Assembly (NCBI RefSeq): GCF_026571515.1
Contig: NW_026860451.1
Location: 1-64,000, forward strand
From: Ruditapes philippinarum
Taxonomy: Eukaryota
Length of the DNA stretch: 64,000 nt
Reading direction: 5' to 3'
In this document: piece by piece, positions 1 to 64,000 of the stretch
Numbering within the stretch: position 1 is the stretch's first letter
How the letters are laid out: the number at the start of each line of letters is the position of its first letter
The notes under the pieces: model-generated
What the model was told of the DNA's origin: nothing
What the model saw: only the letters and a program-made list of their open reading frames with translations
Database searches by the model: none
Made by a program: the position numbers and the translations under genes

Positions 1-514
1 CCTTTTTTAAAAAAAACTTTCAAAGAGTATATTTTTGTTAGAAAATTTAATTCAGAAAAAATTATGAATAAAACAAATTAAAACAAAGCATTTTTATCCA
101 TTTAATTGTTTATTGCATGTCACCCTTTTTATTCAACATGTGTTTTTTGGTTGTTTATTCAACAGATATCTCATAATTGATTAGAAAATTTGGGATTAAA
201 AAGTTAATTTTTATAAAAATTAAAAAATAAATGAATAAAATATATAAAAAATAATGAAAAATAAATAGATAAAATATTTTAAAAAAATAAAATAAATAAA
301 ATGATGAATAAAATATTCATAAATTATTTATCCACTTATTGTAACAAAAAAAAAAGAAAAATTGAACCCTTAATTAAAAATGTTCAAAAAAAAAATAAAT
401 TCGGATCAATGCTTATTGTTCCATTTCCAAAATTGTACAAATATTTCCGAAAACCTCAAAATTCCTCACAGTGATTGGATTGGCTTTGGTTTAAACATAT
501 TTATTTAAGCTCGA

Positions 515-672
515 TTGCGAAACAAGTTTTGCAACTTATATCACTTTCAAGTCCCCTTCCTGGAACCAGTCAGTACTGGTGTCATATGAACAAACATGGT
601 TGGACCCAACTAGGTCTCGAATCCTTTAATCTCTGGGTTGAGAGGCAGACACCCTAACCACTAGGCCACCCC
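515..672 (-). mobile_element. tRNA-derived SINE (degenerate)
   Basis: Minus strand reads GGTGGCCTAGTGGTTAG (A box) ... GGATTCGAGACC (B box), then CAGTACTGACTGGTTCCAGGAA, a core also seen near 5670, 19275 and 30180. Confidence 0.6.
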
Positions 673-1365
673 TCCCCTTAATCCCCTTTCCGTGTATCAA
701 TAGTCTGAATTATGTAGATGCTCAAAAGTGCCCTGATATCTATTTTAAGCTCTAAAGAATGTCAAAATGGCAGCACCCTGTTAACTTAGGAATTTTCTCA
801 AACTCATTATATATATGTATTTTTAATTGATTTTAATGTGTTTTCAATTTAATTTATTCACATCATGCATGTTATCTAAGAACGCTTCAGCCCTTGCTGG
901 GCCTATGGCCCTGCTTAGACTTAAGTGTTTTATTGATTGTCAAATACTTAAAACAAATAATATGAAAGTATGCAAAGTCTATGAGTGGGGAAGTCAGAAA
1001 AAAAAATATTTCATTTTTTATTTTACATAAATTTTCCATTTCCAAGGTGTCATTCGGTATTTCATGCCAGGCTTCAGTTTTTCATCGGAACACCTTGATG
1101 ATTATTTTTAAGGCAAAAAGTTGTGAGAAATCCTGCATTGATTGGTCACTCAAAAAAAAAAAAATAATATAATATATTTAGTAAAGGTATGCAACTCGCT
1201 GCCCATTTTCTAGCACTCATATGTGAACTCTTTCACTACAATATTTTTCCACCAAATTTCAAAAACAGTAGGGAATTGTTTACTTTTAAAGGGAATAAAG
1301 CTGTCATTCCAATGATTTAAGTACTGTAATAAGTAGATATCATCGCAGCTGGAATACAACAGACA

Positions 1366-1710
1366 TTATTATTATTATTATTATATACCACATTTCTATA
1401 GCACTCTTTTCATAAATAATAAATGTTCAAGAGTGCTTTACATAAATCTGATAAAACATAATCATATACAAAAATGTATATATATAAGACATAAGGTACA
1501 ATATTAATTAAGTAAACCTATTAAACAATAATGATAATCTAAAACCAGTAAAGGATGGTAAGAAACACAGACACATTTAGTTTAAAATCAAGGCTCAATT
1601 ATATTATCCTATAAAAGATTTGAACAAAATAAGAGTGTTAAAAAAGTAACAAACAAGAGTAAAAAAGAAACGAATTATAAAGTAAGACCCTTAGACATAA
1701 AATCAAACAT
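1366..1710 (-). mobile_element. 3' UTR fragment of the L2-type LINE family also at 55290-56997
   Basis: Reverse complement aligns by eye with ~56655-56997, including TGTAAAGCACTCTTGAACATTTATTATTTATGAAAAGAGTGCTATAGAAATGTGGTATA and the (TAA)n tail. Confidence 0.85.
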
Positions 1711-1981
1711 GGGACCACTGGGTTTTTGTGAAAATGTGATTTAAAATGAAAACTATCTTCACTTACCAGTGAGATTTCATCTTATCAGAGGCCTAAAAAT
1801 GGCTTCTTTCCAGTTATGTAGTTTTCCCAAATATTTAATCTTACACAAGTTTTGTTTCTCTTAAATTAGCAATACTATCTTATTTCTTTTCTCCGCTTAT
1901 TGTAGTTTATTTATCAAACCACATTTATATTCATGTGTATTGTTGATTAATTAAGATCCCAAATGAATTTTATTATTCCAG

Positions 1982-4900
1982 AAACTACAAGTAGAAACAA
2001 GTTTTACTGACCATTCCCACGCAGGCTGTGTAAAATGTGTTGCTATTTCTGGGAAAGGTGTTCTTGCATCTGGAAGTTCAGATGAAACAATAAGACTTCT
2101 TAATATAAAGAAACAGAAAGAGTTGGGCTCACTTGTTCATCACAATGGTAGGTTCTTATTTTGTTACCAGTAGTTACCACGTTAAATATCTTATTTGGAA
2201 ATGTCCATCTTTGAATCTGGACATGAACATTCTTTATTTTTATGTAAAAAAATGTTAAAATGTGTACTGACTGAATTGGGCACATTGCAGACCATTATCA
2301 GACAAAGGATTTGTGTTAGCTAATATTGATGTGCTCTGCTCAGATGGTTAGAATCTGTTGTCACACACGCAGGCTAAGGGTTAAAATCTACTGATACATG
2401 TATGTACATGTATCCATTCTGATTAAAATCAGCTCCTAAGGATCTGATTGGCACCAATAGGAGATCATCATCTCGTGAGACAAATACATTTTGTAACCAT
2501 TTTAAACTATGAAGAAGGTATTTTATATGGGTGAAAATTATTATTCAGTATTTGAAAAAGGGATTGCCATGGCATACTTAGTATGTGACAAAGTACCAAT
2601 TGAATAGTAAGACATGATAAGATAGTAATTCCTCAGTAAATGATAGAGATTGCTGACCGTATTTTTCAAAAACATTGACTATTTTATTATGTTTTCAGGT
2701 ACTGTAACAAGCTTAGAGTTTCATAAAGGTTTTTTATTTAGTACAAGTGAAGATAAAAATCTGTGCTTGTGGAAAACGTTTACATGGGAATGTCTTAGAA
2801 CATTCAAAGGACACCAGTGAGTGTTTTACTTTATATCTAAAAAAATTATGTTATATAACATTATTTGTTTGTTGGTGTTTTACATGGCACTGACATAGAT
2901 AATTATTATATATCATTTATATGACATTTTAAATAAAAACTGAATTTCTACCCACTCCCCCTTCACACACACACTTACATTAACTCTGCATAAATCAAGC
3001 ACCCAGGGGTAAAACCGCTGTTTTTAAGACCCTTGATAGCGTTCTTTTCATATATAGCCAGGAATTAACCTTGACCACTGATTCCTCTGGCTTATTCTCT
3101 ATGCTAAGGGTGAAGGGATTTAATTGTTACTATCCTAAGTTATGTTTGAAATACAGTACTACTAGACATTCCATGAGAATTTTTGATGTAACAGACATAA
3201 ATCTGTATTACAGGGCTGCTGCAGATTGTGTATCTGTACATCCGAGCGGAAAACTTGCCTTGACTGTTGGGCGGGACAGAGCATTACATACATGGAACCT
3301 TATAACAGGCAGATCAGCTTATATCACAAATCTTAAACAAGGTATATTAATTCACCTACAGATTCATTTGTGATAGGTGCTCAATTAATCCTTAATTGGC
3401 CTAGTGATATTCATTTTGCATGCTGCTATGTTGTTATGAATGATTTTCTTTACTTCTAGTTGAAGATATTATTTAATTCATTGAGTAAACTTTTATACCC
3501 TGCACTTACGGCAAGAGGCATAAAGGTTTGCCCTTGTCCATCTATCTGAAGGTTGACAAAGGAATGGAATGTTGTTCATAGACAGGATAGTATTGTTTTT
3601 TTTAGATCAATACCTTATAATGATTGGTTTAGACTCGCATCTCTTTATGCCAGAAATTTATTTATAATTTGGTACATTATTGATCAGTTGAGCAACAGAC
3701 CAACTGTTATAAATCCTTTAACTGTATTTTCACTGAAGTATTAGCCTAGCACAAGTATTATATTCAGGAGATTGTGAGATGGTTTTCTAGCTAGGTTCTA
3801 CCAAGGAGTAAAGACCTATTGACCAGGCAGGAGCTTTCATGTGCCCAGCATTAAGGGAGTAGTTGCAGTACTGGTCAATTCAGCTCCAGCATAGGGGAAT
3901 AGGTCCAGTACTGGACAATCTAGCACCAGCATAATGTCACTTGATAATATGTTATGTCAGTGTGCTTAGGCTTCATTTTATTGAAGCAATAGTTTAATAA
4001 GTTTGACATTGTTTTTACTACTTCAAGACAACAATCAATGTTGCCTGTATACCTGAAAATATGTAGAGGCAGAAGCTTGAATGAAACACACTCGCATTCT
4101 CAAGGTTTTTTTTCACCTTTTTGTTCCACAGTGGCTGAAAATTCCTATTATTCCCAAAATTTTGTCAGTAATCATTCACAATTTGGTTTTTGTTGGGACT
4201 CGTTTTTACCAAGGGACCTCAGAATTTTCTGAATGGGCAGATCAGTGACCATTTCTTAAGGTTTTGGAAAAGAACCACTGTCTTCATTTATTATGTTGAA
4301 ATATTAAAGGGAAAACAATTTAATTTTATTACAGTTGCTAGTATTGTGAAGTGGAGCCCTGATGGAGAGAAGTATGCTATTGTTATAGGAAACACTGTGA
4401 ACATCTACTCTGTGGAGGTGAGCCTGAGAATATAAGTATTTAACAAATGAGCCATGTCATGACAAAACCAACAAAGTGCGTTTGCGACCCGCATGGATCC
4501 AGACCAGCCTGCGCAGTCTGATCAGGATCCATGCTGTTCACTTACAAACCCTATTACAAGTAGAGAAACTTATAGCGTACAGCATGGATCCCGATCAGAC
4601 TGCGCAGATGCCCAGGCTGGTCTGGATCCATGCTGGTTGCAAATGCACTGTGTTGGTTTAATCATGGCGCGGCTCAAATATTGAAATCAGTATTCGAATA
4701 TTCTAATATTATTTTTCTTAGGTAACGGTATTGAGGTGTCCTTTGACCGACTTGTTAAGGTCGTTGACTTCAAACAACTTGCCTCTCACTGCTGAAGGTT
4801 TGAGCTAGCAAGCGTTGCTGGATGTGAGAAAGTTATCCAGCTAACTTATGGAACGTCAGTGTTTCTACTCCGGTGCCTGTTTATGCCTGAAATAATGAAA

Positions 4901-7900
4901 AGAAGGGCTCTTAGGGCCGACTCATCCTCCACCAGCAAAGCTGGAAAGTCTCCATATGACCTATACTTTGTTGTTGTGATGTTAAACCCATTCTCCTAAA
5001 AAAGCTAATAGTAGTCATCTGAATACTGTTACTGTTTCATTGAGCTATCTATATAATGTTGGGGAAACTAGTTTTAAAGTTGACTTGATTAAATATTTAA
5101 ATCTTTATTTTGTCAGATTTTCATGTTTTCTTTCCTAATAATAATAAATACTTTGATACACCATGGTTTTGATCCCCAATGATATTCTTGGAATTCAACA
5201 AATTCTGCAAAATAAATTATTTAAATATTTATTTTGGGAGCTTTTGTGTATACAGATAGTTCTGATAGGTATTTGCATGTTAGTAAGAGACTAAAATACA
5301 TTTAAACTGGCTGTATATTATCTTGCCAAAAACTAAGTTTTAAATCGTCGGGTGCAATTAACTTTTTTACTTACAGACTGCAGACATAATTTTGACAATG
5401 AAAGCTGAAGCTTCCATCAACAGTTTGGTATTTTTAAATGTAAGTACATGAGAAATATATAATGATACTAATTCTGTAAAATAGCATTAATTATTTTGAC
5501 TTGGTTATGAAGCTAAATAGTTGAGCTATGTTGTGATATAAATTTTGAACTATGCAGTGATATTTTTTGGTTTAAAATACATGTAGTAGCCACCAGTAAG
5601 TTTATATTTATTGATATAAGTTCAGTTTTGTTGAAAGCTATAAGCTTATTGAAACACTTTCCAATCGGTTCCTGTAACCAACAAGTACTTGTTCTAAGCA
5701 ATTAGTGCACGAAAACAAGGACTTGCTCCTGATGGGTTTGAACCCAAGTGGTCAGCAATCCTTTATTGCAAATTTATGTGCAATGCATGCAGCTAGCTAT
5801 GTAACAAAAAGCAAGGCCTCCAATCCAGCCTTCGCCTCTCAAACATTTTACAGACACATCAAAATTGTAATGAAATTGTTTTGGTTTTCTTATTAAAAAT
5901 GGCTTGATGATCATGTTATTTTAAAGTATTTCTTGTGTTTTATATATAATCAGAACGAAGTATGCTGCTATGGTGGAGAGGGAGGGGATGTCATATTTTA
6001 TGACATCGTCAGTGATAAACAACTATACAAGTGCGAGACCGGTACAAATAGGTAGGTTAAATAGGGGGTACTTGTTGGTGTACAATGATAATAGACTTTG
6101 TCTCACTGAAAAGTAAGAAATTTTCACGAGTTTCACATGTGCAAAGTGAGATATAGTCTGTTTTCACTGGAAAGATTTTTTTTCTTTTTGTTTTATGTTG
6201 CATTCAGCAAGGATTTTAGCCAGATGGTACCAAAATCGGTGCCAAGTTATTCCAGTTCATATAACGTTTCCACAAAAATGATAAAACTGTAAACCATTCT
6301 TATTTTGACTATGTGATAAGTAGACTGTCATATTCGTGTAAATTCACTACTCTTTGCCATACATAATTACCTAATTATAATGCAAAATTGCAAACATATA
6401 GCACCAACTTACAAATTAATACCCAATTTTTCAAATGTTCTGGAGTTTTTGTGATAACTCTGAAGATGTCCTAGAGTTCTTCTGATAACTTTTGTTGCTG
6501 CCAGTGTGTTTCTTGCGCTGAAGGATGAAGGTCAATACTTGCAAGAAATTTTACTCAAACTACCAGATTTTAAGCAAAAGGCGATAAAAATGGTACATGT
6601 TTATACATGAGTTTTTGACACATAATACAAGATGTAAGGCAAGCTTATTCATTAAAGTTTAATTTATCACCTAAATCTAACTTTTTAAAGATGAAAATTA
6701 CCATTTTTGACAAGTGTTTTTGTAGTATATACAAATGTTTTCAGACAAACTCTGTGACAGTTCTCCTGAAAAAGTTATCATAAGAACTGCATCTTTCGTT
6801 AACAGTTCCTCTCCCGTGGTACCATGCTCTCCAGAGGCTTGCATAAAATGATTTTATCCAACTTGTTCAATAAATAAAGTATTGAAACCTGAACTCTTTG
6901 TACAACATTAAAGTTTTCAGGTGCAAAAAAAAAGTGTCGGATCAACCCATTTGTTTTCAAAAAGTTACATACCATGTTCCCAACTACAATATGTAAAGTT
7001 TTAATAAAAAAAAGTGTTTTTGCAATAATTTTTGCAGGCCGTGTTTCTTTGACATATATTCACAAAAAGGACTTGCGAACTGTCACATGTGTTTTAATCT
7101 GCTCTTGGATTTATCTTTATTTAAGCAATAAAACATTGAAATTCTCTGGATTTTTTGGATATTATTGAACCTCAAAATCTCTGGATATTGATTTTGAAAA
7201 TGAAAAAGTGATTTGACTAGCAATTAAGCAAGGAACTGGTGAAACTAATCATAATTTGTATAAAATCTGGAAATATGTTATAGTTTTTACCAAAGGATTA
7301 GTACTTATCACTTACAAATATTTTGCTGTAAAAACAGGTATAATAGTTATATAGTGCTAAAATACATCAGGGTATTTATAAACCTTTGTGACAACAATAG
7401 CTGACTAAAAAGGTGATAATGGATCAAACAATGGGATTTAAATATTTCTAATTTTGAAGGCTTTTCTTTCAATGAAGTGTTAACAGACTGTCTGGAGATA
7501 GCAGAAAGCCAATATTTCTCTGTAAAAACAAGTGCTTGTGGAAACAATGTTACAATAACATTCTTTAAGAAAGAAATAAGTGACAGAATTAGAGAAATAC
7601 TACAACAACAATATACACTTGTTCCCAACATTGATAACACAGGCATTTCTATAAACAACAGAACTGTCATCCTTCAAAGTGGTGATCACATGGTATTATA
7701 ACAAAACAACCCTACTTATTCAGGGCAGTGGCAGTATATTGTGGACAAATACAATATTCAAATCTCTTGCCTCTCACATTGACAGTTTTCCAGAAAGTCC
7801 TCCTGACACTATCCTTGATGAACTGGACTCATCTGAGCTGACCTCAGTAGCTGAGTCTCCAGTTCAGACTTCAACACCTGCTGCCCCAAAAATCAAAGGT

Positions 7901-10900
7901 CAGAAATCTACACCAAGAGGATTTAAACACTTACTCTCAGACCTAATTTTTGGCCCTCCTGAATTAAATGCTCTTGTAAAATTAGCAGAAGAAAAGAAAA
8001 AAGCAGAAAAGATTCAAAAGAGGGGTGGACCTAAAGTAGATCTTGAAGAACTTGAAAGACAACGATCTATTATAGCAGAAACAGGGAAGAAACCAAAACA
8101 GAAACTTCACAAAATGCAACAAAAGAAACAAGCAGTGAATTCTTTCATCAGAACTGCAAATGGGTACGCTCATCCACCAATATCATTTGGGGATACAAAA
8201 TGTGAATCTGAAGAAACTTCACCTAAATCCTTGGATACTGAGTCAGAGCAGAGCTTTAAGCTGGCTAATCCTGTTCTTTCTATCATAGACAAATCAAACT
8301 CGGAAACCTCAGTGCCCGTCTCTACTGACACTACAGATCATATATCCTTTAATAATAACAGTGAAATTATCAATATGGATAGTGTTCCCCAGATTGACTG
8401 TGTAAATTTTTATGAGACCCCTAAAATGTATGAAAATCAAAACAATATTCAGCAATTTCAAAAGTTGAAAAAAGATAATGAAACACTGCAAAATGAAAAC
8501 GACAACCTTCAACATAAATATGCTAGTCTTTCAATAAAGCATGCTAGTCAAGATCAGCAAATTGCATCCTTGCAAAACGAAGCTGAATTTCAGAGAAAGG
8601 GACTATTTCAGATTACCAATCAAAAGACTCAGACTTAAATGCTGAAATTCAAATTTCCTAACGCTGAAATTGAAACCATGAAAAAAATCAAACAATTCAT
8701 TAAAACAAGAAAATAAGTCTCTGAAAGGAAAGATATCATCAAAACAAAATGATACATTTACCAGTGAAATCATTCAAAATGACATAGAGGAACTTAAGAA
8801 TACAATGTCAGAGTTTACAATGACAATCGACTCTTTAAAGAACAGAACAGAGAATCTTGCTTCTAGCACTGACATATATCTCCTTCAAGCAGAGATAAGA
8901 AATTACAAGAAAATAGTAACTGAAAACATGGAATTAAAACAGATGCATACAAGCGTTGATGCCCAAATTTCTTCTCAAGTGGATAACATGGCTGAAAACG
9001 CCTCAGTCGCACCAACAGAAAAATCTGAAATATTAGACAAAAACAATGGATCAAAACATTCAACAGAAAAAACAAAGGAAACCTCGGGTCAAAAGAAACA
9101 TGAGGTTCTGATTCTTGGTGATTCTGTGACAAAAGTGCTAAAGCCGAAAAAAATGAGTGGAAGTAAAATAAATACAAAAATCCGATCACACCCAGGTGCA
9201 AAGATCTGTGACATAACCAATAAAATTGTGAGTTCAGATGACAAAAGGATTCTGAAGGAGTGTGACGTTTTTGTCATACATGCAGGGATAAATAACATCT
9301 CAGACGGGGATAACGAAAATCTTATAACTGATGAACTAAATGATCTAACAAATCAGCTCCTAAAAGAAAATAGCGATGCTAAGGTGATAGTCTGCTCAGT
9401 GCTGCCAAAATGCAGAGATAATCTTGCAACAAAGATCATAGACACAAAAGTGAATACATCCATTAAGAATCTTTGTAAGCGTAAAGATCTCACATTTCTT
9501 GATAATACATCTGCTGTTATGTATCAAGGGACAGTTAATGATCAGTTGTATCAAGATGCTGTACACCTTACTAAAGGACGGGGAGCAGCAATCTTAGGTA
9601 AACAGATCAAAAGGGCCATATACTCGGCACTTGCCCTACCATATGAAAGTTCTGAGGATGTAAATTTTCCCAGGACAGCTCAACAACCAAAACATCCTCC
9701 ACATTACTCTCAATGCCAGCAAATGCAACAGAGGTTCCAAAGACCCCAGAGAACCAAAAATCAACTCAGGGAAAGAGCTCTCCAGAATCATTTCAGCACA
9801 CATCAACAGGAAACCTATTTCTCTCACTACAACTCATATCCCCATCCTCAAAAACGTATGAATTCCCATTCTCATCTACAGGACAATTCCCAGTCTTTCA
9901 AAAGCTTCAATACCCATCTTCAACAGAAGAATCCCATTCAAGTACATCCCCACTATCAACAGGTAAATACCAGTCCCCAACAAGTAAATCCCCATCCCCA
10001 ACTGGTCAATCCCCATCAGCAACAGGTCAATCACCATCCCAAACAGTTAACTCCCCATCAGCAACAGGTCAATCCCAATCCCCAACAAGTAATTCCCCAT
10101 CAGCAACAGGTCAATCCCAATCCCCAACAGGAAACTCCCCATCAGCAACAGGTAAATCCCAATCCCCACCAGGCAACTCCCCATCAGCAACAAGTCAATC
10201 CCCATCCCCAACAGGTAGCCCCCAATCAGCAACAGGTCAATCCCCATCCCCAACAGGTCGCTCCCCATCAGCAACAGGTCAATCCCCATCCCCAACTGGT
10301 AACTCCCCATCAGCAACAGGTCAATCCCCATCCCCAACAGGTAACTTCCCATCCTCAACATATCAATCCTCATTCCCCACAGTTCAAAATCCAACAGGAA
10401 AATCCCCATCATCAGCATGTCAATCCTTATCCGCAACAAGTCAGTCCCCATCATCAAAATGTCAATCCCCAATCACAACAGGTAAATCCACAAAAGACCA
10501 ATTCTTATCCTCAGCAGATCAATTCTTATCATCAACAGGACAATCATCATTCTCATGGAGTAGATCCTTATCCCTACAATGTCAATTCCCACCATCAACA
10601 GCTCAATCACCATCATCAACAGGTCAATCCATTTCATTACATGGAAGTACACCAACCAACTCAGTTTCAACAGAGCAAATCTTATCCTCAGATGATGCAG
10701 CAACAATCGATAACAACAAATCCATCATATTAAAAAGTGAAGATTGTAACAGTGATATCCTAAAAAAATTAAGTGAATTACGACAAAAAGATCTCAAACG
10801 TCCTTTGATAGCACATTTAAATATCAACAGTCTTAAATCAAAATACTTAGAAGTGCATGAAATTTTGAAGAGAAAATTAGTGGATATATTTATCTTATCT

Positions 10901-13900
10901 GAAACTAAGCTGGATGATAGCTTTAATAGCAACATTTTCCATTATAATGGATACAAAATTGATCGCCGGGATCGCAATAAATTTGGAGGGGGAATTCTTG
11001 TTTATTCACGTGATGATTTGCCATTCCGGAGAAAGAAAGACCTGGGGCCAGAAAATTTTGAATGCATGTGTTTTGAACTATCTTTAAATAAAAGAAAGTG
11101 GTGTATCCTGGCTCTTTACAAACCTCCTAATATCAAAAATGTGGATTTTACTAACACCTGCACTAATGTTCTTGATAGAACTTTAAGACAATATGAAAAC
11201 ATCCTGCTTCTTGGTGATCTGAACTTTGACATGAACAGGCTTGAAAAATCATCCACCCTTCGCGATATTTGTGATACATATAACCTTGAAAATGTTTGTA
11301 AAAGGAAACACATGCTTTATGAAAAATGCAAGTCCCTCAGCAATTGATGTTATTTTAACTAACAGATCAAATTTTATTTGTAACACAGAAAATTTAGATG
11401 TTGGTATCAGTGACTGTCACAATCTAGTAGCTACTACAATAAAAGAGCAGTGTTGTCAAACAAAACCTAAATATGTTAAATTTAGATCATACAAACATTT
11501 TAATGAGTCTGTTTTCAACACTGAAGCTTAGCAAAATTCCATTCCATATTGCAGATATTTTTGATGATATTGATGATTCATACTGGGCTTTTGAAACACT
11601 TTTCAAAGAAGTTGTAGATGAACATGCTCCAATAAAAGAACGCAAATTAAGATCACAAAAAGTTCCTTTCATGAATGGCGAATTGAGAAAATCAATCTAT
11701 AAAAAACAGCAACTAAGAAATTGCTATTTCAAATACCGTAATAACAAAAACTGGGAAAAGTTCCGCAAACAAAGAAATTTGGTCACAAAACTAAAAAGAG
11801 AGTCAATGGAAAAATATTTCTTTGAAAGGTGTAATGAAGGTCCAAAATCTAGCCACTTCTGGCCAACAATTAAACCATTTTTGACATCAAAATCTACAGC
11901 AAAGTCTGACAGCAAAATTATTCTTAATGAAAATGAGACCATAATATCAGACCAAAAGGAAATAAGTAATATTCTGAATGATTTTTATGTGAATATTGCT
12001 TGTGATATTGGTATAAAAACTGATGCTGATATTGATGAAACACATCCTAGCATAACACAAATATCTAAAAATCATCCATCAATAGATACTTTTCAATTTG
12101 CTCCAGTGAGCACTGATCAAACTTTTAAATTATTGAAAAAGTTTAAATTCAAAAAAGGCCATTGGTGTGGACAGCCTACCACCAAAGATAATTAAAGCAG
12201 GTGCGTATGCCCTGACAAATCCTATAACTTCGCTTATTAATAAAAGCTTTCAAACATCTCAATTTCCACAAGCTTTAAAACTAGCACAAGTTAAACCTCT
12301 GTTCAAAAAGGATGATCCTTTCCAAAAGAAAAATTACAGGCCTGTCAGCATCTTACCTACCATTTCAAAAGTTTTTGAAAAATCTATTAGTGCTCAACTT
12401 AACTTACATTTTGAAAACATTTTTCATGACTTTCTATCAGCATTCCGTAGAAATTTTGGCTGTCAGACAACATTACTGCGCCTCATTGAAGATTGGAAGA
12501 GAGCATTAGATAGAAATGAATATGTAGCTGCCATACTCATGGATCTGTCTAAGGCTTTTGACTGTCTTCCGCATGACCTGATTATTCTTAAACTTAAGGC
12601 CTATGGTCTGTCTGATGCCTCTGCTAATCTCATGCAAAGTTATTTGTTTAAAAGACAGCAACAAGTAAAACTAGGTACAATCTGTAGTGAGTGGAATGAA
12701 ATAAACAAAGGGGTTCCACAAGGGTCAATTCTTGGTCCCCTCTTATTTAACATTTTCTTAAATGATATATTTTATTTCATTAAAAAAGGTTCTGTTTATA
12801 ATTATGCAGACGACAATACCCTCTCATTTAATCATATTAATGTGGAAACTCTCAAAAGCACAATACAAGATGAAAGTGTTGTCATGATTAAATGGTTTGA
12901 AGACAATCTTATGCAAGCAAACCCTGAGAAGTTTCAGGCTATATGTATAGGCAAACAAACCTGTAAAAATGTGTCTAAATTCCAGATTCTTTGATGCCAC
13001 TATTCCTTGTGAATCTCATGTAAAACTTCTAGGTATTGAAATAGATTCCCTATTAAATTTTGATATTCATATCTCAAATGTTTGTAAAAAGTCAGCAAGA
13101 CAAATAAATGTATTAACCAGACTATGTCCTCTACTTAATCTGGATGCAAAAATTCTTATATACAAAAGTTTTATCAGATCCAACTTTAATTTCTGCCCTT
13201 TAGTCTGGCATTTTTGTAGTAAGGACAATACAAACAAGTTGGAAAAACTTCAATATAGAGCTCTGAAAATTGTTTTTAATGACTATTCATCAAGTTATGA
13301 AGATCTGCTTAAACTGACTAATATGTCTTCACTCCATATCAGTAGAATTAAACAACTCGCTATTGAAGTTTTTTAAATGTCTTAACAGCATTTCTCCTAA
13401 GTATGTTCAAGAACTTGTTAATGTGCGTTCATCAAATTATAATTTTAGATACCAAAAAACTTTAGATGTACCTAAAGTACGCACAACCAATTATGGTAAA
13501 AAGAGTTTTCGCTTTGAAGCATCTAAAATCTGGAATAGTTTATCTAATGATCTAAGATGTACATCTGACTTAAATGAGTTTAAACGACTAATTGAAACAT
13601 GGAGTAATGACAAGTGTGCCTGCTCTATGTGCATCTAATCGTTTATGTTCTATTTTACTTGATTCCTGTTTTTTTTTTTGCTTGTAAATAAATTTAGTCT
13701 TTTCCTTGAATTATGTACTATGTATCTGTATATATGTAAAACCCTGTTAATAGATATGACTGTATTTTTCATTGTAACCGCTCAGATTTCATTACAATGA
13801 CTATATAAATTAATTGTATGTATTATTATCTTATGGTGTCTGTTTATTTTTGTTTCTTTGTTTCTTATTATTATTTTCTATATTTTGTTCATGTCGGATA

Positions 13901-14661
13901 CAAGCTTAAAGCTTATGTTTTTGTACTGTTAATCATAACCGACTATAAATAAAGTTTGTCTTACTGTCTTACTGTCTTACTGTAAATGACTTCTTTTCAT
14001 CATCATTATTGACTCGAGTTAGTCCTGTGTTAAACTTGTTATTGTGATTGATGTTTCAGAGTAAAATGTTTCTGCATTAGCTCACATAACTTTAAAGAAG
14101 TCTTGGAGAAGAGAATTTTGTGTACAGTCAGTAGTGATGGTTTAATAAAACTATACAAGATCATAGAAAATCAGGTTGGTATTCTCAGTTTACAGTTTAT
14201 CTTATTGGTTGACCACCACGATAGTTTTAAGAACATCACAATGTAGAAATTGCCTCTTGTGGTGGAGGGTTGAGACATAAAAATTACAGCCACCGTTTAA
14301 CACTGTGTGATCCTAAGAGGCCATTTAATGGGTTTGCTTGGAATTACTTTATGCACCTTTTAGCTCCAGCAGATGAGGTGGTTTTGACCCCCCTTCATGT
14401 TGCTTTAAGTTTGTAACACCTGAGGTTAGCCAAAATCATCTTTCCTGTTTGGGCGCCATATGACCATAACTGTGTTGGTGGGCTGTTAAACCAAACAAAC
14501 AAACAAAATGTTGTTTTCCCTATGGATAACATCAGCTAGTGATATTTAAGTTGTGTATTTTGCATGTCATCTACCAAAATTGGCAAATTGCCCTTACTAC
14601 CTATTTATTTTTATCTTTTTATGCCACCGCAGCATCTGCGATGCGGTGGCATATAGCGATT

Positions 14662-14701
<40 letters not shown>

Positions 14702-17700
14702 TTTGTTTGTTTGTGTGTGTGTGTGTTATATAGATTATATAGTGAACTTAAAAAATCTTCTTGTGAAAAACCACTAGTCCAATTTCAACCAAACTTGGCA
14801 GGATTGATCCTTGGGTGAAGGGCTTCCAAAGTTGTTCAAAGAATTTAATTCCATGCAGAAATCTGGTTGCCATGGCAACAAAAAGGAATTATAAGAATAA
14901 ATTTAAAAAATCTTCTTGTAAAGACCCAAAAGGCCTAGAGCTTAGATATTTTGCATAAGGCATTGTCTGGTAGACCTCTACCAAGATTGTTCAAATTATA
15001 GCCCGGGGGTCATTGATTTTCACTATATGTACATATAGTAAAAACTTAAAATACCTTTTTATAAAGACCCATAGGCCTAGAGCTTAGATATTTTGCATAA
15101 GGCATTGTCTGGTAGACCTCTACCAATATTGTTCAAATTATAGCCCTGGGGTCAAAATCAGCCCTGCCCCGGGGGTCATGGATTTTCACTATATGTACAT
15201 ACAGTAAAATTTAAAATACCTTCTTGTAAAGACCCAAAAGGCCTAGAGCTTAGATATTTTGCATAAGGCATTGTCTGATAGACCTCTACCCAGATTGTTC
15301 AAATTATAGCCCTGGGGTCAAAATCGGCCCGGCCCCGGGGGTCATTGATTTTCCTCATATTTACATAGTAAAAACTTATAGTAAAAACTTTTAAAAAAAA
15401 TTCTTCTAGCAATTGACAAATGCTAGAGGTTAGATACTTTGCATGAACATTGTGAAGTGAAACTCTAGCAAGAATGTTCAAATAATAGCCCTGGGGTCAA
15501 AATTGCCCCCGCCCCGGGGTCATTGATTTTCAATATATACATATAGTAAAAAATCAAAAAAATCTTATTGTCTGAAGGTACTAGGCTTAGAGCTTTAATA
15601 TTTGTTAAATGATATCATCTTTAGGTACTCTACCAAAGTTGTTCAAATTTTGCCTCTAGTGTCAAAATTAAAAGTGAACTTTGATATCAGCTGACCTTGA
15701 TTTTGACAAAGTGTATTACATGTTGTCCTTTGATGCAGTCAAAAGAAATTTTAGGCTGTGTGAAATATGACCTTCACCACCAAATTCACTAGACTCAAGT
15801 GCATTGATATATTCCTACTCTGATCTTTTATTGAGTTAACAATAGATTTAACCACTAATCTGATAATAAGAATTAGATATGCATTATGACAATCTTCAAT
15901 TGTATAGAAACAAAAAAAAATCTGTTCCTACACTACTATTTAGTGTTGTATTAATGCGGTGGCATAGCATTTTTCTCAAATGCAATCTTTTTTAATTTTG
16001 TGTAATAAAGTAACTGTATGTCACGAAGGTAACATATTTACTTATATAATGTATAGTTTGTTCTTAAACTATCTTTTTTGTTGTTCTATATATCCCTGTC
16101 AATTTGTTAAATTATGTGTTTGTATATATTTCCTATATCATAATTTTTCGTTCCGGGTAACAATGTCACAATGTACAAACTAATGAACCAACTACATGTA
16201 TACATTACATCTATCATTCTTGTGAAATATTTTATTCAAAATATCAAAATATACATGTAAATTTTAAGATCGCGCTTGGTATATTCATGTTTGATTTGTC
16301 AGATGTACCATTTGGCTCTGAAGAGATTGCGTATGCCTGTCGTCAGCTATCCATGTGCAAGCCATCTAAAAATATTTTCAGAGTCACTCATCCTGTTCTA
16401 AATCCAATTTGCAGGCAACTTTTTATGCCCCCGCCATGTAATGGCCGGGGCATATAGTGTTACCCTGTTCCGTCATTCCGTCCTTCCATCCTTCCGTCCT
16501 TCCGTCATTCTGTCATTCCGTCATCATCAGTTTCCGTTCATTATCTTAAGAACGGTTGGGCACATTCAACTCAAATTTGACATATGGATATGTCATGAGA
16601 AAATACAGGTCAATTTCGAATTAGGTCATGGTTCGATGATTTTTGGCAGAGTTATGCCCCTTTTACTTTGAAAATAATATGAAATTTCAGTTTCCGTTCA
16701 TTATCTCAAGAACGGTTGGACACATTCAAAGCTCAAAACTTGACATATGGATATGTTTATGAGAAAATACAGGTCAAGTTCGAATTTGGTTATGGTTCGA
16801 TGATTTTTGGCAGAGTTATGCCCCTTTTACTTTGAAAATAATATGAAATTTTCAGTTTCCGTTCATTATCTCCCCAACGGTACAACACAATCAACTCAAA
16901 CTTGACATATGGATATGTCATTGAGAAAATACAGGTCAAGTTCGAATTGGTCATGGTTCGATGATTTTTTGGCAGAGTTATGCCCCTTTCACTTTGAAAA
17001 TAATATTAAATTTTCAGTTTCCGTTCAATTATCTCCCTCAAGGTACAACACATTCAACTCAAACGTGACATATTGATGCGTCAAAGGAATGCGCAGGTCA
17101 AGTTCAAATTTGGTCGTGGTTGATGATTTTGCAGAGTTATGCCCTTTCACTTTGAAAGTAATATGAAATTTTTCAGTTTCCGTTTATTATCTCCCAACAG
17201 TACAACACATTCAACTCAAACTTGAACATAATGGATATGTTTTTGGAATGCCAGGTCAAGTTCAAATTTGGTCATGGTTCAATGATTTTTGGCAGAGTAA
17301 TGCCCCTTTCACTTTGAAAATAATATGAAATTTACAGTTTCTGTTCATTATCTACCTAACAGTGTTACATATTCAATTTTAATTTGACATATGGATATGT
17401 CAAAGGAATGGGCAGGTCAAGTTGGAATTTGGTCATGGTTTGATGGTTTTTTGGCAGAGTTATGTCCCTTTCACTTTGAAAATAATATAGATACATCTTA
17501 GGAATAAGCAGTTTAAGTTTGAATATGGTCGTGGTTCAATGATTTTAGACAAACTTATCTTTCCTGAATGTTGGAAAAATTTTGAACTTTCAGTTTCAGC
17601 ACTCATTCTTTTAGCCATTATTTTGGCTACAAATATGCAATATGCTTTTTCTAAAGGTTAAGACTGAATAATTTCAGTGCCTTGAACGTTGTATGGAAAT

Positions 17701-20700
17701 GGTTTGTGTTAACATTGAAAAGTTTTAAGGGCTTTGAACTTAAAATGAAAAAAAAAATTAATGCACCATCTGAAATTTTGGCTGCATGCGGGGGCATCCG
17801 TGGCATGATGACACATTTCTAGTTTCTACTTGTCCTGCATCGAGTTCTCTTAAATTCTGCTCGTAGTTACAAGCTTACAAGTGGAATTTTCTATCTTTGA
17901 TGGTGCGGACTTTAAAGAGTTTACCCAAAGCTGTTGGTACCGGAAGTGATAAGTCTTTGCATTCAGTAGAGCCAGACCATGCCGTCTGCCTAGGGTTACC
18001 TGTATATACTATTGGTTGTCTAACTTTAAATTTTCAATTTGATATCCCATAAATTGACAATGGACAGTTCTAAAACATGGAATTGGTATAGTACATTAAA
18101 GAAATTCAGCAGGTTAAGGAAATATTTTTTCATCATAGTTTCCTTTAATAAGGGTACTAGGTCCTTTTAACAACTATACCTTGAAAACTTTCTTTCAGAA
18201 GAAAATTTCTACAGAGTTGTTGATTGAACATAGATCAGGATTTAGAGTTACATGTCTCGCTGTATTGGGAAAAGATGATGATAACAGTTCTCCACATGAA
18301 GGAGTTAAACTAGAGAAAACTGTAACAAAACACAATGACAACGATGATGGTGGTGGCAGTGATGATGATGATGAAAGTGATGATGATGATTCTAACAGTG
18401 ACACCCCAGATGTCACTGATGCAAATAAACTTTCTAGAGCAAAAAGTGAAAAAACTGAAGTGAAAGTAAATAACAACAAAACTGATGTGAAGCCAAAAAA
18501 CAGAAAAAGGAAATTTATTGAGTCTAGTAAAGATCAGCAGATAGTTCACCCAAGTCCTGTAAATAAACAACAGAAAGTTGGCAAACAACAAAAAAATAAA
18601 AAGCAACATGAAGTGGTAACGAAAGGTATGTGATATGTATATTCTAACCATTTTTAAAGTTGCTTTGCTCAACAACAAAAGAAATAATATTTTGGTGTAT
18701 AAACTGTCTGCAATATGTATTGAAAGAATGAAGAGATTAATATCTTGTATATTTATTTTGTACAGATTCTTTTTGTACTAATACCAGAATGTTCTTCAAC
18801 CAATTGAGTTAAATTACACAGTTTAACCTGGTTGAAAATTTCTTTTAGCTTAATTTGCGTGATTGTCTGATTTCATATATAAACAGCATATAGCAGTGTG
18901 CCCTGAACTTATTTTCAGTTTGGTATATTATCAAAGAGAACTAATTGAGTGTTGATTTTCTCTTGTTTTGAATAAAAATTAAAAAAAAATGATTTTTAGC
19001 TCAACTATTTAAAGAATAAGAAGAGCTTTTGTACTCACTCTGGTATCATTGACTCAAGATACTTGATAGGTGAACACTGGCTAAGGCCCATAACTTTAAC
19101 ATAGATTTTGATGAATTACAGCTTTTTTGAAATTCTACATTATCTCAGACTTCTGTTTTGCTATCAGTTTTGCATTTTGAACAGATGTCAAGGCCATTAC
19201 TGTTTATTTTATACAGAATTTTATTTTAGTTTTTGTTGGAAGTTATAAGCTTACTGAAACACTATTCAGTCTGTTCCTGGAACCAACCTATAATAAGCAA
19301 CAAATGTCGAGGATACAATGGCTTGCCCTTAACAGGGTTTGAAACCATACAGCCAGTAGACTACTTATACTTTAATCACTCGGCCGTGCCACCATGTAAA
19401 TGTAAACTATTTGAATTTTTTCCTTCACATAAGAAATATAATAATATAATGTAATATTTTGCACCAATTCAATGTAAGCAAGTTATTTGGTAGTATAATT
19501 ATATATCATTGCCTGAATGGTAAGTTTGTGAATTTGATATGTTTTTTAGCTCACCTGTCACAAAGTGACAGGGTGAGCTTTTGTGATCGCTTTTCGTCCG
19601 GCGTCCGTCCGTAAACTTTTACTTTAAATGACATCTCCTCATAAACCACTAAGCCAATTTCATCCAAACTTCACAGGAATGTTCCTTTGGTGGTCACCTT
19701 TAAAAATTGTTCAAAGAATTAAATTCCATGCAGAACTCTGGTTGCCATGGCAACCGAAAGAAAAAACTTTAAATATCTTCTTTTAAAAAACCCCAAGAGC
19801 TAGAGCTTAGATATTTGGCATGAAACATCTTCTAATGAGTGTCTACAAAGTTTGTTCAAATAAAAGCCCTAGGGGGTCTTTGATTTTCCCTATATGCATA
19901 TAGTAAAAACTTAAAATATCTTCTTTTAAAGAACCCAAAGAGCTAGAGCTAAGATATTTAGCATGAAATATCTTCTTATGAGTGTCTACCAAGTTTGTTC
20001 AAATAAAAGCCCTGGGGTCAAAATTGTCCCTGCCCCAGGAGGTCATTGATTTTCCCTATATGCATATAGTAAAAACTTAAAAATCTTCTTTGAAAAAACC
20101 CAAATAGCTAGAGTTTAGATATTAGGCATGAAACATTTTCTAGTGAGTGTCTACCAAGTTTGTTCAAATAAAAGCCCTTGGGTCAAAATTGGCCCCGCCC
20201 CGGGGGTCATTGATTTTCCATATATGCATATAGTAAAAACTTAAAAAATCTTCTTTTAAAGAACTCAAAGAGCTAGAGCTAAGATATTTAGCATGAAACA
20301 TGTTCTAATGGGTGTCTACCAAGTTTGTCAAATAAAAGCCCTTGAGTCAAAATTGGCCCCGCCCCGGGGGTCATTGATTTTCCTTATATGTATATAGCAA
20401 AAACTTAAAAAATCTTCTTTGAAAAAACCAAAATAGCTAGAGTTTAGATATTAAGCATGAAACATCTTCTAGCGAGTGTCTACAAAGTTTGTTCAAATAA
20501 AAGCCCTGGAGTCAAAATTGGCCCCGCACCGGGTATTATTGATTTTCCTTATATTTGTATAGTAAAAACTTAAAAATCTTCTTTGAAAAAACCCAAATAG
20601 CTAGAGTTTAGATATTAAGCATGAAACATCTTCTAGTAATTGTCTACAAAGTTTGTTCAAATAAAAGCCCTGGGGTCAAAATTGGCCCCGCCCCAGGGGT

Positions 20701-21192
20701 GTCATTGGTTTTAACTATATGTGTATAGTAAAAACTTAAAAAATCTTCTTTTAAAAAAACCCAATGAGCTAGAGCTTAGATGTTTAGCATGAAACATCTT
20801 CTTATGGGTGTCTACCAAGTTTGTTCAAATAAAAGCAGTAGATCTTTGTTTTTCATTATATGTGTGTAGAAAAAACTTAACATCGTGAAACATCTTCTAA
20901 TGGTTGTCTTCCAAGTTTGTTTAAATAAAAGCCCTGGGGTTTAAACTGGCCCCGCTCCGGGTGCCTTTATACAGGTGAGCGACCTCAGGGCCATCATGGC
21001 CCTCTTGTTATTCTCTTGCCATGTTACTAAAGGACTATGATTGTGTTTTAAATCATGACAAATGTTTAACACAATTTCATGTATATACATCTATTTTCAG
21101 ATGATACAGTGTCATTTATTACCGCTGCTGACAGTAGAAAGAAAAAGTTCAAGAAAAAGAAGAAACCTAAGAAATTTGTCAAAACGATATGA
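1982..21192 (+). CDS. PAK1IP1: PAK1-interacting protein 1 (Mak11-like WD40 60S biogenesis factor); 5'-partial, 9 exons in window
   Basis: Exons 1982-2147, 2699-2816, 3214-3341, 4335-4417, 5377-5439, 5954-6051, 14060-14174, 18199-18625, 21101-21192 (TGA), all GT-AG with matching phases. Protein has FTDHSHAGCVKCVA, LASGSSDETIRL, WECLRTFKGH, VSVHPSGKLALTVGRD, WNLITGRSAYITNLK, VKWSPDGEKY, FRVTCL, then acidic and Lys-rich tail. First coding exon not found in the window. Confidence 0.93.
3815..3935. repeat. Degenerate ~40-bp tandem repeat, about 3 copies
   Basis: Recurring CAGTACTGG(T/A)CAAT..AGC(T/A)CCAGCAT units. Confidence 0.5.
4449..4675. mobile_element. Palindromic MITE, Sola2-like
   Basis: GAGCC...GGCTC termini, near whole-element inverted repeat (GCATGGATCCAGACCAGCCTG / CAGGCTGGTCTGGATCCATGC), 4-bp TSD AAAT on both sides; GRG termini with 4-bp TSD are characteristic of Sola2. 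Confidence 0.8.
4735..4990 (+). mobile_element. tRNA-derived SINE (degenerate)
   Basis: Degenerate tRNA-like head, body ending CTGGAAAGTCTCCATATGACCTATAC...GTTAAACCC; related 3' ends at ~14455-14505, ~33090-33140 (-) and ~47245. Confidence 0.55.
7419..10733 (+). CDS. LINE ORF1: coiled coil, SGNH/GDSL esterase, Q/H/P/N-rich repeat tail (several 1-nt frameshifts in the 5' half)
   Basis: ORF pieces 7477-7701, 7679-8638, 8805-10733; SGNH blocks VLILGDS, HPGA, HAGINNI, DAVHL; (QQVNPHP/HQQQVNP)n tail. Start at 7419 is inferred by removing one A from a run. Confidence 0.8.
9713..13638 (+). CDS. LINE ORF2: S/T/P-rich leader, APE endonuclease, reverse transcriptase (frameshifted in this assembly)
   Basis: ORF pieces 9713-11347, 11241-11531, 11473-12195, 12167-12994, 12969-13376, 13363-13638. 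Motifs HLNINSL, ILSETKL, GGGILVY, LLGDLNFD, IDVIL, SDCH, NYRPVSILP, DLSKAFD, GVPQGSILGPLLF, YADD, KLLGI; C-terminal CACSMC. Confidence 0.92.
9940..10500 (+). repeat. 21-nt coding tandem repeat with 42-nt higher-order unit
   Basis: Alternating CAACAGGTCAATCCCCATCCC / CAACAGGTAACTCCCCATCAG units. Confidence 0.9.
14616..15990 (+). mobile_element. Non-autonomous Helentron/HINE-like element with (GT)n and ~145-165-bp internal tandem repeats
   Basis: 5' TATGCCACCGCA...TGCGGTGGCATA hairpin, GT microsatellite, about 5 repeats containing CCTAGAGCTTAGATATTTTGC, 3' subterminal TGCGGTGGCATA plus short hairpin, T-rich flanks. Confidence 0.75.
16420..17825 (+). mobile_element. Non-autonomous Helentron/HINE-like element with ~160-bp tandem repeats (6 or more)
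   Basis: TTTTTATGCCCCCG...CGGGGCATA start, (TCCG)-type microsatellite, units starting CAGTTTCCGTTCATTATC at ~16528, 16688, 16853, 17015, 17174, 17335; end CGGGGGCAT...CTAGTTT. Confidence 0.8.
19225..19392 (-). mobile_element. tRNA-derived SINE (degenerate)
   Basis: Minus-strand GGCCGAGTGATTAAAG head, B-box-like GTTTCAAACCC, core GGTTCCAGGAACAGA. Confidence 0.5.
19543..21009 (+). mobile_element. Non-autonomous Helentron/HINE-like element with ~165-bp tandem repeats
   Basis: TTTTTAGCTCACCTG...GGTGAGC 5' hairpin, (GTCC)n, about 7 units with AGCTAGAG(C/T)TTAGATATT and AAAAGCCCTGGGGTCAAAATTGG, 3' CAGGTGAGCGAC...AGGGCCATCATGGCCCT hairpin. A 5' fragment recurs at ~21450-21560. Confidence 0.8.
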
Positions 21193-22949
21193 TTTGTTAA
21201 AATATAATGCAAAATACATTTGAAACAAACTATTGAGCTGTTTGCTTATAATTGTTGAAATGATGGCAATTAGATAAGTTTTGTCCTAGGCAATTAGATA
21301 AGTTTTGTCCTACTTAATTGATATTTTAAGTTTTTAAAATGTTTATCTTACTTTTATTCACTGTAATGTACAAAGTTAAAACTTTCAAGACCATATCAAA
21401 ATGATAAAAAAAACACCATATTAAAACCACCACTGGTGTATTTTGACACAACACAAAGTGACAGGGTGAGCTTTTGTGATTGCTTTTCGTCCGGCGTCCG
21501 GCCGTCCGTAAACTTTTACTTTATATGACATCTCATAAACCACTAAGCCAATTTCATCTTACAATTTAGAATATTGTTGCAATTTAAAACCCTTTTCAAA
21601 TGATCTTAGTTTGTCTGAAGAGAGAAATCTTGGATAGTTTGAAAACCTGATTTTAGTTTTCAGATATCAGTTGGACATTAGAATAAGAAAACATAGTTTC
21701 ATTAGTTATGTTATATAATGTTGTATAAAACCATGTTGGCAGTTCCTATACAATCAAAAGGGTTCCACTGTACAGTAACTAGCAATTGAATTTGTTATTT
21801 TGTTGATATTTGGCTCTGGATATATAAATGGATACAAAATTTTCCATCAATGACATTTGTTACATTTGGTAATTCTAGGTTACTGTCATCAGAAGAACTC
21901 AAAAAAAAGTGTCTACAATAAAAAAAAATATTCTCAAATGGAAAATAAGACCCTAATGATTATAGTCTATTAACATGAAGATATTGCACCATTTTGCACA
22001 AAGATGTATGCGCAAAAAATATCAATGGTATTTTTTATCAAAACTTTATTTCTCAGTATTATATAATCTGCATAAAATCATTTAAAAATTTCAATGTTTC
22101 ACTTTTTCATTGATTGCGTGAAACAGAACAACTGCATATTCCTACTATAAATAGATGCACACATACAATGTACATGTACCTTTCCATGTACCCGTACTTA
22201 AAATCTTTGGCAAAGTTCCCGACGGTGACAATACGCTAAATCTTGTATCAAGCTGACACATCACAAATTCCTGTTTTAGGATTTTTGTTTATTAAAATTG
22301 TAAGATGCACGTCCAAAGAAACACTTCGCTAAAATGTACATGTGTACACCTTTTTTCAACTATGATGAAAATGTCATTATGACATCATGACACTAAGGAA
22401 CTATTTCTCCCCGCCCAATATTCCACTTAAGTCACTAATTGCGAACGCACACTTCAACACCATAAGGTGACTGAAATAGAAAACAAGAACATTTGTAACA
22501 CTAAAAATGCTCTGGGATGTTGCTTTGAAATACATGTAGATAAAAAAAAATGCAAAATCTACTTTTTAAACCCAGCGAACTTTAACCTTTCGGATGATTT
22601 TTTTTTTTTAAGAAATCTAAAACTTTGGAAAATCTTGTTTCAACCACACAGACGTTGACGCCGTTGACCCTCGTCTAAGATTGTAGATGTTCTCCACTAA
22701 ATTATTGGAAGGGTGTAAAGAATTTTATGTATAACACATATTTTATGCAACAAGAAATTAACGTACACAGAACACTGCTTTATTTAGGTGAAAAATTGCT
22801 ATTTATTTTTCACTGAAAAATAATTTGCCATTTGCTGAAAGTAAAATGTTATCTGCTTATAGCTGGCATAGAATGGAAGCATGCTTGTTCTTTTTGTCAG
22901 TTTCTTTTTCAAATTTTTCAACACTTGCAAAATAATTATGAGATATTAC

Positions 22950-25868
22950 CTGAGAATTCCTATAAAACCAGCTGGCATAAACTGTCTAGTTTTTATAAAC
23001 CTGAATCCCATAACACACATTAATGTTGCACTTGTTCCTGAAATAAATGTTGAAATCTTATTAAACTGGAGCTGTTTTAGCATTGCATTCACAGAATAAT
23101 TTTCATTATTATTACTGCACTATACACACAGTACAAATCAGGGACTTGGTATGAAATGATTGTAACAAACAGACAGTTTTCAGTTTTGGCATGAAACAAA
23201 AATAGAAATAAACAATAAACTTTATAGGCCTTAAGTTTATTCTTAATCTTTTCCATAATCAGCAAATGATAATGATTGAAGAATTAAAATTGCAATATTA
23301 AGCAATATATTTCTACAAGAGCTTTAATTCTGTGAAATAAGATTCTGAGATCTATTGCCACGATTGTCATAATTACTTTATTGCGAAAGTAGGGTCAAAA
23401 TCAATGTCATGGTCATGCATTAAACAGGGAATATCAAAGTAAATCCTTTAGTTGGGACTGCCAAACACAAAATCCAACACAAAATCAGCTAACATTTAAA
23501 CTGGGACAGACCGACAAGAAAACATGTGATACAAATTGCCAGTCTGAATTATTTGCTGTTCTATAGAAACCAGACACTTTGAGTGAGCCAGGAAAATACA
23601 ATGTCTTTTTTTTTTTAAGCCGCACTATCACTGCATGGCAACTTTCCTGTTTTCCTGGTGGAAGAAATCTTCTAGTCCCTTCGACCTGTATGCAGCATTT
23701 CAGATACAAGTAGAACCACTGATTTGCCTTAAGAAACTTTCAAAGGTGGACATCTACAAAGGAAACTGGCTGGAAGTACATACTATCTCAGAGTGTATTT
23801 TTTTTTAAAGTTTTTCTCTATACATCATAATTATTCAGGTTAAGCATATGACCTTTGGTGCAAGGCCCTAGGGGTATAATTTGAACGATGTTGGTAGAGA
23901 ACAAATTACTAAACAGTGCTATTTGTTAAATAACAAGCATTATTATTTATTCAAATAACCCTAATTTTAATCAATATCTTATATAAGTACATATGTGTTG
24001 TGCCTATATTGCTAAAATTGTCTCCGTTGTGCCATGAAATGCCCATTTTGCCAGGCATATATGATATAACCCTTCAATGCAATTAAACATACACAATTTA
24101 TGAAACATTTTTAAACTAACTTACTCACTAGTGCTAAACAGGGCCCGTAAAATCTGATTTTGAATTATATACTTGCCCGTTTTTATGAGAAGCATTTTTT
24201 AACTTGTCCGTATGATATTTACATAGTTCTTGAAAACTTTCACTTGTCCGTACAGGCTGTGGGACAACCTGGGCAATACGGAAAGTTGATTTTGCCGGCC
24301 CTGGCTAAACAATCATTTTAGATGCTCAAATGTAACCTAATGACTTCAATTAAAGCGCTGTGCTGTTTTTTGTTGTTTTTTTATTAAAGAATATCTCCGT
24401 TGAGCCAAAAAATCTCCATTGCGTATTTTAGTGGTATCCAATATCGAGGCCTTCCAAGAATTTTTGGACAAGATTTTTTTATTACACATATAATAAGACC
24501 AAGCTGCAGCCCAGAATTCTTAAAGTTTGACATAAATTAATAGTAAGAGCTGACCAATATGCCATGTGATTTTTAAGAACAAACTTAACAAGATCTTGTA
24601 TGGCATGGCCATGGTATAGTTGTACATGTATATGGAATGTAATTCTTTGAATAACTTTGGTAGACCTACAGCTTCATGCAATGAATTTATATCCCTGCCT
24701 GGTTTCCCCAGTGGTATCAGAGATGAAGAAATTTATGGACACATGATGTATCTCGACTTTAAATAAGAACAAGAACTGTCGGAGGCCAGTAAAACTCGAC
24801 TATTCGAAAAGTTGTCACAAGGGTGTTTCATTGAGTATAATAATGCTTACCTATATAAATACATAAAATTGTCTGAAAAGGTACAAAGGCTTGTTATTAA
24901 GATGTTTTATCGAGTAAATCACTGCTTTATTATGAATGCATAAAATTGTCCCAAAAAAAGGCACAAACCCTTCTGTATTTATGGAGATACCAGCTAAAAG
25001 CAAAACCTTAACCAAGAATTTCTAAGCCGAAAAAGGGGCATAATTATGAAAAAAACAAATCAAGAGTTATGGGACTTGTGCAAATCATGTAAGATAATCA
25101 CAGAGAACAAATGTGTGAAGTTTCAATCCATTCCCTTCAATAGTTATGGAGATACCACTGCTTACACGCAAAAACTTAACCAAGAATTTCTAAGTTGAAG
25201 AAGGGGCATAATTGTGCAAAAAAGCAAATCAGAGTTATGGGACTTGTGCCAATCATGTAAGATAATCACAGAGAACAAGTGTGTGAAGTTTCAATCCTAT
25301 CCCTTCAGTTGTTTTGAAAATACCAGCTAACACGCAAAAACTGAACCACAGGGACGCGGACGCTGATAAATGGGTGACTGCATTAGCCCGATTATTCTGC
25401 GAATAGTCCAGCTAAAAAAAACATTGAAGTATATGTGAGGATCAGAAATAAATCCTAATGTCTAACACAGGCACTTTGTATTATTTAAGCTTATAAAGGC
25501 ATAGAACTACATAATTAACAAAGGTATTGTCTACTACCTAAAGATAATCTTATATCTTTGCGGTTCTGTGATGTCTGGTATGCTCCCACTGCTGCCAATG
25601 AGCCAAAAGTCAGTCCAGCTGCTAAGGAAGGCAAGCTAGCTAAAAATATTTCAATAAAAAAGTTTAAATAGTGGTATTTTAAATGAACTTTACAAATGTC
25701 CGAAATTCTGTTGTCCGAAAAACATACTGCTTAACAACAATTACGTGCGCCGGAAAAATCTATGGAATGGCAATCAAGTATTTCAAGCTTACCTGATTTT
25801 ACATAGCCCATTACCCCACCTCCAGCAACTATGGCGGCATAAGAATATCCTATTATATCTGCAGGCAT
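22950..25868 (-). CDS. TMEM14C: TMEM14C-like protein, tandem paralogue (canonical last exon not found)
   Basis: Exons 25868-25793, 25639-25538, 23037-22950 with the same sizes (76, 102, 88 nt) as the upstream copy: MPADIIGYSYAAIVAGGGVMGYVKSASLPSLAAGLTFGSLAAVGAYQTSQNRKDIRLSLGTSATLMCVMGFRFIKTRQFMPAGFIGILS. Confidence 0.85.
24139..24303. mobile_element. hAT-like MITE in TMEM14 paralogue intron
   Basis: CAGGGCC...GGCCCTG termini; GCTAAA(CA) repeated at both flanks. Confidence 0.6.
24768..25420 (-). mobile_element. Helentron/HINE-like element with two to three ~170-bp repeats
   Basis: Duplicated AAGGGGCATAATT...GAGTTATGGGACTTGTG...GTGTGAAGTTTCAATCC units; terminal ATTATTC...GAATAGTCCAGCTAAAAA hairpin. 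Confidence 0.6.
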
Positions 25869-26419
25869 GACATATAAATCGTTGTTTTCGCAATGTCGTG
25901 CCTTGTAATAAAATTAATGCGTGATAATTGCCATAGGTATCAACCTACTAAATATACTCGAGTAGAATATTGACCCTCGATAGTTTTATTGAGGAAAGGT
26001 TATTTGAAAAGAGTAAACAGTACAGCTTCCATTTATTATAGGGTTACAAACTAAGGCTACAAAATATTTAGGTGTAACAATTAGTAAAAATCTATCTTGG
26101 ACCAATCATATAAATTATATGTATAACTTAACAGCAAAAGCAAATAACTCACTCAGATTTATAAAAAGAAATGTCAAAATTTCCAACGAAACGTCAAAGA
26201 AACTGCCTACAAAACTAACGTAAGGCCCCAGTTAGAACACTGTTCCGCGGTTTGGCATCCTTAGCAAAAATATCTGGTTAACAAAATAGATCAAGTTCAA
26301 AGGTCAGCTTCCAGATAATATATACCACGGAATTATATTGTAATATAAATCCGGATTTATATTGTAATATAAATCCGTGATAATACTTAATACTATATTA
26401 TGACGTTATTTTTAGATTA

Positions 26420-27664
26420 TACCTCTGACACCTTGATCCCAAAAATCCAGTGAGGTCAGCATCTGACCAAAAGCAATGCATCTCTTAAGATTGAAGGTCA
26501 CGGGTTCATATGTTGTCCAGTTATTGATAGGAAACCGTTTTGACATAAAAGGTTAATGTGAACTTGACCTTTGACCCCTTATCCCAAAATCAAAAGAGGT
26601 CATCAAATTGGCAAACCTTTAAACTTTTCGTGCCAAAGGCCCATGGCTTGTTAAGTTATTGATCAATAAAACTGTTTTTACCTACAAGGGTCAATATGAC
26701 CTTTACCCCTGACCCCAAATTCAATAGGGTCATCTTCTTGCCAAGACCAATGCACCTACAAAGTTTGAGGGCCAACATCCAATGGGTTGTCAAGTTATTG
26801 GTTGAAAACCATTTTTACCTACAAGGTCAATATGACATTGACCTTTGACCCCAAAATCAATAGGGGTCATCTACTAGCCAAATCCAATGCACGGATTGTC
26901 AAGTTATTGATTAGAAACCTTATTTACCTTCAAGGTCAATGTAACCTTGATCTTTGACCCTAAAATCAATAGGGGCCATCTACTGGTTATGAACAATCGT
27001 TGTACCAAGTTTGAAGTTCCTAGGCCTAAGCGGATCATAAACTGTTTTAAACTACAAGGTTAATGTGACTTTGACCTTTGACCCCAAAATCAATAGGGGT
27101 CATATACTGGTCATGAACAATCATCATACAATGTTAGAAGTTCCTAGACCTAAGCTATCAGAAACCGTTTTTACCTTCAAGGTCAGTGTGACATTGACCT
27201 TTGACCTCAAAATCAGTAGGGGTTATTTACTGGTCATGAACACTCATCATACTAAGTTTGAAGTTCCTAGGCCTAAGCATTCTTAAGTCATTGATCAGAA
27301 ACCGTTTTTACCTAAAAGGTCAGTGTGACCTTGACATTTGACTCCAAAAATGAATAGGGGTCATCTACTGGTCATGTACAATCATCAAACCAAGTTTGAA
27401 GTTCCTAGGCCTAAGTATCCTTAGTAATTCATCAGAAACTGTTTTTACCTACAATGACAATGTGACCTTGACCTTTGACCCCAAAATGAATGGGGGTTAT
27501 CTGCTGGTCATGTACAATCATCATACCAAGTTTGAAGTTCCTACCTCTAAGTGTTCTTTAGAATAGTTATTGATCGGAAACCAGTTGGTCTACGGACCGA
27601 GGGACCTACTAACAGACAAATGCAAATCAATATCACCCCACTTCTTTGGAAGGGGGTATAATAA
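26420..27664 (-). repeat. ~120-bp tandem array, probably internal repeats of a Helentron-like element
   Basis: About 9 units of TGACCTTTGACCCCAAAATCAATAGGGGTCATCTACTGG...AAGTTTGAAGTTCCTAGGCCTAAG, ending in ACCCC...GGGGGTATAA. Confidence 0.75.
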
Positions 27665-27718
27665 GAGGTCATTAACTTGCCATGGGCAGTGTCCCTACCA
27701 ACTATGCTTATTCCTTCC

Positions 27719-28087
27719 TAAAGGCACATTATACCTCAGAAATGAATAAATATTTCCTTCTTAATATAAAGGAAAACATGTGTTTAATAATGTTTAAATA
27801 ACACTTTTAGAGCATGTTACTTGTTTATTACCTTTAGATAGTATTGCTCAATTTAAAATTATTTGTATGAAAGTAGCTAAAAGTAAAAAAAAAGTAGTAT
27901 TTTGACTTCCATACAAAATACTAGATCACTATAACTGTACTAATTCCAAGAAAGCAACACAAACAAAATATGGCTCATGTAACTGGCCAATGAGTATCTT
28001 TCTGGCAACTACAACAGGAAAAACCAAATATATAAAGCCTTTCAGAAATGAAAAAAAAACCTATTCTAGGGCATAATGGGCTTTTAA
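27719..28087. mobile_element. Kolobok-like MITE, same family as 47999-48372 in opposite orientation
   Basis: TTAA-AGGCACATTAT ... ATAATGGGCTT-TTAA ends; internal TTTGACTTCCATACAAAATACTA matches the reverse complement of ~48170-48195. Confidence 0.6.
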
Positions 28088-28507
28088 GTTATTGACAGAA
28101 TAAGGATCTAAAACTAATTTTCATGGTGACCTTTGACCTAAGACTCAATAGGGGTCATCTACTGACCCCTAATTAAGAATGAAGATGGCACACCTAAAGG
28201 TCAACAAGACATTGATGAGGCTAATGAAAAGGTGGAAAAGTGCCATAATGGTCAAGGTCATCTTTCCGCTTATAAATAAACAACAACAAAGAACACTGCA
28301 TGCAGTGTTATCTCTAATCTGTTTCATAATTATTCAAAGTTAAAAAAGGCAAAACTCCTTACAAAATTGCTTTTCAAGATAGTGCCCCCTTCTTAACAAC
28401 TGTTCCTCGTCATGATAATAATGAAAGCTTTGATGGCAATTTGTAGGCAATTTTGACAAAAATTCTAATTAAAAAGGGGCAGAATTTCCTAAAATATTTC
28501 TAACAGT

Positions 28508-28720
28508 TTGTTTGTTTGTTTCATTTTACGCCTTTTCCTAACAGTATTTCAGTCATATAGGCGGGTAGTTTCCTAACCATTGTTCCTGGAGAGTTACACC
28601 AGTACTAGACTACCTTCCTCCGTGCTAAACTACCAAAGCATCTCCCGGGGACAGAACCCATGCCAGAGAGGTTACTGGATTAGAAGTCATCGACTCTAAC
28701 CCCTCGACCACGGAGGCGGT
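28508..28720 (-). mobile_element. tRNA-derived SINE
   Basis: Minus strand GCCTCCGTGGTCGAGGGGTTAGAGTCG (A box), GGGTTCTGTCCCCGG (B-box-like), (AAAC)n tail. Confidence 0.6.
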
Positions 28721-29514
28721 TATTTCTCACAGAATAATGCCCCTTGTCTAACAATAATTAAGCAAGTATTACAAGTCTGATGTTGATACTATTTATAGTT
28801 TTGAAATCATTCTATATGTATTTTTTACAAAAATTCTTACTTAAAAAATGGGCATAATTCCTAAAAATTCTTATTTTCAGAATTATTCCCTTTGTCTTAC
28901 AACTACATCTCATCATGAGTATAAAGTTCTCTGTGTTTCATATGGATACCTTTAAAATTGTTTTGAGAAATTAGCTACATGGAGGTTTTTTCCAGACAGC
29001 AATGATAACACAGAAATCATAATAGCTTAACCTTTTCTATGAAACAGACAAGCTAAAATAGCAATGTTTTCACAAATCTTAGTTCACTAATAATAATAAC
29101 ACTGTCTTCATCAATATATATATATATTTCTACCAAAACTTTAATTATACAAAATCTATGACCAGCAATAAATTTACAACCATTAACAAGTAGTATGTAT
29201 TAGAAAGCTATGGGAAAAAAAAAATTTAACTCGATAAAAAAGTTCATAATGTAAAAGTGATTCAAATTTTTATTTTTAATTTCTAATTTTTAATTTAATT
29301 TTTATTGAAATGCATTCCTTCCAAAATAATGTGAAGCAAGCTTTATTACAAATATCATTCATATATAACTTTCATTTTTCACTTTTATGATTACAATATA
29401 TTAATCTAAATGGATACAAAGCAAAATGACTTGTGAGATATTGATAACACATGATTGCTGATGACAATAAATGTAAAAAGTGTTTAATTGATGGCAATAT
29501 CTGAAGCAGCACTT

Positions 29515-31674
29515 TTATTGTTTTGACAGTTGGTATCCACTCTTTAGCACCATGAGAAGACTGAAAATAGACAGAAATGGCCATACAGATCATTTATACT
29601 TTCTGGAACAAGCAATTAGTGCATAGTACTACCTTTCCTGCCATCTTGGCTGTCTGGAAAATAAAAGTACCTCCTTTATAACCTTTGACATTCTGAATAT
29701 GTGTAGTTGATTTGCTCAGCTTTGAATTTGGAGTAGTCAAATTAAAATTTCAGAGATTTCAATATCAAAATACAAGGCAGTCTAAAGGACAGCTATATCA
29801 CTTGCTGCAGTAGAACATTGGAATTGTTAACAAGTGTGAGGAGAGGTAAGCCCTCCCAATATTATCATTTGTGCCATGTAATTGTTAAAAAAAATTCATT
29901 TGTTATAGATGGAGAAGACACTAAGTGTGGACTTTTTACATTTTACCTTAAAGAGTGACCTTGACCTTGTGGATAGCCACCTGGTTTTGTGCTGTGCACA
30001 TCATCTCAAACAAGTGATTATTTGTGCCATGTTATTTTACAAACTTTTCATAACTTTAAAAGTTAAAGAGTGGACAAGAAATATGAACAGTATACATTTA
30101 GTTAGTTTTTAATTTAAGAATTTATTTCAATTTGATTGTGTTGGAAGCTATAAGAACACTGAAACACTCTTGAATCTGTTCCTGGAACCAGCCAGTACTA
30201 GGCAATGCGTTTAAATTTTTTTGCTCAAAGAAAAAACAGCTTGGAAATTCCAGCTTGTACTGACAGTCAATGTTTTCTTGCATATCAGACTGGTGATTCT
30301 GTTAGTTTTACCCAAGCAGAAAGTTTCATCTGGCAGGTCCTCTTAAGACGGATATACCGATCTGGACCGCAAACATGACAGATATTATAATAATTAAGAT
30401 TATTTCATGTCCATTAATGCTATAACCTGTCCATTTCTATTCATTATTGATGAGAAGGATTTATACAAATGTAGATTACCTTTCAGACAAAATTAATGTC
30501 ATAATAATTAATTACCAAAAGTCTACAATTATTTGGTTGAAGTTTCCAATAAACCTTTCATTACAGCCTTCAGCAAAAGTTCACAGCCTTCAGCAAAAGT
30601 ATCAGAAATTACCTGAGTGTTGCAACAAGACCGGCTGGCATGAATTTCCCAGAGTTATAAAACCTGTATCCCATCATACACATTAATGTTGCACTTGTTC
30701 CTGAAATCATGTTAATTAAAGTAAAGTACAATTTCTTAAATGATTCAACGTGAAATTGATCATATTAACATAAATCATCGGCAAATTTCTCCAAATAATT
30801 ATAGCATACTGAATTAGAATAGTAATATTTAAGTCGTAGATTGAATAGAATGCTATTAAAGGATTCTATAATATATACACACTTAATACAAAATTTAACA
30901 AAAATTAGATGCATAACAAAATTTTAATGTCAAAGTCAAGTTTTTCCATATCTATGTACAAAGATAATACCAGAGTTGACAGTGATTTTCATACGTACAT
31001 TGTGTAATTGATTTTTGTCAAATCTTATAATGTTTGGATGATGTTTAAGGGTTTTTTGGTTGTAAGAGGGGGGGGGGGGGGGACAAGGTTATAGTCATAC
31101 AGTAAATCATGGCCACAGGCCAAACACCACATGCAGTAACTATTATCTGATCATTAGATCATTATATATACAATTAAAACAGTAAAGGTATTTTGAAAAA
31201 AGCCTGAATAATGCTGCTTTGCTTAACATTATAAATTTAATTCAGGTTACTTTACCAAGAGATAATTTAACATCATTAGAGTTCTGTGTTGTCTGATATG
31301 CTCCCAATGCTGCCAATGAGCCAAAAGTCAGGCCAGCTGCTAAGGATGGCAAACTTGCTACAAAAAAGAGATGAATAGATACAATCTTCTTTTGATGAAA
31401 GTAATGAAAATAGACTTAAATAATTCGAGTTTACTTGTTATCTTCCGATTTAAAGTGGCATTGATTATTAATACATTATACAGTTATACCAACGTGTGTT
31501 GTATCCGAAATTGTGTTGTCCGAACAACATACTACTATCATAATAATTACATTGTGTAGAGAAGCATTTGGAATGACAAGCCTTAATTCGAAGATTACCT
31601 GATTTAACATAGCCCATTATTCCACCAGCAGCAACTATGGCAGCATACCCAAATCCTATAATATCTGCAGGCAT
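29515..31674 (-). CDS. TMEM14C: Transmembrane protein 14C-like (complete, 4 exons, 103 aa)
   Basis: Exons 31674-31599, 31357-31256, 30700-30613, 29560-29515 (TAA): MPADIIGFGYAAIVAAGGIMGYVKSASLPSLAAGLTFGSLAALGAYQTTQNSNDVKLSLGTSATLMCMMGYRFYNSGKFMPAGLVATLSLLMVLKSGYQLSKQ; family motifs GGIMGY, SLPSLAAG, RFYNSGKFMPAGL. Confidence 0.93.
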
Positions 31675-31694
31675 GATTTTCTTTTACACCCGAC

Positions 31695-31709
31695 AACTTC
31701 CGTATGGCG
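31695..31709 (-). promoter_or_regulatory. YY1-like (CGCCAT) and ETS-like (CGGAAGT) motifs just upstream of the TMEM14C ATG
   Basis: Minus strand reads CGCCATACGGAAGTT about 20-35 nt upstream of the start codon; motifs common at housekeeping promoters. Confidence 0.35.
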
Positions 31710-31866
31710 TTATAAAAATATTTTGTGTAAATTACAAAATGTGGGTCTTACGCTGCAATTGCATTTATTTCCATGCACCAGTTATCACTTTCAAACAGTC
31801 CATCCAGTGAAAGGTGTCAATGCTATAAACTAGACTATTGTCATAAATACCTGCATTGTAATGGAC

Positions 31867-32053
31867 AAAGGGGCTTGTAACAGTGCTAGGACTCTATATT
31901 AGGGTCATTTGTAACCAAAACTAGGTCCAGACCCAAAAAACAGGTGACAACCCTTATATATAGAGATGTGACCAAAACTAGGTCCAGACCAAAAAAAACA
32001 GGAGACTTATATATAGTCTAAAATAGAGTTCAAGCACCATTACAACCCCCTTT
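31867..32053. mobile_element. Short MITE-like inverted-repeat element upstream of TMEM14C
   Basis: AAAGGGGCTTGTAACAGTGCTAGGACTCTAT / ATAGAGTTCAAGCACCATTACAACCCCCTTT imperfect TIRs; internal ACCAAAACTAGGTCCAGACC twice. Confidence 0.55.
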
Positions 32054-33084
32054 GGTTATGGAGATGAAACATTCACGCAAAGCCTTTAGTATTACCTTAT
32101 AGTCAATAAGACACCTCACTTACTTTACTTAGCACTTGATAGTAGCCAACAGGGCCACAATGTTCGCAAGAGTATTTTTCTGTTTTTACCAATATAAGAG
32201 TTACATGTTTTGGTCACTGACCTACTGATGGACAAGTTTTAAGTAAATACCCTCAGTAATTGGGAAGAACCCGTATGCAAATCATTATGACTTTTCTAAA
32301 ATCACAAAGACTTGAGGCTTATTTAAAAAAATATTTACGGATTATGGTCAGTGTTTTACAATATTTTGATCCCAGACATGTGTGCAGTTTCAAGAAAATA
32401 CTGTTACTTCAGTGGTTGTGAGGATAGTCTCTGCGAAGTTATATATATGTAGACAAGAACCTTAAAAAGAGACTGAAAAGATTCAAGTGAATACTTTCTT
32501 TGTTCAATGGAAAGTTCAGTTGCTACAAAACTAAGCCAAAGCCAGACTATGCCGGAATAGTTTATTCAGAGAGGGAAGAGGCCCACCAATTTTTGTATTT
32601 TGTATGTACACCCCGAGGATTGTGTTTGTAAAATTGTATATTCTGTGGTTACAATAAAATATTATTAAACTATTAGCCAGAGTTATGGTTCTTGATATGC
32701 ATAACAATCTTAAAAGCAAGCCATCAATACACCACTGCCAACCTAAGTAGGATATCTCTCCTTTTCCCTGAATAACTGAGCTATGAAAAACAAAGATGAG
32801 AAAACATTTTGATTTTCATTTTATTTACAACAGATATAATGAAGAAAAAAAATCGTAGCTGTCAACATGTTTGTGATCAATGCAATATGACTGAAAACAC
32901 TGAAACAATAAACTGTAACAAAATAACCATAAAACATCTTGTTCAAGTATACAACATACATAGTAATGTTAACATAAATTTGTGTATTCAGTATACAAGT
33001 AAAGTGTATAGAAAAACTCTATCATGGCTGTAATACTAAGGTTTAATTTCAAGTATGATCAAGATTTTTAATTTATTTTTGTCT

Positions 33085-33328
33085 GCTTTTATGTCACACC
33101 AACACAGTATAGGTCATACGGCCACTTTCCAGCATTACTGGCAGAGGAGGACCTCATATGCCCCTCTGTTCATTAATTGAAGCATTTAGGGACCATCAAT
33201 GGTCTGACAGCTAGGTGGATGGATAGCTTCCTCACATAAAAGAATCAAATAAAATGGCTATTTCGGACTTGGAATCAAAAGGGGGCCAGTTGAAGTCATT
33301 GATCATAACCACTCGGCCATGGATGCCC
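33085..33328 (-). mobile_element. tRNA-derived SINE
   Basis: Minus-strand GGGCATCCATGGCCGAGTGGTTATG head; 3' CTGGAAAGTGGCCGTATGACCTATACTGTGTTGG related to the 4735-4990 copy. Confidence 0.6.
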
Positions 33329-33504
33329 TATCATCAAATATCAAAATAATTTACTTTTCACTTTGCCAAATATGTATAACAGACTTGTGACATGTTAAAT
33401 TTGGAACTTTGTTATATTGTTATTGTTATAGATGTGATATCAATACAATATTAATCAGTAAAAAATCAAACAAAACAAGTAAATAACAATATAAAATCTA
33501 GCCA

Positions 33505-33945
33505 GTAATCTGTGTAATTTATATACTTTTCTAACACGATCTGCATTTTTCCCTATTGAACATAGAAGAACCGAAAGTGTGTCTTATTATGCTATAAAGT
33601 CACTGTTTGGCGTTCTATATTTAGACATGTGACTTAATCATTAAACATGTGACGTAACCGCTATAAAATCTGACGCGCTGATAATAAGTACGGAAACAAA
33701 TCAGGCGCTATTTTGCTTAATATCAAGTACGGCAGCATTTATTTGTTCATGTCGTGTTAGAATCAAAATAATATATCCAAATCGATGATTTTATCGCTGG
33801 ATAACATCACTGTTTGTCATTCGGATGCGCATCATTATATCACTCGGGCTACGCCCACATGATATAATTCCTCGCATCCGAACTCCAAACAGTGATGTTA
33901 TTGAGCGATAAAATCACAGTTTGGGATATATTATTTCTTAAATAA
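33505..33945. mobile_element. Double-hairpin non-autonomous element (Crypton-like architecture)
   Basis: Two adjacent inverted-repeat pairs: TTCTAACACGA/TCGTGTTAGAA and GATTTTATCGCT..ATAACATCACTGTTTG/CAAACAGTGATGTTAT..AGCGATAAAATC; no TSD seen. Confidence 0.45.
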
Positions 33946-35867
33946 AATGAAAAAAGGAAATCTGAATATTAAACTTATAGAGGCTGTAATCATAAGGTTT
34001 GACCAAGAAATATGTATACTAAACACCAAGTTATATGACAGTCTTACCATTTAACTTTACCATTTTGAATTTGCAAAATGTCCAATTGTAACACATTAAA
34101 CAGTAAACTTTAAAATTCGAGAGCAATATTATGTCCAGTCAGACGTAACAGATGTGTGGGCTAACCTGGCTCTATACTAGTGACGTAGGCATGTTGTTAC
34201 AATTGAATGTGTCTTTATAACTAAACTAACACTAGTTTCCTCTTCTCATTGCACCTATAAACTACAGGGCTGTGTGTAAAATCCCAGATTTATTTTTTTT
34301 ATTTTCATAATTCAATGATTTTAAGATACAGACGGGAAAACTGTAAGCTTAGAATATAGCACATTTTTGCATTGAAATTTTTTTTTAAAAATCTAATGAT
34401 CAATGACTTGATTGGGTAAATTTTGTTACTTTGATTACATATAAGAATTAAATGTTTAATATTGACATTTAAAATATAATTACTCTAAGAATGAATTATC
34501 AAAACCTTGAGAATCTGGTCACACAAGGCATGAGGCCAATACATGTATCAGGTTTTCATTAGGTGGTTATGAACCCACGAGAGTTTGGTGGCTCATTATC
34601 TGGTAAGCTCACAACATTAGCAGAAACAAGGATTAAGATATTCTCTACAGATCCAATTACTTGCCTGTAACTAATAAATTACCACCAACATGAGAAAACC
34701 TCCCTTAATGTCACTTACTTTTTTAAATGACATTGAATTCTTAAAGAAATTCTATTCTATTCTAATGTTACCTATTCATATTTACCTTTAACATTTCAAG
34801 GGGAGTTCACTTTTTTATTTTTATAGTCAATTGCAAAGTTAACGTCTTTTGACATCATTCGTAAAATGACTTCAAGAGTGGTTTTCTCATTCCGGCGTTC
34901 ATTACATATAAGTGATACAAATTCCATGTATAATCATGAGAAGTCTTTTAAAAATTGTAAGTTAAAAGAAAGAAAAAACATTTTTTTTTAGGCGAAAAGT
35001 GTTCATTAGTACAGCATTTTCTCTAACCAATAGAATGCTGTGGGCGATAAAATTTACCCATGCAACCAGTGCAGACCAAGATCAACCAGAACATCAGTGC
35101 TATGGGATCATGGTCTAAACTGTTCAGTATTCAACAGTTCATACTTTGCTAAAATTCATTAATGGTTTTGTTCACACTGAAAAATGGACAAGTCCATTTA
35201 AGAAATTTAGCATGGTATGGGCTAATGAATACATGTGCATGTATGTCTTAATTATGTCCAAGTACAAGTAATTTACAATATGAAGATTGGCTATAGTTAC
35301 ATCCAATACCTAAAAGCAATTATCAAATTATTTAAAAAATACAAGACCCTTAACCTGCTAAATTTGTGTTACAGATGTTTCTTACTTTGAATTTGGAACA
35401 GTCTACATGTATTTGGAAACTCAGGGATTTCAGCTACCAATGTATCAGTATAGAGCCTGGTCAGGGCTGCACAGATGTGCATGGTGGCCTGGCTGTATAT
35501 GGGTGGCAAAGACCAACATAACAGGTTCTAACAGGTTCTAACAGGTTAAGGGTTACACAAACAACATACTTTACATCTTCATAAATAAAGAACATGATAA
35601 AAAAATACAATAAAACAATGCTTAATGTCTTGACATGTTATATAACCCATTCTGATAATCAGATTTAAACAGGGTTAAGTTTGTTGTGATTACAAAACAA
35701 AAGAAGAATGTGATAAAGCTATAAAAGCTGTTTAAAGTCACTTATCCAAGTTTGCAATGCCCATTTGCTGAGACACTTTTCCGAAAACAATTCAACAAAG
35801 TATCTTACAATGGCTTCAAATGTTGTAATGAACACATTTTCTGTAAGGAATTAATCAATATCAATAA

Positions 35868-38800
35868 TCAGAACCAGTCGTAATCGGGAATGTTGCCATA
35901 CTCATCATAGATGTCATTTTCCCAGTAATCCGAGTACACATCCTCATCATCATAGGACAGGTCTTCGTCCTCTTCAGGGTCATCATCAGGATAGTCAATC
36001 TGGTATGTTGCTTGACTCCGAACACCGAAGTACTTGCAGTGCGGGCAGTCAATGTGACATCTCACAAGATTAGATGGAATCTTGGCAACCACTACTCCAC
36101 TGTTTGTAATTGCCTTTGGCGCTTCTTGAAGTGTTTCCCATTTTCTATTCTCGAGATCATATTTACATGCACTAGTTAGCAAATTCTTTCCACTTTTCCC
36201 CCCAATCACATAAAGTTCACTCTGATGGGTTGAGTATATGAAGTCAGATCTTGATGGCTCGTCCAGAGGATGTGGAACGAGAATATCCTTGCCGGAGGAC
36301 CATCGACGCGTGTTGATGTCAAACTTTTGGTACCGGTAACAACCTTGTTTCGTCAGGAACACCTCATTTTTTATAGCGAACATAAACTGCTCATGTTTCA
36401 CACCTCTAGAATGCTCCTGCTGCTTCATATTTTTTGTGTCTGTTGTAAAAAATCTAACACTCTTTGTTCTTTGCCTAGAAGTACCACCAGCTCCACATTT
36501 TGAGCACAGCACTGCAACATATCTGTCCTCCACAATACATGTTGTTACCTCTGTTTTAACATTTCTAGAACACAATGGAATCACAACATCACAGTTCAGC
36601 ATATCAGTTGATACCCGAAACAAATAAACCATCCATTGAGGCAAGGTTCCACTTTTAGCACCGACAGATCGACCTGACGCTATGATGTACATTCTGTTGT
36701 TTACCATCAGGATATTCTGTATAGTAATATCACGGAATGGTTTAGGCAGAGTCATATGTATGGTTGTCCAAGATTTGTCAGTGACACTATACTTAAACAG
36801 GAAGGCCTCATTGTCATCAATAACAGCACTAGTGCTTGCATCATATACATATAGTGAGCTTGTGTTGTTACAGAAAGCCACTAAAGGGCGCCTCATTGAG
36901 AAAGGAAGGGGAGCTAACTCTGTCCACCTATTTTCATTGATTATGTAACCGTACACATGATTTATGGAGATTATATCTGATATAGGAAGGAATGGCACAG
37001 CAAAGAACGAGTGAAACAGCTGACCCATTCCACAACCACCGACAACCAGAATGACCTCACTGTTGGCTTCATCTGGCAACAGTCCAGCCATATGCTTCAT
37101 CTTTACATTCAGAACATGAACTTTGCATTTGTCTGAACTAACAACCAGAGGCGAGGTTTCTACATTATTCTCCAAATACTCTCTTGGCATTTTTTTCAGA
37201 TCAAGCTCACAGAACAAGCTCTCGAAGTGTGACTCTCTTCTCTTTAAATCATGCTCTACCCATCTGATAATAAATTTATAGAAATCTGTCACGGGAACAT
37301 AGTTGAGGGACTTATCCTTTAACATTTCTAATATTGACTCAGCTGTCAAACTCAGAGTATCTTCTAGCTCCATAACTTCCGGTAAATGCCCTCGAATATA
37401 GTCAAACACTTTATTGTAAATGTCAAGGTCATACAAACTGGCTAGAAGACAAAGATGAACACAATTGCTAACATTGACATCTACTCCTAATAGGTAATTT
37501 GTACACGCTGTTTTCAGGTCATCGATTTGCAGGTAGTCGGCCACCTCTAGGATGTCTTTTACAGTACTATACGAGAGCTGTAGTGTACCAGTGTACAGAA
37601 ATGTAACAGCTGATCTCACTGCCAATACCTTACCGATGCTTATATGTATTTTCCCTGTCAAAAAAAAACAAGAGATTACAATACTAAATGAAGATGAAAC
37701 TTCAACAATTTTCTGCTTTTCTGTGTAATTACTGGGAAACAATTTCATTCTTTTTGTATTTTAACAGATTAAAAGAACATTCATTTTGTTACACAAACAA
37801 ATTTTCTTTATATAAAATTTGCAGAAAGTAAAAAAAAAAGTCAAAAACAATTCAGTTTCTTATTGATAATTCAAATGTATGGTAATAAAATTTATTTAAC
37901 TATTAGAATTTAAAATTTCAAGTTATTCAAAGTGTCTGTGTTAGTAAAATTAACAGTCAATCCTATACTAAAGATCAACTCTGTACTAATACAGGACTTA
38001 AGGTACCACATTGGTTCAAACCCTGCTGGATTCACAAGCATATTTCCTCATATGGTTCCGGTACTATTTTCAGGAACCAGACTTATGAGTGTTCCAAAAA
38101 AAAAAGATTTAAGCTTTAATTCATGGGTGCCAGTTTAAAATATCAGAAAACCTGAAAACCCTAAATACAGCATTACTTCAAATGGTTTTATATATGCAAA
38201 TGTCTGAAAATTTAAACCCATGTTAATTCTAGATCAAGCCTTTGTGAAGCTAAAATAAAACATGTTTAACTTTAAAAAATTTAAAAATAATTAAACACAC
38301 ACCCTTCCCATAATGACAATCTATTCATTTGTCAATTGTGTACATAAATGCAAAGAATACTTTTTCTAATAGACTACATGTACCTGTCGATATAGACCAT
38401 TTCTTATTTTACAAAGACTTGCCCTTACAGACCAGTTTGATTTTATAGCCGAAAAAGATTTTAAGCAAAATTTTTTTGGTGTGTACACATTTTTCTAATA
38501 TGTTGCCTGCTTCCTTTTGTTAAACTTTTCTAACATGATTGTTGCTCACATCCTTTTAGTCACTATAATCTGAAATCTTACAATTCTGTCAAAATGATTA
38601 CAATGCTGAATTACAGAAAAACATAATTACAGAATCTTGACCTACCGGCTTGCTTTTCTGACATTCCACTATTGTACAAAGACTGGAAATATGGACACGA
38701 CACCAAAACACACCAATGAGCCTTCATTTCCTTCAGTACAAAAAGACACTTGGTTAGATAAAAAGCAGTACATCTTTTTGCTTAGAATAAATTGAAAATA

Positions 38801-41496
38801 ATACCAGGGCTCTCAGTAGGGTCAGAATTTCACGAGTCAAAGACTCTTTGGCCAAACTTTTCATGAGTCAAATCATTTTTTTCTAGTGTCATTTGACTAC
38901 ATGAAACATTTTTATGTTACAAAAATGACTGTATTGGAGGTCATTTTTGGAGATTCCAAAGTCTAAATTGACAGAAAAAAATCCATAATTATTTATGTCT
39001 ATATCCCCCCTCCACCTAAAAAAAACAAAAACAAAAAAAACAAATAAAACAAAAAAAATGAATTGCTGTGAAAGAATAAAATAAGCAGCAGCTTTTCTGA
39101 TTAAATGTATAAAATATAAAAAAAAATATCTTTACAGGTATGCTATATCATATTAATTTTAAATACCAAAATGTACCTGGAATATTTAATGGAAAAAGAA
39201 AGAACAAATGCACAGGTACTCCAAGTAAATCAAAGAGTATTATAAACCTTTAAAAGCAATCATTAATTGGCACCTCAAGTATGTAATTCTTATCAGTTGT
39301 GTAGAGCTATTTTTAGCACTGTCAATTGCAGCCACTGAATTGTCGCGCTTCAGTGCACAGGGTATAAACAATTGCAGTGTGTAAAGCATTTTATACAGGG
39401 CTTATACTGCCTGTTGACATTTTTAATGAGTGTCATTTGAGCATATGTAGGATTTGATAGGTAATTAGGGGTGATTAAAGGTAATTATTATTGAATAGCT
39501 GAAAATCCCATGTGGCAAATTGACTCTTGAGCGGTTTTTATCACGTGTCAAATTTGTGCATTTCCCAATTTTCACGAGTCAAAACCCGGATCCCCGTGTC
39601 AATCGAGAGCCCTGATAATACTATGATTTTATTTGATCTCAAAATGAAATCATGATTTTCTTTCATGTATAACAAATACCTGATGCTCTAACTAAATAAC
39701 TATGCAAAGGAATATTATAGGAGTCAGCCAAAGTAAATCACAGAAACAAATAAACATTACAATCAATCCTGTTTAAAATCAAATATATTTTGGGACTTTG
39801 ACAAAATGCCTGTAGTACCAGATATCTATATAATTGGGGTGCTTAACTAAGACTATGATAACAAGAATAATCATAGATTATGCTTAAGGGTTGTCGTAAG
39901 TAGAGGGCCATTGTGGAAGTTTGGGATTCATTTACTGCTTGTTTTTGGCTTGTGACTTCCAAAATGTAATACTTTTCCTTCTTTACCTATGTAATGTGAC
40001 TTCCAATTTTAGACATTTTACAGTTTTTGACTTCCAAATTTTGGAACTTAATGGAAGCCCTGCCAAAATGAGTCTTGACAGCCTCAAAGACATTTTAGAC
40101 TGCCTTAAAACTTTGCAGACACTCTTTGTTGTATGTGATAAACCAAGTGTCCACTTCAAATTCAAAACAGACTGTCTAAAAATTTTTTAATGACAACCCT
40201 GCTGCACACATGGACAACACATCATTCAACTTCCATCTTAAAAATCTTTCCATATGCTCCATTCTACGGTGGCACAGAGGTGACATGTGGGTGTCTTAAT
40301 TTATCTCGTTCCCACGAGATAATAAGTCGTTCCCACGAGATAATATCTCGTTCCCACGAGATAATTATCTCGTTCCCACGAGATAATAAGTCGTTCCCAC
40401 GACATAATATCTCGTTCCCACGAGATAATTATCTCGTTCCCACGACATAATATCTCGTTCCCACGAGATAATAAGTCGTTCCCACGACATAATATCTCGT
40501 TCCCACGAGATAATATCTCGTTCCCACGAGTTAATTATCTTGTTCCCACGAGATAATATCTCGTTCCCACGAGATAATTTCAGCCAATCAAAACTCAGTA
40601 TAGTGGAAAAATTAAAAGTTATTTCCCTTTTTTTAACAAATGCTAAAATGGACTTTAACAATCAGGCTAATATTAGAAACCTTATATCAAGATACTTTCA
40701 TGAAAGATTGAATTACCGGCAAATAGTGACTGTGTTGCGAGAACAACATGGGATATTATTGTCAATAAGACATTTATATAGACTTTTAAGGTCTGAAGGA
40801 CTTCAACGAAGGTCGTACTCTGATCCATCTTCAGTTATAGACTTCGTCCAGAATGAACTCCAACATTCAGGCCAGCAACACGGATACAGGATTATGCGTG
40901 AAAGATGTCTGGCAAATGGTTTTCCTGTCACATTGAAAGCTTTTCATTGGCTAATTTATCTTGTTCCCACCAGATAATTATCTCGTGGGAACGAGATATT
41001 ATCTCGTGGGAACGAGATAATAAGTCGTGGGAACGAGATATTATCTCGTGGGAACGAGATAATTAACTCGTGGGAACGAGATAATAAGTCGTGGGAACGA
41101 GATATTATGTCGTGGGAACGAGATAATTATATCGTGGGAACGAGATATTATGTCGTGGGAACGAGATAAAAAAAGACACCCACATGTCACCTCTGTGCCA
41201 CCGTACCATTCTGCCATTCAAGAACTTTTTCTACAATATACCAAGCACAATTTGCGTCTGAAAGTTAATTTAAAAATGAGATGATAATAAGAACTTGATA
41301 ACTATTCAATAAATAACTTAAATAGATCTGAACCTGAATGTTTATATAACTCTTGAAAACTTACAATTCCACTGAACACTAGAGTAACATCACAGAATTC
41401 TGACTGAGCTAACATTTGATCATACAAATGTTGTTGTAGTTTGACAGCATGAGTTGATGTGTTACCCATCTGTCGAGGGTATGGCTCATCCTCCAT
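35868..41496 (-). CDS. Kelch-like BTB-BACK-Kelch protein (667 aa from ATG 41496)
   Basis: Exons 41496-41365, 38730-38646, 37654-35868 join in frame: FCDVTLVF..MKAHWCVLVSCPYFQSLYNSGMSE..FLYTG..ILEVADYLQIDDLKTAC (BTB), SNCV..IIRWVEHD (BACK), ILVVGG..WTELAPLP and LYVIGG..YDLENRKWE (Kelch), acidic C-terminus. Confidence 0.9.
38805..39614. mobile_element. Non-autonomous TIR DNA transposon (hAT or P superfamily) in Kelch gene intron
   Basis: TIR CAGGGCTCTC/GAGAGCCCTG, 7-bp TSD ATAATAC, repeated subterminal TTTCA(C/T)GAGTCAAA motif. Confidence 0.75.
40265..41205 (+). mobile_element. Internally deleted IS3EU-like DNA transposon
   Basis: Perfect 31-bp TIR TACGGTGGCACAGAGGTGACATGTGGGTGTC, TAC...GTA termini, 6-bp TSD CCATTC, mirrored arrays of a 21-22-bp unit (TCGTTCCCACGAGATAAT), internal ORF from ATG ~40648 resembling a transposase N-terminus (ISRYF...Y.QI...L...HGILLSIRHLYRLL...HGYRIM). 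Confidence 0.85.
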
Positions 41497-43621
41497 CTTT
41501 GACCCAATCTCTTCTGAAAGAAGACCCCTGAAAGTACAAATAAACATATTATAACTTAAGCATTACATTCTTTAAATAGCCTTAATTATCAAGTATGTTT
41601 GAAAAAATATGTTTGACAATGACCAAATACGTTGACACAAAATATGTACCGATCATTCGTGTCAAGTTTGGATGAAATTGCACCAGTACTGAGTAGTTTC
41701 TGAGGAGTAGTCCAGACAAGTTTTGTGCGGACAGAGGGTCAGACAGATGGCGGAGAAATGATCCCTATATGTTGCTGCTACTCACTAGCAGGCAACACAA
41801 AATTTGGCATTTACTAAGTACTGTTGAAAAAAACAGAAAAGGCTTCTTTTCCCATGAAACACTCTGCTGAGCGTTTTTTTTAATTTAGAATTTGTGAATG
41901 GGAAAGGTCCAGTCAAATTGGGAAAAATGTATTGTGATGCCAAAAAATTTGGAATTTTTTTAAAAGTTTATAATTTTTCACATAATATTTGTTATTGTGA
42001 CTCATGACGGGACAATGGTTCCAGTGTAATTGGCATGCTTATTATGTTATCTTTACAATGTAAACATGTTCCATCAGCGCATTCTAAATTTATCTGTTTT
42101 TTCAATTGGGAAGGTAAATTGAAGCATATGCTGATAAAGTTTATTCCTAGGTATTAACAATATTAAATTGGTCAGGTGCCGCAAATACACGCAGCAAATT
42201 TAATTTGTTGAAAACCTACTTATAAATTTGAACTAGGTTACAGTACAGAATTGTTTTAAATTATTTTTAAAAAAACTCGATTTACATGACTGATTACTTA
42301 TTTGCTGATTTTTCAATGAAAATGAGTTACGATCATTTGAAATACTGCAATCCTATTGGACAAAAAATAATTTCAAACACTAAATATATGTATATGTTTA
42401 TAATGATATTAAAAGAAAAACAAAGAAACATCAATATTTAAATATTTTATTAAAATAAATCACGGTCCGTCTCGTCTAGAGTCACGGTCCGCCTTGTCCA
42501 AACATTACATACGGTCCACCCTGGTACGGTCCGCCCCGTCTCACGGTCCGCCCTGTCTGTAATTCCAAAATCTATATTCTACTTATTTTTTAAAGAACTG
42601 AAAGATGTTTCTTGATTTCAAATCAAATTCAACTTTGCATTAATAGTGTTGCGATAAGTTTTCTGTGTGTGAAAATGACTGTTAAATTAATAAAATTATG
42701 CTAACAGTTTCACAGTAGAAACAAACAGTTTGTTGAATAAGTCAAACCATTCATCAGTTCATGCTCAATATTAAGTAACTCAAGGGCCCTTAAACTTAAA
42801 ATGTTATCAGTTAAAATGGACTGATTGCTGTTCTTGACTTAAACAGTGTTAAAGATAAACAGAACATTTTTTTCATTACTGTACATTTTAATCAATTCTT
42901 TATTTTATTAACTTAAAGCACATTTTTGATCATTATTTTGAAGTGGGGCAAATCATGACTAAAGAGTAAAGAGGGGCAAATCATTATGGTGTGAATCGTT
43001 ATCAATTTCTTACCGAAATGTTTGACAATGTGAATAACAAAGGTGTTTTATGAATATCTAAAATTTATGTCTTGAATTCTTTATCACCCAATAAACTTGA
43101 TTTCGTCATAATTAAAAACCATTGAAGCGAAAGAGCTACATTTTAAAATGATAAATGCGGAAGTGTATAGTGATTTTTATCCGAAGATTGCGTATATCCG
43201 GATACTACTGCATACAACAATATGTTCACAGTAAGAACTTAGACTAACTAGAACGATGATAGTAATCTGACAATATTCTTGAAATAAATATGATGTAAAA
43301 TGAAAAACTAAAGGTGTTACAAAAGAAAAAATAGCGATTTCGTTACCAATTTTCAACTTTATCGCAGAGCGCTCTTGAACTGCGTTTGATTTCCATCGCA
43401 TGCCTCTTACGATTATGTTGAGTTGCCCATCGAGTATTTATTTCCTCAGACATCCCTAATTGTGGGCTACCAACAAGAAATAGGCTATGGAAAACATATA
43501 GGTCTAACAGTTTGTGTTGAAGTGGAAAATAGTTAAAATCTTTAATAAGAGATGGCAGGAATGATTAATAGTAAAATTCTGTATTTGTGTGGATATTTTG
43601 TGCGTCATCCGCTGTTCCAGG

Positions 43622-44557
43622 CACAGGTGCTCGTCCAGCAGATCTTGGTGCTCATATAAAAATAAATTGAAGTTAAAAAAAAAACAAAAAACAAAAAATA
43701 GTATTATGAGCGTATAGAGCGTAGGAGATTTATAACTCCTACGTAGGAGATAAAAAAAAAGCCTAATTAGGAGTTTGAAAGTCCTACGTAGGACTATATT
43801 AGACCTACGTAGGACTTTATAACTCTTACGTAGGAGATATAAAAACCTAATTAGGAGTTTCAAAGTCCTACGTAGGACGTACAAACTCCTACGTAGGACT
43901 TTATAACTCAGGATAGGAGTTAAAAAAGCCTAATTATAGGAGTTTATAACTCCTATACGTAGGACTTTATAAGTCCTACGTATAACTCCTACGTAGGAGA
44001 TAAAAAACATAATAAGGAGTTTTAAAGTCCTACGTATATAGGAGTTTAAAAGTCCTAGGTAGGAGTTTATAACTCCTACGTAGGACTTTATAAGTGTTCC
44101 TCTAACGTAGCTATTATAAAGTCCTACGTAGGAGTTATAAACTCCTAATTAGGCTTTTTTAACTCCTACGTAGGAGATAAAAACATAATTAGGAGTTTTA
44201 AAGTCCTACGTAGGAGTTTAAAAGTCCTACGTAGGAGTTTATAACTCCTACGTAGGACTTTATAAGTTTTCCTCTACGTAGGAGTTATTTAAAGTCCTAC
44301 GTAGGAGTTATAAACTCCTAATTAGGTTTTTTCTATCTCCTACGTAGGGGTTTTCAATTTTTATAGAACAATTGTTAAATTGGCACCAGGACGCTTCCGT
44401 ACGAAGTAGTAATGGTATATAGGAAAAAAACATTTTTTCTCTTTCCCCTAACCCAGAATAGTTGTTTAGGTGGGTTTTTTGGGGTTTTTTTTGTTTGTTT
44501 GTTTTTTTAACTTCAATTTTTTTGTATATGGGCACCAAGACTGGACGAGCACCTGTG
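43622..44557. mobile_element. Non-autonomous TIR element (P-superfamily-like) containing a palindrome array
   Basis: TIRs CACAGGTGCTCGTCCAG..TCTTGGTGC(T/C)CATATA..AAATTGAAGTTAAAAAAA at both ends; 8-bp TSD GTTCCAGG at 43614-43621 and 44558-44565. Confidence 0.8.
43715..44350. repeat. Array of short perfect palindromes centred on CCTACGTAGG / CCTAATTAGG
   Basis: Roughly 25 units such as ACTCCTACGTAGGAGT and AAAGTCCTACGTAGGACTTT spaced about 22 bp apart. Confidence 0.9.
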
Positions 44558-45078
44558 GTTCCAGGAGGGAGCTAGTAGATCAGGAAGGTACTTTTCATGT
44601 TTGTTTGTGTCATCTTATTTCTTAGGATTCCCAGTCAACTTCATTCGTGACTTTAACATTAGACACGAGTTTAGTCGTTCCAGTTATTATTTTAGCGGTT
44701 TCATGTTTAATTTATTCGAGCTCCTTTTTATTACACAGTGTACAATTATCAAAAGCACATCTCCATATTCTACAATCTGTCTTATCATTATGAAAGATTG
44801 GTACACGACTTCTAATGATTTCATGTCGAACTAGAATTATATTTTTTCATAACGTTTCTTCTTTTCCAAGCTTTATTATTGATATATTCGATATGTGTGG
44901 ACCATCGTAGGTCATGAATGAAAGCACGGATTTATATAAATCCGTGATGAAAGTAATACTTTTAATAGTAGTATTTGTGAATACGTAGTTCTTTTATTTG
45001 TGTGGCTTGCATAAGGATGGAATGATAAATTATGTTTCTGCTTGTTTTTCGTGCTATCAATAGGGACTCTGTTTCAAA

Positions 45079-45177
45079 TAGAGACAAAACTATGAATTGA
45101 AACAAGAAATACTGGAAATTAGGGATGACATGGTATATAAGATCTTGTCACTTGAGTTGTAATAAATTAGCTAAAAT
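45079..45177 (+). pseudogene. Orphan duplicate of C1qDC copy 1 exon-1 3' end and intron start
   Basis: Near-identical to ~47779-47880 but lacking the 4-nt insertion; reads RQNYELKQEILEIRDDM then GT. Confidence 0.8.
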
Positions 45178-45180
45178 TTT

Positions 45181-45388
45181 TGGTTTGCGACCAGCATGGA
45201 TCCAGACCAGCCTGCGCATCCGCGCAGTCTGATCAGGATCCATGCTGTTCGCTTACAAACCCTATATAACAAGTAGAGAAACTGATAGCGAACAGCATGG
45301 ATCCTGATCAGACTGCGCGGATGCGCAGGCTGGTCTGGATCCATGCTGGTCGCAAACCCATTATGTTGGTTTTGTCATGACACGGCTC
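45181..45388. mobile_element. Sola2-like palindromic MITE, left end truncated (family of 4449-4675)
   Basis: GCGACCAGCATGGATCCAGACCAGCCTGCGCATCCGCGCAGTCTGATCAGGATCCATGCTGTTCGCT and its exact reverse complement; right terminus GGCTC. Confidence 0.8.
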
Positions 45389-47609
45389 ATATAATTATGA
45401 CAATATGAATATTAAGTTCTTGCATGTAATTGATCGATGTGTCAATTGTTATATGCACATATATTATGCTTTTGTAAATATAATGCGGATTCGTTTCTTC
45501 ATTTTTATAAATGAATTTTGTCATTGCCATCTGTTTGCCAAATAAACATATTTTTTGTTGTTGTTGTTGTTTTTTTTTGGGTTTTTTTTCCGTCTCCTGA
45601 GCTGGCTCAGTGTGGATTTTTAGAATCGTTGAATATCCGTCATCTGTCGTCTGTCCACATTTTGTTCGTTAATACGCTAGATATCACATTTTTGCCTCAT
45701 TTGTCATCAAACGTTGACATGATGTTTGTTCCGATAGAATTCCCAAGCGAGGTCTTCCTTAAGCTTGCTGAATACTAAGTTTGATAATTTCTCATTCCTA
45801 ACTTGAGTTATCGCCCAGTAACTTTTTTTTCTATATTTAGTGACAGTTGCTCGACCTTAAACATAGGGAGTCAAATGGCAATCCCAAGCGAGCTTGCTAT
45901 ATACCAAATTTGATTATAACATCAAATTAAATTATTCCTAAATTTAATCTTTGTCAGGAAACCATTTTTTTCTATTTTTAGTAAAAGTGACATTGACCTT
46001 GGACCTAGGGTGTTCAAAAGCAATCACAGCGAGGTCTACACATCAGTTTGCTATATTTTGATGATGTCTAATATTTCATTCCTAGCATTAGTTTTCGTCC
46101 GGAAACCATTTATCTATTTTAAGTAACAATATTTCATTAACCTTGACCATAGGGATTACAAAGGCGATATCAATTGGATTCTTTACATGCTTGCTTTGTA
46201 TCAAGTTTGATTACAATATCTCTTTCTTAATACTAGTTATCGTCTACTACGTCTAGTGGCCTTGACCCTAGAATATACAAAAGACAAGCCCAGACGGGGT
46301 TTCATATATACTAAGCTTGCTATATGCTAGGTTTCATTATAACATTTCATTCCAAACTATTGTTATCGCTCAGAAACCATGAAGTGAACCGACCGACGGA
46401 CAGACCGACCGACCAAAAAGCTTACCCCTATATTCTCCTCAAAACTTCTTTATGTGGATATGAAAAAATATAAAGAAAATATTACGATACCATATCAATA
46501 TTTAAGCACAGAAATATATTATTAATGATAGTATACTATCTAAGAAAACTCTAAAACTTTCATTTAAAATTCACCATTGCTCCTAAAATCGTTAATTCAT
46601 AAGTAAAAAAACCTTAAAACCCAAAATAAACACACATTTATTGATACTGATATTTAATGAATTTATTGCATTTCCTTTTAAAATATGAGAACGAAACGTC
46701 TAAACAATTACAGCTATCAAGCTATAGCTTCCAGCTAACAACACCTAGAAAAGATAAAATAAAAACCTTAAAATGCCCAGCTTGACACAACTAAAATGGT
46801 GCTTGGGAGCATGAAAGATGTTGCACATTCCATTTACTCTAGTGAACAGACTCAATCAAACTGAACTTTCTTTTTCACTTTTCACTGCTGTCGAAGGAGA
46901 ATTTAGTTACACGTGCAGATGTCAGATTTTTGAATTAAGTAACATCAAGAAGAATGCGTCGGCTCCAAAGGATCAAGAATGAAAGAACTAACTAGAATGA
47001 AATTCTTGGAGATGGGATCAGAAGTTATAAAGCCTGCTCATCACAGATAATTTACTGCCAGAAGACAACTTTACAAAGCAGGCATCATATTTAAGAAATA
47101 CCGTAACCACACAAAAAATAAATGATTACATCGATGCAAGTAAAAATACAACTAAAATAACAATGATATTTTTTTCAAGATTGTATAAAAAAGAAATATC
47201 GCACGGAGGGACACTTAAGGTCTTCCCCTATCTCTGAAGCACGAAAGTCACCATATGACCTTCAAAAAATGAGGTTTGACCTAATACCTAACAACAACAA
47301 AAAAAGTAAATAAATAAAATTGTAATAGAATAGAAAATAAAAGAAACAAAATATTTTACATTACAGAGTACCCCTAATTTGAGCCCCTTAATGATATTTA
47401 ATGGAGAAAACTGTAAAGATACGAACGAAATATTATCATATGTTGATAAACTTGAACTATTAGTGTATTAAAAATCTCTACTAAAACCTTAATTTATCTC
47501 AAACGTGATGCTTTAATGATCTTTATTCTATATTTAAGTAGATAACAATTTGATAAAGTCATTTTCTTATGAGCTAATTCATTACTTGGATTGACTGGCG
47601 GTTTCAAAC

Positions 47610-49545
47610 ATGTTAGTTTTTGTTTGTTTCGTTTATTATTTAGCCGTAGCGAGTGCACATGGAATTCAAGAAGAATCTTTTAGGAAAAATATCATGAATG
47701 AAATAACAGCATTGAAAACAAGACAGAATTCGTGTGACAAAAAAGTTTCTGAATTACAGGCTGTCGTAGATGAACTACAGAGACAAAACTATGAATTGAA
47801 ACAAGATCGAAATACTGGAAATTAGGGATGACATGGTATATTAGATCTTGTCACTTAAGTTGTAATAAATTAGCTAAAATTCATTTTTCTTAAAGTTTCA
47901 TAACATCTTATGTTTTATTCAGGTATAACCAGTCATAAATTTCAAAACTGGTCAGGAAGAGGCAAGTATTCGTGTCAAGCTTACGAAGTTGTTACAATAA
48001 AGGCCCATTTTGCATCAAAAATGCTTTTATTTTCATTTTTTTTTAGTTTTTCTAATTTTGATGTGCTTTTATAGTATCCAAGTATCCAAAAGGTTTCTCA
48101 TTGGCCAATTACCTGAACAATCTTTTTCATCTGTTGCTTTTCGGCAGTAATTAAGTACAGGTATAGTGATTTAGTATTTTGTATGGAAGTCAAAAAAATG
48201 CTTCCGTTACATTTTGCCATTTCTATGACGAATTATTTCACATTTATAGCTACTTTTTCAGGTAACAAGCATCTATAACATTTCTCTAAAATCATTATTT
48301 TAACATTATAAAATTCATATTCCCCTTTATAAAGAGAAAAGTATTTGTTTCTGATGCATAATGTGCCTTTAATAAAATATTCATTTACTATAAAACCTTA
48401 GTATACTATTATTACAGAATCCGTCTAAAGAAAACTCTGTTCTCGAAAATCAAGACTTTACAGACAATGTTACAAGTAGCAGCAACCGACAGAGACGTAA
48501 GTGGAAACTTTTTTTCTATCTTCTTGCTTAGATATAGCTTGATTATCGTTAAAAAATTTCATACAATGTATGCGATATTTTTCAAGTGTGCAATTCTTGT
48601 ACACAATTTTTTGAAACAAGAATAATGAGAAAATGTCAGTTTGTGTATATCATACACCAGTCTTTGAATTCTTTTTGCCTATTTACCTTACATACTAGTA
48701 TATGTATATTTAATGATTATATACAAATGGAAACCTAACATAGGTTACAAAATGACAAAATTGAAAAAATTATGGACTATATGCCCCTAGCACAAACTTA
48801 ATCAGAGGTCGACATTTAAGCATTAAAATGGTGCTTAATGAAGAATTTAGAAACAGTTTCAGATATGTTCATAAGGCGATGAGCCTGGAACCTATATTGT
48901 GTATTCGAGAGATGTGTGGTCCATTCAGTAGTGTGTGACCAATGAAAATCAACAAATTCACCATGTTGCAAAGTATCTTGTAGTTGTTTCTTTTCTTATC
49001 CTTCCTATTTGACTAATGTTGTTATGGGGAAATTCATGTTTAGTCTTATAGCTGCATCCTCAGGGAATAGCAAATATAAAGACATATAAAGATTTTTGCA
49101 GTATATATTTTCTACAGGAATGGTAACTGGCGGCCAGGTGGTGGCATTTACAGTCGGCATATCTAGTTTCAATCTAAATCATTTAGGAGATTACCACACA
49201 ATCATCTTCGATAAAGCCATCACCAATATTGGAAATGCCTACAGCGTTAACTCTGGTATATTCCAAACACCACTGAAGGGAGTTTATGTGTTCACCTTGA
49301 CAATGATGGTTATTCCCTACCACGCTGAGTATCTGCAAATTGTTGTCGATGGAAATCTAATTACTGATATAGCTGCATTTGCCTCCTCCATTAATGAATA
49401 TGTTTCAACTACTAGGCAGTGGGTACTCGATTTAAAAGCTGGGTCTGAAGTTTGGATTAGAACATCTCCGATTGGAAATAGAGGAGAGATACACGGTCAC
49501 ATGCACACAAGTTTCAGCGGATTTCTACTGTTTCAAACTGCTTAA
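47610..49545 (+). CDS. Secreted coiled-coil C1q-domain protein, copy 1 (4-nt insertion in exon 1; possible pseudogene)
   Basis: Exons 47610-47835, 48418-48496, 49118-49545. Signal peptide, coiled coil, C1q motifs VAF, IIFDKAITNIGNAY, GIFQTPLKGVYVF, GSEVWI, TSFSGFLL. Exon 1 is 226 nt and hits TAG at 47823-47825 unless 4 nt are removed. Confidence 0.85.
47999..48372. mobile_element. Kolobok-like MITE in intron 1 of C1qDC copy 1
   Basis: TAA-AGGCCCATTTTGCATC ... GATGCATAATGTGCCT-TTAA; homologous to 27719-28087. Confidence 0.6.
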
Positions 49546-50619
49546 TTATTATAATTTACTAATGGCTGAAACAGTAACATGATTAAATAGATTTAAAATC
49601 AAAATTTTGACTTATAGTTGTTCAGTTGTAATACAAACGCGATGACGGAATTGATAGTTAATTAGTATTAGAATATGGATATTGAAATAAAATGTATACA
49701 AGAAGGGTGTCGTCAAACAAATTGTATAACTTGATCTTCATAGTCGGTTGCTCACCTTTATCATAGTTTAAAATTGCATATTTTACCAATGTTTTAATAT
49801 TCGGTACAAAAATGCCAGACACCAGCTATTTTAATTTTGGATATGGAAGTGCCAAGAGTTTAGTTAGACCACTGTGTACATCATTGAGTGTGATAAGGCT
49901 CGATAATAAATGCTTACTACTTTATATTTTCATCTTGATATCTACAAAATTGATATTATGCAGGTCCAAAAAGAAGCTGAAAAACTACATTTATAAATTC
50001 AAGTGCGACCAGTGATTACATATGTATCGTCGGATGATAGCCATTTAAAACAGTTGAATTCAGGGGTGTTTTGACAGTTTGTTATATTGCGATGTTCCAA
50101 TAGCATTTTGCAGTTAAACTTAATAAACGCCTTCGGTGATCCAATCACTAATAAATTATCCTAAAGTCAATGCAATATGCAAGAGCCATCCAGAACATCT
50201 CACCGATATACATTCATTGCTATATTTTAGGTATGATAAGGCCAAAAAAGCCAAAAGTTTTCACACGCCATTGACACAAGAATAAAAAATAAAATTCGCA
50301 AAAAATCGTCAGTTCAATACAAATACATGTGTTTTTCAATTATATCTTTATTACTTTTCTTAATGCTTGTTTAAATTGTTTAAAGAATACGATTTACATG
50401 TATAACGAAACATCAAAAATCAAAGCCCTCTCCAAGTATGATGTAACAACCCGAAATAACACAATTTGACTATTACATGTTGAACGACCTTGAAATTTGA
50501 ATACTCTTCTAAAATCCAAAATTCTTATCTCATAGTTTAAATTCAGCGTACGTTAGATGTCATTTAATTGTTTATCTTATGGTTTTATTCATTATCTGGA
50601 CTAACTGAAAGATTTAAAC

Positions 50620-52823
50620 ATGTTAGTCTTTTTTGTTTGGTTAGTCTTTTATTTAGCCACGTACAGTAACTGGTTTACATGGAATCCAAGAAGAATCCTT
50701 TATGCAAAGTATCATGAATGAAATAATGGAATTGAAAACGAGGCAGAATTCTTGTGAGCGATACAAGGTTGAATTAGAGGAAGTAGTTGATAAGCTGAAA
50801 ACAAGGCAAAGTTCGTATGAAGCTAAAGTTTCTGAATTAGAAGCTGTAGTAGATGATCTTCAGAAACGCAATGAGAAGTTGGAACAAGAGATACTAGGAA
50901 TTCAAGAGGACATGGTAATGATCGTATTATTAATATTATATTGTTATGGCTTTTTATTGGTTAAAATTATTCTCCAGACTTGAATTGTCAATTAAAATCT
51001 TAGGAATTCAATCCACCTGAAAGTAATTGATATTAAGGCTTAGTGTGAAATAGATCCAGCTTTTTTAAAATTGATATTTAAGAACAAATTACCTTAGTTT
51101 TGGACATTTTGCCATAAATTTCTACCTTTCATAATTAGTTTTGACAGATTATAATAACTTTAGATCGACCTTTGATGATGTTTATGACAACAATAATTAA
51201 AGGTCACTGTTCCTATTTATGTGTGTTAATTTATATTGATTGATTTCTATAACTTTAGATGATTGGAAAGCTTTCTCTGACATCATTTCCAACTTATTGT
51301 GTACAAGAAATAATTTCTAAGATTATCATTGCACACATATTTTTCATAAACAAAACACATGAAAATCACTTTAGATATCTTCATTTAAATTGCTACTGTT
51401 ATAGTAGTGTTATCTAATTTTACAAATTAGTTACGTGTAGGAGACATTGTGTTTCTAATAAAAAACAATTGTACACAGGACTGAGGGCCTCATGGCATTA
51501 TAGTAACCTATCAGTCAGCATGCCATCATTTAACAGACCGGAGCCGAATGTAGAGGTCCGTTAAATTTTTTAGGCTGACTAGGAGGCCAGTGTAATGCTA
51601 GGAGGTTCGAACTAAGGTGTACTATTTCTGATATTATACCGCACTTTATTAGAACAAAATGGTAAGAGTACCAGAAGAGAAAACAAAAACAAAAACATTC
51701 AAAGTAATTTGTATTCTAGTATAACGTTTTTGTTTGACCGCCGATGTCATCATAAATATTATACTATTTAAATGTACACTGACACTCATATGGGTAAAGA
51801 ATGGGCATATTTATGTAAGAAATCGTCAGATTTCAACATGATTTATTATCTGAAGATTTCATACGATAGTAGCGAAAGAAGTCATATGTTTAATAACGAT
51901 TGTGGCTGGAAATAAACTCATACTGATGCAATAATTCGTGCAAGAATAGGCAGCGAGTAAGAGATCATGATATTGGACAATGGCCTTACAGAAATCACTC
52001 AACTTCCTGGCTGATCGGTCTTTGGTCATCACTAATCTGTAGAATTAGCCCATGTGTATCTGATACTAAATTGTATTACCGTAATAATAAAATTTCCTTA
52101 TTTTACAGGATTCCCGGAAACAAATCTACAATGTTCAACGTCAAGACAATTCAGATAATCTCACGACTTACCAAATGCGTCACAAGCGTAAATGCTTTTT
52201 ACAAATATGTTAGATTGAAACTAATGTACTAAAGATTTAAATTAAAAAAACAACTTAACATTGTAGGCTGTTTGAACAATACATAACAATCATCAATTGT
52301 ACTTTCATTTTTCGCAATTAAAATTTCAGCATTAAATTCACGACATTGCTTTTGTCAGAATTGAGAAACGACATTTATAGATCTTTGCTTTACTACAGGA
52401 ATACTAGTTGACGGTCAAGTGGCGTTTACAGCTGGTGTATTAAGTGCAGACCTAACACAACTAGGAGATCACCACACAATCATCTTTGATAAGCCTATAA
52501 CAAATGTTGGAAATGCTTACAGCGTAAATTCTGGAATATTCCAGGCACCTCTGAAGGGTATTTATGTATTCACAATGACACTAATGGTTGTCCCACGTCA
52601 CAGTGAGTATCTGGACATTGTTGTTGATGGAAATTTTATCAATCAAATTTTTGCAGATGCTTCGTCGGTTGATGATTATATGTCGACAACTAAGCAATGG
52701 GTACTCGATCTCAACGTTGGCTCCGAAGTTTGGATCCGAACATCAACGTACGAAAATAGGGGAGAGATTCATGGTGCAATGCACACAACTTTCAGTGGTT
52801 TTTTGTTGTTTGAAACTGAATAA
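50620..52823 (+). CDS. Secreted coiled-coil C1q-domain protein, copy 2 (frameshift in signal peptide; possible pseudogene)
   Basis: Exons 50620-50914, 52109-52187, 52399-52823. ATG 50620 is out of frame with the downstream ORF (82 nt to ATG 50702); extra ACGTACA relative to copy 1. C1q exon intact. Confidence 0.85.
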
Positions 52824-53245
52824 TTGCCATTCAATGATACCCACTTGACAGCTTACATTTTGTTAAAAGAATATAATAAAGGATATTTAGAACATATTTT
52901 TAATCATCTTATCTTTTTCATTAATAAAATCATTCGCCACAGAATAAAATAAAACTTGAAATTTAGCTTTCAAATTGAACTACTCCCTGAATTCAACGAC
53001 TCCGGCCTTGTTTCAGTGCACCAAACCAATTTCCTTATATAAATGCATACCTTTGCAACTTTGGTCTCGGCATAGTGAATTTTCGTTCTCTTCGTAAATA
53101 AGTCGCATTTTAGGCTTAATTCTGGATTCCACTGTTCTTGATGAATAATTTAATGTCTTTAACTCTAAACATCAACACTATCAAAGTAAAATGAGGCCCG
53201 AAATATGTTAGCCATCTAGTTTTTTTAAGAAATCTTCTTTCTGAT

Positions 53246-53352
53246 GTAAAAATGTTTAAATTCACCACTTTTAAAACTCATGAATATTGGCGGGTAGTAT
53301 AAAAATGTTTAAATTCACCACTTTAAAAACTCATGAATATTGGCGGGTAGTA
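53246..53352. repeat. 54-bp tandem duplication
   Basis: TAAAAATGTTTAAATTCACCACTTT(T/A)AAAACTCATGAATATTGGCGGGTAGTA twice. Confidence 0.8.
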
Positions 53353-54510
53353 CTCGTACATCTTTAATCTGTCCGTCAACAAATGAGATACTGGAAAGTA
53401 CACAAAAACAACGTTTAGCTATCATATAACACACAAAAACTACACAGATGCAATAAATACACTTAAATTATGGACCAGTCAAACTAGAGATAACTTAAAT
53501 TAGGCCACTTCAAAATTTCAAAGAACTACTTTCTAGACTACAACGGGTTGGGTGTAATTCCTTACCGGAGTGACACCTCTGATAGTCCGCCATCTTGACA
53601 AACTAGTGTCTACATATTTACAACCACACAGCTTAGAACACAGTAAAAATATGTCAAATATAGTGAACAGAACAAACTGAAGTGTGTTGTGTGTCAGATT
53701 GTAATTACCATTTATGGAGTATAAGTGGATGAGCTTTTATGCAACATTTTTTTTTATATTTTATTTTACCTTTCTATGGTTGCATGAACTTACATGTATT
53801 GCTACTGAAAACTTCTAACAGTCGCAGACATAACCTCTATTAATATCATCATTAACATTTTTGTGAACTTATAAACTCATTGCGTAAGAGACTTCATAAT
53901 TTGAAGTCGGCACATGATTTTATATCAACAAAATCTAAAAGCAGCAACATGGCGTTAGCATATGCATGCATTCCTTTTGAGCTGTAAAGGCAAAACAGGC
54001 TACCACATATATGTACTTGCATGATATTTTGTTGCGCTAAATTTATGCACACTGTAATTTCAAACTGTGATCACCGAAGCAATTAAGGAGCACATTCAAA
54101 AGAAATAGACAATAACTATCCAGAACATTAATATTACTTAACCAAAATTTGGCACACACAAAAAACGACAAAAAGGTGCAAATGTTCCATTATAAATACT
54201 CATCAGATTGCAGTTTAATTTCAGACTCCTCATTGATGAAGCGTAGACTCAATTTTATGCAGCTCAATATTCTCAAAAATGCTTGTATGCTTTTTTATGC
54301 GATTTACGGGTTTCAATGAAATAACATATAAAATTCTGGAAAGGTATGACTGAAATATGATGTGAAAGATATAATGGCTGTTCGGAAAGGAAAAGAAGAA
54401 GCTTATCTCAAACGTGATGGTCTACTGGCCTATAATCTATTTATGGTATTAGCTATATAACTACTTATGCCCTCATTTCTTATTCATTATTCAAACTGAC
54501 TGATTCAGAC

Positions 54511-57500
54511 ATGTTGCTCTTTCTCTGGTTAGTTTTGTATTCAGTTGCTGCAAGCATACATGGAATCAAAGAAGAATCCATTTTGCAGAATATCATGAAC
54601 GAAATTACGGAATTGAAAACTAGACAGAGTTCTTGCGACCTTCACGCGGCTAAAATCACTGAATTTGAGGCCATCGTAGCAGACCTGCAGAAACGCAATG
54701 ATGAATTGAAAAAGGAAAACCTGCAAATACGGAAAGGCATGGTATTAAAGATTTGTCTTTATTTTAATGTAAATTATCTAAAATAACAATACCAAAGATA
54801 ATTGCATTAATTCAACAATTGTTATACCTGAATAGTAATTATATGCCACTTTCTATTTATTTCTGTCAGAAAAAATCGTGTTGACTAGGAAATCATTTTG
54901 CGTCATAATAAGAATAGACTTTTACAAACAAATGTCATAAGCATATTCTGGATGTTTTGTAATAGTTCATGCTTATTCATGAAATATTTCTTCGTTACAG
55001 AATCGCTTAAATGAAAACATCCACAATGAAAATAAAGAATATAACGAAGATATCAAAAATAACAAAAGCCGATACAATAGTAAGTGATAATGCAGTCTTT
55101 TTTATTCTGTATGTTGCAACCCAATCTTATGTTATAATTTTAAATTTTGAGCAAGAATATTATAAATTATAAATTAAGTTTGTGGTAAACATGTATATCT
55201 TCAGATGAATGTGTAATTTATCTAAAAAGAAAAAAGTTGAAGATCACCATATCGGACCTATGTTTACTTATGATATTAGTCAGATACTAAAATCTTGGAA
55301 AAGGTCGTTGACGTACGAATTGAAAGCCATCTGAAGACAAACAATCTACACGAGGTCAACCAATCTGCTTATCGCAAGTTCTATTCGCCCGAGACTGCAA
55401 TGTTAAAAGTTCAAAGTGACATTCTACAGTCTTTGGATAATAAAAATGTGCCTATTCTCCTGATGCTTGATTTGCCTGCTGCTTTTGATACAATTTATCA
55501 CGGAACGCTCCTTCGCCGCCTTGAACGACACTTTGGAATAACAGGCAAGCCACTCGAATGGATGACGTCATACCTGACCGACCGATACCAGACTGTCTGA
55601 TAAACAACAAACTATCACATCAAGTCCACATGGAGTACAGTGTACCTCAAGGGTTTGTCCTGTGATCCAAGAGCTATGTGATGTATACGAAACCTGTCGG
55701 AGAAATATGCCGTAAACATGAGCTAAACAACCATTTCTTCGCAGATGACTCACAACTCTATCTATCCTTCAAACCAGTGACTAGTATTTCAATTCAAGAG
55801 AATATAAACCGTATTGAAAGATGTCTTGATGATATTGTAAGTTGGATGAATGCCAACATGCTGAAGCTAAACGGCGACAAAACAGAGTTGATCATCTTCT
55901 CATCTGAACATAACGCACAACCTGTTTCAGATGTTACAGTAACAGTCGACGGTTCGAAAATTAGCCAATCATCTAGTGTGCGCAATCTTGGTGCATTTCT
56001 TGACTCGAACATGAGGATGGAACAACATGTAAATAATGTCTGTAGGAATGTTAAGCACAATTAAGACAAATTGGTCACATCAGACCCTATCTTACTGTTA
56101 AAGCAACCAACTCTCTAGTAAATTCACTTGTTACTTCTAGGTTAGACTACTGTAATGCACTGTTATATGGAGTCTATAATCAGTCAATGACCAAGTTACA
56201 ACATGTTCAATATACAGCAGCTAGAATTGTGACCAAAACACTCAAGTATGACCACATAACACCTATCTTACATGAACTTCACTGGGTTCCGGTAGAGTAT
56301 CGGGTCGAATATAAAAAAATTTGACTTATACATATTAATCCCTCATCGATCAATCACCAGCCTATATAAAAGACATGATAGACATGTACATCCCAGTCAG
56401 GAATCTGAGGTCCCAAAATAACTCAATGACATTAGTTGTGCCTAAATCTCGGACAGTACGTTATGGTGACAGGTGGTTCCGGACAGCCGCAGCGAAATTA
56501 TGGAATTCGTTACCACCTGGCATTAGAGACTGTAGTACCTTGCCAAGTTTTAAGAGAGCTCTCAAAACGCATTATTACATAAAGTTCTATGGACGTTAGT
56601 TTCATAAAACAACATACATGTACTACTTTTTCTATATTATCAGTGTAAATTGTGTGTTTGATTTTATGTCTTAGGGTTTTACTTTATAATTCGTTTCTTT
56701 TTTACTTTTATTTGTTACTTTTTTAACACTCTTATTTCGTTCAAATCTTTTATAGGATTCTTTTTTTTTAAATTGAGCCTTGCTTTTAAACTAATTGTGT
56801 CTGTTTTTCTTAACATCCTTTACTGGTTTTAGATTATCATTATTGTTTAATAGGTTTACTTAGTTAATATTGTACATTATGTCTTATATATATGATTATG
56901 TTTTGTCATATTTATGTAAAGCACTCTTGAACATTTATTATTTATGAAAAGAGTGCTATAGAAATGTGGTATATATGATAAAATAATAATAATAAATACT
57001 TTAAAAAGAAAACTTGCATTTGCATCTTAAAGTAATATTGCAAACATTTATTGAAACTGATCTTGTCTGAATTGATAAAGAACATAATATATGCAGATAT
57101 ATGCTGTGATTATATTCTATAGGAATGGTAGCTGGCGGTCAAGTCGCCTTTACAGTTGGTATATCTACCCCTGACCTAACGCATCTAGGAGATCATCACA
57201 CCATTGTATTTGACAAGCCCATAACCAATATTGGAAACGCCTATAGCCATACCACCGGTATATTTCACGCACCACTGAAGGGCATTTATGTCTTCACTTT
57301 GACGTTAATGGTTGTCGCCCGGCACGAAGAGTATCTGGAAATTGTTGTCGATGGGAACGTTCTCAACGATATTTTGGCAGATGCATCTTCTGTTGATGAT
57401 TTTGTGTCAACAACTAAACAATGGGTACTCGATCTCAACTTTGGCTCCGAAGTTTGGATTCGTACAACTTCAAACAATAATATGGGAGAGATTCATGGAT

Positions 57501-57547
57501 ATATGCACACTGCTTTCAGCGGATATCTATTGTTTGAAACCGAATAA
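54511..57547 (+). CDS. Secreted coiled-coil C1q-domain protein, copy 3 (intact, 244 aa)
   Basis: Exons 54511-54741, 55001-55079, 57123-57547 join in frame; signal peptide MLLFLWLVLYSVAASIHG, coiled coil, C1q domain ending TAFSGYLLFETE. Confidence 0.92.
55290..56997 (+). mobile_element. 5'-truncated, decayed L2-type LINE in intron 2 of C1qDC copy 3
   Basis: RT fragments NQSAYRKFYSPETAMLKV, LDLPAAFDT, FADDSQLY, LKLNGDKTE, VRNLG, SRLDYCN, LHW, KLWNSLP; 3' stem-loop and (TAA)n tail; stops and frameshifts present. Confidence 0.9.
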
Positions 57548-58766
57548 GTGTTTTGCAATAATGATAGCTAAATTACTATTAAAATTGATAAAAAATAGTT
57601 AACTAATTTTGTTTTGTTATTAACTTTATCTGTATGTAAAACCATCCAGATCAGTCTGCACTAGTTAGTTGCTTAATTTAATATTTTTACTAAGAAATTA
57701 TTAGGATACCGTTTGTTCTGATTAATTAGCGGGTAAATCAGTGCAATAACATGTCGGCCGAATCCATCCGTAGTTTATAAATTCATTCTGAGTAAAATGT
57801 ACGTAAAATTGTGACCTACACATTTGTAAGATTTTGCTGCACATTTTAAAGTTCAAGGGTTTTGATATCATTAGATTTTACGACAATATCTGGCACAAAG
57901 AGCTTATCAATGAAAATGACCACCAGGTGCCCTTGTTGCAAAGGCGTTTCAATCTGCGTGGCGGTTTCAACTGCTATTAAAATCAATCTAAGAATTTTCT
58001 CAAAAGAAAATGTACCGATACAACATTTTCCGAAGCCGTGCACGAAGATGACATATTCGTTAGTCGTTTATGTTGTAGATTAGCATGTACAATAATATAG
58101 CGTGGAGGCTAATCTTTATTTACTGCAATATTGGATCTATCCCAAGTGTCAGTTCGTTTTTCATATGTTTGAATTCACCGGGCCTAGTTCTATATACTAA
58201 TTATTTTGTAGTAAAATTCAGAGAGTGTAAAATAATGCCCAAAATGTTGACCTGATCCAACATAATAGTAAGTAATTCTACAGGAAAATCCTCAGAAATA
58301 TGAATTTAAACACAACATTATGTGTCTCCATTTTATCTGGGTCTTGTATAATATTGCCCCGGATACCTTGTGCCCTTCATCCAAAAATAATGACTTACAT
58401 GAAACATGTCTTTTTTAATGAAATCTTGATGCTTGTTTGAGCAACTCAAATGCTCATTGATCACTGGGTTGATAGACAATATTACGACTTGTTCATCGCT
58501 ATCCTGTGTAATATATGAGGCGGTCGAACCTGGTGATGCTCAAGGAATAGGTTTTGGAAACAGAGAAGTAGTTTGTCTAACAAATTCAGCATAAAGTAAT
58601 TATGTTATGGATAGTTGCTGGAAAAGGTTACAATTGTTTAAATTTACAATGAAGAAAGTATCAAATTTTAAACTGACCACTTTATCCTTTATTACTATTT
58701 AATAAGTCAGTGACCAAGGGCAATAACTCTAAAATTATGAAGTAAAAAGTTATGGTTATTGTGCAT

Positions 58767-61324
58767 CCCAGCAAACACAAGACGTCATACTGACGTCAGA
58801 TTTAAGTCAGGTTCTGACGTCGGATGACGGTCGGAAAAACGGTTGGATTTGAAAGTTTTTTTGACGTAATAATCTGACGTCAGGTAGACGTCAGAATCTA
58901 ACCATTATTTAACCTTTTTCTGACCAAAATTTGACCATTATCTAACCATTTTCCGACCTCAATCTGACCATTTTCCGACCTCAGTCTGACCATTTTCCGA
59001 CCTAAATCTAACCATTTTCTAACCATTTTCCAACCTCAATCTGACCATTTTCCGACCTGAGTCTGACCATTGTCCGACCTAAATCTAACCAGTTTCTAAC
59101 CTCAACCTGACCATTTTCCGACCTAAATATTAACCCTTTTCTGCCCTAAATCTGATCATTTTCTGACCTTCATCTTATCATTCCCCTAATCCTTTTTGTT
59201 TCACCACGTCATAAATATTTTCTGGCTAATCCTGATTTGATCTAATTTAATGTAACTCATTCTATTAAGTAACTTTCCCTCAAATGAAATGTATAACAGA
59301 AAACTAAAAGCAAAAATATGTTTCATGCTTTTTTAATTTAAGATAAAAGTTGCAATTTGAAGCTGATACATACAATTTTAGTAAATTCTGCAAGGTTAAA
59401 TAATTTTCATAAATTAAACAAAATAAAACAAAAAATAAGTTAATTACAAAACAAAAAGTATTACAAAAACAATGACATAAATGAAACTAAGAAAACATGT
59501 ACAAATATTAAAGAACAAAACAATGTATGCACATTTCTATCAAAGTTTGCCTTATCAAATAAAACAATGAAAATATTATAATTTTAAGAAAAGTTAAAAG
59601 ATTCTGATAATAATGTTTCAAGCAATTAATGACAGATTTTCAGTACTTTAACTATATTTCTACAGCATTTCTAAAACATTTAGTGCCATTTTGCATATTT
59701 TGACCTCCTTTGATAATTGTCAGTAATGTATAAATTGCTGCCTTTTAGTTACTTCACAAAGTTATACTTTTAGATATCCATGAGAATTAGCACGAATTTT
59801 GAGGTGTGATGCTTTAAGATATGACCTTCTTTCAGCACCCCTCGTCTGTCCGGAGGATATGTAGCGTTTGTAGCGCCCAATAGCGTGTGTGACATCATTT
59901 TCACTGAAAAAAAAAGAAATTTATGAAACATGTAAAAATAACAAGCAAAAATGTTTTCATGGTTATCTTAACTTAATGAACAATTTTGCCAACTTTTTAT
60001 AAGAGAGCTTTAACAAAAATTAAAAGTAAACATAAATACTGAACATTTAAAAAGCCGCTTTTAAACTCCAGTTTAGTATGGATTAAAGTATGTAATAGAA
60101 TTTACAAAAATCTTACTTTCATATGTTTCTTTTTACATATTCACGTGTGTCCGTCCCACCGACCTTTGAGAGCATGTCCAACACTTTAACTACCTGAAAA
60201 GAAAATTATATTCTAACTTATGTATATATTCTACGTTTGAAATAGAACAGTTACGCAAGTCTAAAATATTTCATAGTTTTAAATTAAAGATTTAATGCCA
60301 AAATGTCTGGAACCAAAACGTCTTGCGTTATTTGGGACCGGAACGTTTTGGGTTATTTGGGACCGAAACGTCTTGGTCCGAAATGCTCGAAATCGTACAA
60401 ATTCATTCTCAATTCTCAGATTTTAACTGACAAAAACATCACAGTTTAAGAAAAATATGAAAACTTTCTTTGGTAGTACTGAAAGGCATATTATAAAATC
60501 TTCACAAGCAGAGTTAAAACATGTCAATTTTAAAAAAGATTTATTATTAGACATTATCGCGAATTTGTGTGACATTTTACTTCTGAATCAGCTGTTCAAA
60601 TAATGATTATTAAATTTAAGAGTGCTTGCAATCATGCAATTATGTATCAAATACAAAGTAGAAATAAATCTTAATAAATTGAACTGACCTTTTTGTTCAA
60701 GAAAACCTATAATATTCACTTATCAATGCATCCCGATTCCTGACCGACAGCCAAAACGTAACGCCTACGAATTTGAATTTCCATCCACGTGACTTTAGAT
60801 TCGAATTAAAGGTTAATTATGTTTTCTTTCCCTTTTCTGTCACTATGATTAAATGTTTAAAGCACTATTAAAAACTCGTCATTTTGATACATATAATGTA
60901 CCACAAATGATAATATTACAACGTTAAATGATTGGAACTTGTAAACAGATCTGTAGCTATAAATAGATTTCATAACAATAACACATGTAACTTGCGTATA
61001 TACAGCGCCACCTTTATGTTTTATTAGGTTGCAGCGCCGCGATCTTGGTCTGTATTTATATAAGAACACTTCATTTGTAATCCAAATAACATTTGAAAAA
61101 AAAAGTTTAAATGATTACAACAGCGAATAATGATTCTTTTTTGTTATTTTTTTTACCTACCGTCAGGACACCGACCATAACCTGACGTTAGTACGACGTC
61201 AAAAAGAAACGTCTATTAGACATCGGTATTTTAACGTCAGATTTACGTCGTATTTTGGTCGCCGACGTCGTGACCAAAATCTAACATTAATCCGACGTTA
61301 TTTTAACGTCATGTGTTTGCTGGG
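58767..61324 (-). mobile_element. Non-autonomous CMC/EnSpm-like DNA transposon inserted into an older repeat
   Basis: TIR CCCAGCAAACACA/TGTGTTTGCTGGG, 2-bp TSD AT, subterminal GACGTC motifs at both ends, tandem CTGACCATTTTCCGACCT array at ~58905-59170, minus-strand exon relics. Confidence 0.8.
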
Positions 61325-62724
61325 ATTGTACTTCTCCACTACGAGATCTATCCACGTATGAAGTTTTGAGTCAGCAGTTTTCATACTGTTGGAGTTACAT
61401 CGCGTGTGCTAGACATTGGTCCGCGTAAAAAAATGAATACGAATTTTCGTAGCCTTTCTTACAATTATCATATAAACACATAAAGGTCGTACAATAAACC
61501 TGGGACTTGAAATAAATAATTTATGTCCCAGCTTTGAAGTTTACCGGTGCTGTGATTTTCTTCTTTCTCTATATGAGAAACGTTGACTTTTCGTCGAAAT
61601 ACATCGAATCTTCCAAATCTGACCATGAGCTGTTCATTGGTTTTTGTTTATGTCTTTTTCTTTCCTTTTTCTTGTAATATTAATTGTAATATTTAGGAGG
61701 CTCATATTAACGGCATTATAGAGCATAAGGCATATAGCTCAAGAAACAAAGAAACATTTTCACCAGATATTTGAGTTGCTTACGTATCTTTGCATCCCTG
61801 CACTATTTTTTTCTTTCTAAATTATACAAAAATTACACCAAAAGTTTTTAAAAGTCCATTGTGAGCTAATCATTAATTCGATATGTTTGCAAAAATTCAC
61901 TGTTATAGTTAGAAGTCCCTAGTTTACGGTAATATTAATAAAAATGAGCTTTAGCCTTGCGGGGATTTCATCGTATTGTATATAAAAGTATTTAAAGATA
62001 CGCTAATTGCCAGAGCAAAACGTGATATAAATATCTGGTTGTTTTTTCTTTGCAGGTTGGCCAGTGCAATCAGTGCAATAGGTTGAAAGTTCATTGTTAA
62101 GGCAGTTTAAAGAACATGCGGCTAGTAAAATGAACATGGCTTCCAGATAATGATACTTCTGCGCGACGGTTTTATTTTTTTATAAACACACCGTGACCAT
62201 TGCTCCAATTTCAAAAAAAAATAGCAAGCAATAATTTTGCATTTACACCCATACTCCCCGGGACCACTTAATGACTATTTACACAACTCAAATACGCTGT
62301 AATCCCCAATTTCACAACGTTTCAAAACACAGGTCGTGACAAAATTATACTATTGTAATAAAAGTATATAATAATTACAAATACTATAAACTACTGAAGA
62401 TTATATAAATCTTTGATTGCATACAAAATATTCATTCCGACGTGTGTTTTGTTTTTGTTAAAAATTATAAAGACACAGGTAAAGCATGATAGTAATATGT
62501 AGCACAGTGTTCTGCAATAAAAGAAATATTCAATTTTTGCGATAATGATGTGGCGTTATCTCATCATTAATGGTCAAGTTAACTTCTACTCTTGTATAAA
62601 TCATGATAAATATCTAAAATCTATTAACGAACTATACGATATTCGTTTTATAGTACAAAACATCCAAAATCTGTTCATTTATTCTTTCATTTTAATTTTT
62701 TTATTATTATTATTTTATTTTATT

Positions 62725-62880
62725 ATTATTATCTTTTTATTTTGGCTCGTCTTTTGTTCAATGACTGTTATTGATGAAATTGGAATCAAAGAAGATTTTT
62801 TTTATGCAAAATACCGGTACATGTGTCATGAAAGAAATAACAAAACTGAAAACGAGGCAGAATTCTTGTGAAGAATACAA
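62725..62880 (+). pseudogene. Degenerate C1qDC exon-1 fragment (copy 4)
   Basis: LFIWLVFCS..GIKEDFF(MQN)..MKEITKLKTRQNSCEEY homologous to the other exon 1 copies, with indels; no start codon or downstream exons found. Confidence 0.75.
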
Positions 62881-63551
62881 TATTATTACATGTATTTCTA
62901 AATGAGACACAGCTTATTGGCTGTTTTATGATTTTTCTAAGGTGGTGTGCAAAAAGGTTATAGCTTTAATGACATATATAATTATATAGAGTTGCATCAA
63001 TTTTGCACCTAACTTTCGATTTGCTAAGAAACTTTTTATGTTCGAAAATGCAAAGTAACGAGAGTTTAGCTTAGTTACTGTTGGTTCAATTTTGTAACAG
63101 TTAGCCTTAGTTGAAAGTTTCAGTTCATAACAGTATTTGTGCGGGGTAATAAGATAAATAAATAACACATAGGTTTTATTGAGTAATACGCAATACGCAC
63201 ACAAATATTGCTCTCAATTTCATTACTCTTTAATATGTTTAATATCGGTACTGTAATCAAATTACGATATACATACAATGTTTATATTACAATCAATCAA
63301 AACGGTGACTTTTAAATCCTCGCCGAAGTGTAATGGAAAAGCTGAAAAAGTTTAATTATGTTAACCTGAAAGAAATTTATATATGATAGTATGATATATA
63401 TACATGTATAATATGACATTTTCTTTTGATTAGTCAAAATATTCTTATCTCAAAGGTGAAATACTAAGTCGAACATCACCTAGATAGCATTTTTTTTTTT
63501 AAAAGTGTCTTCTGAATTCTTCATGATCTGGAATTATTGATAGTTTAAAAC

Positions 63552-63821
63552 ATGTTTGTCTTTTTTCTTTTCTTCATCTTTTCCTTTGTAGGCATACATG
63601 GAATAAAAGAGGAAACATTCATGCAAAATATCATGAATGAAATTACTGAACTCAAAACGAGACAGACTTCTTGTGAGCGATACAAGGCCAAAGTGGCTGA
63701 ATTAGAGGCTGCTGTAGTCCAACTGAAAACAAAGCAAAGTTCTTATGAAGCTAAGGTAGATGATCTCCAGAAACGCAATGGGAAATTGGAACTAAAGATG
63801 CTTCAGATTCAGCATGACATG
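63552..63821 (+). CDS. Secreted coiled-coil C1qDC copy 5, exon 1 (gene continues beyond window)
   Basis: Signal peptide ..VGIHG, IKEETFMQNIMNEITELKTRQTSCE, phase-0 donor after GACATG as in the paralogues. Confidence 0.85.
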
Positions 63822-64000
63822 GTATTACTAAACTTATCATTTTTATAGTTATTTTTTTAATTGTGAGTTAGACATCGAATCGTCAAGATAGCCAATGAAT
63901 TTAATCTTCAGACAAGTATTGATTTTTTACACCGTGCAATATAGGTCATTCTAATGAGTTCTAAGTTTCTAACCTCAGTTTTTGTGAATCTTGTCATTTT

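Follow-up and report, generated by a model that had tools for sequence, protein, structure and literature searches.

How does a LINE translate the open reading frame that encodes its reverse transcriptase (RT)? The question has long been debated: L1 and SART1 use reinitiation or coupling and other elements rely on 2A skipping, whereas the literature that we found mentions a −1 shift only for the Dictyostelium TRE elements. It arises again in a 64,000-nucleotide stretch of the Ruditapes philippinarum genome (contig NW_026860451.1, positions 1 to 64,000; hereafter the window), which contains a LINE whose ORF2 lies in the −1 frame relative to ORF1 (Table 1). A first-pass annotation of the window had proposed that a programmed −1 ribosomal frameshift joins the two ORFs. 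On comparative sequence evidence, we consider it very likely that ORF2 of this family (F1) is made in this way, by slippage at A_AAU_UUU_C.

Table 1 Features of the F1 element (positions are those of the window)
Feature	Position	Strand	Evidence or remark
Full-length young LINE (family F1), ~6.9 kb	7068..13983	+	Same 5′ start at three further loci, flanks differ
ORF1, ~1100 aa discounting assembly indels: coiled coils, SGNH esterase, Q/H/P-rich tail	7419..10733	+	
SGNH/GDSL esterase domain (GDS, GINN, DAVH motifs)	9096..9623	+	Pfam Lipase_GDSL_2, E 1.8e-8; alignment
TGA, final −1-frame stop ahead of the slip site	9653..9655	+	
Dual-open overlap: frame-0 ORF1 tail over S/P/T/G/Q-rich ORF2 linker (−1 frame)	9656..10733	+	
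Candidate −1 shift site: A_AAT_TTT and the conserved C that follows	9662..9669	+	
Sole −1-frame AUG ahead of the endonuclease; context CTCTCA ATG C	9713..9715	+	
21-nt tandem array, ~26 copies, open in both frames	9957..10489	+	
Approximate position of the putative chimera junction, around the ORF1 stop; −1-frame homology to single-ORF 2A/PHD elements starts	10667..10790	+	Local alignment to L143
ORF2: endonuclease from 10817, RT ~12308-12952, C-terminus ending CxCxxC	10817..13638	+	
3′ end: GTCGG...CCGAC inverted motif, AATAAA (13948), (TGTCTTAC)3 tail	13893..13983	+	

Dispersed copies with a common 3′ end, 5′ truncation, the lack of LTRs and a read depth that climbs toward the 3′ end identify the element as a LINE, and an APE endonuclease followed by an RT in ORF2 (Pfam Exo_endo_phos and RVT_1) places it among the APE-type non-LTR elements. 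No clear target-site duplication was found around it. ORF1 belongs to the type IV (esterase) class, in which an SGNH esterase is preceded by a coiled coil or leucine zipper; the Pfam matches to coiled coils upstream of the esterase were all below cutoff, and that to Lipase_GDSL_2 was above it. The actual start of ORF1 is near the ATG at 7419, its stop is a TAA, and its frame in the window copy is open from 8682 onward. The tandem array, which varies in unit number among F1 copies, builds part of the Q/H/P tail.

At the proposed site, the ORF1 codons read GTA AAT TTT CCC, placing A_AAT_TTT in X_XXY_YYZ register, and this is the only such heptamer in register between 8682 and 10733. The coordinates on which the initial proposal was built were all verified: the −1 frame opens directly after the TGA and overlaps ORF1 by about 1.08 kb, the codon reading and the Pfam match agree that the heptamer follows the SGNH esterase, and the ATG at 9713 (codon +17) is the only −1-frame Met ahead of the HLNI residues of the endonuclease. 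The open stretch runs for 563 codons (9656 to 11347) and reaches into the endonuclease domain.

The overlap contains no −1-frame stop in 358 codons, against 9.5 expected from synonymous-codon shuffles, of which 0 of 5,000 reached zero; the same frame upstream of 9653 has 37 stops in 324 codons. The concern that a T-poor repeat could leave both frames open by chance applies to the 21-nt repeat alone, for which the result is weak (409 of 5,000 shuffles free of stops), but not to the two non-repeat parts of the overlap taken alone (55 and 101 of 5,000) or to the overlap as a whole. Run the other way, with the −1 peptide given, the test for an open ORF1 frame gave a weaker signal (173 of 5,000). 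A_AAT_TTT also occurs in register twice within F1 ORF2 (11053 and 12451), there followed by G, so that the heptamer on its own is tolerated, and no depletion of U_UUU_C was evident elsewhere in the coding frames (30 of 157, versus ~18% expected).

F1 is present at no fewer than five loci, one of them a 5′-truncated copy (C3006) that begins at window position 10418. Aligned-base identity to the window copy is ~99% for C14645, C1824 and C3006 and ~98% for C13651, all at different loci. The heptamer and the preceding TGA are identical in all four young copies (that of the window and three others); an older copy (85%) reads A_ACT_TTT. The contigs of all four sequencing runs, compared as assembled contigs and outside the tandem array, have neither an indel nor a substitution at 9653 to 9672. 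The extra base that might have betrayed a single fused ORF was thus found in neither the run contigs nor the genomic copies, and a fused ORF is absent from every copy and run examined. The ORF1 stop and −1 junction are likewise free of indels in all four runs and in C3006, C14645 and C13651; C1824, a noisy copy, has local indels there. The window copy has frame breaks at 8599-8681, 11295, 11526, 12136, 12990 and 13369-71, including five 1-nt assembly errors within ORF2. Because these breaks differ from those of other genomic copies and are missing from the short-read contigs, they are attributable to long-read assembly errors; between 8682 and 11295 there is no window-specific break that all other copies contradict. 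Assembly error or decay at the slip site is therefore ruled out by the identical copies and run contigs, and the heptamer, the TGA and the −1 layout are confirmed as no artefact; the openness of the −1 frame exceeds chance.

No young genomic copy has a −1-frame stop in the overlap, an outcome for which the initial annotation had asked. In the non-repeat overlap of these copies, none of 41 substitutions creates a −1 stop (~2.7 expected), a number too small to decide the matter; older copies do carry such stops, five and two. The contig of one of the four runs (X5) has changes at 10602 and 10604 that produce a TAA in the −1 frame. Five young genomic copies lack this stop and the lists for the three remaining runs do not include it; the variant may be a dead copy. 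Of 23 changes in the C13651 overlap, 9 are silent in the ORF1 frame and 3 in the −1 frame, so the −1 linker is not constrained as a protein.

The site is conserved across related elements. An esterase search of the genome gave 145 matches, from which 67 loci were examined and 63 aligned. Forty-three of the aligned loci carry AAATTTTC 20-110 nt past the esterase, and ten, all from one family (F14), carry TCATTTTC past it; the ten with neither sequence comprise eight distant esterases (23-28% identity), one truncated copy and one decayed copy. Of the 43 loci, 40 are listed as having the sequence in register; in one a premature stop precedes it, and in two an indel close by has displaced it. Elsewhere in the same elements, A_AAT_TTT is in register 13 times in 15,652 other codons. 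We sorted the loci by eye into 15 families, with esterase identities of 30-92% (mostly 30-67%) and about 11 lineages below 70%; as the families share descent, they do not represent 15 independent events. Fourteen have A_AAT_TTT_C in register just past the esterase, and F14 has T_CAT_TTT_C. The heptamer and its register have thus been kept between esterases that are mostly 30-67% identical, as the first-pass annotation had suggested should be checked.

This conservation operates on nucleotides rather than on amino acids. In all 14 families that encode Asn-Phe (N-F) at the site, the preceding codon ends in A, whether it specifies V, G, E or I, Asn is encoded by AAT (background 0.59) and Phe by TTT (background 0.53); the base after the heptamer is C in all 15 families. 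The flanks vary, as does the distance from the esterase (35-77 nt), and only eight positions around the site are near-invariant, accompanied by a weaker G-rich position two bases before it and a GCCA tendency 6 nt after it.

The −1 frame is also open in the sister families. Fourteen representatives have no −1 stop in 655 codons between the site and the ORF1 stop (~65 expected), and 208 stops in 2,100 codons of the same frame upstream of the site. In intact copies the frame runs on into the endonuclease; noisy copies break earlier. In F11 (L115), 1,074 codons are open from the site through endonuclease and RT, with no Met before HLNI, and in F3, F7 and F8 the first −1-frame Met is the residue directly preceding HLNI. 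The F3 frame opens two codons ahead of the site, leaving no space for an upstream start. ORF1 tails in the sisters are W/P/R-rich and 32-60 residues long, with overlaps of 34-62 codons. The 1.08-kb overlap and Q/H/P composition originally described, with a tail of 354 residues, therefore hold for F1 and are an expansion particular to it.

Relatives from outside this genome narrow the motif. Among five animal-type loci on contigs of another host, three read T_TAT_TTT_C (L133), C_CAT_TTT_C (L135) and C_TAT_TTT_C (L137); L134 is decayed and without the motif, and L136 ends before the motif position. ORF2 is in the −1 frame in L133 and L135, the other-host loci in which it is present. Of 150 listed protein representatives, 69 had at least 100 bits to an esterase-only profile and a tail of at least 25 aa, and 45 of these 69 have [NHYD]F[PHQRL] within 45 residues, against 10.5 (maximum 20) in shuffles, a share possibly inflated because the search profile held the NF columns and may favour carriers. 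Weaker homologues have the motif in 13 of 36 cases, against 3.0 in shuffles; another homologous-protein search gave two matches only. The xAU codons specify precisely N, H, Y and D, and the codons that start with C specify P, H, Q, R and L, so the residue sets match a core of xAU_UUU_C. The motif as defined is absent from the other 24 of the 69 homologues, several of which have S, G or T before the F. The canonical X_XXY_YYZ heptamer with a downstream ORF in −1 was accordingly found in the window and in 14 of 15 families, but F14, L133, L135 and L137 have xAU_UUU only; the original X_XXY_YYZ reading stands for those 14 families, but as a general rule it gives way to the xAU_UUU_C core. A +1 shift at UUU_C, of the influenza PA-X type, is ruled out, as intact copies have ORF2 in −1.

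ORF2 could instead be initiated independently, with the heptamer incidental, either at AUG 9713 (by leaky or internal initiation) or close to the ORF1 stop, through reinitiation of the L1 kind that needs no AUG. Initiation-based routes to ORF2 are described for L1 and Zorro3, and L1 accepts any sense codon at its ORF2 start (PMC1965478); SART1 uses UAAUG coupling (PMC3708506). AUG 9713 is retained in five of five copies, in many sister families a Met follows the site by 22-59 codons, and reinitiation at 10731 would not suffer from the X5 stop at 10604. Nevertheless, we regard this route as unlikely. AUG 9713 has a weak context, 45 ATG triplets precede it within the element, and it lies 1 kb ahead of the ORF1 stop; the Mets of the sisters derive from A+TGG (Trp) codons of ORF1 and vary, leaving no conserved AUG; F11 lacks any Met ahead of the endonuclease, and in F3, F7 and F8 the only one is inside its first motif. 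Reinitiation accounts neither for the opening of the frame at the site nor for conservation at the synonymous level, and the ORF1/ORF2 junction lacks UAAUG: the window has TAT TAA AAA G there, and other copies have TAT TAA ATA G.

Two further routes would yield an ORF2 fusion at the RNA level, and both seem very improbable. In splicing, the T-run would serve as a polypyrimidine tract and an acceptor (TTTTCCCAG followed by G at 9673) would join an upstream exon to the ORF2 frame; F1, F2 and F3 do have an AG 5 nt past the heptamer that falls in phase 0 relative to the −1 frame, but across the 15 families the first AG ends 3-56 nt downstream in all three phases. Contigs from RNA runs (X19 on record, X5 by guess) cross the site without a joint, although contigs drop rare forms, and a spliced ORF2 mRNA should have left genomic copies, of which there are none among the loci examined. 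Polymerase slippage that lengthened the A3U4 run of some transcripts by one base would give the same fusion with no need for RNA structure, and the invariant part is indeed the U4 run. However, runs of three to four bases are short for polymerase slippage, which would not require the fixed codon register seen at 41 of 43 loci, and RNA with an extra base should have left single-ORF genomic copies; none occurs among the copies and loci examined. It is also very unlikely that N-F is simply conserved for the protein, as a motif in the tail of ORF1, and that low-complexity sequence happens to leave the −1 frame open. The N and F columns of the esterase alignment are invariant, many homologues continue F-x-x-G-R past the motif, and the repeat alone is often open in shuffles, as noted above. 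This explanation is largely refuted by the stop shuffles and by the stop-free, non-repetitive overlaps of the sisters; moreover, four positions are without synonymous variation across 14 families, N is swapped only for xAU residues, and the F11 ORF2 would be left without a start.

The F1 site is real and probably functional, and we propose the following model of frameshifting. A minority of ribosomes would slip by −1 at A_AAU_UUU_C just past the esterase, tRNA-Phe (U_UUU) and tRNA-Asn (A_AAU) re-pairing on AAA UUU, and reading would resume at UCC to give the transframe peptide ...EDVNF-SQDSSTTK. The predicted −1 product is an ORF1-linker-endonuclease-RT fusion of ~2070 aa (from coordinates, with assembly indels discounted), and the majority of ribosomes would finish ORF1p, ~1100 aa, with its Q/H/P tail. 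The essential step is probably slippage of tRNA-Phe, since xAU_UUU_C is all that some members retain. P-site re-pairing is poor in F14 and at the three other-host sites, which the classic tandem model therefore fails to explain.

Folding revealed no RNA stimulator of such a shift. The first-pass annotation had seen no convincing downstream pseudoknot, and single folds, family z-scores and consensus folds agree with it: z downstream of the site is −1.5 to +1.7 across the 15 families, with no stimulatory structure; it is 0.31 in the window, where folding without explicit pseudoknots found no stimulator; and two consensus folds gave weak or no structure. A short helix 5 nt downstream in F9, F11 and F12, with a loop of ~55 nt and double changes in 2 of 25 pairs, is not convincing. 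The canonical 3′ stem-loop or pseudoknot 5-9 nt downstream was therefore not found by folding that does not model pseudoknots explicitly. Pairing of the 3′ flank of the site with the 3′ end of the element looked promising as a general stimulator in a biased initial test and faded against control windows except in F14, which alone among 13 families ranks first; in the 12 others, the true pairing is equalled or beaten by 6-35% of control windows, and in F1, which has a 7-bp match of flank to tail, 10% of controls are better. Efficiency may be low, or it may depend on a bound protein, on the codon that starts with C or on the nascent chain, and not on local RNA folding. Our guess is that the rate is low or that a protein acts as stimulator, on the model of arterivirus nsp2TF: that shift is stimulated without an RNA fold by nsp1beta and PCBP (PMC5009743) and likewise occurs within a long ORF, but it is mainly −2 and viral.

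A −1 frameshift for a LINE ORF2 is already a known kind of event, given that Dictyostelium TRE5-A and TRE3-A, two-ORF non-LTR elements, are stated to need one (PMC5911963). Like the element described here, these are APE-type; in contrast to it, they are amoebozoan, target tRNA genes and have oligo(A) tails, whereas here animal CR1-group elements have an esterase ORF1, an internal site, an overlap of 34-356 codons and an xAU_UUU_C core. Retroviruses, LTR elements and plant RNA viruses share the in-register X_XXY_YYZ heptamer and the fusion of structural protein to polymerase, and the G_GAU_UUU site of pea enation mosaic virus (an umbravirus; PMC5009743) also shares AU_UUU. Unlike at those sites, no stem-loop or pseudoknot was found 5-9 nt downstream, some members could re-pair only at U_UUU, and the host is a LINE. 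We found no description of a frameshift site in CR1/L2-group LINEs in the literature, although Repbase reports or supplements could contain one; the main texts of PMC4120745 and PMC13343379 do not use the word ‘frameshift’. The aspects that appear new are the internal placement, the lack of a detected structure and the carriage of the site across a swap of ORF2. Because families that diverged deeply share the site to the letter, it makes for an exact and cheap test, and a −1 site that has no RNA stimulator and tolerates poor P-site pairing would be relevant to the recoding field. If the shift occurs, a single chain, made at a fixed ratio like retroviral Gag-Pol, would unite ORF2p with the coiled coils and the membrane-targeting esterase, and consensus annotations that place the ORF2 start at the first Met would be wrong for the esterase-ORF1 group.

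The two ORFs of F1 have different relatives. Its RT is 62-70% identical to those of the five closest single-ORF relatives in the genome and 45-56% to three more, and only 33-40% identical to those of esterase-ORF1 families; unrooted trees of RT (which lacks F3) and endonuclease separate these groups with 100/100 support. The F1 3′ motif follows the single-ORF group, as does its type of 3′ end, and the F1 esterase is placed among those of the sister families (FastTree, modest support), which form a separate, unnamed RT clade. The single-ORF relatives start with an AUG and have a 2A-like GDIxxNPGP and a PHD finger ahead of APE-RT. On the simplest reading of these sequences, F1 is a chimera joined near the ORF1 stop, of an esterase ORF1 with its site and the ORF2 of a single-ORF 2A/PHD lineage, which would have lost the donor start codon, kept ORF2 in −1, expanded a repeat with both frames open, and spread. 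The exchange would in that case have run from the single-ORF lineage into the esterase element.

The original label of CR1-type fits ORF2, where it probably applies given the 2A/PHD single-ORF relatives and the 8-nt tail; ORF1 and its site come from another RT lineage. An 8-nt tail repeat is a hallmark of CR1. Mollusc examples of 2A are CR1 or Ingi, and 2A also occurs in L2, Crack and Rex1 (PMC3708506). In type IV CR1/L2 LINEs, which likewise pair a coiled coil and SGNH esterase in ORF1 with APE and RT in ORF2, exchange of ORF1 between lineages has been described, and the survey text places the esterase ORF1 in two vertebrate subgroups only (PMC4120745).

ORF1 and its site may act as a portable cassette that drives any ORF2 set in −1 behind it, which, if true, would account for ORF1 swaps between LINE lineages without loss of ORF2 expression. 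We would give about an even chance to the broader proposal that a wide group of invertebrate LINEs makes a Gag-Pol-like endonuclease-RT fusion through a structure-free −1 shift at xAU_UUU_C, possibly activated by a protein such as ORF1p, and that the cassette captured an unrelated 2A/PHD ORF2 in a family that is now spreading. The F1 ORF2 is nearest to single-ORF 2A/PHD elements of the CR1 group, whose layout is known from CR1-1_CGi and CR1-1_LG (PMC3708506); in F1, the 2A/PHD head is absent, and a foreign ORF1 with its slip site stands in front.

Among the esterase-ORF1 families, pairing between the bases that follow the candidate −1 shift site and the 3′ end of the same element stood out in one, F14, a sister family (for example, locus L123) that carries the non-canonical T_CAT_TTT_C. 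It is the sole family whose purine-rich post-site segment ranks first for pairing with the 3′ end of its own element, at −19 kcal/mol and with no control window (0%) doing better. In F1, the young full-length LINE with A_AAT_TTT_C at the site, the post-site bases AGGACAG (window 9671-9677) are complementary over 7 bp to the tail unit CTGTCTT (13957-13983), a match without significance when compared with control windows. An older copy of F1, C14609, has AAGACAG at this position. Relatives end in (TTATC)n or (TGTATCT)n. The sister esterase-ORF1 families (L096-L132) have in common the inverted motif GAGGC...GCCTC near the 3′ end, followed by AATAAA and a tail of (TTAC)n or (TTA)n; conservation of their 3′ sequence far exceeds that of the remaining UTR.

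Recurring motifs were also seen in the ORF1 tails. At loci L026-L052 and in homologous proteins, the post-site tails have a W/P/M-rich end (PWNPW, PPWM, MPVP), and F-x-x-G-R...G-R-R is read in many homologues; these motifs may represent a protein or an RNA element. Remoter esterase ORFs (L063-L072; 23-28% identity) mostly stop directly past the domain, with the site absent and, within the fetched stretch, mostly no endonuclease downstream. These are possibly non-autonomous or other elements. Several single-ORF LINE families (L143-L168 and L169-L176) have an AUG, a 2A-like GDIxxNPGP and a PHD finger ahead of APE-RT; the frame in L169 is open for 1,067 codons.

Compared with the window, the copies at L006-L008 have many 1-nt indels (40, 181 and 68), clustered in stretches, and few substitutions. 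The whole assembly is poorly polished, and read support is therefore needed for frameshifts in this genome. A 230-nt skip inside ORF1 (window 8552-8783), in a diverged copy, occurs in DNA contigs from two runs and is a deletion variant that exists as DNA.

Other features of the window, by position
Feature	Position	Strand	Basis
Tandem arrays, 110-170-nt units	15002-15378, 16527-17488, 19872-20836, 24964-25348, 26787-27543		
BTB, BACK, Kelch ORF, 630 codons uninterrupted	35868-37760	−	ORF scan and domain matches
Element with a 0.4-kb core between inverted arrays (21-nt unit)	40265-41205		

The Kelch ORF is predicted to be a host KLHL-like gene or retrogene. The element with inverted arrays, with arms of up to 188 nt that are 92% complementary and a short open frame in the core, looks like a non-autonomous DNA transposon. 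Short microsatellites adjoin some of the tandem arrays, which resemble Helitron- or HINE-type core repeats.
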